Part shown: piece after piece, positions 1 through 20,074 of the stretch
Layout: each line of letters opens with the position of its first letter
Position numbering within the stretch: position 1 is the stretch's first letter
Origin: a virus
Taxonomy: Duplodnaviria > Heunggongvirae > Uroviricota > Caudoviricetes
Length of the DNA stretch: 20,074 nucleotides
Virus record (IMG/VR): IMGVR_UViG_2663763227_000012
Strand: one strand, 5' to 3'
The notes under the pieces: generated by a model
Seen by the model: the letters and a program-made list of their open reading frames with translations, nothing else
What the model was told of the DNA's origin: nothing
Databases searched by the model: none
Program-made: the position numbers and the translations under genes

Positions 1-57
1 TACCAATAACGGCGAGTAAGTAGTACGCATCTTACCTCTTTTTTAGAGATAACCATT

Positions 58-177
58 ATGACAATAGAAAAACACGAAAGAAGCACTAAGGATTTGGTGA
101 AAGCAGCAGTATCGGGATGGCTGGGCACTGCGCTTGAATTTTATGGATTTCAAGAGTCATGCGTGTTAACTATTTGA
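58..177 (+). pseudogene. Possible 5' fragment of a host transporter gene truncated at the prophage junction
   Basis: ATG at 58, 39 codons to TGA at 175-177 (MTIEKHERSTKDLVKAAVSGWLGTALEFYGFQESCVLTI). The GTALEFY segment resembles the N-terminal signature of MHS-type transporters, then the frame ends within a few codons. Below the 60-aa ORF-track cutoff; read by hand. Confidence 0.25.
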
Positions 178-188
178 TAAATATTAAA

Positions 189-1484
189 TTAATTTTTCAT
201 TGCTTCGTTATGGGGCATGGTTGGGGCAAACTCGCTTAACTGTGTATTTAACAAAGCTACCTGTGCATTATTGTTTTCAGACATCCATTTTCCGTATACC
301 TGAAATACCATTTGCGCATCTGCATGGCCCATCTGGTTTGCTATAAATGCCGGGTTAGCACCAGCTGTCAGCGACCAGCAGGCATAAGTATGTCTCGACT
401 GATATGATTTTCGATGGCGGAGTCCGGCACGTTTTATCGCTGCGTCCCACATCTGCCTTATTGAGTCAACGGTAAAATGGTCACCATAATTTTTTACTCT
501 CGCTGACACTTCAGGTTGAAAAACAAAGGTGCATTTTTGTTTTTCTGTTCTGCCATACTCTCTGAGGTGAACATCAATGATATGCTCTTTGCTCAGTCTC
601 GTTAATGTCATCTGACTCCGGAGAGCGTCGATTGCTGGCTTAATAAGATGAATGACCCGATTGGTTCCCGCCTGTGTTTTTGGTACCGTGAAACGGTCTT
701 TTGCTAAATTTCTCCTGATCATCATTGTTCCATTTTTCAGATCTATGTCCTCCCATCCAAGTGCACACAGCTCACCAGGGCGAACTCCAGTATAAACAGA
801 AACACACCATAAATTTTTTGCTTGCTGATTTCTGCACGCATCGATAAGACGGATAAATTCTTCCCGCGAAAGAGGATCCGGAATGGTTCTTGATTCCTTT
901 AATGGCGAGATCCCCTTAAACGGATTATCTGCCAGGTAACCGTTATCAACACCAAACTGGAACACGGCGTTAAGATTTGTCATGTAATTATTTACAGTTA
1001 CAGCCGATCTCCCTGGTTGTGTAACAATATAGTTACTTTTGGGGATCTGGTATCCAGTCAGTAACTCTTTACGAACCTCCAGTAATTTTTCTTTATTAAT
1101 CGATGAGGCAAGATTTTTTTCACCGATTATGCTCAGGATATTTTTGATGACGGCACGGTATGTGTTGAGTGATGTTTTGGCGACTTCAGTTTCTTTCAGT
1201 GCCAGAAATTTTTCAGCCAGTTCTTTTATGGTTAAATCTTGTCGGGCCTCACCAAATTTTTCCAGATTGCGTGAGGAGGGAAACTGTTTTGCATAGTCGA
1301 AAACACCAGTTTTTATTGCGTAACAAACAGAGGAGCGTAGTTCACCTGCAACGCGCCTGTTTTTTGCTGTGTCAGGAACCCCCAGATTTTCCCTGACTCT
1401 TACGTCTTTATAAACAAACCAGATACGTAATTTCCCTCCATGGTTTTCCACGCCTGTCGGATATTTCATTTCAACTTCTCTCAT
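189..1484 (-). CDS. int: Phage tyrosine integrase (site-specific recombinase)
   Basis: 431-aa ORF with a C-terminal catalytic region containing R..H..R..H..Y-type residues (LRHRKSYQSRHTYACW). Sits at the prophage edge next to an excisionase-like gene. Confidence 0.9.
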   Translation of the reverse strand: MREVEMKYPTGVENHGGKLRIWFVYKDVRVRENLGVPDTAKNRRVAGELRSSVCYAIKTGVFDYAKQFPSSRNLEKFGEARQDLTIKELAEKFLALKETEVAKTSLNTYRAVIKNILSIIGEKNLASSINKEKLLEVRKELLTGYQIPKSNYIVTQPGRSAVTVNNYMTNLNAVFQFGVDNGYLADNPFKGISPLKESRTIPDPLSREEFIRLIDACRNQQAKNLWCVSVYTGVRPGELCALGWEDIDLKNGTMMIRRNLAKDRFTVPKTQAGTNRVIHLIKPAIDALRSQMTLTRLSKEHIIDVHLREYGRTEKQKCTFVFQPEVSARVKNYGDHFTVDSIRQMWDAAIKRAGLRHRKSYQSRHTYACWSLTAGANPAFIANQMGHADAQMVFQVYGKWMSENNNAQVALLNTQLSEFAPTMPHNEAMKN

Positions 1485-1503
1485 TAGTTAGTGTGGTTTT
1501 TAG

Positions 1504-1755
1504 TCAAGTAAGATGACGTCTTGGTCTCGCTGATGCCTGGCGCTCAATCCAGCGATCAATTTCTTCCAGGTTGTAAAAGCATGGACTGTTATCCCATGGC
1601 ATACCGTCATGAGCGACATGCTTATATTCCCTTCCTTCCATAAACGATTTTTCCCGGGCCTTTTTTAACGTACCTTTTTTTATTCCTTTCAGCGCAATTA
1701 ACTGCTCTTCGGATACCCATTTGCCGGGAGAGACAATCATGATTACTTCGCTCAT
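1504..1755 (-). CDS. xis: Excisionase-like small DNA-binding protein
   Basis: 83-aa basic ORF immediately upstream of int on the same strand, the usual lambdoid xis position. Start codon uncertain (alternative internal Met). Confidence 0.55.
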   Translation of the reverse strand: MSEVIMIVSPGKWVSEEQLIALKGIKKGTLKKAREKSFMEGREYKHVAHDGMPWDNSPCFYNLEEIDRWIERQASARPRRHLT

Positions 1756-1827
1756 CGATTTCTTTATCTCTTACATCAGACGAGCGCCGGTTGCAGAATA
1801 CCAGTCACAACCGGCGACAGTTGAACA

Positions 1828-4299
1828 TTAAGAATCAGCCTGACTCGGGATCAGTTTTTGCCAGATAACTGAAACGTATTTTGCCTGGTAACGGGCGTCA
1901 TCAAGTGCATTATGGCGCTCACCTTCGAATGGAATAGCCGTTCTGGCATCGAAGTCTATGGCTTTCCCCAGCTCAACGATTGTGCGTACATCGCGATCGT
2001 TGTAGTAACGCCACGGGCAGGGGATCCCCTGCCGTTCGTATGAACGGCGCAAAATCGTGTTGTCGAAGTTGGCTCCATTTCCCCAAACCTGAACAAAAAA
2101 TTCACCGGAGTTTTCGTCGATAAATTCTCGCAATTGTAACAGTGCATCATCTAACGGGATTTCATCGGTCATAATGGCAGATTGCGCTTCGCGTGATTGC
2201 TTAAGCCACCATTTAATGGTGTCCCGATCAATGACTCCGCCAGCAGTTTCCAGATCGATAGTCTTACTAAATTCCGGTCCCATATCTCCGGTTTGCGGAT
2301 CGAAAAATATTGCACCTATTGAGATGATCGGGGCATCAGGATTTTTTCCCATGGTTTCAAGGTCGATCATTAGATGGTCACACGTCCTGCTGGTGGATGT
2401 GATTTCGTGATGACCGTTCACCTTAATTGGGTGATCTGCCGTCTCGCCAGTTTCATTATCGCTATTGTGATGCTGATTGCCGCCAGTGTTCTCCTTGTGT
2501 GGATGTTCAGCGCCTTCCATTTCCTCCGGATCATCTTCCTGAACTTCAACCTGATACTCTTCATCGAATGTTTCTTGGTATGTTGCGTCGCCCATCACCG
2601 CGCCACAATCAGGGCAGTTGCCGCCGCCGGTCTGACCGCAGGCGGTGCAGACTTTTTCCACTTCCTGTTGCGCTACTGGTTCAGGCTGTTTCGTTTCTGG
2701 CTCGTTTTGTAACGCATTTGGACTGTTTTGTTCCGCTTTTTGGTAGTTCCGTTCCGATTCATGCTGGTTCTGGTTCACAGAATCGCGGGTCTGGAGCCCC
2801 TTAACCCATTTCGGATCATTCGGGTCACTAATCCCTTCAACAAATTCACCACGTGATGCAGCAAGCAACTTATCGGCGTCAGGCTGGCTGATATTGGCTG
2901 CCTGCATAATTTTGTTTACTTCGTCAGCGGTAACTTTTATCGGCTCTGGTTGTTCTGAATCTTCAGCGGTATCTACATTTTGCGGTAAGCCCGTGTATGT
3001 GCCATTTTTTCGGGCAAAATATTCTTCTTTTGTGATTTCAGTGGCGCCAGCAGCCAGTGCCTTATCCAGACCAGAGAGTTTGTTTGCGCGACCGTATTTT
3101 TCTCCGTCCTTATCTGCGAAGAGGAAATAGAACGGCCCCTCACGCTCTACAGATGGTTCAGCTTCCGGCGCGGTTTCATTTTTTGGGATATCAGATACCT
3201 CAGTTTCCACTGCATCAGTTTGTGTTTCTGATGACTGGAGAACATCAACAGTGCCCAGGTCTGTTTCTTCATTCTCAAACACGCCCTTTGTCGTCAGGTA
3301 TTCGCAGATATATTTGTTCAGTGCTACGGGATCTTTGTGAATGTCGATCGGACGCTCACGGACAAGGCCAAAAATAGTTTGGCGGTCGTAGCGAAGGGCA
3401 TCAGGCTGTTTGCGCATTGATGCCGAGATACGCTTCCAGTCTTCGCGGTCGTTGTCGATAACTTCTTTTTTTGCCCAGCGATGGATGCTGCCGTCAATGT
3501 TTCCGGCATCCACATCACTAGGCCAGAGAGCGTAGGCCAGTTCGTCATCCAGTGTTTTCCATGTCTGCTTGTATTCGCGATGAATGGCAGCAATGACCGG
3601 GCTGATTTTTCCTGTTGAATTTTCAGTGTACTGTTGATTGGCTCTGGCGCGGGCGAGATCAACAACAGACGTGTATTTTCCGGTTTCCTTGCGTTCACCT
3701 TCGCGACGTTTTTTCCAGATGCGCATCTCTGCCTGAATTTCGGGCCATTTGGCACCAGGCTTACATTTATGCTTAACCCACCCGATGGCATGCAGCTTAA
3801 GCTCCGGATACATGGCGTTAACTTCTGGCATTTTCATCAACGCTTCAACGATATGTCCGTCGAATGTTGCCATGTCTTCCTGCAACAATTCCTGCGCGCT
3901 AATCACCATATCAACGGTGATGTTTTCACATGTGTCGAACTTAACCATGACAGCGTTCTGTACTTCAGGGGCCAGCTTGTCAAAAGTGACGTTCATCGGA
4001 TCGGATTCAGTCTCAACCGGGACAAAAGAAGCAGACTCCTCATCCCAGCGGTTTTCCTGCATATATTCAGCATCCCATGAATCGAGGGCAGGGCGGGGTA
4101 TGCCAGGTTTATCCTCGCAGACAATAAATTTATAAGCGCAGTCCTGAGCAGCCGGATAATGTTCCAGGAATTGCCAGTGAAATTTTGCTCGAGCACGGCG
4201 TTCGTCGCCAGCTTCAATGGCTGTGGCTACAGCCACAGCGCCTTCTTCCCTTGTTGCCAGTTCGTCAGGAATAGCGGCGCAAATAAAGACTTTACTCAT
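1828..4299 (-). CDS. Large prophage protein with C-terminal DnaQ-like DEDDh 3'-5' exonuclease domain and a CxxC-x7-CxxC zinc ribbon
   Basis: ORF 1828..4335 (track starts at a TTG); I prefer the ATG at 4299 (MSKVFICAAIPDE...), which has a GAGG about 10 nt upstream. Exo I (MIDLETMG), Exo II (VWGNGANFD) and Exo III (HNALDDARY) motifs lie in the last ~185 aa (nt ~1831-2390). Zinc ribbon VCTACGQTGGGNCPDCG at nt ~2599-2655. N-terminus resembles the K-12 Qin ydfE fragment from memory. Confidence 0.75.
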   Translation of the reverse strand: MSKVFICAAIPDELATREEGAVAVATAIEAGDERRARAKFHWQFLEHYPAAQDCAYKFIVCEDKPGIPRPALDSWDAEYMQENRWDEESASFVPVETESDPMNVTFDKLAPEVQNAVMVKFDTCENITVDMVISAQELLQEDMATFDGHIVEALMKMPEVNAMYPELKLHAIGWVKHKCKPGAKWPEIQAEMRIWKKRREGERKETGKYTSVVDLARARANQQYTENSTGKISPVIAAIHREYKQTWKTLDDELAYALWPSDVDAGNIDGSIHRWAKKEVIDNDREDWKRISASMRKQPDALRYDRQTIFGLVRERPIDIHKDPVALNKYICEYLTTKGVFENEETDLGTVDVLQSSETQTDAVETEVSDIPKNETAPEAEPSVEREGPFYFLFADKDGEKYGRANKLSGLDKALAAGATEITKEEYFARKNGTYTGLPQNVDTAEDSEQPEPIKVTADEVNKIMQAANISQPDADKLLAASRGEFVEGISDPNDPKWVKGLQTRDSVNQNQHESERNYQKAEQNSPNALQNEPETKQPEPVAQQEVEKVCTACGQTGGGNCPDCGAVMGDATYQETFDEEYQVEVQEDDPEEMEGAEHPHKENTGGNQHHNSDNETGETADHPIKVNGHHEITSTSRTCDHLMIDLETMGKNPDAPIISIGAIFFDPQTGDMGPEFSKTIDLETAGGVIDRDTIKWWLKQSREAQSAIMTDEIPLDDALLQLREFIDENSGEFFVQVWGNGANFDNTILRRSYERQGIPCPWRYYNDRDVRTIVELGKAIDFDARTAIPFEGERHNALDDARYQAKYVSVIWQKLIPSQADS

Positions 4300-4391
4300 T
4301 TGTTTTAACCTCATGACAGATTTAAGGATGAACAAATCCCTGCCATTGTTGGCATATAAGAATGAAACCGGATATTTATTACGGAACTGTT

Positions 4392-4583
4392 TTAAAGACC
4401 TGCCGGGATTTCGATATTATCCTGGTGAATAACTTTATCGACCGGGTAACAGTTACCGGGAATTTTCTGTTCGGTTGCTGCAGTCATACACTCCTGCATT
4501 GTCCTGTGAACACTGACTGCAATATCAACTGGCTCTCCGGAAACAAGAAAAACTGTCAGAACAAGCACAAATGCTGAATTCAT
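4392..4583 (-). CDS. ydfD: YdfD-like small secreted/membrane lysis protein
   Basis: 63 aa from internal Met (MNSAFVLVLTVFLVSGEPVD...), hydrophobic N-terminus. Overlaps the dicB stop by 4 nt; matches Qin YdfD as recalled. Confidence 0.8.
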   Translation of the reverse strand: MNSAFVLVLTVFLVSGEPVDIAVSVHRTMQECMTAATEQKIPGNCYPVDKVIHQDNIEIPAGL

Positions 4584-4768
4584 TGTGCACATCCTTTTGG
4601 CATCAGACGTAAACGAGCCAGCATTGAAACAATGCATATTTTATTTAATAGCTCCCGTTCTTGTTTTCTCTTGTTAATGGCATCTTCAGTAAATACTGGG
4701 TTACTGATAGTGACACCAATTTCAAAACAACCTTCAGACGTATTAACGTTTGGTAATAACGTTTTCAT
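4580..4768 (-). CDS. dicB: Cell-division inhibitor DicB
   Basis: 62 aa from internal Met of the 97-aa ORF (MKTLLPNVNTSEGCFEIGVTISNPVFTEDAINKRKQERELLNKICIVSMLARLRLMPKGCAQ). Sequence and position match DicB. Confidence 0.85.
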   Translation of the reverse strand: MKTLLPNVNTSEGCFEIGVTISNPVFTEDAINKRKQERELLNKICIVSMLARLRLMPKGCAQ

Positions 4769-4937
4769 TATCGCGTCCTCAACAATGAATTTTGTGATGC
4801 AGTGCCTGGTGCCTCCAGGTGACGTTAACCAGTTAACAATTAACGCCGGATACAGAGAATCCACCCATAACACTGTTTTTGGTTTTAACTGTTCCGCGTG
4901 CGCTTAGCCGCATTCACTGCATCACAAAATTCACTTT

Positions 4938-4995
4938 AAAAAGGGCGGCAGAGCAGTCACGGAGTAAAACTGATACCGCCAAACGTCACCAGAAA
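4938..4995 (-). ncRNA. dicF: DicF small regulatory RNA (ftsZ-targeting sRNA)
   Basis: Reverse complement of 4938-4995 reads TTTCTGGTGACGTTTGGCGGTATCAGTTTTACTCCGTGACTGCTCTGCCGCCCTTTTT, the DicF sequence with its terminal GC stem and U-tail. Lies between ydfC and dicB as in Qin. Confidence 0.85.
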
Positions 4996-5335
4996 ATTGA
5001 TAACAGAGGGCGTTGCAGCGGGGTTGTCACTTAAGCGTATGGTCAACCTGACAACCCGGTGTCCTCAACGGGGAAGGAATAACCCCGCCATACTTACCGC
5101 CGCGCCATTTCGCGGGTTGCCACAACCGGAAGCGCACGGTCGACGAAAATTTAACGACAGGCTATCTATGAACCAGCTACCTCGCCGTGCGCTTTCGCGT
5201 TATGGTCTGACTTTTCAGGGAAATATCCTTTCAGTAAACTGTCAGTTCCGGATGCGCACCCGTGTCCGGCGCACGCACTCCACCTCACCCGTGGAGAACT
5301 CCTTAATTACTAACCTTAGCTTTGTTGATTAGCTA

Positions 5336-5554
5336 CTAACGCGGGTATGTAATCATTCTGGCAATGCTTAATGCCGCTGCTTTTTCCAGATTGGTGATAT
5401 CCTGCTCCAGAGCGGACAGATTTTCAGCCTGCTTAGCCCTGGCTTCATTGGCCCATTTCAGATCCTGCGCTGCATTAATTTTCTGGCGCATCCACTCATA
5501 AAGTTCATCATCGGTATAGTCTGGCGCGATGATGACGGGTTCTCGTTTCTGCAT
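5336..5554 (-). CDS. ydfC: YdfC-like small protein of the dicB operon
   Basis: 72-aa ORF (MQKREPVIIAPDYTDDELYEWMRQKINAAQDLKWANEARAK...), same strand and order as the Qin dicB operon. Confidence 0.75.
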   Translation of the reverse strand: MQKREPVIIAPDYTDDELYEWMRQKINAAQDLKWANEARAKQAENLSALEQDITNLEKAAALSIARMITYPR

Positions 5555-5583
5555 ACTGATTCCTCGCGGTGCTGTTTCGCTTA

Positions 5584-5712
5584 TCAGCCGTTAGATTTTG
5601 CCGAACTGGAAAGCGCCTGTTTAAACTCACTGAAGCTGAGAGCTTCTTCGCCTTCGGCAAGGCCTTCGAAGTATTCTTCGTAAGCCTTTTCCATGATTGT
5701 GTCGAAATCCAT
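5584..5712 (-). CDS. ydfB: YdfB-like small acidic protein
   Basis: Hand-translated 42-aa ORF (MDFDTIMEKAYEEYFEGLAEGEEALSFSEFKQALSSSAKSNG), below the track cutoff. The track ORFs 5508..5717 and 5569..5766 overlap it in other frames. Confidence 0.7.
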   Translation of the reverse strand: MDFDTIMEKAYEEYFEGLAEGEEALSFSEFKQALSSSAKSNG

Positions 5713-5713
5713 A

Positions 5714-5869
5714 TCACTCACCTGAGTTTCTTTCCAGCCAGCGACGGGCACCATTTTCGGTTTTAAACGTTTTGCTTTTGGTATACGTCATTGCGGTGAA
5801 CGTGCCGTCCTGGTTTGGAAACACGCCGTACACCAGAGATTCGTTGTTGCCAAGATCGATAGTATCCAT
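5714..5869 (-). CDS. ydfA: YdfA-like small protein
   Basis: 51 aa from internal Met of ORF 5714..5947 (MDTIDLGNNESLVYGVFPNQDGTFTAMTYTKSKTFKTENGARRWLERNSGE). First gene after the promoter region downstream of dicA. Confidence 0.7.
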   Translation of the reverse strand: MDTIDLGNNESLVYGVFPNQDGTFTAMTYTKSKTFKTENGARRWLERNSGE

Positions 5870-5949
5870 GCTGACCTCATTTCCCCTTAACGCTGGGGTA
5901 GCGGAACTGTTTGCTGAGAACACCGTGCGGTGTGTTGATGCAAACAAGA

Positions 5950-6035
5950 TTAGCCATGACTAACATATCGGTCAAGTGATTTTGTATGCTATAGCTAACA
6001 TAATTGATGTGGTAAAAGATAACTCATTGATGATG
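5950..6035 (-). promoter_or_regulatory. Candidate promoter/operator region of the dicB operon
   Basis: Intergenic between the dicA stop (6036) and the ydfA start (5869). Contains TGACTAACAT (5957-5966) and TAGCTAACAT (5992-6001), related to the palindromes in the dicA-dicC intergenic region, plus a hairpin AGATAAC-N11-GTTATCT (6017-6041) overlapping the dicA stop. Confidence 0.35.
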
Positions 6036-6443
6036 TTATCTTTTATTTGTCCGCTGACGGGCTTTTAGTAATTCTTCAAAGAGTTTATTGAAGTTTTTTA
6101 CTCGAGCTCGCATTTCGGCGAGCTGGGTATCCTGTTCTGATTCTGGCAGTGCATTAAACAGCTCAAGGAGCTCTAGTTCTTTGGGGGATAAGGCAACTGG
6201 CTTCTCAACAGGTGGTGTTGGTTGCTTGTCTTCATCGCCAAATAGAATCCATGTTGGTGAGCATTGCAATACTTTGCTGAGGGCAAAAAGGTTCTTCCCT
6301 GTAGGTTCACTATCACCCCGTTCCCATTGTGATACAGACACATGGGAGATTTTCAGGGCTTTAGCAAGAGACCTTTGGGTGTGTTTGAGGTTTTTCCGAC
6401 GATACCTGATGCGTTCGCCGATAGTTAAATTTTTTGTTTCCAT
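6036..6443 (-). CDS. dicA: Prophage repressor DicA (HTH_XRE, c2/cI-like)
   Basis: 135-aa ORF (METKNLTIGERIRYRRKNLKHTQRSLAKALKISHVSVSQWERGDSEPT...) with an N-terminal HTH, divergent from dicC. Confidence 0.9.
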   Translation of the reverse strand: METKNLTIGERIRYRRKNLKHTQRSLAKALKISHVSVSQWERGDSEPTGKNLFALSKVLQCSPTWILFGDEDKQPTPPVEKPVALSPKELELLELFNALPESEQDTQLAEMRARVKNFNKLFEELLKARQRTNKR

Positions 6444-6526
6444 AGTTAGCTAATGCTAAATCGTATTGACTATGTTTTTGTTAACATCTATCTTGTTAGT
6501 TATGACTAACAATAAAGGTGTTTTAA
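6444..6526. promoter_or_regulatory. Divergent dicA/dicC promoter-operator region
   Basis: 83-bp intergenic region with palindrome TTAGCTAA (6446-6453) and a perfect 8-bp inverted repeat TTGTTAGT-tatg-ACTAACAA (6493-6512), plus a TTGACT hexamer near 6469. Confidence 0.55.
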
Positions 6527-6757
6527 ATGCTTAAAACTGACGCTCTTTTGTATTTCGGTTCAAAAACAAAACTTGCACAAGCAGCAGGTATTCGTTTGGC
6601 TTCGCTTTATAGCTGGAAAGGGGATTTAGTTCCCGAAGGTCGCGCGATGCGTCTACAGGAGGCATCTGGCGGGGAGCTTCAGTATGATCCCAAAGTTTAT
6701 GATGAATATCGTAAGACGAAGCGGGCGGGGCGGTTGAACAATGAAAATCACTCCTGA
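6527..6757 (+). CDS. dicC: Cro-like regulator DicC
   Basis: 76-aa ORF (MLKTDALLYFGSKTKLAQAAGIRLASLYSWKGDLVPEGRAMRLQEASGGELQYDPKVYDEYRKTKRAGRLNNENHS), divergent from dicA. Confidence 0.85.
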   Translation: MLKTDALLYFGSKTKLAQAAGIRLASLYSWKGDLVPEGRAMRLQEASGGELQYDPKVYDEYRKTKRAGRLNNENHS

Positions 6758-7262
6758 ACAGGCTCGTGAGGCTCTGGATGCCTGGATATGTCGACCAGGA
6801 ATGACACAGGAGCAGGCGACGATATTAATCACTGAAGCATTCTGGGCTTTGAAAGAGCGCCCGAACATCGATGTTCAGCGTGTCACATATGAAGGTGGCG
6901 CGATTGATCAGCGAGCGCTTGGCGTTAATCGAGTGAAGATATTTGAACGCTGGAAGGCTATCGACACCAGGGATAAGCGTGAAAAGTTCACGGCGCTAGT
7001 GCCTGCAATTATGGAGGCTATCCGGATTAATGATTTCAGGTTGTATCGTGAAATTACTGACGGAAAAAGCATCACGTGCATGATCGCCGGGTTAAACAAA
7101 GAATATGGCGATGTGGTGGAGTCCGGACTGCTTTTTGCTGATCCTGCCGTAGTGGATCGTGAAACTGACGAACTTATAGAAAAAGCAATTGCTTTCAAAC
7201 TTGCGTATCGACAGCAATACCAACAAAAAGCTGGATGGAATTATGAGCCTTCTTTTTGCTGA
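6741..7262 (+). CDS. YdaT-like early protein (CII-position regulator family)
   Basis: 173-aa ORF overlapping the dicC 3' end. The central segment (ERWKAIDTRDKREKFTALVPAIMEAI) resembles the conserved core of Rac YdaT as recalled. Confidence 0.6.
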   Translation: MKITPEQAREALDAWICRPGMTQEQATILITEAFWALKERPNIDVQRVTYEGGAIDQRALGVNRVKIFERWKAIDTRDKREKFTALVPAIMEAIRINDFRLYREITDGKSITCMIAGLNKEYGDVVESGLLFADPAVVDRETDELIEKAIAFKLAYRQQYQQKAGWNYEPSFC

Positions 7263-8208
7263 ACGCCCACTGGTTATAAACACGCAGCTGGCAATGAAAA
7301 TTGGCTTAAACGAAGCCATTGTTTTGCAACAACTGCACTACTGGTTGAGAGATACCAACTCCGGCATGGAATGTGATGGTGTTCGCTGGATTTATAACAC
7401 AACGGAACAATGGCTGGAACAGTTCCCATTCTGGTCAGAGTCAACGTTAAAGCGCGCGTTTGCAAGTCTGAAAACGCTGGGGCTTTTGCGTTGTGAAAAG
7501 CTCAATAAATCAAAGCGCGATATGACCAATTTCTACACGATCAACTATGGGAGCGAGCTTTTAGATGGTGGCAAATTGAGCGAATCCATCGGTTCAAAAT
7601 GCGCCGCTCCATCAGGTCAAAATGACACGATGGAAGAGGTCAAAATGAAACGCTCCATTGGTTCAAAACGACCCAATGTCATCGGGTCAAAATGGCCTGA
7701 TGATCTTACAGAGAATACAACAGAGATTACTACAGAGAATAAAAACACTTTTCGTCCGGAAGCTTCGCAACCGGACCCGCAGACGACTGAACAGGATTTT
7801 TTAACCCGGAACTCCGACGCGGTTGTGTTTAGTGCGAAAAAACGCCAGTGGGGTAGCAGGGAGGATTTGGCGTGTGCGCAGTGGATCTGGGGGCGGATCG
7901 TGGGTCTCTACGAACAGGCAGCCAGTGATGATGGCGAGATCATGCGACCAAAAGAGCCTAACTGGACTGCCTGGGCCAATGACGTGCGCACAATGCGGAT
8001 GCTGGATGGCAGAAGCCACAGACAAATTTGCGAAATGTTTGGTCGGGTTCAGCGAGATCCATTCTGGGTAAAAAACATCATGAGCCCGTCAAAGCTCCGC
8101 GAAAAATGGGACGAACTGGTCATCCGCCTGGGACGTTCACCTGTACAGCGTTGTGTTAATCATATTTCTGAACCGGATACAGAAATTCCGCCTGGTTTCA
8201 GAGGATAA
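7243..8208 (+). CDS. Phage replication initiator / replisome-organizer-like protein (O-like)
   Basis: ORF 7189..8208; I prefer the ATG at 7243 (MSLLFAERPLVINTQLAMKIGLNEAIVLQQLHYWLRD...), which gives a winged-helix-like N-terminal domain. Internal iteron array and position after the cro/cII-like genes support an initiator role. Confidence 0.6.
   Translation: MSLLFAERPLVINTQLAMKIGLNEAIVLQQLHYWLRDTNSGMECDGVRWIYNTTEQWLEQFPFWSESTLKRAFASLKTLGLLRCEKLNKSKRDMTNFYTINYGSELLDGGKLSESIGSKCAAPSGQNDTMEEVKMKRSIGSKRPNVIGSKWPDDLTENTTEITTENKNTFRPEASQPDPQTTEQDFLTRNSDAVVFSAKKRQWGSREDLACAQWIWGRIVGLYEQAASDDGEIMRPKEPNWTAWANDVRTMRMLDGRSHRQICEMFGRVQRDPFWVKNIMSPSKLREKWDELVIRLGRSPVQRCVNHISEPDTEIPPGFRG
7588..7694 (+). 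repeat. Five direct iteron-like repeats (consensus ~ATCGGGTCAAAATG) at ~23-bp spacing, candidate ori
   Basis: Copies at 7588-7601, 7611-7624, 7636-7647, 7657-7670 and 7681-7694 inside the initiator gene (seen as repeated IGSK in the protein). Confidence 0.55.
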
Positions 8209-8248
8209 GTGTTGATTTCAGGTCATGAGGTAATTTTAAGGGGGACTT

Positions 8249-8671
8249 GTGGCAAAAGTTTTTACACAAGAAGAGCGGGAAAAAATTAAATGGCAGGTGG
8301 TGGAACTCGTGCGCCAGAGCGGCCGTGAGACGTTACGGCAACTGGAAGCTAAAACAGGTGCGACTAGATATCTGATGAGCGTTCTTGCCAGAGAGCTGGT
8401 AGCCAGTGGCGATGTATACAACTCCGGCTACGGGTTATTCCCCTCTGAACAGGCGCGTAAGGACTGGCAAAACGCCCGCAAAAAACTCTCGAGGGCAAAG
8501 GTGAAGAAACCTGCTGTGGTTGATCCGGACCTTATCTGGTCATCACCTGACGGAGAAATACGTCGCTACGACAGTCGCCTAAACATAATCTGTCGCGAGT
8601 GCCGGAAGAGCGAAGTTATGCAGCGCATACTGGCTTTCTATCAGGGTAATTTTCAGGACGTGGCGCAGTGA
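8249..8671 (+). CDS. Hypothetical prophage protein, possible HTH
   Basis: 140-aa ORF with GTG start at 8249 preceded by GGGGG. Segment ETLRQLEAKTGATRYLMSVLARELV looks HTH-like. Stop overlaps the next gene's GTG start (GTGA at 8668-8671). Confidence 0.5.
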   Translation: MAKVFTQEEREKIKWQVVELVRQSGRETLRQLEAKTGATRYLMSVLARELVASGDVYNSGYGLFPSEQARKDWQNARKKLSRAKVKKPAVVDPDLIWSSPDGEIRRYDSRLNIICRECRKSEVMQRILAFYQGNFQDVAQ

Positions 8672-9024
8672 GTGCACCGGCAACCATTCTTGATATGTGC
8701 TGTGGCAGCCGCATGTTCTGGTTCGATAAGTCTGACGAACGGGCGATATTCAGCGATATCAGAAAAGAAGGATACACATTACGCAATGGGAGACGCTTGA
8801 TTATCAGCCCTGACATTATCGCAGATTTTCGTGCATTATCATTTGCAGACGCATCTTTTTCGATGGTTGTATTAGACCCTCCGCATCTTGAGAGTGTTGG
8901 TGATAACGCCTGGATGGGAAAGAAATATGGACGGCTGAATAAAGATGCCTGGCGTGATGATTCGCGACAGAGATTTAAAGAAGCCTTTCGGGTGTTGAGG
9001 CCGCACGGCGTTCTGATTTTTTAA
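8668..9024 (+). CDS. N6-adenine DNA methyltransferase-like protein, short and probably truncated
   Basis: 118 aa with SAM motif I-like DMCCGS and motif IV DPPH (VVLDPPHL), plus a RVLRPHGVLIF strand typical of class I MTases. Too short for a complete MTase fold; the frame stays open 30 codons past the TAA at 9022-9024. Confidence 0.55.
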   Translation: MSAPATILDMCCGSRMFWFDKSDERAIFSDIRKEGYTLRNGRRLIISPDIIADFRALSFADASFSMVVLDPPHLESVGDNAWMGKKYGRLNKDAWRDDSRQRFKEAFRVLRPHGVLIF

Positions 9025-10137
9025 TGGAATGAAACGCAAATACCGGTAAGCCAGATTCTGGCACTGACAGACAGAAAACCTGTTATCTGTCAACGAACAG
9101 GGAAAAAACGATAAAACCCACTGGATTATTTTTATGAAAGAGGCATCCAGTGAGTAGATTCGTAAGGCTACAGATACGTATATCTGAATAATTAAATTCA
9201 GTTCTGTAAATAAAATTTAATCCTTAACCGGATGGATTTCTGCACCCTCAGAACATCAGGAGGCCGCCCGAAAGGGCGGTAGTGAAATGCGAAAGTTCAA
9301 AATTATTATTGAAACGGGAATAGCTGGTGGAGATTTTGAGGATGTATTCGAAGTGGACGATGACGCAACACCTGAGGAAATTCATGACGGAGCATAAGAA
9401 ATTTTCTTTAACTACTGCAATTACTCATACCACGAAATAAAAGACGATGAGGAAGAACAAAGTGGCTGATTTTTGTTCAGCTAAATATAACATCAGTTTT
9501 GAAGAGCGGGATGAACTATTAATGGACTATGGTGAGTTACGCGGTGGAAGTGCTGCTGATGTCGAATCCTAGCGTGATGACTATGAAGCGGGAAAAACTC
9601 CGGTCGAAGCATATTGTGATGAGTGGGGCGATGAATGAGCGAGATTAATTATCAGGAAGGGCATGAAACGGCGGGGCAAGCAAAACCAGTGGCATGGCGA
9701 TATCGCTACGTGAAAAAAGGCGTTACGGACTTTCAGGGGAAGTAGTGGTCTGGTGACTGGAAATATGTACCGAAAAAAGAGGATTGTAACGACAGGCCGA
9801 ACTATCAAATTCAGGCCTTATTCACTGCCTCACCAGTCCCAGTTACATCAGAAGAACTGGTTAAAGCTGTGCACTTTTATGAACAACTAAAACGCGAAAA
9901 TCCACCAACATCCGGCAACTAGATTAATGGATTAACTATGTCGGTTAAACGACCAGCCAACTGAAAAAGCGGAAACCTGATTACAGGTTGCCAGATAAGG
10001 CAATGAGCTACCTGGCGCGGAACGGACTGATAAGTATGGGGAATGTTTTACGATGAACCTTTAGACTAAAGAGTTTGTAACGCTATGTAAGTGATTTTTT
10101 CTGGTTTAGATATTTATATGTCCGGCCAAATTGAGGT
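9025..10137. other. AT-rich decayed accessory segment with several gene-like frames each broken by an in-frame stop
   Basis: 9288-9470 (MRKFKIIIETGIAGGDFEDVFEVDDDATPEEIHDGA-TAA-EIFFNYCNYSYHEIKDDEEEQSG), 9490-9637 (in-frame TAG at 9569-9571) and 9635-9921 (MSEINYQEGHETAGQAKPVAWRYRYVKKGVTDFQGK-TAG-WSGDWKYVPKKEDC...). No ORF over 60 aa on the plus strand. Confidence 0.4.
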
Positions 10138-10176
10138 GTGTTTAAATGTAATTGCACATTGATTGTAGGAGGAATA

Positions 10177-10356
10177 ATGAAAAACGCATTGCAGTTTTTG
10201 TTTGTTGCGTTCTGGTTGTTCGCATCATGTATGCCCATCATCTTCACAGCAAGGTATATGGAAAAAGTTGATGTTTTGATATTAATATTTGGATATATAA
10301 ATGCCCTTTTTTTAGGGGTGTTCATGGCGGTCATGTGCATTGAATACTGGCGGTAA
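10177..10356 (+). CDS. Small hydrophobic (predicted two-TM) membrane protein
   Basis: 59 aa from ATG 10177 (MKNALQFLFVAFWLFASCMPIIFTARYMEKVDVLILIFGYINALFLGVFMAVMCIEYWR) with canonical AGGAGG 5 nt upstream. Lies in an AT-rich island. Confidence 0.45.
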   Translation: MKNALQFLFVAFWLFASCMPIIFTARYMEKVDVLILIFGYINALFLGVFMAVMCIEYWR

Positions 10357-10690
10357 ATACAGCGAACTCCATTGGTTTAGTTGGATATTTACTGTGCTGG
10401 ACAAAAACGGTTTGCGGGGAAATCTTAGTTAAGTAGAATGACTGCGGGTGCTTGAGGCTATCTGCCTCGGGCATGGACACCAACGGCAGATAGAGAAAAG
10501 CCCCAGTTAACATTACGCGTCCTGCAAGACGCTTAACATTAATCTGAGGCCAATTTCATGCTAGACACATGTAGGTTAGCCTCTTACGTGCCGAAAGGCA
10601 CGGAGAAGCAGGCTATTGTTAACACCAAGCTGTAATGTCCCCTTTGAACCATTCTAAAATGTCCCCAGACAATTCTCTGGGGGATTTTTC

Positions 10691-12004
10691 ATGATCAAAG
10701 AGACTGTTACGATGAGTCATAAGGAACTCCACCGACTTCAGATTATTCAGGAACAAGCTGCGGCACGCATTGGCATTTCTATTCGGCAGGTTAAACGTCT
10801 GGTGCAACGGTATAGAAATGAAGGGCCTTCTGGTCTGGTTTCCCACCGACGTGGAAAGCGTCCTAATAATTCCTTTTCTACTGAATTCAGAGCAACAGTA
10901 ATTTCACTCCTCAAAGGCCGTTACGCTGATTTTGGACCTACGTTTGCGTGCGAAAAATTGCGCGAGATACACGGTTTATCTTTATCCGTTGAAACTCTCA
11001 GAAAGTGGATGATAGAAGAGGGGTTATGGCGTGAACGCCGTCGTAAAATTGCCCGTATATATCAACGCCGCATGCGACGACCATCTTACGGTGAACTGAT
11101 CCAGATTGATGGCTCACCTCATGACTGGTTTGAAAATCGAGGCCCCAGATGTACACTGATCGTTTTCATTGATGATGCCACCAGTGCGTTGATGGCGTTG
11201 CGTTTTGTGCCTGCTGAAACAACCCGGGCTTACATGGAAACCCTCCGGGGTTACCTTAATGATCATGGCGTACCGCTCGCTCTCTACTCTGATAGACACA
11301 GTATATTCAGGGTAAATAACCCAGAGCGGGAAGGTGAGCTGACCCAGTTCACTCGTGCGATAAAGACACTGGGCATCGAGCCAATCCATGCCAACAGCCC
11401 GCAGGCAAAAGGGCGGGTAGAGCGCGCCAATCAGACACTACAGGACAGGCTGGTCAAAGAAATGCGGCTTCAGAATATCAGTGATATTGAAACAGCAAAT
11501 GCATGGTTGCCGACCTTTATTGAAGCCTATAACAACCGGTTCGCTACGTCGCCTCGTACTACTGATAATGCTCATCTTGATGTGCACCATTCTGAAGAGG
11601 AACTGGGTTATATCTTCAGCCTACAGGCGAAGCGCGTTCTGTCTAAAAATCTCACTTTCCAGTACAAAAGCAGTGCGTTTCAGGTACGCAGTGAGGGCCG
11701 GGGATATCGACTTAGGCATTCGGTTGTTACTGTATGCGAGAACTTTGACGGTGAAATTAACGTTCTGTATGACGGGAAAGCGCTGGGCTGGGAAAAGTAT
11801 GTTGATGGCCCGGAGCCTATACCACTGGATGATGAAAAGAGTGTCCATGAACGAGTGGATAATGCCCGTATTGATTTACGCTCAAAATACTATGTTAAAC
11901 CTAAAGCTGACCATCCCTGGCTTACGCGCCGAACGCAAAGTCATCAGCAAGTTAAGCCCCCGAAGTTACCTAAAAAGAAGCCTGATCCCGATAAAAAAGA
12001 TTGA
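10691..12004 (+). CDS. DDE transposase/integrase-core (rve) protein with N-terminal HTH, IS481/ISNCY-like
   Basis: 437-aa ORF: N-terminal HTH (IGISIRQVKRLVQRY), then an rve-type catalytic core (IQIDGSPHDW...TLIVFIDDATS...GRVERANQTLQD) and a basic C-terminal tail. Element boundaries not resolved. Confidence 0.8.
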   Translation: MIKETVTMSHKELHRLQIIQEQAAARIGISIRQVKRLVQRYRNEGPSGLVSHRRGKRPNNSFSTEFRATVISLLKGRYADFGPTFACEKLREIHGLSLSVETLRKWMIEEGLWRERRRKIARIYQRRMRRPSYGELIQIDGSPHDWFENRGPRCTLIVFIDDATSALMALRFVPAETTRAYMETLRGYLNDHGVPLALYSDRHSIFRVNNPEREGELTQFTRAIKTLGIEPIHANSPQAKGRVERANQTLQDRLVKEMRLQNISDIETANAWLPTFIEAYNNRFATSPRTTDNAHLDVHHSEEELGYIFSLQAKRVLSKNLTFQYKSSAFQVRSEGRGYRLRHSVVTVCENFDGEINVLYDGKALGWEKYVDGPEPIPLDDEKSVHERVDNARIDLRSKYYVKPKADHPWLTRRTQSHQQVKPPKLPKKKPDPDKKD

Positions 12005-12399
12005 AACCAAGATCGATTCGGTTGAGTGCATATCCATTCATAGGGTAGATTCTTAAGTCGCGTTTCTGGTGTTCATTTTCGGGTGGTTTGTTACTTGTTT
12101 TACCGGGGATATGCCAGAAACGCGCTGAGTCAGTCTGGGCGGTGCGCGTAATGAGGCGTTATGGTAAATAGCCTATGCTAATGTCCGCTAAGAGCAAGAA
12201 GCGGAAGTTGGCAGTTTTGTGGACTGTCCCCACAAAAGTGACTACAGAAATAGTTGCAATTCATAATTGATCATGGGTTGTCAGTTAAACTCGTGGCGAT
12301 TTAAATAGACTAATTGGGAGTGCGTCCATTACTTATATCTTGTAATGTTAACTATCAGAAATGATACAAAGATAATATGTCTTTAAAGAAAAGGCTGAT

Positions 12400-12427
12400 G
12401 GCGAAAAGTGGCCCGATGAGGGCCACA
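12400..12427 (-). terminator. Intrinsic terminator downstream of flxA
   Basis: Hairpin GTGGCCC-gatgag-GGCCAC (12408-12426) followed on the minus strand by a T-run. Confidence 0.5.
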
Positions 12428-12440
12428 ATACGGCTGTCAC

Positions 12441-12773
12441 TTAGACGTAAATATCAATGGTGCCAGCGGTATTTGTATCGTCTTTTTTCTCTTCTTTTTT
12501 ATCAGGCTGAACTGTCGCGTCTTCATTCTTTTTCTCTGCCTGCTGCCTTAACAACTGCTCCAGTTGAGCCCAGAGGCTTTCAATTTGCTTTTGTACCAAT
12601 GCAGCCATTTCTTTTTTCTGCTGTGTCGTCATCCCCTCTTCCGATGAGATTTTCCCAAGCTTTTCAGTCAGCACCTGAATTTGTCTTGTGATTTTGGCTA
12701 TTTCTGATGTTCCTTCCGGGGCGGAGTTGTTTGAAATAACGGTTGAGGTATTTCCCTGAATTGTGACAGACAT
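12441..12773 (-). CDS. flxA: FlxA (sigma-28-dependent Qin prophage protein)
   Basis: 110-aa ORF (MSVTIQGNTSTVISNNSAPEGTSEIAKITRQIQVLTEKLGKISSEEGMTTQQKKEMAALVQKQIESLWAQLEQLL...) matching FlxA as recalled. Confidence 0.85.
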   Translation of the reverse strand: MSVTIQGNTSTVISNNSAPEGTSEIAKITRQIQVLTEKLGKISSEEGMTTQQKKEMAALVQKQIESLWAQLEQLLRQQAEKKNEDATVQPDKKEEKKDDTNTAGTIDIYV

Positions 12774-12796
12774 AGATTTCTCCTTTTAAAAAAACA

Positions 12797-12824
12797 CTAT
12801 CGGCATGCACAAAAAAATCTTTAA
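12797..12824 (-). promoter_or_regulatory. Sigma-28 (FliA) class-3 promoter for flxA
   Basis: Minus strand reads TTAAAG-N15-GCCGATA (-35 at 12819-12824, -10 at 12798-12804), close to the FliA consensus TAAA-N15-GCCGATAA, about 25 nt upstream of the flxA start. Confidence 0.6.
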
Positions 12825-12975
12825 TCGTATTTCTTGTGTCATTAATTGTTTGATGTTCAGATTGTTTTCCTCGCGGGCTGGCGCGCCTCAGAAAGTAAAG
12901 CTTGTTGACAGGGGTAAACGTTCGGCAATAATTTTCTGCCGCATGCGGGTGTTGCATAAAACGTGTTACGTTCCT

Positions 12976-13281
12976 TTATCGACAGGTCAGGTCACCGCTC
13001 ACCCGCCGACGAGAAAGCAACACTGACATGCTAAAGCAAAAAATAGATGAATAAGTTGAGTTGTGCATATGTAGCCTGACCGTCACAAAGTATATGGTGT
13101 CTGTACCAGTAAGATGATGGCCGGACTCTTTAAAAACGAGCTGACCTGCACAATACAGGATGGACTTAGCAATGGCTGCTCCTGGCACAAAGCGGACAGT
13201 GATCACCGTTCTTACGACTACTTTCTGACTTCCTTCGTGACTTGCCCTAAGCATGTTGTAGTGCGATACTTGTAATGACAT
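12976..13281 (-). CDS. ydfV: YdfV-like hypothetical protein
   Basis: 101-aa ORF between flxA and relB, same position and length as Qin ydfV. Unusual composition, so it may not be a real protein. Confidence 0.45.
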   Translation of the reverse strand: MSLQVSHYNMLRASHEGSQKVVVRTVITVRFVPGAAIAKSILYCAGQLVFKESGHHLTGTDTIYFVTVRLHMHNSTYSSIFCFSMSVLLSRRRVSGDLTCR

Positions 13282-13294
13282 TTGTAATTACAAG
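13269..13294 (+). promoter_or_regulatory. relO-like operator in the relBE promoter
   Basis: CTTGTAAT-gacat-TTGTAATTACAAG: inverted and direct TTGTAAT hexads immediately upstream of the relB start. Confidence 0.6.
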
Positions 13295-13305
13295 AGGTGT
13301 AAGAC

Positions 13306-13545
13306 ATGGGTAGCATTAACCTGCGTATTGACGATGAACTTAAAGCGCGTTCTTACGCCGCGCTTGAAAAAATGGGTGTAACTCCTTCTGAAGCGCTTCG
13401 TCTCATGCTCGAGTATATCGCTGACAATGAACGCTTGCCGTTCAAACAGACACTCCTGAGTGATGAAGATGCTGAACTTGTGGAGGTAGTGAAAGAACGG
13501 CTTCGTAATCCTAAGCCAGTACGTGTGACGCTGGATGAACTCTGA
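13306..13545 (+). CDS. relB: RelB antitoxin
   Basis: 79-aa ORF (MGSINLRIDDELKARSYAALEKMGVTPSEALRLMLEYIADNERLPFKQTLLSDEDAELVEVVKERLRNPKPVRVTLDEL), near-identical to E. coli RelB as recalled. Confidence 0.9.
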   Translation: MGSINLRIDDELKARSYAALEKMGVTPSEALRLMLEYIADNERLPFKQTLLSDEDAELVEVVKERLRNPKPVRVTLDEL

Positions 13546-13832
13546 TGGCGTATTTTCTGGATTTTGACGAGCGGGCACTAAAGGAATGGCGAAAGCTGGG
13601 CTCGACGGTACGTGAACAGTTGAAAAAGAAGCTGGTTGAAGTACTTGAGTCACCCCGGATTGAAGCAAACAAGCTCCGTGGTATGCCTGATTGTTACAAG
13701 ATTAAGCTCCGGTCTTCAGGCTATCGCCTTGTATACCAGGTTATAGACGAGAAAGTTGTCGTTTTCGTGATTTCTGTTGGGAAAAGAGAACGCTCGGAAG
13801 TATATAGCGAGGCGGTCAAACGCATTCTCTGA
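13545..13832 (+). CDS. relE: RelE toxin (ribosome-dependent mRNA interferase)
   Basis: 95-aa ORF (MAYFLDFDERALKEWRKLGSTVREQLKKKLVEVLESPRIEANKLRGMPDCYKIKLRSSGYRLVYQVIDEKVVVFVISVGKRERSEVYSEAVKRIL). Start overlaps the relB stop (ATGA). Confidence 0.9.
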   Translation: MAYFLDFDERALKEWRKLGSTVREQLKKKLVEVLESPRIEANKLRGMPDCYKIKLRSSGYRLVYQVIDEKVVVFVISVGKRERSEVYSEAVKRIL

Positions 13833-13903
13833 ACCAAAGCATGACATCTCTGTTTCGCACCGAAGGTGACACTTCTGCTTTGCGTTGACAGGAGAAGCAG
13901 GCT

Positions 13904-14059
13904 ATGAAGCAGCAAAAGGCGATGTTAATCGCCCTGATCGTCATCTGTTTAACCGTCATAGTGACGGCACTGGTAACGAGGAAAGACCTCTGCGAGGTAC
14001 GAATCCGAACCGGCCAGACGGAGGTCGCTGTCTTCACAGCTTACGAACCTGAGGAGTAA
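13904..14059 (+). CDS. hokD: Hok-family membrane toxin HokD (RelF)
   Basis: Hand-translated 51-aa ORF (MKQQKAMLIALIVICLTVIVTALVTRKDLCEVRIRTGQTEVAVFTAYEPEE), below the track cutoff. GGAGAAG RBS; third gene after relBE. Confidence 0.85.
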   Translation: MKQQKAMLIALIVICLTVIVTALVTRKDLCEVRIRTGQTEVAVFTAYEPEE

Positions 14060-14127
14060 GAGACCCGGCGGGGGAGAAATCCCTCGCCACCTCTGATGTG
14101 GCAGGCATCCTCAACGCACCCGCACTT

Positions 14128-14158
14128 AACCCGCTTCGGCGGGTTTTTGTTTTTATTT
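14128..14158 (+). terminator. Rho-independent terminator after hokD
   Basis: CCCGC-ttcg-GCGGG stem (14130-14143) followed by TTTTTGTTTTTATTTT. Confidence 0.7.
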
Positions 14159-14275
14159 TCAACGCGTTTGAAGTTCTGGACGGTGCCGGAATAGAATCAA
14201 AAATACTTAAGTAGCGCGCAGGGATAAGAGGGATGGTCCCTTAAAGGGGAGAGCTAATTATCCGGAAGGATTCTG

Positions 14276-14527
14276 ATGATGAACATCGAAGAACTGCGTA
14301 AAATTTTTTGTGAAGATGGCCTCTATGCTGTGTGCGTTGAAAATGGAAATCTTGTTAGTCATTACCGCATTATGTGTTTGCGAAAGAATGGGGCTGCGTT
14401 AATTAATTTTGTGGATGCTCGGGTCACGGACGGATTTATCTTGCGCGAAGGTGAGTTTGTCACTTCATTACAGGCATTGAAAGAGATCGGAATAAAAGCT
14501 GGCTTTTCTGCTTTTTCAGGAGAATAA
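14276..14527 (+). CDS. rem: Rem-like small prophage protein
   Basis: 83-aa ORF (MMNIEELRKIFCEDGLYAVCVENGNLVSHYRIMCLRKNGAALINFVDARVTDGF...), matching Qin Rem in length and position after hokD. Confidence 0.6.
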   Translation: MMNIEELRKIFCEDGLYAVCVENGNLVSHYRIMCLRKNGAALINFVDARVTDGFILREGEFVTSLQALKEIGIKAGFSAFSGE

Positions 14528-14593
14528 ACTCATCTACAATCTTGCGCGGGGCTGAACTCCCGCTGAGTAACACCGTGCCACCGGAGAAAACCG

Positions 14594-14872
14594 ATGGCAC
14601 GCAACGCAAAATATTACAATTCTGATAATTCGCCCGTTCTTGCCTGCACGCACGGGCGGTATTCTCACGCATTCAAGTCTGAATGGTTCCAGCACCCTCC
14701 ATGCACTGCAGAACAGGCCGAATGGCTGATTCATTCTTACCGCAGGCGCGGGTTCGAGGTTAAGAAAGCTCTCAGTCTCGACTATCGGCACTGGATAATC
14801 TCTGTCAGGCTGCCTTATTCCGAACGCCCACCACGTGCGTCCCGCACTTTCCAGCAACGGATCTGGAGGTAA
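14594..14872 (+). CDS. Hypothetical protein (Cys/His-containing)
   Basis: 92-aa ORF with GGAG RBS before ATG 14594. Its stop (14870-14872) lies 1 nt before the GTG start of the DUF968-like gene. Confidence 0.5.
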   Translation: MARNAKYYNSDNSPVLACTHGRYSHAFKSEWFQHPPCTAEQAEWLIHSYRRRGFEVKKALSLDYRHWIISVRLPYSERPPRASRTFQQRIWR

Positions 14873-14873
14873 C

Positions 14874-15875
14874 GTGCGGGTATTACTTAGACCTGTTCTG
14901 GTGCCTGAGCTTGGGCTGGTGGTCCTTAAGCCGGGCCGTGAATCCATACAGATATTTCATAATCCTCGAGTGCTGGTGGAACCGGAACCAAAAAGCATGC
15001 GTAATCTGCCATCCGGAGTCGTTCCTGCCGTTCGCCAGCCGCTGGCGGAAGACAAAACATTGCTGCCGTTTTTTAGTAACGAACGGGTGATTCGTGCTGC
15101 TGGCGGCGTTGGCGCATTGTCCGACTGGCTATTACGTCATGTTACATCCTGCCAGTGGCCTAATGGCGATTACCATCACACTGAAACAGTCATTCACCGT
15201 TATGGTACCGGCGCAATGGTGTTGTGCTGGCACTGCGACAACCAACTGCGTGACCAGACATCGGAATCACTGGAGCTGCTTGCTCAACAAAATCTGACAG
15301 CATGGGTGATTGACGTCATCCGTCACGCAATAAGCGGTACGCAGGAGCGGGAATTATCTTTGGCTGAATTATCCTGGTGGGCGGTCTGCAATCAGGTGGT
15401 GGATGCACTACCTGAGGCTGTATCGCGTCGTTCGCTGGGATTACCAGCGGAAAAAATCTGCTCGGTGTACCGCGAAAGCGACATCGTACCGGGAGAGCAG
15501 ACCGCCACCAGCATATTGAAACAACGCACAAAAAATCTTGCACCGTTGCCTTACGCCCACCAGCAACAAAAATCACCACAGGAAAAGACGGTGGTAAGCA
15601 TCACCGTTGATCCAGAGTCTCCGGAATCTTTCATGAAGCTGCCTAAACGTCGCCGCTGGGTTAAGGAGAAATACACACGTTGGGTTAAGACACAGCCGTG
15701 TGCTTGCTGCGGTATGCCAGCCGACGATCCGCATCATCTGATTGGTCACGGGCAGGGCGGAATGGGAACAAAAGCACATGATCTCTTTGTGTTGCCTTTG
15801 TGCAGAAAGCATCACAACGAGCTGCATACGGATACAGTGGCATTTGAAGATAAGTATGGCTCCCAACTGGACTGA
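14874..15875 (+). CDS. ydfU: DUF968/YdfU-like protein with C-terminal HNH-like Cys/His motif
   Basis: ORF 14835..15875 in the track; I prefer the GTG at 14874 because GGAGG sits 4 nt upstream. C-terminus CACCGMPADDPHHLIGHGQGGMGTKAHDLFVLPLCRKHHNELH is HNH-nuclease-like. Confidence 0.65.
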   Translation: MRVLLRPVLVPELGLVVLKPGRESIQIFHNPRVLVEPEPKSMRNLPSGVVPAVRQPLAEDKTLLPFFSNERVIRAAGGVGALSDWLLRHVTSCQWPNGDYHHTETVIHRYGTGAMVLCWHCDNQLRDQTSESLELLAQQNLTAWVIDVIRHAISGTQERELSLAELSWWAVCNQVVDALPEAVSRRSLGLPAEKICSVYRESDIVPGEQTATSILKQRTKNLAPLPYAHQQQKSPQEKTVVSITVDPESPESFMKLPKRRRWVKEKYTRWVKTQPCACCGMPADDPHHLIGHGQGGMGTKAHDLFVLPLCRKHHNELHTDTVAFEDKYGSQLD

Positions 15876-15935
15876 TATTTCGTTTTATCGATCGCGCGCT
15901 GGCAATTGGCGTACTGGCGTAAGTGGAGAACGAGC

Positions 15936-16688
15936 ATGAACCTTGAAGCCTTACCAAAATATTACTCCCCAAAATCTCCAAAATTGAGCGATGACGCTCC
16001 AGCGACAGGCACCGGTTGTTTAACAATTACGGATGTAATGGCAGCGCAGGGGATGGTGCAGTCGAAAGCACCACTTGGGTTGGCCTTATTTCTGGCAAAA
16101 GTTGGTGTTCAGGACCCTCAGTTTGCGATTGAAGGCCTGCTAAATTACGCGATGGCACTGGATAACCCGACATTGAACAAATTGAGTGAAGAAATCCGGT
16201 TACAGATTATTCCTTACCTCGTGAGTTTTGCCTTTGCTGATTACTCCAGGTCTGCGGCAAGTAAGGCTCGCTGTGAGCATTGTTCAGGTACGGGATTTTA
16301 TAATGTATTGCGCGAAGTGGTGAAACACTACAGACGCGGGGAATCTGTAATCAAGGAAGAATGGGTGAAGGAACTATGTCAGCATTGCCATGGTAAGGGC
16401 GAAGCCAGCACAGCGTGCAGAGGGTGTAAGGGTAAAGGGATTGTTCTGGATGAAAAAAGAACCCGGTTTCATGGCGTACCGGTATATAAGATTTGTGGGC
16501 GTTGTAATGGAAACCGGTTTAGTCGTTTACCGACCACGCTGGCACGACGTCATGTCCAGAAGCTGGTACCAGACCTGACCGATTATCAGTGGTATAAGGG
16601 GTATGCGGACGTCATTGGTAAACTGGTAACAAAGTGCTGGCAGGAAGAAGCATACGCGGAAGCGCAATTGAGGAAGGTGACGAGATAA
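15936..16688 (+). CDS. quuQ: Late-gene antiterminator Q
   Basis: 250 aa from ATG 15936 (MNLEALPKYY...), GGAG 8 nt upstream. Cys-rich zinc-binding region (CEHCSGTG...CQHCHGKG...CRGCKGKG...CGRCNGN) typical of the 82/DLP12-type Q family. Confidence 0.8.
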   Translation: MNLEALPKYYSPKSPKLSDDAPATGTGCLTITDVMAAQGMVQSKAPLGLALFLAKVGVQDPQFAIEGLLNYAMALDNPTLNKLSEEIRLQIIPYLVSFAFADYSRSAASKARCEHCSGTGFYNVLREVVKHYRRGESVIKEEWVKELCQHCHGKGEASTACRGCKGKGIVLDEKRTRFHGVPVYKICGRCNGNRFSRLPTTLARRHVQKLVPDLTDYQWYKGYADVIGKLVTKCWQEEAYAEAQLRKVTR

Positions 16689-16793
16689 ATGATTTTTGCT
16701 GAAGATGGCGACATGATGTTTGCATTTTTCAAAAAATATGGATAAAATTTTTTCAACGATGGGCTTTGTATACCCGACGTTAAGAAAAAGTAG

Positions 16794-16824
16794 AAAACCC
16801 GCTGATGAGCGGGTTTTGTGCTTT
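16794..16824. terminator. Bidirectional intrinsic terminator (candidate tR')
   Basis: CCCGC-tgatga-GCGGG stem (16798-16813) flanked by A-run and T-run, so it is T-rich on both strands. About 105 bp downstream of Q. Confidence 0.6.
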
Positions 16825-17109
16825 AAATGGGGCAATGGTAATGTTGAATCTCATCCCGGGACTCATGTCTGTTAACTTATTATTTAGCTGGTGACTTGGT
16901 TATTTGCCTGATGTTTAAAATGTTTTCTTCCAGTACAATGTCCCTAAACACAATGAGTCTGCTTATTATATTATTAGCAGAGCTATTACGGCCAAAGTAC
17001 AGCATAAGCTTTTAAAGCCAATCAACCAGTCATCAAGACAGACGGGGTTATTCATAAAAACTCTCCATGTGTGATCCGATGGGGCCTGAAATTAAAGCTT
17101 TAATATAGC

Positions 17110-17322
17110 TCATGAAAGGTAAACATTGGCAGCTGAAGGGCCACGCAGACCATTTATCCGGCAAAATTCCACGCGTAATCCGGTGGTAATTTCTTCTGCA
17201 TCGCGGAGATTGAGCGCTGAAACATGAAGCTGGACATCGATACGACCATCGGATGGGGTGATAAGACCCTTGCCGCTTTTGCCGTCAAAGGTTTTGACAA
17301 TTCCTGTCATTTTACGGGACAA
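17110..17322 (-). CDS. cspF: Cold-shock-domain protein, CspF/CspH family
   Basis: 70-aa ORF ([70 protein letters not shown]), divergent from cspB. Confidence 0.85.
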
Positions 17323-17622
17323 AAAAATTCCTTAATACTTATAACTTGGCGCACTATACACACGTTCCTGAAGAAAGCTATAGTTTTTTGATGGGGTTGA
17401 AGATGGCTGGATGTCTAAAATAAACATTGCTTCATATGTTCAACTATGCGTTAATGATTGCGTCGGTTTGAAGAACAGACGATATACGAAGTAGTTTACT
17501 AAAGCAGTTCTCATTTCAGGTGTTATTCACTTATTCCTTCTTTGAGTCTCTCCAATTAAGTACGAAGTCGTTTCTGTTATGCAAACCATTTATGCCGAAA
17601 GGCTCAAGTTAAGGAATGTAGA

Positions 17623-17838
17623 ATGTCAAATAAAATGACTGGTTTAGTAAAATGGTTTAACGCTGATAAAGGTTTCGGCTTTATTTCTCCTGTTGATGGT
17701 AGTAAAGATGTGTTTGTGCATTTTTCTGCGATTCAGAATGATAATTATCGAACCTTATTTGAAGGTCAAAAGGTTACCTTCTCTATAGAGAGTGGTGCTA
17801 AAGGTCCTGCAGCAGCAAATGTCATCATTACTGATTAA
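17623..17838 (+). CDS. cspB: Cold-shock protein CspB
   Basis: 71-aa ORF ([71 protein letters not shown]) with RNP1/RNP2 motifs and a ~300-nt AT-rich upstream region typical of csp genes. Confidence 0.9.
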
Positions 17839-18118
17839 AATTCATCGCTCGTCTGTATACGATAACGAAGAAGGCTGATGCCTGAGTAGAGATACGGACA
17901 GAGTAGTGAATATTGGATCTCTTTAATAAAAAGTAAGGAGGTCCAATACATGAAACAATGGCTAGCATATTTGGCAAAATCTTAATCAGGAAAAGTATGC
18001 TAACCATTGTGGTGAAGTGCAGGTTTGCTGCATGAATAGTTTTACAGCAGAAGCTAACTGCTGGCATGGCAAAACAAAGTGCGTAAGTGGATGACTCCCA
18101 CAAAAAGCACCACAATCT

Positions 18119-18145
18119 CAAACCCGCTCAGGCGGGTTTTTTATT
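18119..18145 (+). terminator. Rho-independent terminator downstream of cspB
   Basis: CCCGC-tcag-GCGGG stem (18123-18136) followed by TTTTTTATT. Confidence 0.7.
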
Positions 18146-18201
18146 ATCTGCTTTAAATATATTATTAAAATATAAAAAATACTTGTTACTAATAAAATCA
18201 A

Positions 18202-18372
18202 TCAGGCTACAGCTTTAAGATTTGTCTGGAATACTTTGTTGCAATGAGGGCAGATCAAAAGGGCACCTTTTTGTACTCTTGAAAAACTGTGTTCTGACTC
18301 TTGGGTGCAGTTTGGGCAGGAACATTTAACGAGATAATTACGGCGTGATTTTGAGTTTTTACGTTCTGACAT
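18202..18372 (-). CDS. Small zinc-ribbon protein (CxxC...CxxC)
   Basis: 56 aa from internal Met of ORF 18202..18423 (MSERKNSKSRRNYLVKCSCPNCTQESEHSFSRVQKGALLICPHCNKVFQTNLKAVA), basic N-terminus and two CxxC pairs. May correspond to one of the small Qin zinc-binding proteins; not confirmed. Confidence 0.5.
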   Translation of the reverse strand: MSERKNSKSRRNYLVKCSCPNCTQESEHSFSRVQKGALLICPHCNKVFQTNLKAVA

Positions 18373-18591
18373 AGGCTTTTCCTGTATAAATGGCCGTATA
18401 CAGTACACTAAATATGAAAACATTTCTCGTATTATTATTTTATATATGACTTTCTTTCAAAATAATTACCCACATTTTTAATGTGTATGTTTTTTTAGCG
18501 CCGTTGAGAACAACGTGTGCTGTCAAAACTACCCCGTAGACTCCGAGCTTTTCAAACATATTGCACCATCCGTGTACATCGGGGTGAGGAT

Positions 18592-18807
18592 ATGAAATCA
18601 ATGGATAAGTTAACAACAGGTGTTGCCTATGGCACATCGGCGGGTAATGCTGGTTTCTGGGCATTGCAGTTACTCGATAAAGTAACTCCGTCACAGTGGG
18701 CTGCAATCGGTGTGCTGGGTAGCCTGGTTTTTGGCCTGCTGACGTATCTGACAAATCTTTATTTCAAGATTAAAGAAGACAGGCGTAAGGCTGCGAGAGG
18801 AGAGTAA
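18592..18807 (+). CDS. essQ: Holin (EssD/EssQ-type)
   Basis: 71 aa from ATG 18592 ([71 protein letters not shown]), GAGGA RBS, transmembrane segments and a charged C-terminus. First gene of the lysis cassette. Confidence 0.85.
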
Positions 18808-18811
18808 TCCA

Positions 18812-19119
18812 ATGACTCAAGACTATGAACTGGTTGTGAAAGGAGTCCGTAATTTTGAGAATAAAGTTACGGTAACTGTAGCCTTACAGGACAAAGAACG
18901 CTTTGACGGTGAAATTTTTGACCTGGATGTCGCCATGGACCGTGTTGAAGGAGCTGCGCTGGAGTTTTATGAGGCAGCAGCCAGAAGGAGCGTCCGGCAA
19001 GTCTTCCTGGAAGTAGCAGAAAAATTGTCAGAAAAAGTTGAGTCTTATCTGCAGCATCAGTACTCCTTTAAGATTGAAAATCCTGCCAATAAGCACGAGC
19101 GTCCTCATCATAAATATCT

Positions 19120-19123
<4 letters not shown>
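18812..19123 (+). CDS. ydfR: YdfR-like protein between holin and endolysin
   Basis: 103-aa ORF in the holin-to-lysozyme position, same length and position as Qin ydfR. Function unknown. Confidence 0.6.

Positions 19124-20074
<951 letters not shown>

Follow-up and report, generated by a model that had tools for sequence, protein, structure and literature searches.

The flxA gene and its promoter

The window, by which we mean the whole 20,074-nucleotide stretch of viral DNA that was analysed, carries the short gene flxA on its minus strand, with a promoter of the sigma-28 (FliA) type in front of it and a hairpin behind it. These features, and the other minus-strand genes that bear on them, are as follows.

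12816-12823, minus strand: sigma-28 (FliA) −35 element, TAAAGATT, read from the sequence; the promoter 28-mer is the flxA FliA motif of Fitzgerald 2014, Table 2
12797-12804, minus strand: sigma-28 −10 element, GCCGATAG, with an 11-nt spacer to the −35 element
12780-12785, minus strand: Shine-Dalgarno AAGGAG, read from the sequence, 6 nt 5′ of the flxA ATG
12441-12773, minus strand: flxA coding sequence (open reading frame), 110 aa, ATG at 12773-12771
12404-12426, minus strand: terminator-like hairpin GUGGCCC-UCAUC-GGGCCAC (12426-12408; 7-bp GC-rich stem, 5-nt loop) followed by UUUU (12407-12404)
12976-13281, minus strand: ydfV open reading frame, 101 aa, divergent from relB and spanning the arm/cargo junction of the transposon described below
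about 17110-17322, minus strand: cspF, in the rightward arm
about 18202-18373, minus strand: ynfU, in the rightward arm
rightward arm, minus strand, listed without coordinates: a 29-aa coding sequence

How closely does the flxA promoter follow the consensus? Set against TAAAGTTT-N11-GCCGATAA, the arrangement TAAAGATT-N11-GCCGATAG matches at 14/16 positions and is correctly oriented. The exact motif TAAA-N15-GCCGATA has one match in the 20-kb window, both strands counted, where shuffles predict 0.01; if one mismatch is tolerated, the count is two and the expectation 0.37. We conclude that the near-consensus sigma-28 promoter reported by the initial annotation is real, its exact motif being unique in the window. 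Two of its measurements needed correction. The motif had been written TTAAAG-N15-GCCGATA; counted from TTAAAG the gap is 14 nt, not 15, and it is the canonical TAAA-N15-GCCGATA that fits exactly. The promoter had been placed some 25 nt upstream of flxA; the close upstream position holds, but the distance from the end of the −10 element to the ATG, with the AAGGAG between, is 23 nt. It had also been stated that flxA and ydfV are the sole minus-strand genes of a rightward arm, which is wrong: cspF, ynfU and the 29-aa coding sequence lie on that strand too.

The hairpin 3′ of flxA, likewise anticipated, is present and its fold is stable (−17.3 kcal/mol in a 51-nt context, z = −3.3). Its standing as a terminator is less firm: it is followed by 4 T only, and because this run is short the hairpin went uncalled by a terminator scanner. 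It is not shared with the Enterobacter flxA copy, where homology ends at 12430 and only the promoter and the open reading frame are shared. On the other side of flxA, the 202-nt spacer to ydfV contains no clear terminator that we could see. YdfV itself has no Pfam or NCBIfam match; the gene is transcribed, and has been described as forming an excludon with relBE. Its first ~33 codons alone are common to the copy in L103.

FlxA matches the Pfam family of that name (PF14282) with 53.8 bits (cut-off 26.3), over model positions 2-96 of 101, and the gene is annotated in 1,283 of 5,426 complete E. coli genomes. In the AlphaFold model helices run from 20 to 42 and from 50 to 87, with disordered ends, so that FlxA is predicted to be a small helical-hairpin protein. 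Near its C-terminus the family has a conserved motif, (I/V)D(I/V)Y(I/V). A comparison of its sequence with solved structures returned designed coiled coils only, and a Foldseek search of the PDB gave no match better than E = 0.6. A likeness to CdsO, a FliJ-like stalk protein of type III secretion that appeared at rank 7, was set aside as generic hairpin similarity.

Control of flxA by FliA in K-12

Does sigma-28 polymerase read this promoter? The published experiments come from E. coli K-12. Over 1.1 kb around flxA the window is 99.8% identical to K-12, both promoter elements are the same, and only two positions differ. One is 12794, 3 nt 3′ of the −10 element, where the window has T and K-12 has C; the equivalent position also varies (C, A) among Enterobacter flxA copies. 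The other lies inside flxA and is synonymous. In the near-identical strain CB6837, FlxA bears the same protein accession as in K-12.

The FliA-dependent promoter of the K-12 Qin flxA (b1566) goes back to Ide & Kutsukake 1997 (Gene 199:19), which Fitzgerald 2014 (PMC4183435) cites for it. The latter study finds a FliA ChIP-seq peak at the identical 28-mer of K-12, and an flxA RNA-seq value that falls from 280 in the wild type to 2 in a fliA deletion. On arrays flxA decreased 28.4-fold upon deletion of fliA and rose 8.2-fold upon induction of FliA (Zhao 2007). Genomic SELEX with the sigma-28 holoenzyme yielded a peak in the ydfV-flxA spacer (Shimada 2017). The comparison of a fliA mutant with the wild type, which the initial annotation had proposed as a check, has thus already been performed, with a positive outcome, since these K-12 experiments indicate that flxA belongs to the FliA-only (class 3) regulon; its assignment of flxA to the host flagellar class-3 regulon agrees with this published work on a near-identical sequence. 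The flxA promoter is already known and has been tested since 1997. For as long, flxA has stood in the textbooks among the non-flagellar genes of the FliA regulon, and finding the promoter adds in itself nothing new. According to the title of the 1997 paper an flxA mutant is dispensable for motility, so ‘flagellar’ is here a label for regulation and not for a shown function.

Conservation of the promoter in the FlxA family

If the promoter of flxA is old knowledge, how widely is it shared? We examined 80 FlxA-like loci of ~25-45% identity, from Pantoea, Erwinia, Mixta, Winslowiella, Enterobacter, Kluyvera, Cedecea and others, the distant relatives having been found by an exhaustive representative search together with a profile search. 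(A word-indexed search for relatives returned almost only E. coli copies.) The zone 5′ of each gene was scored by its matches, out of 16, to TAAAGTTT-N10-12-GCCGATAA, with 4,000 segments as controls. A score of at least 12/16 was reached by 65/80 FlxA loci as against 82/4,000 control segments, and one of at least 13 by 33/80 as against 7/4,000; at the low end, four of the 80 loci scored 10 or less. Some of the homologous −10 elements start with A or T instead of G. The distance from the end of the motif to the start codon is 25-34 nt in about 50 loci. The reported gap of 5-6 nt in some 16 further loci arose because a first-ATG rule had set the start 8 codons too far upstream, and is corrected to ~29-30 nt, so that the distance is fixed wherever a start codon can be assigned.

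The same LysR and SBF neighbours flank the gene in 76/80 loci, and in Pantoea it lies within the gltX...ligA-zipA region. Closer relatives, at 64% identity, which lie next to traI and in an accessory region, also have the promoter, as TAAGTTTT/TAAATTTA-N11-ACCGATAT. Judged from these loci, the sigma-28 promoter is a trait of the whole FlxA family, its chromosomal members included, and not one acquired by a phage gene. Its presence 5′ of flxA relatives in so many other bacteria looks new. Conservation of a promoter among proteins of ~25-45% identity, with neighbours kept in 76 loci, argues for a selected role of FlxA late in flagellar assembly. FlxA would then be a candidate for a real late-flagellar gene, core in Pantoea and Erwinia, and no prophage curiosity.

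A 3,274-bp transposon in a hok locus

How did such a gene come to lie in a prophage? Around flxA we recognise the following.

10446-10617, plus strand: sok/hok-leader half of a split hok locus, ending exactly at the left end of the transposon
10602-10616, plus strand: target-site duplication, left copy, GGAGAAGCAGGCTAT, 15 bp
10617-13890, plus strand: complete 3,274-bp transposon of the IS1202/ISNCY family, with transposase, flxA, ydfV, relB and relE
10617-10644, plus strand: left terminal inverted repeat, TGTTAACACCAAGCTGTAATGTCCCCTT; the motif ATGTCCCC occurs a second time ~20 nt further in
10691-12004, plus strand: intact transposase gene (437 aa), the last 49 codons of which make up ydfW/intK in K-12
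12210-13178: variable cargo segment, 969 bp, holding flxA with its promoter and putative terminator, and two-thirds (the 3′ part) of the ydfV open reading frame
13306-13832, plus strand: relB (13306-13545) and relE (13545-13832), in the conserved right arm of the transposon
13863-13890, minus strand: right terminal inverted repeat, TGTCAACGCAAAGCAGAAGTGTCACCTT (minus-strand reading)
13891-13905, plus strand: target-site duplication, right copy, 15 bp, comprising the hokD Shine-Dalgarno and the AT of its ATG
13904-14059, plus strand: hokD coding sequence (open reading frame), directly 3′ of relBE and the right repeat

The two 28-bp imperfect inverted repeats match at 20/28 positions, and the termini are TGT...ACA. 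The collinear phage HannyBb has the uninterrupted site, with a single copy of the 15-bp sequence. HannyBb also rules out, as transposon ends, a 12-nt perfect inverted repeat (10505-10516 and 12342-12353). The transposase matches NCBIfam NF033594 (ISNCY transposase) at 456 bits against a cut-off of 250, and in Pfam it shows HTH domains and a weak rve_3 match; its plasmid copies are named IS1202-like ISEsa1 family in RefSeq. K-12 lacks window positions 7020-11820, a loss that takes away the left end of the transposon and the greater part of its transposase. RelB and RelE score 132 and 54.7 bits (NCBIfam) and have the same protein accessions as in K-12. Homology to Klebsiella plasmid copies of the transposon stops at 12199-12209 and resumes at 13178-13179, and other copies hold alternative cargos between the same two arms; across copies the mobile unit measures from 3.3 to 12.8 kb. 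An inspection by eye for a right repeat just 3′ of the transposase, near 12177-12246, where a 1,609-bp ISEsa1 would end, revealed nothing convincing.

The point at which the transposon splits the hok/sok locus is exactly the ribosome-binding site of hokD. On its left the sok leader matches Rfam RF01794 over the full length of the model (104 bits; gathering score 59). On its right lies hokD, which near-identical genomes annotate under the accession of the K-12 protein; its scores of 48.5 and 40.2 bits against the NCBIfam Hok models are below their cut-offs. Four further hok-family sites carry the transposon: the hok of IncF, the pnd of IncI and two sites on Klebsiella plasmids. At all five the duplications are exact and differ in sequence from site to site, being 15 bp long at four and 16 bp at one. 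The repeat that flanks one further copy, at a non-hok site, is only 6 bp long. Complete copies were found in viral contigs (n = 33), and flxA in 19 plasmid copies, none of them in Klebsiella. These independent insertions lead us to infer transposition of the 3.3-kb unit. That flxA is the passenger of such a transposon in a prophage hok locus looks new, and our search of the literature gave no relevant work that links IS1202 or ISNCY to hok or relBE.

We conclude, with a probability of about 0.88 for the joint reading, that flxA is a self-contained class-3 unit which has the ancestral promoter of its family and is here the cargo of a 3,274-bp transposon in the ribosome-binding site of hokD.

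Alternative explanations

Might the block of transposase, flxA and relBE pass from one hok locus to another by homologous recombination in the hok/sok flanks, the repeats being no target duplications at all? All sites but one are hok-family loci, which share sequence, and one viral contig has a left flank of the pnd type and a right flank of the hokD type, from which it follows that recombination between transposon copies does occur. But recombination through the flanks would bring the donor's repeat along, whereas each of the five sites has its own, identical on both sides of the transposon and present once in the empty site. The IncF plasmid copy is 99.6% identical to the window inside the transposon but 92.8% in the left flank, and one copy sits at an unrelated site. 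We consider this explanation very improbable.

Could flxA, together with ydfV, be a phage moron, inserted alone between genes of the rightward arm with its own promoter and terminator, as the initial annotation held? Morons, a concept of Hendrix and co-workers, are promoter-gene-terminator units between phage genes. It is true that flxA brings a promoter of its own and is followed by a hairpin, that its transcription opposes that of the surrounding phage genes, and that FlxA occurs in only 1 of 50,697 phage records, which marks the gene as accessory. HannyBb, however, does not lack flxA alone; it lacks one contiguous block of 3,274 bp with transposon ends, 15-bp duplication and transposase. 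IncF and IncI plasmids carry the same block with no phage around it, and the Enterobacter copy shares promoter and open reading frame but not the hairpin. A moron is therefore very improbable. As a description of the phage genome the term fails, the insertion being the whole 3,274 bp including transposase and relBE; relative to the sister transposons it is apt, for there flxA lies in a 969-bp swappable cargo.

That the sigma-28 match is fortuitous or irrelevant, flxA owing its transcription to sigma-70 polymerase or to read-through out of ydfV, which lies upstream on the same strand, is transcribed and is followed by a spacer without clear terminator, is refuted for K-12 by the loss of flxA RNA upon deletion of fliA and the binding of FliA in vivo and in vitro, and has a negligible chance here, given the rarity of the exact motif and its fixed distance in homologues of 25-45% identity whose upstream DNA is otherwise unrelated.

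A proposed course of events

With flxA as a class-3 unit carried by the transposon, matters are best pictured as follows. Sigma-28 RNA polymerase would recognise TAAAGATT-N11-GCCGATAG and start transcription a few bases 3′ of the −10 element, probably near 12790. The resulting leader would be short and would contain a strong ribosome-binding site, and the hairpin (12426-12404) would probably be the end of most transcripts. As a class-3 unit read by sigma-28, flxA should therefore be expressed only upon the release of FliA from FlgM, late in flagellar assembly. This wiring is probably ancestral and no invention of the prophage, the gene being a syntenic chromosomal one in Erwiniaceae and several Enterobacteriaceae. 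Promoter and flxA together would have become cargo, in a transposon laid out as transposase arm, variable cargo and relBE arm. This would have entered a Qin-type prophage at the hokD ribosome-binding site, generating the 15-bp duplication and parting hokD from its sok/mok leader, which leaves the order relB-relE-hokD familiar from K-12.

What might the transposon be? It is possible, though we would put it at somewhat less than even odds, that ISEsa1 is the left arm of an unrecognised family of cargo transposons, with a transposase arm, swappable cargo and a relBE addiction arm, which insert at the ribosome-binding sites of hok-family genes with 15-16-bp duplications, on prophages and on IncF and IncI plasmids; relBEF, ydfW/intK and the position of flxA in K-12 would then be remnants of one insertion. 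If so, insertion cuts hok from control by Sok and sets it behind relBE, and flxA is one cargo among several, an old gene under sigma-28 control in Erwiniaceae and Enterobacteriaceae of which a copy was mobilised. Other copies have nickel and chromate resistance genes in its place. The transposon accounts for several oddities of the K-12 Qin prophage: why hokD has no sok, how the relBEF operon arose and where the intK/ydfW fragment comes from. It suggests a target-specific element of the IS1202 family that replaces one plasmid-maintenance system by another and carries cargo as it does so, including metal-resistance genes on Klebsiella plasmids.

Comparison with known systems

The flxA of the window is the same gene as that of the K-12 Qin prophage (b1566), with an identical promoter 28-mer; it differs in the T at 12794 and in that the surrounding element is intact. 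With the canonical class-3 promoters (fliC, tar, motA, flgKL, flgMN) it has in common both elements and the 11-nt spacer. The TCAAG variant of the −35 element found in most FlxA homologues is the −35 of flgKL in Fitzgerald's table (PMC4183435). What sets flxA apart from the canonical class-3 genes is that its product is not known to take part in flagellar assembly, motility or chemotaxis.

The resemblance to phage morons lies in an autonomous promoter and gene that is present in some relatives and absent from others, and is transcribed independently of its host element. The differences are that the carrier which has or lacks flxA is a transposon, not a phage, and that the terminator falls outside the conserved flxA module.

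The relBEF (relB-relE-hokD) operon of K-12, attributed to Gotfredsen & Gerdes 1998 as cited in PMC5120126, has the same genes in the same order, with hokD 71 nt after relE and without a sok/mok leader of its own. In the window, unlike K-12, the intact copy shows the origin of this arrangement, the sok/mok leader lying 3.3 kb to the left, beyond the transposon. Earlier work, reportedly Ramisetty & Santhosh 2016, derives the relBEF arrangement from integration of relBE from plasmids into hokD; in the literature on that integration that we consulted, neither a transposon nor flxA is mentioned.

Finally, how does the transposon compare with the IS1202 family as described by Harmer & Hall 2023 (PMC10132070), which includes ISEsa1 and the dif-targeting ISAjo2 group? 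It shares with that family a transposase of ~440 aa, in which HTH domains at the N-terminus precede a core of the rve type. Common to both are also the TGT...ACA termini, the imperfect repeats (24-28 bp) and the internal recurrence of the inverted repeat's inner part. Members are listed with duplications of 16-17 bp, and some are target-specific (PMC10132070). For ISEsa1 the listing gives a length of 1,609 bp, repeats matching at 15/22 and no target duplication that could be detected, whereas the present unit reaches to a second end beyond relE, carries cargo and relBE, and makes duplications of 15-16 bp. The ISAjo2 group targets dif; the target here is the ribosome-binding site of hok-family genes.

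Position of the element in the prophage

The window is a lambdoid prophage of the Qin type, fairly intact and integrated beside rspB in an Escherichia coli other than K-12; its closest matches, at 99.8–99.9% identity, are human isolates. The gene order, from the annotation of the near-identical strain CB6837 and the ORF list of the window, is:

189-1484, minus strand: integrase
between integrase and exonuclease, minus strand: excisionase
1828-4335, minus strand: exonuclease
past the exonuclease, minus strand: ydfD, dicB, ydfCBA and dicA, in that order
6527, plus strand: dicC
plus strand, in order: YdaT/cII-like, O-like replication, DUF977 and methyltransferase genes
10691-12004, plus strand: ISNCY-family transposase
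12441-12773, minus strand: flxA
12976-13281, minus strand: ydfV
plus strand, in order: relB, relE, hokD, rem and ydfU
15906-16688, plus strand: Q antiterminator
past Q, in order: cspF (minus), cspB, ynfU (minus) and the lysis genes

Positions 7020-11820 (4.8 kb) are absent from the Qin prophage of K-12. Missing there are the sok leader and the left end of the transposon, the YdaT-like, O-like, DUF977 and methyltransferase genes, and the greater part of the transposase. The transposase ORF is intact in the window; of that ORF K-12 keeps the final 49 codons, as its ‘ydfW/intK’ CDS. An IS3-family element is inserted at 19817, and the window stops inside it (19817-20074). In CB6837 the same IS type (10328-11637 there) lies instead at the equivalent of 9328, so that IS positions vary among otherwise near-identical prophages.

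A probable hok-targeting transposon

How did flxA come to lie in this arm? The initial annotation saw it, with ydfV, as consistent with a moron inserted with its own promoter and terminator, no other gene of the arm being on the minus strand. The latter cannot stand, since cspF, ynfU and a small CDS share that strand. The moron reading itself gives way on comparison with HannyBb, a collinear phage in which the site is empty: there the equivalents of 10426-10616 and 13890-16771 are contiguous, with an overlap of about 15 nt. The extra DNA of the window, 3,274 bp (10617-13890), ends in TGTTAACACCAAGCTGTAATGTCCCCTT and, as reverse complement, TGTCAACGCAAAGCAGAAGTGTCACCTT, matching at 20/28 positions with termini TGT...ACA. 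It encodes a transposase scoring 456 bits against the ISNCY model, and is flanked on both sides by the 15-bp direct repeat GGAGAAGCAGGCTAT, comprising the hokD ribosome-binding site and the AT of its ATG. The Rfam sok model is matched over its full length at 10446-10617, a match that ends exactly at the left repeat. The moron reading should be replaced: flxA and its promoter are cargo of an apparently hok-targeting IS1202-family transposon.

The same ends are found at other hok-family genes, each site having its own exact repeat.

Flanking direct repeats of the transposon at hok-family sites
Qin-type prophage hokD (window): GGAGAAGCAGGCTAT
Enterobacter IncF plasmid hok: GGAGAAGAAGGCCAT
IncI plasmid pnd (Salmonella, E. 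coli): TGGAGGGGCTATGAT
Klebsiella plasmid pSH12_Vir: GGAGAAAAAGGCTAT
Klebsiella plasmid pRHBSTW-00636_3: GGAGTTGTATGGGTCC (16 bp)

The right repeat occurs in 77 viral contigs, 71 of them at the hokD site; 33 have a complete copy whose 15-bp repeats match. In one contig the flanks are hybrid; recombination among transposon copies therefore occurs. The IMG/VR contig L135 (1345-4645) holds a complete 3,301-bp flxA–relBE transposon at a site unrelated to hok, flanked by a repeat of only 6 bp (CGCCTT) as against 15–16 bp elsewhere. In two further prophage copies (IMG/VR contigs L133 and L141) the right repeat adjoins an internal part of hokD, which indicates deletion of the hokD 5' end beside the transposon.

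Conserved arms and exchangeable cargo

Two arms are conserved across copies: 10617-12209 on the left (left repeat and transposase) and 13179-13890 on the right (relBE promoter region, relBE and right repeat). The DNA between them differs among copies. In the window and on the IncF and IncI plasmids it is the 969-bp flxA segment; in pSH12_Vir it consists of IS fragments and a transporter fragment. In Klebsiella pneumoniae pRHBSTW-00636_3 about 10.5 kb carrying ncr (ncrABCY, nickel), chrB and HupE/UreJ genes brings the element to 12,843 bp. The transposon family thus also appears to mobilise metal-resistance genes on clinical and wastewater Klebsiella plasmids.

More than 600 plasmids have the transposase at no less than 90% identity, but flxA is on only 19 (Enterobacter, Escherichia, Salmonella, Edwardsiella), at about 99% identity and always with ydfV and relBE. 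Among 50,697 phage records FlxA was found in one, an induced Qin-like phage from ECOR13. All 19 plasmids, a small sample, come from flagellated genera; in the three copies examined from Klebsiella plasmids the cargo is different.

The ydfV ORF, on the strand opposite to relB and with its start 24 nt from that gene, spans the junction of arm and cargo at 13178; pSH12_Vir shares only its first ~33 codons with the window. No family match to ydfV was found in Pfam or NCBIfam. The gene is transcribed, and it has been presented as the partner of relBE in an excludon. Most annotated cargo genes of the metal-resistance variant, chrB excepted, are oriented like ydfV, and a right-arm promoter may therefore read into whichever cargo is present. 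A near-consensus sigma-70-like promoter, TTGACA-16-AATAAT (11/12 matches; 12905-12932, plus strand), lies in the ydfV–flxA spacer and points rightwards, antisense to ydfV, toward relB some 370 nt off.

Two repeats were noted in passing. An imperfect 16-nt inverted repeat, GTTGGCAGTTTTGTGG / CCACAAAAGTGACTAC (12207-12245), sits right at the junction of transposase arm and cargo (12209). A perfect 12-nt inverted repeat, AGTTAACATTAC, at 10505-10516 (sok/hok leader, outside the transposon) and 12342-12353 (just past the flxA hairpin), may be due to chance (about 0.1 expected by estimate).

The flxA promoter and its control by FliA

On the minus strand the flxA promoter reads TAAAGATT (12823-12816), an 11-nt spacer and GCCGATAG (12804-12797), followed by AAGGAG at 12785-12780 and the ATG at 12773. 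The sigma-28 promoter proposed from the first inspection is confirmed: the window has one exact match to TAAA-N15-GCCGATA where chance would give 0.01, and two against 0.37 with one mismatch permitted. Written from TTAAAG, as first proposed, the spacing is N14 and not N15. The proposed terminator, a hairpin at 12426-12408 followed by UUUU, is real as a structure (−17.3 kcal/mol, z −3.3), but the run of U after it is short, and the terminator scan made no call there.

Is flxA controlled by FliA? The comparison of a fliA mutant with wild type that had been suggested is already in the literature, so that the regulatory interpretation, which is correct, rests on experiments with K-12. Over the 1.1 kb surrounding flxA the window and K-12 share 99.8% identity and have the same two promoter elements; near the promoter they differ only by T (window) for C (K-12) at 12794, 3 nt past the −10 element, a position variable among Enterobacter copies too. 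The flxA entry of Fitzgerald et al. 2014 (PMC4183435) is exactly TAAAGATTTTTTTGTGCATGCCGATAGT. They report a FliA ChIP-seq peak there and RNA-seq values of 280 in wild type and 2 in the fliA deletion, and, citing Ide & Kutsukake 1997, call it a well-characterised FliA-dependent promoter. The title of the 1997 paper describes flxA as FliA-dependent and dispensable for motility. Zhao et al. 2007 found −28.4-fold in a fliA deletion and +8.2-fold upon FliA induction, and Shimada et al. 2017 a SELEX peak of sigma-28 holoenzyme within the ydfV–flxA spacer. In later transcriptomes flxA levels change along with flagellar genes. FliA control of flxA is long-established knowledge.

A promoter motif that belongs to the gene family

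The close FlxA family is small (48 matches among 1.8 billion representative proteins). A profile search finds distant members, named FlxA-like, in Pantoea, where the gene is part of the core chromosome, with gltX on one side, a LysR gene on the other, and ligA and zipA close by; TAAAGTCG-N11-GCCGATAA stands 29 nt upstream of its ATG. We retrieved 80 loci from Pantoea, Erwinia, Mixta, Winslowiella, Enterobacter, Kluyvera, Cedecea, Dryocola, Buttiauxella, Brenneria and Acerihabitans. Against the consensus, the promoter zone scores at least 12/16 in 65 of the 80 (82 of 4,000 random segments of the same loci) and at least 13/16 in 33 (7 of 4,000), the usual form being TCAAG...(G/A/T)CCGATAA. At about 50 loci, 25–34 nt separate the end of the motif from the start codon downstream of it. 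At about 16 others the first-ATG rule had set the start 8 codons too far upstream, and the gap of 5–6 nt becomes ~29–30 nt on correction; the rest have mis-assigned long ORFs or lack a good match. The same LysR and SBF neighbours flank 76 of the 80, from which vertical inheritance in these genera follows.

Closer relatives of E. coli FlxA (64% identity), beside traI of a conjugative element or in an accessory region, also have TAAGTTTT or TAAATTTA-N11-ACCGATAT. Homology of an Enterobacter copy (85% identity) to the window is confined to 12430-12912, the ORF and 139 nt upstream without the hairpin, so that at the smallest scale the mobile unit is promoter plus gene. Judged from these upstream regions, the predicted sigma-28 promoter is a property of the FlxA gene family and not of the prophage.

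In the AlphaFold model of FlxA (18 sequences), residues 20-42 and 50-87 form a hairpin of confident helices (pLDDT ~85–95), while residues 1-19 and 88-110 are disordered. Neither by structure nor by sequence does the PDB offer a meaningful relative. The C-terminal motif (I/V)D(I/V)Y(I/V) is conserved in the family, and in Erwiniaceae ADG(I/V)NRPT is conserved too. Late-flagellar timing, small size and the modelled disorder of the N-terminus would suit a substrate of flagellar export or an accessory factor. Repeats matching FlxA residues 8-50 at ~36–37% identity occur in two giant proteins, P0131 (3,361 aa, 17 repeats) and P0147 (2,729 aa, 7 repeats).

Relation to known elements

Family-wide conservation of the promoter and the transposon itself are modest new points, subject to a check against further literature. 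Our literature search found no paper tying the IS1202/ISNCY family to hok, relBE or flxA; according to one review, relBE of plasmid origin integrated into hokD. In Harmer & Hall 2023 (PMC10132070) ISEsa1 has a length of 1,609 bp and 15/22 repeats and lacks a detectable duplication. That length is the length of the left arm here, and a listing of the left arm alone would explain the missing duplication.

What the first reader, a model, noticed from the sequence alone, without database searches (positions are those of the whole stretch)
13269..14158. Three-toxin-gene cassette relB-relE-hokD with relO operator, embedded in the prophage
A type II pair (RelB/RelE) is directly followed by a type I-family Hok toxin ORF and a strong terminator. 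The operator hexads (TTGTAAT) are intact. I did not find an upstream mok/sok arrangement for hokD, so the Hok gene here appears to depend on relBE operon transcription. Such cassettes can stabilise the prophage or act in phage defence.
Basis: partly seen in the sequence, partly recalled or inferred. Interest (0 to 1): 0.5.

Follow-up and report, generated by a model that had tools for sequence, protein, structure and literature searches.

The report
relBE transposon inserted into hokD locus
The relB-relE-hokD trio is the textbook E. coli relBEF operon, but this fuller copy shows how it arose: a 3.3-kb transposon carrying relBE landed on the ribosome-binding site of an intact hok/sok toxin locus, cutting hokD off from its control region, and related transposons hit hok genes on many plasmids and phages.

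Summary
The genes are real and already known. relO (13270-13293), relB, relE, hokD and the hok terminator match E. coli K-12 at 99.9%. The title is wrong, because relB is an antitoxin.

The new part lies upstream. The missing hok control region (hok leader, mok start, sok gene) sits at 10446-10616, 3.27 kb upstream of hokD. Between the two lies a transposon (10617-13890):
- It has imperfect terminal inverted repeats (TGT...ACA, 22/30) and an ISNCY/IS1202-family (ISEsa1-like) transposase.
- Its cargo is flxA and ydfV, followed by an outward-facing relBE at the right end.
- A 15-bp target duplication, GGAGAAGCAGGCTAT, flanks it. This is the hok ribosome-binding site through the AT of the start codon.

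Uninterrupted "empty" sites exist in other E. coli strains and in phage 933W (hokW/mokW/sokW). The same unit sits in the pnd (hok-family) locus of IncI plasmids with its own 16-bp duplication. Variants with other cargo but the same relBE end occur across Enterobacteriaceae. Most insertions are at the same position of different hok genes.

K-12 later deleted the leader and most of the transposase, which hid this history. So hokD rides on relBE transcription by accident of insertion. I found no paper describing the vehicle or its hok targeting.

The parts
10411..10439 (+). Probable hok promoter of the displaced leader (TTTGCG, 17 nt, TAGAAT). Inferred by eye.
   Evidence: Sequence. It lies just upstream of the start of the Rfam hit at 10446. 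The consensus scan did not call it.
10446..10616 (+). Displaced 5' part of the hokD locus: hok mRNA leader (tac end, mok ribosome-binding site and start, Sok target). It ends at the 'AT' of the hok start codon.
   Evidence: Rfam RF01794 'sok' gives 104 bits (cut-off 59) over model positions 1-157. Window 10426-10616, which contains this part, is 98.4% identical to the uninterrupted locus of E. coli MIN14 (L003 6001-6191), where it runs straight into hokD. The same arrangement is found in phage 933W.
10496..10566 (-). sok antisense RNA gene, placed by homology to the annotated sokW of phage 933W. Its -10 (TAACCT, 10573-10578) and -35 (GTGCCT here, TTGCCT in intact loci, 10596-10601) are read by eye.
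   Evidence: The annotation of AF125520 (sokW, mokW, hokW) was mapped with an offset of 10064. The promoter hexamers are inferred, and the scan did not call them.
10558..10635 (+). Truncated mok reading frame. It starts at the mokW-equivalent ATG and now runs into the transposon end.
   Evidence: ORF list. The mokW start maps to 10558.
10602..10616 (.). Left copy of the 15-bp target-site duplication, GGAGAAGCAGGCTAT.
   Evidence: L003 holds the sequence once, at the overlap of the two alignments (6176-6191).
10617..13890 (+). Whole transposon (3274 bp): left inverted repeat (IRL), transposase, flxA, ydfV, PrelB/relO, relB, relE, right inverted repeat (IRR).
   Evidence: The empty site L003 lacks exactly this segment. 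The same unit sits in IncI plasmids with a different duplication. Junction table.
10617..10646 (+). Left terminal inverted repeat (TGTTAACACCAAGCTGTAATGTCCCC...).
   Evidence: The best inverted match in the whole window is at 13861-13890 (22/30; next best 18/30). The end is conserved in relatives from other genera and in the Hahella IS.
10662..10683 (+). Terminator-like hairpin with a T run, inside the left end and just before the transposase start codon.
   Evidence: That it blocks read-through from the hok promoter is inference.
10691..12004 (+). DDE transposase, 437 aa. It is the 446-aa form minus 9 residues in the N-terminal helix-turn-helix region.
   Evidence: NCBIfam NF033594 ISNCY family, 456 bits (cut-off 250). 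Pfam HTH_32/HTH_29/rve_3. PGAP names it 'IS1202-like element ISEsa1 family transposase'.
12441..12773 (-). flxA, cargo specific to the E. coli version of the transposon.
   Evidence: Pfam FlxA, 53.8 bits. Other variants carry other genes here instead.
12976..13281 (-). ydfV, an ORF that straddles the boundary between cargo and the conserved right module.
   Evidence: No family hit. Only its first ~34 codons are shared with other variants.
13178..13890 (+). Conserved right-end module of the transposon family: relBE promoter/operator, relB, relE and the right inverted repeat.
   Evidence: It is 98.5-98.9% identical in Enterobacter, Kluyvera, Pseudocitrobacter, Huaxiibacter and Superficieibacter loci whose transposase block is only ~90% identical and whose cargo differs. 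It is present on 784 PLSDB plasmids, 617 of them conjugative.
13270..13293 (+). relO operator (TTGTAATGACAT + TTGTAATTACAA).
   Evidence: Exact match to the published half-sites (PMC2812701).
13306..13545 (+). relB antitoxin.
13545..13832 (+). relE toxin (mRNA interferase). Its start overlaps the relB stop codon.
13861..13890 (+). Right terminal inverted repeat (...CTTCTGCTTTGCGTTGACA).
   Evidence: The last 18 nt are identical in a 70%-identical Scandinavium element that carries a different toxin-antitoxin pair. The Hahella IS ends ...GGGTTGACA.
13891..13905 (.). Right copy of the target-site duplication. It supplies the ribosome-binding site GGAG and the 'AT' of the hokD start codon.
13904..14059 (+). 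hokD (relF), a type I membrane toxin ORF, intact.
   Evidence: Pfam HOK_GEF, 82.9 bits. Same protein accession as in K-12 and as in the uninterrupted MIN14 locus.
14085..14122 (+). fbi-like 3' element of the hok mRNA, complementary to the 5' (tac) end of the displaced leader.
   Evidence: Predicted duplex with 10446-10473 at -35.2 kcal/mol. This is among the 6 best of 800 control windows, two of which are the exact antisense.
14128..14155 (+). hok terminator, which now ends the relB-relE-hokD transcript.
   Evidence: The relBEF full-length mRNA in K-12 is described in PMC3598666.

Best explanation
What is shown:
- relB-relE-hokD is a transposon-target junction, not a purpose-built cassette.
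- The ancestral Qin-like prophage carried a complete hokD type I locus, as phage 933W still does (hokW/mokW/sokW). Its order was promoter, leader with tac, mok start and Sok target, sok on the opposite strand, hok, then the fbi element and terminator.
- A 3.27-kb cargo-carrying insertion sequence of the ISNCY/IS1202 family (ISEsa1-like) inserted at 10617-13890. Its order is left repeat, transposase, flxA, ydfV, PrelB/relO, relB, relE, right repeat.
- It made staggered cuts 15 bp apart across the hok ribosome-binding site and start codon, duplicating GGAGAAGCAGGCTAT.
- The left duplicate stays attached to the orphaned leader and sok (10446-10616). The right duplicate gives hokD its ribosome-binding site.
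- K-12 later deleted window 7021-11819. That removed the leader, sok, the left repeat and about 1.1 kb of the transposase. The 49-codon 'ydfW' is what remains of the transposase.

What follows for expression:
- relBE sits at the outward-facing right end with no terminator before the right repeat.
- RelB/RelE-controlled transcription therefore runs through the 58-nt transposon end into hokD and stops at the hok terminator.
- This gives the known relBEF mRNA. Co-transcription has been shown experimentally in K-12.

What is inferred:
- relBE is a conserved right-end module of this transposon lineage. It is most likely an addiction module that stabilises the element and its carrier replicon.
- The transposase strongly prefers the site beside the GGCAA motif (the Sok -35 box read on the other strand) at the hok ribosome-binding site.
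- hok/sok loci would then act as landing pads on plasmids and prophages.
- Whether HokD is translated from the relBEF mRNA, and whether its capture is useful, is unknown.
For: 1. Split locus. Rfam places a full hok/sok leader at 10446-10617. No sok lies near hokD.
2. Empty site. In E. coli MIN14, window 10426-10616 and 13890-14979 are contiguous with a 16-bp overlap, in the same prophage context (dicB ... hokD, rem, DUF968) and without a transposase, flxA, ydfV or relBE. 933W and 76 other phage records show the same joined arrangement.
3. Transposon anatomy. The ends are TGT...ACA. The best inverted match of the left end anywhere in the window is exactly at the duplication border (22/30 against 18/30 for the next best). 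The 15-bp duplication is exact. The transposase scores 456 bits on NF033594.
4. Independent transposition.
- The same unit lies in the pnd locus of IncI plasmids with its own duplication, TGGAGGGGCTATGATG.
- The reconstituted pnd site is uninterrupted in 1798 plasmids.
- Variants in seven other genera have different cargo but the same relBE end, with 13-16-bp duplications that match each target on both sides.
5. Family behaviour. Eight copies of a simple 1449-bp relative in Hahella end TGTTAG...GTTGACA, and each has its own 15-17-bp duplication.
6. Target preference. An unbiased scan for the exact 20-nt right end gave 159 junctions with 32 distinct flanks. Of these, 14 are at a hok ribosome-binding site/ATG, 2 are tandem second insertions into the same site, 4 are at a hok-like leader, 1 is a deletion into hokD and 11 are elsewhere.
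7. tac/fbi complementarity survives between the displaced leader and the hokD 3' UTR.
8. Co-transcription of relBEF has been shown experimentally (PMC3598666). There is no terminator before 14128.
9. The K-12 deletion and the origin of ydfW follow from the coordinates.
Against: - No transposition experiment was possible.
- The transposase in this window lacks 9 residues of the 446-aa form, so this copy may be inactive.
- The terminal repeats are imperfect (22/30).
- One viral contig (L206) has only a 6-bp repeat at its ends.
- For about ten related loci, neither a right end nor a duplication was found within the 5 kb fetched.
- ISfinder, as reported in PMC10132070, defines ISEsa1 as 1609 bp with no detectable duplication. 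That conflicts with the boundaries proposed here unless that entry covers only the conserved left block.
- About a third of the distinct junctions are not in hok loci, so targeting is a preference and not absolute.
- Distinct flanks are not guaranteed to be independent events.
- The base just left of the duplication differs between occupied (C) and empty (A) hokD sites. This is unexplained.
Confidence: 0.88

Rival explanations
1. relB-relE-hokD is a native three-gene stabilisation or defence cassette in which hokD never had its own mok/sok and is meant to be expressed from the relBE promoter.
For: The genes are adjacent, co-oriented and share one terminator. They are co-transcribed in K-12. 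The arrangement is kept in 1159 E. coli genomes. Hok ORFs downstream of related insertions are mostly intact.
Against: The matching leader with mok start and sok lies 3.27 kb upstream. Uninterrupted versions encoding the identical HokD protein exist. The 71-nt relE-hokD spacer consists of 58 nt of transposon end plus 13 nt of duplicated target. The hokD 3' UTR still carries an fbi element that pairs with the displaced 5' end. The hok partner differs from insertion to insertion (hokD, pndA, hokE-like, R1-like).
Confidence: 0.05
2. relBE entered the hokD locus as a bare promoter-plus-genes module by recombination with a plasmid, as earlier work on horizontally moving toxin-antitoxin pairs proposed. 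The neighbouring transposase is a separate ~1.6-kb insertion sequence (ISEsa1 as defined in ISfinder).
For: Earlier authors stated that relBE integrated into the hokD ORF and came from plasmids (PMC6379469, citing Ramisetty & Santhosh 2016). ISEsa1 is listed as 1609 bp without a target duplication. The conserved transposase block ends near window 12200-12220.
Against: The 15-bp duplication brackets the whole 3274-bp segment and not a 1.6-kb unit. No inverted match to the left end exists near 12200-12260. Empty sites lack the transposase and relBE together. In other genera the same two ends bracket the transposase, different cargo and relBE, with locus-specific duplications. The last 18 nt after relE are conserved even in a 70%-identical element with another toxin-antitoxin pair.
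Confidence: 0.05
3. The recurrence at hok loci reflects one old insertion spread among hok paralogues by homologous recombination, or survivorship of insertions on successful plasmids. It does not reflect target choice by the transposase.
For: hok loci share enough sequence to recombine. Several duplications are similar (GGAGAAGAAGGCCAT, GGAGAAGAAGGCTAT, GGAGAAGAAGCCATG). Most copies sit on a few successful plasmid backbones such as IncHI2 and IncI.
Against: Both copies of each duplication carry that locus's own sequence, including very different ones (TGGAGGGGCTATGATG in pnd, GATATGCTGACAAA in a hokE-like gene, GATGTTAGCCATG). The leader sequences upstream differ. One insertion is in the opposite orientation at the same 15 bp (L020). 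Non-hok targets also have GCAA, or CAA in Hahella, just 5' of the duplication. Tandem second insertions reuse the site.
Confidence: 0.1

Closest known systems
relBEF (relB-relE-hokD) operon of the E. coli K-12 Qin prophage
   Same: The sequence is 99.9% identical over 13000-14300 and carries the same annotation. relO is identical. Its co-transcription has been shown experimentally.
   Different: K-12 has lost window 7021-11819. It therefore lacks the sok/mok leader, the left repeat and most of the transposase. This window still shows the whole insertion.
hokW/mokW/sokW of Stx phage 933W, and hok/sok of plasmid R1
   Same: The two halves in the window (10446-10616 and 13891-14155) together reproduce this architecture: leader, in-frame mok start, antisense sok, hok, fbi and terminator. 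The junction pieces are 99.2% identical to phage copies.
   Different: Here the locus is cut at the hok ribosome-binding site by 3274 bp. Sok can no longer act on a transcript that contains hokD.
IS1202 family (formerly the IS1202 group of ISNCY), including ISEsa1 and the dif-targeting ISAjo2 group (PMC10132070)
   Same: It has a DDE transposase of this family, imperfect terminal repeats of about 25-30 bp, an unusually long target duplication like the 16-28-bp subgroup, and site preference, a trait already known in the family (ISAjo2 at pdif).
   Different: The target is the hok ribosome-binding site beside the Sok -35 box, not dif. The element carries 1-4 kb of passenger genes plus a toxin-antitoxin pair between the transposase and the right repeat. 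ISEsa1 itself is catalogued as 1609 bp with no duplication, which these data suggest is an incomplete delimitation.
Tn3-family transposons that carry toxin-antitoxin pairs as part of the transposition module (from my own knowledge: Lima-Mendez et al., mBio 2020; not checked here)
   Same: A type II toxin-antitoxin pair is a conserved, fixed-position component of a transposon, while other passenger genes vary.
   Different: The transposase family and mechanism are unrelated. Here the pair reads outward across the transposon end into a captured type I toxin gene.

Membership tests
RelBE type II toxin-antitoxin system | RelB/DinJ-family antitoxin gene immediately upstream of, and overlapping, a RelE-family toxin gene | tested here: met
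   RelB: Pfam 110 bits (cut-off 22.4); NCBIfam PRK11235 132.5 bits (cut-off 96). RelE: TIGR02385 54.7 bits (cut-off 27.9). The relB stop and relE start share base 13545.
RelBE type II toxin-antitoxin system | Autoregulatory operator relO with four [A/T]TGT[A/C]A hexads in two abutting 12-bp half-sites | tested here: met
   13270-13293 equals the published TTGTAATGACAT + TTGTAATTACAA (PMC2812701). Binding was not tested.
[quoted passage not shown] | Hok/Gef-family toxin ORF | tested here: met
   PF01848, 82.9 bits (cut-off 22). Same protein accession as K-12 HokD.
[quoted passage not shown] | mok reading frame that starts upstream of hok, continues into it and drives its translation | tested here: not met
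   The mok ATG (10558) is separated from hokD by the transposon, and its frame ends at 10635. No equivalent frame enters hokD from 13833-13903.
[quoted passage not shown] | Antisense sok gene overlapping the leader of the same transcript that encodes hok | tested here: not met
   No sok in 13600-14300 at E<=10. The only sok/leader match is at 10446-10617, on a transcript that cannot include hokD.
[quoted passage not shown] | 3' fbi element complementary to the 5' tac end, followed by a terminator | tested here: met
   14085-14122 pairs with 10446-10473 (-35.2 kcal/mol). Terminator at 14128-14145. The two partners are now on different transcripts.
IS1202-family (ISNCY) transposable element | DDE transposase of the family | tested here: met
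   NF033594, 456 bits (cut-off 250) over residues 14-368. PGAP name 'IS1202-like element ISEsa1 family transposase'. Catalytic activity was not tested, and this copy lacks 9 aa.
IS1202-family (ISNCY) transposable element | Imperfect terminal inverted repeats at both ends | tested here: met
   22/30, the best inverted match in the window, exactly at the duplication border. The ends are conserved in relatives.
IS1202-family (ISNCY) transposable element | Direct target-site duplication, with uninterrupted target sites elsewhere | tested here: met
   15 bp here. 13-16 bp in other enterobacterial copies and 15-17 bp in eight Hahella copies. Empty sites for hokD and pnd.
IS1202-family (ISNCY) transposable element | Same unit found at independent genomic sites | tested here: met
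   Prophage hokD, IncI pnd, IncHI2 hok, a hokE-like gene and non-hok sites.
Known anti-phage defence systems (PADLOC) | Match of any component to a defence-system model | tested here: not met
   No hit for RelB, RelE, HokD, FlxA or YdfV at E<=0.001.

The most novel reading that the evidence does not exclude
A lineage of IS1202-family transposons has specialised on type I hok/sok addiction loci. Its transposase recognises the Sok promoter/hok ribosome-binding region as an attachment site. The insertion disarms the resident RNA-controlled toxin system by uncoupling hok from mok and sok. It installs the transposon's own protein-based addiction module (relBE, or tacAT in one branch). It also places the captured hok toxin under RelB/RelE-controlled read-through transcription, so that Hok becomes a second effector released when relBE is de-repressed. 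On this reading, the paradigm 'chromosomal' relBE of E. coli K-12 is the fossil of such a takeover.
Probability: 0.3. Interest if true: 0.8.

Novelty: new variant of a known kind. Interest (0 to 1): 0.58.

Why it matters
relBE of E. coli K-12 is one of the most studied 'chromosomal' toxin-antitoxin systems, and hokD is usually described as a truncated or rearranged hok gene. The window shows four things.
- Origin of the odd operon. The three-gene operon, and the loss of hokD's regulators, come from a single transposon insertion followed by a deletion in K-12.
- relBE as a transposon component. relBE is a conserved end-module of a mobile element found on hundreds of conjugative plasmids (IncHI2, IncI and others). 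This bears on the long debate over whether such systems serve the host or are selfish stabilisers.
- Boundaries of the ISEsa1 branch. This branch of the IS1202 family is catalogued as lacking a target duplication. The data suggest it makes 15-17-bp duplications and can carry cargo, so its catalogued boundaries need revision.
- hok loci as insertion hotspots. hok/sok loci appear to be preferred insertion sites. This offers a testable case of one addiction module displacing another, and a possible tool for site-directed insertion into plasmids.

It also flags ydfW and probably ydfV as annotation artefacts of this history.

Tried and rejected
- Promoter scans. The consensus scan found no sigma-70 site for PrelB, for the hok promoter or for Sok. 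The promoter positions given are therefore from the literature or read by eye. It has no promoter-like or terminator-like site and no sok match.
- Shorter right end. I first considered a right end near 12342-12355, where a 12-nt perfect inverted match to 10505-10516 lies. That would give a ~1.7-kb IS. I rejected it because the match partner is in the hok leader and not in the IS end, no duplication flanks it, and it is not among the best matches to the left end.
- ISfinder boundary. I looked for the 1609-bp ISfinder-type right end near 12225. No convincing inverted repeat is there.
- Unresolved related loci. For ten related loci, neither a right end nor a second copy of the left-flank 12-16-mer turned up within the fetched 5 kb.
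- PADLOC. No hits.
- Literature. Searches for ISEsa1, hokD with rearrangement, relBE with transposon and hok, and ISNCY with relE and hok found no description of this element. The key earlier paper (Ramisetty & Santhosh 2016) and Pedersen & Gerdes 1999 are not held. I know their content only through citing papers.
- Folding of 13833-14160. The prediction pairs the right repeat with the fbi element and partly covers the ribosome-binding site. I treat this as a curiosity and not as evidence about translation.
Full report
**1. The observation**

relB is at 13306-13545, relE at 13545-13832 and hokD at 13904-14059. All three score well above curated family thresholds.

The operator at 13270-13293 is letter for letter the two published relO half-sites, TTGTAATGACAT and TTGTAATTACAA (PMC2812701). 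The only terminator-like site in 13150-14300 is the hairpin at 14128-14145 followed by a T run.

The stretch 13000-14300 is 99.9% identical to E. coli K-12 MG1655. It carries the annotation ydfV, relB, relE, hokD, rem. At least 80% of it is present in 1159 of 5426 complete E. coli genomes.

The surroundings are a Qin-like lambdoid prophage, with DicF RNA, dicB, the cspB leader and a Q antiterminator.

Two statements need correcting. RelB is an antitoxin, so this is not a 'three-toxin' cassette. The absence of mok/sok is true only locally.

**2. The missing half of the hok locus**

A scan of the whole window against Rfam gave one hit to the hok/sok leader family. It is RF01794 at 10446-10617 on the plus strand, scoring 104 bits against a 59-bit cut-off. 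It lies 3.3 kb upstream of hokD on the same strand. A permissive scan of 13600-14300 found no such element on either strand.

The leader ends exactly at the 'AT' of what should be the hok start codon. It is followed by TGTTAACACC... and a 437-aa transposase ORF.

In E. coli O7:H4 MIN14 the same leader (98.4% identical) runs straight into a hokD gene with the same protein accession as in K-12, followed by rem. The prophage context is the same, with no transposase, flxA, ydfV or relBE.

The alignment places window 10426-10616 on L003 6001-6191 and window 13890-14979 on L003 6176-7267. The segment 10617-13890 is therefore an insertion. The 15 bases GGAGAAGCAGGCTAT are present once in the empty site and twice in the window, at 10602-10616 and 13891-13905.

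Phage 933W has the same uninterrupted locus, annotated hokW, mokW and sokW. Transferring that annotation puts sok at 10496-10566 on the minus strand and the mok start at 10558.

The 5' end of the displaced leader is still complementary to the 3' UTR of hokD. Positions 10446-10473 pair with 14085-14122 at -35.2 kcal/mol. This is the tac/fbi pairing typical of hok mRNAs (concept in PMC9841398).

**3. The insert is a transposon**

- Its ends are TGT...ACA.
- The first 30 nt of the left end find their best inverted match in the entire window, on both strands, at 13861-13890. The match is 22/30, against 18/30 for the runner-up. It ends exactly at the border of the duplication.
- The ORF is an ISNCY-family transposase (NF033594, 456 bits against a cut-off of 250).
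- NCBI's pipeline names it 'IS1202-like element ISEsa1 family'.

The element has moved as a whole. On IncI plasmids pDEC9B-1 and pSA20064858.1 the same unit lies between trbA and excA, inside the pnd (hok-family) locus. The unit has the order transposase, flxA, ydfV, relB, relE. It is flanked there by its own duplication, TGGAGGGGCTATGATG. The reconstituted uninterrupted pnd site is present in 1798 plasmids.

A search of one genome per species for relatives of the transposase gave a consistent picture, followed by junction analysis.
- Loci came from Enterobacter, Kluyvera, Pseudocitrobacter, Leclercia, Huaxiibacter, Superficieibacter and Candidatus Pantoea, and from Klebsiella plasmid pK29.
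- The same two ends bracket a ~1.6-kb transposase block (about 90% nucleotide identity), then variable cargo, then a nearly invariant right module equal to window 13178-13890. That module is 98.5-98.9% identical in most of them.
- The right module holds PrelB/relO, relB, relE and the right repeat.
- Cargo includes an IS110 element, cytochrome b561 and a cation-diffusion transporter. Other variants carry a LysR regulator, a TauE exporter and a thioesterase.
- Each complete copy has a 13-16-bp duplication that matches its own target on both sides.
- A more distant Scandinavium element (about 70% identity) keeps the last 18 nt of the right end. It carries a TacA/GNAT toxin-antitoxin pair instead of relBE.

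Eight copies of a simple 1449-bp relative in Hahella sp. end TGTTAGCCC...GGGTTGACA. Each has its own 15-17-bp duplication. Long duplications and the GTTGACA terminus are therefore properties of this clade.

The published survey of the IS1202 family lists ISEsa1 as 1609 bp with 'no TSD detected' (PMC10132070). In the window, 1609 bp from the left end falls where the conserved transposase block stops (about 12200-12220). The catalogue entry probably describes only the left block.

**4. Target choice**

In the genome-derived set, the sequence left of the element is a hok leader ending in ...GGCAA followed by the duplicated GGAG...AT(G). This holds for at least ten different hok loci. In every locus where the right junction was recovered, the ORF after the right duplication is a Hok-family peptide. 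These include HokD, PndA, an R1-like Hok, a HokE-like peptide and others.

One insertion (L020) is in the opposite orientation but abuts the same GGAG...AT(G) target sequence. Several non-hok targets also have GCAA just 5' of the duplication, and the Hahella copies often have CAA.

To avoid selection by the transposase query, I scanned metagenome and viral contigs for the exact 20-nt right end. There were 159 usable junctions with 32 distinct flanks:
- 14 at a hok ribosome-binding site/ATG. Thirteen were confirmed with a Hok profile and one was read by eye.
- 2 where a second element sits in the same site.
- 4 at a hok-like leader followed by a 12-codon ORF. In L092 the duplication is GGAGATGTATGGGTCC.
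- 1 deletion into hokD.
- 11 elsewhere.

hok loci occupy a vanishing fraction of these replicons, so this is a strong preference, though not an absolute one. By eye, the GGCAA motif is the -35 box (TTGCC) of the sok promoter read on the other strand. This would explain its conservation in hok loci. Whether the transposase reads this motif or something larger is not known.

**5. What this means for relB-relE-hokD**

The 71-nt spacer between relE and hokD consists of 58 nt of transposon end (13833-13890) and 13 nt of duplicated target that supply the ribosome-binding site. No terminator lies in it.

Transcription from the RelB/RelE-controlled promoter therefore continues into hokD and stops at the hok terminator. 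In K-12 a single full-length relBEF mRNA is detected with relB, relE and relF probes. Deleting the relBEF promoter abolishes its induction (PMC3598666).

It is a by-product of insertion.

hokD has lost mok-coupled translation and Sok control. HokD itself is intact, and a recent preprint lists it among control sequences previously reported as toxic (bioRxiv 10.1101/2025.08.07.668861). Whether it is translated from relBEF mRNA is open. A predicted fold pairs the right repeat with the fbi element and covers part of the ribosome-binding site, but that is only a prediction.

**6. Why K-12 hid this**

Relative to the window, K-12 lacks 7021-11819. That stretch holds the phage replication genes, the hok leader with sok, the left repeat and the first ~1.1 kb of the transposase.

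The K-12 'gene' ydfW (49 codons) corresponds exactly to the last 150 nt of the transposase ORF, 11855-12004.

Of the E. coli genomes with relBE-hokD, 785 still hold at least 80% of the left part. An uninterrupted hok junction of this type, at 80% coverage or more and possibly including other similar hok loci, is found in 4036 genomes.

**7. What was known**

- The relBEF operon, relO and co-transcription are textbook knowledge.
- Ramisetty & Santhosh (2016) stated that relBE, acquired from plasmids, integrated into a ~70-codon ancestral hokD ORF (as cited in PMC6379469). That ORF is the in-frame mok-hok frame seen in 933W.
- Neither paper is held, so I could not check how far they went.
- In the searchable library I found no description of the transposon, its ends and duplication, its family-wide relBE end-module or its preference for hok sites.

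**8. Verdict**

The finding as written is a correct recognition of a known operon, with a mislabelled title and an incomplete search for sok. What lies behind it is more interesting. It is a cargo-carrying IS1202-family transposon with relBE as its fixed end-module, caught in the act of splitting a hok/sok locus, and it belongs to a widespread lineage that prefers such loci.

- The insertion history is very well supported by sequence evidence (confidence about 0.9).
- Target preference is well supported (about 0.8).
- The adaptive reading, in which one addiction module displaces another and captures its toxin, is speculative.

Noticed in passing
window 7021-11819: This 4.8-kb stretch is absent from E. 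coli K-12 MG1655. It holds phage replication-region ORFs, a 72-aa hydrophobic ORF (10138-10356), the hok leader with sok, and the 5' two-thirds of the transposase. K-12 ydfX is cut at the left deletion border.
   Followed up: partly
window 11855-12004: The K-12 'gene' ydfW (49 codons; WP_011443592.1) is simply the C-terminal end of the transposase ORF 10691-12004. In genomes that hold the intact transposase it is still annotated as a separate overlapping gene.
   Followed up: yes
window 12976-13281 (minus strand): ydfV has no family match. Only its first ~34 codons lie in the conserved relBE-promoter module. In other transposon variants the ORF continues into unrelated cargo and is 64 aa long, so it is probably not a real gene.
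   Followed up: partly
window 10691-12004: The transposase here is 437 aa. Copies in IncI plasmids, Shigella flexneri and other genera are 446 aa. The window lacks nine residues (SINRHITQE) in the N-terminal helix-turn-helix region through a 27-bp in-frame deletion.
   Followed up: partly
window 10601: The base directly 5' of the left duplication is C in all occupied hokD sites examined. It is A in the empty sites (MIN14, 933W). It falls in the first position of the presumed Sok -35 box (TTGCCT becomes GTGCCT).
   Followed up: no
window 13880-13890 with 14105-14115: In the predicted fold of 13833-14160, the transposon's right end (GCGUUGA) pairs with the fbi element (UCAACGC) of the hok 3' UTR. 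This mimics the lost tac-fbi closure and covers part of the hokD ribosome-binding site. The right end also finishes with a perfect -35 hexamer, TTGACA, facing outward.
   Followed up: no
L021 6517-6560; L157 and L165 right junctions: Two related elements sit head to tail and share one copy of the duplicated hok ribosome-binding site (...GTTGACA|GGAGAAGAAGGCTAT|TGTTAAC...). The site therefore stays usable after a first insertion.
   Followed up: partly
L037 4927-9201 (Scandinavium hiltneri): A 70%-identical member of the transposon family carries a TacA antitoxin and a GNAT toxin at its right end instead of relBE. Its target is not a hok locus, and the duplication is CATTAAGCTGCAAAT.
   Followed up: partly
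L092 3290-3306 and 10999-11060; L090, L140, L159: This is a second recurrent target. It is a hok-like leader (…GATGCCGCGAGGCAA) followed by GGAG and a 12-codon ORF (MGPPHIAIFTLT) instead of a Hok ORF. It was seen in 12 metagenome contigs with four sequence variants.
   Followed up: no
window 4943-4994 (minus strand) and 17462-17854 (plus strand): Rfam finds DicF RNA (76.7 bits) and the cspA-type thermoregulator leader upstream of the cspB-like ORF (158.8 bits). Both are as expected for a Qin-type prophage.
   Followed up: no
window 14041-14046: The Tyr47 codon of hokD sits in a UACG context (GCT TAC GAA). A recent preprint says hokC, hokD and hokE mRNAs undergo TadA A-to-I editing that recodes this tyrosine to cysteine (bioRxiv 10.1101/2025.08.07.668861).
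   Followed up: no
L089 (Escherichia phage PhiR42_1, from ECOR13): One of 50,697 deposited phage genomes carries the whole transposon in its hok locus. The element can therefore travel in a phage genome that was deposited as complete.
   Followed up: partly

Follow-up and report, generated by a model that had tools for sequence, protein, structure and literature searches.

A conserved small gene directly 5' of ydfU in the nin region of the Escherichia coli Qin prophage, and its relatives upstream of other nin nuclease genes

Two real, co-oriented genes occupy positions 14594 to 15875 of the analysed DNA (20,074 nt, referred to below as the window), which is the nin region (recombination and late control) of the E. 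coli Qin prophage with the gene order relBE-hokD-rem-[92-aa ORF]-ydfU-Q. As prophage genes they are ordinary and were annotated before; one modestly new comparative observation is added here: the family of the 92-aa protein is a reliable marker of the 5' side of nin nuclease genes belonging to several families. The reality of the genes, the start site of ydfU and the HNH fold of its product, taken jointly, are held with high confidence. The explanation as a whole, a translationally coupled pair of a small accessory protein and the YdfU nuclease of the nin region, we would hold at about even strength. Features are collected in Table 1.

Table 1. Features of the small gene-ydfU segment, in window coordinates.
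Feature	Position	Strand	Basis or remark
Shine-Dalgarno-like GGAG of the 92-aa ORF	14583..14586	+	7 nt 5' of the ATG; read from the sequence
92-aa gene, long form of PHROG 1212	14594..14872	+	ORF list, RefSeq, PHROG 1212 match, dN/dS; start ATG, stop TAA 14870-14872
N-terminal 26-codon extension	14594..14671	+	only in the Escherichia long form; weakly constrained, predicted disordered
Conserved 66-residue core with conserved basic tail (PRPSRTFQQRIWR)	14672..14869	+	strand-helix-strand-strand
Coupling junction	14865..14876	+	GGAGG 14865-14869 (codons W91-R92), TAA, one C (14873), GTG 14874-14876
ydfU (DUF968), truncated in the window to 333 aa	14874..15875	+	Pfam, PHROG 96, RefSeq
YdfU N-terminal domain (about residues 1-200)	14874..15473	+	alignment; AlphaFold pLDDT 82-94
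HNH / His-Me-finger core of YdfU	15699..15833	+	C276-x2-C279, H287-H288, H302-D303, C312, H315-H316, H320
1-nt deletion site (G missing)	15871..15872	+	base present in every other copy compared

In RefSeq, the 92-aa ORF is the hypothetical protein WP_012304870.1, and ydfU (349 aa) begins at GTG 14874, both in strain E2865 and K-12 MG1655. YdfU homologues down to 26% identity share an M-R/K-x-L-L N-terminus that aligns from this codon. Thus, the true start of ydfU is GTG 14874, as the preliminary description of this DNA had proposed, and not GTG 14835. An ORF from GTG 14835 does exist, with a 38-nt overlap with the small ORF, and E. coli protein P76162 is cited as 362 aa in the P1 record; from this it could be argued that the 92-aa ORF is not a gene, being either a chance ORF or part of a longer ydfU as in the older 362-aa annotation. 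This reading is already contradicted and can be given hardly any weight. Both genes are called by RefSeq, the N-terminus of YdfU is conserved from the M-R-x-L-L at 14874, and the small-protein family is kept across genera. Moreover, dN/dS in the frame of the small ORF is 0.20 overall and 0.10 for residues 27-92, whereas it is >1.2 in four of the other five frames (the fifth, an antisense frame that shares the wobble positions, gave 0.30, as expected). Thus, the 92-aa ORF is a protein-coding gene.

YdfU scored 236 bits (cutoff 27.8) with the Pfam family DUF968 (PF06147), the match running from residue 160 to 332 and covering positions 1-157 of the 171 in the profile, and matched PHROG 96, annotated as HNH endonuclease, with E 3.7e-162. 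The C-terminal domain has the strand-strand-helix fold of a metal finger and, on its first strand, the catalytic-site pattern D-P-H287-H288, in which H288 is nearly invariant, together with the conserved residues H315/H316 and H320 on the metal-ligand helix; in the alignment, the HH pair is lost in a few distant homologues. The earlier remark that the C-terminal CxxC...HH...C...HH motif resembles HNH endonucleases is therefore borne out by Pfam, PHROG 96, structure and profile comparison alike. YdfU consists of an N-terminal domain that is unassigned in Pfam beyond the edge of DUF968 and a C-terminal zinc-containing HNH (His-Me-finger) predicted nuclease domain, the latter resembling Ref of phage P1 most in structure and YbcO most in sequence profile. 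The analysis confirms an HNH assignment that is not new, since a 2017 study had already counted DUF968/YdfU among the His-Me finger superfamily (Jablonska et al., PMC5714182). A literature search for biochemical data on any DUF968 protein found none.

In the N-terminal domain, Pfam matched the edge of DUF968 alone (residues 160-200). The domain has invariant residues C93 and C118 and a conserved CWH(H/C)DN motif, is common to P1 PdcB, and has homologues in 175 phage records. A strand-strand-helix arrangement at residues 105-125, together with the motif LCWHCDN, raised the idea of a degenerate second HNH, which profile comparison left unsupported (hhalign 0.5-0.7%). A NinB/DUF1367-like nature of the domain was rejected in the same way (hhalign 0.7%).

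The window copy of ydfU lacks one base, a G between 15871 and 15872, relative to every other copy. The deletion creates a TGA stop at 15873-15875 and leaves a product of 333 aa instead of 349; the intact gene would end at 15922. It removes the C-terminal helix ELIFRFIDRALAIGVLA, which is conserved across the YdfU family. Each of the 1737 complete E. coli genomes with a match at this site has the extra base; the deletion is unique to the window.

The small gene ends one nucleotide before the GTG of ydfU, and GGAGG, located 4 nt before the GTG, falls within codons 91 and 92, with which the small ORF ends; the spacing agrees with the coordinates reported previously. The junction TGGAGGTAA-C-GTGCGG is unchanged in 78 of 79 loci, the remaining locus having one change (AGGAGG), and positions 14861-14888 are almost without variation, wobble positions included. 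Short forms of the small gene have an equivalent ...TGGGGGTGA-nn-ATG junction. The geometry is that of a coupled pair, with the stop and start few nucleotides apart and the ribosome-binding site in the upstream ORF, and it is kept in relatives. The layout thus conforms to the translational coupling proposed earlier, and we consider such coupling probable on these sequence features: ribosomes ending the small gene would re-initiate on ydfU, and both proteins would be made from one nin-region transcript. However, the nin region is densely packed and its genes overlap or abut as a rule, so that the stop-start geometry alone is no proof of functional pairing. An RNA hairpin predicted over the ribosome-binding site and start of ydfU was no better than in shuffled sequence (z -0.52); it showed no compensatory changes, and its 5' arm varies.

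Residues 27-92 of the small protein match positions 1-66 of the 66-position profile of PHROG 1212 (E 1.7e-35), a family of basic alpha/beta proteins of ~66 residues with no known function. A profile search gave 546 family members at E ≤ 0.001, and homologues with 30-48% identity occur in phages of Salmonella, Klebsiella, Yersinia, Edwardsiella, Hafnia, Erwinia, Cronobacter and Pantoea. The core is confidently predicted as strand-helix-strand-strand. The protein is basic (pI about 9-10.6), as is the family, with a median pI of 9.1-9.4, and the core in the window has a charge of +7. The N-terminal extension is missing from the 66-69-aa homologues, has a dN/dS of 0.74 and is modelled with a pLDDT of about 44 for residues 1-22. 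The sequence offers no in-frame start codon closer to the core, and M1 is invariant.

The small ORF had been labelled a Cys/His protein, which proved wrong, since its two Cys and five His residues are not conserved. H34 and C37 alone are ≥90% conserved among close relatives, and in the homologues of phages GF-2, Pocitis76, PY54 and PA-1 Q stands in place of the His, and M or V in place of the Cys; C18, H20, H25, H47 and H66 vary even among close relatives. A zinc-finger or other zinc-protein reading was rejected, as four conserved Cys/His ligands are lacking. Pfam has no family for the protein even at E ≤ 1, the PADLOC defence library gave no match for rem, the small ORF or ydfU, and NCBIfam, which includes toxin-antitoxin families, matched neither the small ORF nor ydfU. 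For rem, NCBIfam showed a sub-threshold match to SocB_toxin (E 0.0099; 14.9 bits, cutoff 210). A fusion-type argument, with the small protein as domain kin of YdfU, NinG, YbcO or DUF1367, was also rejected (hhalign ≤1.5%).

Of the two forms of the small gene, it is the long one, confined to Escherichia, that goes with YdfU-type nucleases. Among the viral loci that carry it, all 78 informative ones have ydfU of the Qin type one base after the small-gene stop, which is the synteny expected of the pair. In phage records, the long-form small gene and Qin-type ydfU were each counted 20 times (the record lists were cross-checked only in part), and the two genes are about equally frequent in E. coli genomes, with the small gene in 8527 places and ydfU in 9092. 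About 83% of complete E. coli genomes, K-12 among those with the pair, carry them, in up to eight or nine copies each. The flanks of the pair vary, rem being present in 64 of 78 loci and a Qin-type Q (≥90%) in 23 of 69. The identities of the two genes are uncoupled between loci, e.g. 98.9% for the small gene with 92.8% for ydfU, and 92.4% with 98.8%.

In other enterobacteria, the short-form relatives lie directly upstream of genes for NinG, YbcO or DUF968 proteins, and rarely of RusA or an exonuclease. Among 40 loci from species-representative genomes and two phages, the downstream gene encodes NinG in 24, YbcO in 12, and RusA and a DEDD-type exonuclease in one each. In 80 Klebsiella-type viral loci it is ybcO in 70 and ninG in four, and in Klebsiella phage ST846-OXA48phi9.1 the short form directly precedes a YdfU-type gene. 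Small proteins that are 80-88% identical precede NinG or YbcO interchangeably. Over all the small proteins compared, identity averages 0.53 for those in front of one nuclease class and 0.50 between classes. There are exceptions: a cytosine methyltransferase gene follows the small gene in Erwinia phage Eho59, other small ORFs separate it from ninG in Hafnia phage Pocitis76 and Pantoea phage PA-1, and the gene that follows it in PY54 matches no family. Conversely, most diverged YdfU-type genes occur in phages without the small gene (SfV, Stx2 phages, YeP3, AH07, Vibrio phages, and P1 with PdcB). Upstream of rap in lambda and of ybcO in DLP12 lie ninF and ninE, respectively, instead.

These data bear on the earlier suggestion that the small protein is a cognate inhibitor, of an immunity or antitoxin type, or a specificity subunit of YdfU. 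By this account, coupling ensures that the small protein is made first and the nuclease is never free. The order of the genes and the tight coupling to a potentially toxic nuclease gene would suit such a role, as would the strict co-occurrence within the Qin-type clade; a core-directed inhibitor is also conceivable, since the three usual partner families share the His-Me finger core alone. However, one small-protein family fronts three nuclease families and at times unrelated nucleases, near-identical small proteins are found with NinG or YbcO, and there is no sign of co-specialisation with the partner. A cognate inhibitor would be expected to co-vary with its own partner and to accompany that nuclease family without exception; this combination was not found. 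The protein is also basic, and colicin DNase immunity proteins are acidic; none of the PADLOC, NCBIfam or Pfam searches linked it to such a system. Given the varied partners and the many YdfU-type nucleases that lack the small gene, we rate a role as dedicated inhibitor or specificity subunit as improbable.

Since members of the family are found in front of NinG, YbcO and DUF968 nucleases, a small protein tailored to YdfU does not appear likely. YdfU itself would be a DNA-cutting nuclease associated with recombination or replication, like its nin counterparts Rap/NinG and RusA, and the small protein may then be a generic, probably nucleic-acid-binding accessory factor of the nuclease module. 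Judged from the comparative sequence evidence, this role is offered tentatively, as somewhat less than an even proposition. Against a single protein-protein interface stands the absence of any fold shared by RusA or the DEDD exonuclease with HNH domains, and the exceptions among downstream genes and the many related nucleases that lie without the small gene further count against the accessory role. A narrower version, in which the protein is a portable subunit of His-Me-finger nucleases that binds the finger core of NinG, YbcO and DUF968 proteins or the adjacent DNA, is a possibility that we consider rather doubtful. Coupling would then give a fixed ratio, the small protein would gate or target the nuclease in phage recombination, and the lambdoid nin nuclease module would have an unrecognised two-component form in the large majority of complete E. 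coli genomes.

The same distribution may reflect gene order only, the small protein having a function of its own, e.g. host-directed or as an unrelated nin-region accessory, and adjoining nuclease genes as a consequence of conserved nin order and compact, overlapping genes. The swapping of nuclease partners with nearly equal identities within and between classes, the occasional methyltransferase, small ORF, RusA or exonuclease gene downstream, the many YdfU-type nucleases that do without it, and the lack of a profile link to any nuclease or DUF1367 domain are all in keeping with this. However, the small gene is directly 5' of a nuclease gene in >90% of about 200 loci in several genera and for three nuclease families, and this position holds while other neighbours change. 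The Qin-type pair stays together although both flanks vary, and its junction is more constrained than the surrounding wobble positions. Gene-order linkage is accordingly a serious but still minority prospect beside the generic accessory factor.

On the other side of the small gene, DUF1367 adjoins the short form upstream in 36 of 38 species-representative genomes and in 66 of the 80 Klebsiella-type viral loci, the two genes usually overlapping by 4 nt. This linkage is as tight as that to the nucleases; it weakens the case for an accessory role and favours mere gene order. It could also mean that the small protein is a partner of DUF1367, a putative recombination mediator of the NinB/Orf type (phage annotators have related DUF1367 to NinB via HHpred), and a leftover of that module in Qin. 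Such a partnership is very improbable, given that the long form (78 loci and the E. coli places counted above) has rem or other genes upstream (DUF1367 in none of the loci with annotation inspected), yet purifying selection persists. GF-2, Chris1, Klebsiella phi9.1, PY54 and PhiR46_1 also lack DUF1367 upstream, and YdfU has no similarity to it. Nothing relevant was found in the literature on DUF1367 and PdcB.

The picture of this locus is thus cleaner with respect to the gene start, the HNH domain and the nature of the small protein, and it concerns some of the commonest prophage genes of E. coli. Were the small protein a shared nuclease cofactor, it would extend the classical recombination toolkit of lambda (Orf/Rap/RusA), with possible relevance to recombineering; otherwise, it joins the other conserved genes of the nin region.

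Among known systems, YbcO/DUF1364 (His-Me finger group 7, PMC5714182; PDB 3g27) is the group in which the window gene is named, as ydfU. The C-terminal domain of YdfU aligns with YbcO-type proteins (hhalign 90%) and shares their CxxC...HH...C...H zinc/catalytic pattern. YbcO, with about 96 aa, extends barely beyond the finger, whereas YdfU adds a ~200-residue N-terminal domain and a disordered linker; the window copy is, moreover, without the conserved C-terminal helix. The resemblance to P1 Ref, a RecA-dependent HNH nuclease (PDB 3plw), is structural alone: Ref has no equivalent of the N-terminal domain, and YdfU scored 19.3 bits against RecA_dep_nuc (PF16786), below the cutoff of 26.9, and is therefore not a Ref family member. 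The junction-specific nucleases Rap/NinG and RusA of lambda occupy the same niche as YdfU, just upstream of Q. NinG, the commonest neighbour downstream of the short form, is a His-Me-finger protein too, with marginal profile similarity to YdfU (hhalign 11%). A YdfU-type gene and RusA are often found in the same phage; thus, YdfU is not simply a substitute for RusA or Rap.

PHROG 1212 includes Orf QD1 of phage N15, the top BFVD structural match to the small protein (31% identity), and STM1021.1n of Gifsy-2 (38%), from which the Escherichia long form differs by its 26-residue disordered N-terminus. NinE, NinF and NinH of lambda and DLP12 are of the same size class and have the same position beside a nin nuclease gene. 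NinH is a Fis-like DNA-bending protein encoded next to rap (PMC7166090), an example of how a small nin protein in this position can bind DNA. The small protein has no sequence relationship to NinE, NinF or NinH (Pfam, E ≤ 1), its predicted fold is alpha/beta and not helix-turn-helix, and ninF is a separate gene in Eho59 and PA-1, both of which also carry the small gene.

P1 PdcB is a full-length homologue of YdfU, with 30% identity in the N-terminal domain. P1 PdcA was considered as a homologue of the small protein and rejected, as it did not match the small-family profile; the likeness is one of layout only. In P1, a 66-aa ORF is followed by PdcB and then by the late-gene activator Lpa, which mirrors the order small gene-ydfU-Q.

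The 1.8 kb surrounding the gene pair is 99.9% identical to E. coli chromosomes, and the annotated order in the matching stretch is flxA, ydfV, relB, relE, hokD, rem, 'hypothetical protein', ydfU, ydfT, cspF, cspB, where ydfT encodes the antiterminator Q. Based on this gene order, the stretch is the Qin cryptic prophage, and the pair belongs to the lambdoid prophage nin region, directly upstream of Q. K-12 MG1655 has the identical arrangement and an identical 92-aa product (WP_012304870.1); the two are ordinary, already annotated prophage genes. Rem (83 aa, PHROG 340 of unassigned function) is separated from them by a 66-nt gap, and its sole NCBIfam match, SocB-toxin, is sub-threshold (E 0.0099). 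The name 'toxin to Rem' given to the small gene in some phage records has no evident basis. The sok RNA and the annotated hokD are ~3.3 kb apart, with sok upstream, so the two are not adjacent.

Features of the Qin prophage stretch (window coordinates)
Feature	Coordinates	Strand	Evidence or remark
DicF sRNA	4943-4994	-	Rfam, above gathering score, 77 bits
sok antitoxin RNA	10446-10617	+	Rfam, above gathering score, 104 bits
rem	14276-14527		
Antisense ORF, 137 aa	14534-14947	-	Spans the small gene
Small gene, 92-aa ORF (92 codons, TAA 14870-14872)	14594-14872	+	ORF listing; GGAG 7 nt 5' of ATG
YdfU N-terminal domain (residues 1-200)	14874-15473	+	Invariant C93 and C118; CWH(H/C)DN motif
cspA-type thermoregulator leader, 5' of cspB	17462-17854	+	Rfam, above gathering score, 159 bits

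The 92-aa ORF is a real gene. The window and 80 viral contigs supply 43 distinct alleles, whose dN/dS is 0.20 over the whole ORF, falling to 0.10 in residues 27-92 and rising to 0.74 in residues 1-26; values in the remaining five frames are 1.27-1.61, one antisense frame excepted. The value of 0.30 in that frame, which holds the 137-aa antisense ORF, is due to wobble positions common with the sense frame and not to coding. Residues 27-92 match PHROG 1212, a 66-residue family with no assigned function (E 1.7e-35). A profile search retrieved 546 relatives, and tblastn found homologues of 30-48% identity in phages of Salmonella (Gifsy-2), Klebsiella, Yersinia (PY54), Edwardsiella, Hafnia, Erwinia, Cronobacter and Pantoea. 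The 26-residue N-terminal extension of the Escherichia versions is variable, with in-frame indels, is predicted to be disordered, and includes no alternative start codon closer to the core.

The core was modelled confidently by AlphaFold (67 sequences, pLDDT ~86), with a predicted strand (27-33), helix (39-52) and two further strands (55-60, 67-74), followed after a loop by a short helix (84-90). The family is basic (median pI 9.1-9.4; net charge +7 for the core of the window copy). The Cys and His residues for which the preliminary description had named it a Cys/His protein are not conserved among relatives; hence, it is not a zinc protein. Searches of Pfam, NCBIfam and PADLOC gave no matches, and profile comparison found no similarity of the family to nuclease domains or DUF1367.

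The small ORF and ydfU are separated by a single C, between the TAA and GTG 14874, and the GGAGG at 14865-14869, 4 nt 5' of the GTG, is formed by the W91 and R92 codons. The proposal that this GTG is the true ydfU start is borne out by the RefSeq call and by an M-R/K-x-L-L N-terminus that stays conserved when YdfU is aligned with relatives as distant as 26% identity. Both genes are real. A longer ORF from GTG 14835, which corresponds to the former 362-aa annotation cited in the P1 record, was not supported. At the junction, TGGAGGTAA-C-GTGCGG is identical in 78 of 79 loci (AGGAGG in the other) and so essentially invariant, and positions 14861-14888 are nearly free of variation, whereas wobble positions elsewhere vary. 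This invariant junction has the geometry of translational coupling, and ribosomes would re-initiate on ydfU after translating the small gene.

Pfam DUF968 matches YdfU residues 160-332 with 236 bits, PHROG 96 ('HNH endonuclease') matches with E 3.7e-162, and matches to HNHc_6 and a RecA-dependent nuclease family are sub-threshold. The C-terminal motif comprises C276-x2-C279, H287-H288, C312, H315-H316 and H320. The AlphaFold model (38 diverse sequences, mean pLDDT 84.6) places ~200 residues in an N-terminal domain, which a disordered linker (226-243) connects to a C-terminal strand-strand-helix finger, and local profile comparison related the C-terminal domain to YbcO-type proteins (90% probability, E 1.7e-6). 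Together, the matches and the model show an HNH fold. The earlier HNH-like reading is right and is not new, because DUF968 and DUF1364/YbcO have been placed in group 7 of the His-Me finger superfamily, in a classification that names YdfU explicitly and suggests a role in recombination (PMC5714182). The N-terminal domain has no Pfam family, and profile comparison did not support its being NinB-like or a second HNH domain. Altogether 175 phage records contain it, those of Vibrio phages and of P1 (as PdcB; pdcB at 2405-3448 of the P1 locus, L223) among them.

In the alignment of YdfU homologues (A4), one subset has jointly lost the zinc cysteines C279 and C312 with the HH pair kept, and another has lost the catalytic HH pair (homologues concerned: P0349, P0369, P0392, P0407, P0425, P0430; and P0381, P0393, P0445). 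The latter loss suggests inactive or repurposed copies. The window ydfU lacks one G between 15871 and 15872 that all other copies have, with an effect up to 15922. The resulting TGA (15873-15875) cuts off the C-terminal 16-17 residues, which form a helix conserved family-wide. The deletion is absent from all 1737 complete E. coli genomes that match that stretch, so it is either an error of sequencing or an inactivating mutation private to this copy.

Within the Qin-type clade the small gene and ydfU form a unit. Of 80 long-form viral loci, 78 reach far enough to judge the downstream gene, and all 78 keep the proposed synteny, with a YdfU homologue (70-100% identity) one base after the small-gene stop. 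The flanks are variable. A rem homologue lies upstream in 64 of the 78, and the downstream Q, judged in 69 loci, is Qin-type at at least 90% in 23, diverged in 19 and missing in 27; in O157:H7, for instance, the pair is followed by genes for RusA and a DUF1133 protein. The long form and the Qin-type YdfU N-terminal domain (at least 80%) each occur in 20 records of the phage collection, sets that overlap among the matches listed. Of 5426 complete E. coli genomes, 4529 carry the small gene, at 8527 places, and 4544 carry the 5' half of ydfU, at 9092 places.

Outside this clade, 38 species-representative enterobacterial genomes carry a short form (66-69 aa), giving 40 loci with two phages added. 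The gene directly 3' encodes NinG in 24/40, YbcO in 12/40, and RusA and a DEDD-type exonuclease in one each. The short-form junction consists of the stop, two bases and ATG, with a G-rich ribosome-binding site within the last codons. A DUF1367 gene lies directly 5' in 36 of the 38 genomes; it is ~200 aa (~2400-3000 in L093-L130, the genomes' loci), overlaps the short-form start by 4 nt, and has been related to NinB/Orf by phage annotators. A three-gene block of DUF1367, small gene, and NinG or YbcO thus recurs. Among 80 Klebsiella-type viral loci, YbcO is downstream in 70 and NinG in 4. One Klebsiella phage carries the short form directly 5' of a YdfU-type gene, and in Citrobacter phage Chris1 the order is small gene, RusA, YdfU. 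Exceptions are Erwinia phage Eho59 (cytosine methyltransferase adjacent), Hafnia Pocitis76 and Pantoea PA-1 (additional small ORFs before NinG) and PY54 (an unclassified gene directly after). These arrangements show that, as a rule, the family lies immediately 5' of a nin-region nuclease gene, and the modestly new point is that PHROG 1212, as a family, is associated with nucleases of several families. In two Kluyvera genomes (L115 and L117, small gene at ~2998-3216) the short form looks damaged, by a frameshift in one and a TGG to TAG change three codons before the end in the other; hence, the small gene is sometimes lost with its neighbours retained.

Conversely, the small gene is absent before the YdfU-type genes of SfV, Stx2a_WGPS2, YeP3, Eeyore, AH07, P7641, Cla and P1. 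The upstream gene encodes a KilA-N protein in SfV (Pfam-confirmed), Stx2a_WGPS2 (annotated KilA) and, judged by size and position, probably YeP3; an anti-repressor in Eeyore; RusA in AH07 and P7641; a deoxyribosyltransferase-like protein in Vibrio phage Cla; and the unrelated PdcA in P1. Nor do the partners vary together. Small proteins 80-88% identical have NinG downstream in one genome and YbcO in another, and mean small-protein identity is 0.53 within a nuclease class versus 0.50 between classes. Nearest neighbours share the class in 26/36 cases versus 19.6 expected by chance, a weak signal that linkage alone could explain. In the Qin-type clade, small-gene and ydfU identities are uncoupled from locus to locus. 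The suggestion of a cognate inhibitor or specificity subunit therefore fits poorly, given no co-specialisation, many homologous nucleases without the small gene, and a basic protein.

In the reading given slightly more weight, the small basic protein would be a generic accessory factor, possibly DNA-binding, by analogy with NinH, the small DNA-binding nin protein encoded beside rap in lambda (PMC7166090). YdfU would act as a nuclease associated with recombination or replication. The main rival, of nearly the same weight as the accessory-factor reading, is that the adjacency reflects conserved nin gene order and tight packing with no functional tie. YdfU itself resembles P1 PdcB in gene position, ydfU and pdcB each lying directly 5' of a late-gene activator (Q and Lpa, respectively).

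Follow-up and report, generated by a model that had tools for sequence, protein, structure and literature searches.

The cspF–cspB cold-shock gene pair of a Qin-type prophage lies in the late-operon moron slot between tR′ and the holin gene

The window, a 20,074-nucleotide stretch of viral DNA (IMGVR_UViG_2663763227_000012) taken at its full length, is a Qin-type lambdoid prophage of Escherichia coli. Positions 16600–18900 differ from E. coli K-12 MG1655 by only two SNPs in 2,301 bp, at 17340 and 18547, both of them intergenic. Among RefSeq E. coli chromosomes, one matches the same region at 100% identity and many match it at 99.9%; at a coverage of at least 80%, it is found in 1,615 of 5,426 complete E. 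coli genomes (~30%). RefSeq chromosomes that match it carry annotations for cspF, cspB, ynfU, essQ/essD, and ydfT, and the gene order at matching loci is ydfU, ydfT (antitermination protein Q), ynfS, cspF, cspB, ynfU, essQ/essD (holin), ydfR, rrrQ, rzpQ, and cspI. In the Qin prophage of K-12, cspB (b1557) and cspF (b1558) likewise lie between ydfT/quuQ and essQ, in the same locus and the same order, and the CspF and CspB proteins of the window are identical in sequence to those of K-12. The two prophages differ at rzpQ, which is intact in K-12 Qin and split by an IS3-family element at 19818 in the window. Because rzpQ is cut, the prophage in the window is defective, and its late transcription is a remnant, no longer a working program. 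The features of the locus are as follows.

15936–16688, plus strand: ydfT/quuQ, late antiterminator of the Q-lambda family (Pfam PF03589, 181.3 bits; DnaJ-type zinc finger; RefSeq annotation)
16720–16760, plus strand: putative late promoter pR′ (−35 TTGCAT at 16720–16725, 17-nt spacer, −10 TAAAAT at 16743–16748, AACGAT(GGG) from 16755)
16794–16825, both strands: tR′, a hairpin at 16794–16817 followed by a T-tract (fold energy, pattern scan, phage annotation)
16966–17055, minus strand: ynfS, a 29-aa small protein encoded 3′ of cspF (Pfam YnfS PF23697, 80.9 bits; K-12 b4750)
17110–17322, minus strand: cspF, a 70-aa divergent cold-shock domain (CSD) protein with a TTG start (NCBIfam CspF, Pfam CSD; K-12 b1558)
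17353–17358, minus strand: predicted cspF −10 element TATAGT (invariant in the cspH–cspG locus and in phage PHB10)
17427–17455, plus strand: cspB promoter (−35 TTGCTT, extended −10 TGcGTTAAT, AT-rich UP-like block ahead)
17462–17622, plus strand: cspB 5′ UTR of 161 nt, with a cold box, of the cspA thermoregulator type (Rfam RF01766)
17623–17838, plus strand: cspB, a 71-aa CspA-family cold-shock protein (K-12 b1557)
17839–18146, plus strand: cspB 3′ UTR of 308 nt, with a predicted multi-hairpin domain at 18006–18115, a terminator hairpin at 18120–18139, and a T-run to 18145
18202–18372, minus strand: ynfU, a 56-aa zinc-ribbon protein (Pfam YnfU, 107.3 bits; NCBIfam NF038384)
18592–18807, plus strand: essQ, the P21-type holin gene with which the backbone lysis genes begin after the cargo (Pfam PF04971, 116.7 bits)

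The original prediction placed a divergently transcribed cold-shock gene pair with a shared gap of about 300 bp between Q and the lysis genes, and this arrangement is borne out: the gap at 17323–17622 measures exactly 300 bp with a GC content of ~36%, Q lies upstream of the pair, and the holin gene essQ lies downstream. The pair and its neighbors belong to a larger cargo block at 16818–18565, 1.75 kb in length, where GC content falls to 0.33–0.40 from ~0.50 on either side. By BLAST, homology to SfV, Ayreon, and PhiR47_1, phages that carry the same Q, ends at 16817, the same base at which the tR′ stem ends. It restarts at 18566 (PhiR47_1) or 18580 (Ayreon), 12–26 nt before the ATG of the holin gene. 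To place the block among phages, we searched phage records with window positions 15900–18900, a query that also holds csp and holin sequence, and 447 records matched. Six of these cover at least 80% of the query (Q to holin) at 94–99.9% identity: PhiR42_1, HannyBb, 2H10 (two records), PhiR63_1, and Tritos. PhiR42_1 is 99.9% identical over the cassette stretch. Since so few records reach this coverage, most phages that match parts of the region lack the cassette.

That the csp genes are morons within the late operon, as proposed earlier, agrees with their low GC content and their absence from phages with the same Q. They lie between pR′/tR′ and the lysis genes, their base composition departs from that of the backbone, and cspB has its own promoter and terminator. 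The same slot is occupied elsewhere by other cargo: a DNA methylase gene with its own terminators in SfV and Ayreon, four tRNA genes in PhiR47_1, and, in the stretch covered from Stx2c-converting phages, which ends ahead of any stx ORF, a methylase gene together with two tRNA genes. In all of these phages, the slot lies behind a Q/pR′/tR′ region that is ~90% identical to that of the window. Lambdoid pR′ morons (methylase and tRNA genes, and stx in Stx phages) thus share a position after tR′ and before the holin gene. The cargo of the window differs from other lambdoid morons in consisting of cold-shock-family genes and genes for small proteins, and in that two of its three transcription units run antisense to late transcription. 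Sequence downstream of pR′ that is subject to Q antitermination has been described as tolerant of morons (PMC4104026). The csp pair is a further example of cargo in this well-known slot. The cspF–cspB pair of Qin is also long annotated, a textbook locus. Given a known locus in a classical moron site, the finding of the pair adds nothing new.

The late switch in front of the cargo resembles that of lambda. Besides its Pfam assignment, the Q protein matches the Q-lambda structure in PDB entry 7UBM with an E value of 4.6e-36. It belongs to the same family as lambda Q but carries an additional DnaJ-type zinc-finger insertion and is longer (250 versus 207 aa). The sequence TTGCAT-17-TAAAAT lies between the Q stop codon and the hairpin at 16794 and is followed, 6 nt past the −10 element, by AACGATGGG. 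In lambda, AACGAT acts as a sigma-dependent pause element, and Q engages polymerase there. In a comparison with lambda pR′, the −10 element, TCAACGATGGG, and the AACGATGGG pause element all keep their register, and Tritos, PhiR47_1, SfV, and Ayreon preserve the whole block. The hairpin at 16794–16817 stands 106 nt past the Q stop codon and has a fold energy of −23.9 kcal/mol on the plus strand (z −9.3) and −15.1 kcal/mol on the minus strand (z −6.0). The annotations of SfV and Ayreon label this hairpin a terminator. A pattern scan picked it up on the minus strand, where the cspF–ynfS unit can end. We read 16720–16825 as pR′ and tR′ because of the conserved block, the register shared with lambda, and the terminator annotation in SfV and Ayreon; by analogy with lambda, the pR′ elements would function in the same way here. 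The predicted product is a short pR′ RNA of ~68 nt, from 16755 to ~16822, as compared with 194 nt for the short pR′ RNA of lambda (6S RNA), with a terminator soon downstream in both. In Stx phages, a pR′ that fires constitutively but is terminated in the lysogen has been described, its product being a short RNA, StxS (PMC7547250).

Of the two cold-shock genes, cspB is the more conventional. Against the NCBIfam CspA subfamily (cutoff 130), its product reaches 144.3 bits, and against the Pfam cold-shock domain PF00313, 109.1 bits; RNP1 (KGFGFI) and RNP2 (VFVHF), the motifs whose aromatic residues stack on nucleic acid, can be read from the translation. The Rfam cspA thermoregulator RF01766 is matched with 158.8 bits (gathering score 78), model positions 1–428 corresponding to 17462–17854 of the window. 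Since this match begins at 17462, the cspB mRNA probably starts nearby, which gives a leader of 161 nt with a cold-box-like start. The cold box and the leader length are cspA-like. The gene departs from cspA at its 3′ end: in cspA, a terminator directly after the stop codon forms the 3′ end of the RF01766 model, which goes unmatched in cspB, where a 308-nt 3′ UTR is found instead. The leader is preceded by a −35 element (TTGCTT, 17427–17432), an extended −10 element (TGcGTTAAT, 17447–17455), and an AT-rich block ahead of both. This promoter is kept in four contexts, namely, the window, the cspH–cspG locus, the csp gene of SSU5-like phage-plasmids, and phage PHB10.

The partner gene had been called cspF-like. 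The family assignment stands, but the name was too cautious because the gene is cspF itself. CspF scores 160.4 bits against NCBIfam CspF (cutoff 111) and 77.8 bits against PF00313. Its RNP1 and RNP2 read SGKGLI and VQLHV and lack the usual Phe residues, in agreement with an earlier statement that CspF is without the RNP1/RNP2 aromatic residues (PMC6719143). Only three aromatic residues occur in the entire protein, and of the two proteins encoded at the locus, CspB alone carries aromatic RNP1 and RNP2 motifs. Given that the cspB promoter occupies 17427–17455, roughly 100 bp of the gap is left for cspF. The sole conserved element upstream of cspF, cspH, and the cspF-like gene of PHB10 is the −10 hexamer TATAGT (17358–17353, minus strand); there is no good −35 element, and the leader predicted from this hexamer is ~25 nt long. 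The cspF side reached only a subthreshold 15.1 bits against RF01766, which places cspF outside the cspA thermoregulator family. Long AT-rich leaders had been ascribed to both genes. The description fits cspB, whose 161-nt leader is a full RF01766 match, but not cspF with its short predicted leader. CspF-type genes are rare among phages, appearing in 14 of 50,697 phage records. In Tritos, cspF is frameshifted and ynfS is deleted, whereas cspB, its 3′ UTR and terminator, and ynfU are retained. As Tritos forms plaques, cspF and ynfS are dispensable.

A review lists cspA, cspB, cspE, cspG, and cspI as the cold-induced members of the family, citing Etchegaray 1996 for cspB, and describes cspF and cspH as having very low expression, undetected protein, and unknown function (PMC4956666). 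A decomposition of transcriptome data groups cspF and cspH with cspA, cspB, cspG, and cspI in a Cold Shock iModulon (PMC13034041), and long-term stationary phase at 37°C brings a joint rise in K-12 transcripts of cspB, cspF, and cspI (PMC7406224). In a Tritos lysogen, expression of cspB exceeded the local background 59-fold (PMC9928086). Therefore, cspB is a bona fide cold-shock gene, whereas the case for a cold response of cspF is equivocal for RNA and unsupported for protein. The proposal of temperature-responsive leaders accordingly applies to cspB, with its RF01766 match and reported cold induction, and does not extend to cspF.

Relatives of the cassette are found both on the host chromosome and in unrelated phages. 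The chromosomal cspH–cspG locus of E. coli K-12 (b0989, b0990) is a paralogous divergent pair with a mean column identity of 82%, flanks and intergenic region included. The two pairs have in common the start region of cspF and cspH, the TATAGT −10 element, and, for cspB and cspG, the UP element, −35 element, extended −10 element, and cold box. They differ in placement and in what follows the second gene: cspH–cspG does not lie between Q and a holin gene, and cspG is directly followed by ymcF, ymcE, and gnsA without a 300-nt 3′ UTR. Homology between cspB and cspG stops at the stop codon. PHB10, an unrelated 57-kb phage, has a divergent cspF-like/cspB-like pair with the same promoter elements, flanked by umuC and a gene for an SOS-response peptidase. 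On SSU5-like phage-plasmids, the same promoter, leader, coding sequence, long 3′ region, and terminator occur together, convergent with dnaE.

The latter arrangement bears on the end of the cspB transcript. A hairpin at 18120–18139 followed by TTTTTT has a fold energy of −12.8 kcal/mol, compared with −3.9 ± 1.8 kcal/mol in shuffled sequences. The terminator earlier assigned to cspB at 18123–18142 falls within this element, which stands 282 nt past the cspB stop codon rather than immediately behind it. That the terminator nevertheless belongs to cspB follows from its travel with the rest of the cspB unit on the SSU5-like phage-plasmids, in a wholly different neighborhood. In the PHB10 copy, the promoter, leader, coding sequence, and 3′ domain are shared with cspB, and the GC hairpin is missing.

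The stretch between the cspB stop codon and the end of the T-run (17839–18146) is unannotated, and it folds with an energy of −105.2 kcal/mol against −72.3 ± 4.7 kcal/mol in shuffles (z −6.95). Across the Qin-type, phage-plasmid-type, and PHB10 copies, conservation is highest in the 3′ part of this stretch. RNAalifold predicts a 9-bp closing stem (18006–18014 with 18107–18115) that encloses four hairpins and is followed by the terminator. The alignment covers three phage lineages (Qin-like lambdoids, SSU5-like phage-plasmids, and PHB10), and within 18006–18115 the predicted partners form standard pairs in 97.9% of its cells, as opposed to 31–53% when partners are slid by one to three columns. 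Eight of 37 pairs are changed on both sides, compared with 3.8 ± 1.1 in shuffles (none of 500 reaching eight) and zero to two with slid partners, and these compensatory changes fall in four of the five helices. Covariation could be assessed over these three lineages only, since a 19-mer scan of species-representative genomes recovered the domain in no species other than E. coli, E. ruysiae, and S. flexneri, the other 14 matches being chance. A search of the cspB 3′ UTR against Rfam returned no family, with subthreshold, terminator-driven hits to Trp leader (21.7 bits), isrK (18.3), and FourU (16.6). In the literature, we found no named sRNA at the cspB 3′ UTR and no Hfq RIL-seq data on the site. 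From the alignment, the last ~140 nt of the 3′ UTR plausibly form a conserved structured RNA domain. As a tentative suggestion, such a domain could be a 3′-UTR-derived regulatory RNA or an element that governs how stable the mRNA is in the cold.

Two other accounts of this 3′ UTR were rejected. A small open reading frame at 17951–17986 (MKQWLAYLAKS) is preceded by a perfect TAAGGAGGT ribosome-binding site, but that site lies inside a 14-bp hairpin, most Qin variants carry an L5P substitution, and the frame is missing from the phage-plasmid and PHB10 copies, so we do not regard it as a conserved gene. A repeated mobile element of the MITE or REP type is contradicted by the single copy per genome, and the appearance of a separate module in one copy of the 3′ UTR (L046) is explained by an IS insertion at ~18003.

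The original prediction further held that such genes would interrupt or modulate late transcription dependent on Q; for an interruption, we found no support. Polymerase modified by a Q of the lambda family resists hairpin-dependent terminators, and the Q of the window belongs to that family, so polymerase would be expected to pass both tR′ and the cspB terminator. The pause element is conserved, complete phage genomes carry the cassette, and one of these phages, Tritos, plaques on MG1655 and has had its virions imaged (PMC9928086). Some modulation of late transcription by the cassette is still conceivable. With read-through by Q-modified polymerase, the cassette would be carried along and would not act as a barrier. 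We therefore consider it highly probable that the locus is a cspF–ynfS/cspB cargo cassette of a Qin-type prophage that sits in the moron slot between pR′/tR′ and the holin gene and is transcribed through.

A working model of this kind has two states. In the lysogen, every gene would form its own transcription unit. The cspB gene is the cold-inducible member, transcribed from a cspA-like extended −10 promoter and equipped with a thermosensing leader, a structured 3′ UTR, and its own terminator; cspF–ynfS would be read from the other strand, with a weak promoter and a short leader, and end on the back of the tR′ hairpin. The pR′ promoter would fire constitutively and stop at tR′, giving the predicted ~68-nt RNA. 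Once Q is made, homology to lambda Q suggests that it would load at pR′; family membership and the Tritos plaques suggest that the modified polymerase would then pass tR′ and the cspB terminator. On its way into the lysis genes, this polymerase would run antisense over ynfS and cspF, sense over cspB, and antisense over ynfU.

Because cspB is sense-oriented downstream of pR′, its product might instead serve the phage, being made in quantity during lytic growth and acting as an RNA chaperone or antiterminator for phage expression at low temperature. Such a role is compatible with the finding that Qin-like lambdoids, PHB10, and SSU5-like phage-plasmids, whose backbones are unrelated, all have a cspB-like gene that keeps this promoter, leader, and 3′ domain, and also with the second csp gene, cspI, which RefSeq places 3′ of the lysis genes in Qin. 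On the other hand, that cspB retains a promoter of its own and is active in the lysogen (PMC9928086) agrees with an ordinary benefit to the lysogen, and the Q-to-holin stretch is largely covered by just the six phage records listed above. We regard a phage-serving role as unlikely.

A second alternative concerns the source of lysis gene transcription. In vitro SELEX with RpoD gave a peak in the essQ–cspB spacer with a predicted promoter, TTTATA-16-AATAAT (PMC3946193), which our promoter scan places at 18439–18466, and peaks for minor sigma factors, given in heat-shock and extracytoplasmic tables that apparently refer to RpoH and RpoE, fall in the same spacer (PMC5493296). Given the predicted essQ promoter, the lysis genes might not depend wholly on pR′; they could even be transcribed mainly from a Q-independent promoter (sigma-70 or sigma-E) within the cargo, and the position of the csp genes would then be without regulatory consequence. 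These SELEX data are, however, in vitro and low in resolution. A better promoter-like match, with 10 of 12 positions, is found on the opposite strand at 18460–18431, upstream of ynfU, a gene that was unannotated at the time of the SELEX studies. The spacer is also part of the variable cargo rather than of the phage backbone, and transcription of the lysis genes mainly from such a promoter seems improbable.

It is very unlikely that the cassette is a functional and possibly temperature-dependent attenuator of the late operon, working through the cspB terminator and convergent cspF–ynfS and ynfU transcription: although the sense-strand terminator is strong, two antisense units cross the path of late transcription, and the cspB 3′ UTR is highly structured, polymerase modified by a Q of this family resists hairpin terminators, complete phage genomes, including that of the plaque-forming Tritos, carry the same cassette, and SfV and Ayreon carry terminator-bearing cargo in the same slot.

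Read as cargo that is carried along in late transcription, the cspF–ynfS/cspB cassette provides a clean worked example of the lambdoid moron slot: the cargo begins exactly where tR′ ends and stops just short of the holin start, a single hairpin terminates both strands, and the same csp cassette recurs across phage types. The only possibly new item at this otherwise familiar locus is the covarying domain in the cspB 3′ UTR. If it is what the alignment suggests, the domain would point to an additional layer of post-transcriptional control for phage-borne cold-shock genes.

The 3' UTR of cspB, the plus-strand member of the divergent cold-shock-family pair between Q and the holin gene essQ, is unannotated and folds strongly over window 17839-18146 (z -6.95). 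The core of this structure, listed below with the other features of the window, is also retained, with compensatory changes, in cspB-like genes of SSU5-like phage-plasmids and of PHB10, an unrelated phage carrying a similar gene pair. No Rfam family was matched by the domain.

Features in the window
4943-4994, minus strand: DicF small RNA (Rfam, 76.7 bits)
10446-10617: sok antitoxin RNA adjoining hokD (Rfam, 104.1 bits)
14594-14872: 92-aa ORF between rem and ydfU
18006-18115: core domain of the cspB 3' UTR, a closing stem with four hairpins
Within 18431-18466, minus strand: promoter-like site TTGAAA-18-AATAAT, upstream of ynfU
Within 18431-18466, plus strand: promoter-like site TTTATA-16-AATAAT

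Within the same 3' UTR, window 17912-17986 holds an 11-codon ORF (MKQWLAYLAKS) with a perfect ribosome-binding site, TAAGGAGGT, 7 nt ahead of it; the site is buried by a 14-bp hairpin. A weak, sub-threshold match to the FourU thermometer falls at 17914-17945. Conservation of the ORF was absent in diverged copies, and an L5P variant is present in many Qin copies.

Upstream of the cargo block, a short constitutive RNA of ~68 nt is predicted to run from the late promoter pR' to the terminator hairpin tR' (window 16755-16825). The predicted transcript folds well (-30.4 kcal/mol, z -6.4), and its position resembles those of lambda 6S RNA and StxS. An A-rich stretch precedes the tR' hairpin only in copies with cspF downstream, namely this window and phage Tritos; because of this stretch, the hairpin could also be used as a terminator on the minus strand.

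Between ynfU, a minus-strand zinc-ribbon gene, and essQ, promoter-like sites on both strands overlap in an AT-rich spacer (window 18431-18466). The plus-strand site is the one given to the essQ operon in a 2014 RpoD SELEX paper (PMC3946193), an assignment that predates knowledge of ynfU.

Elsewhere in the window, the DicF and sok RNAs are as expected for Qin. The best-matching genome lists the 92-aa ORF as a hypothetical protein; the K-12 MG1655 annotation of that sequence contains no equivalent. Identity to both K-12 and the best-matching genome ends at 19817, inside rzpQ, and the sequence beyond (19818-20074) encodes a transposase C-terminus on the minus strand (ORF 19859-20065), which by eye, from its translation, looks to be of the IS3 family. 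As a result, this copy has an interrupted lysis cassette.

In Tritos, the region corresponding to window 16862-17322 (L004 2426-2654) carries a deletion of 16862-17119, which removes the small-protein gene ynfS together with the final 10 nt of cspF and leaves the remaining cspF frameshifted. In this plaque-forming phage, cspB, its 3' UTR, and ynfU are intact.
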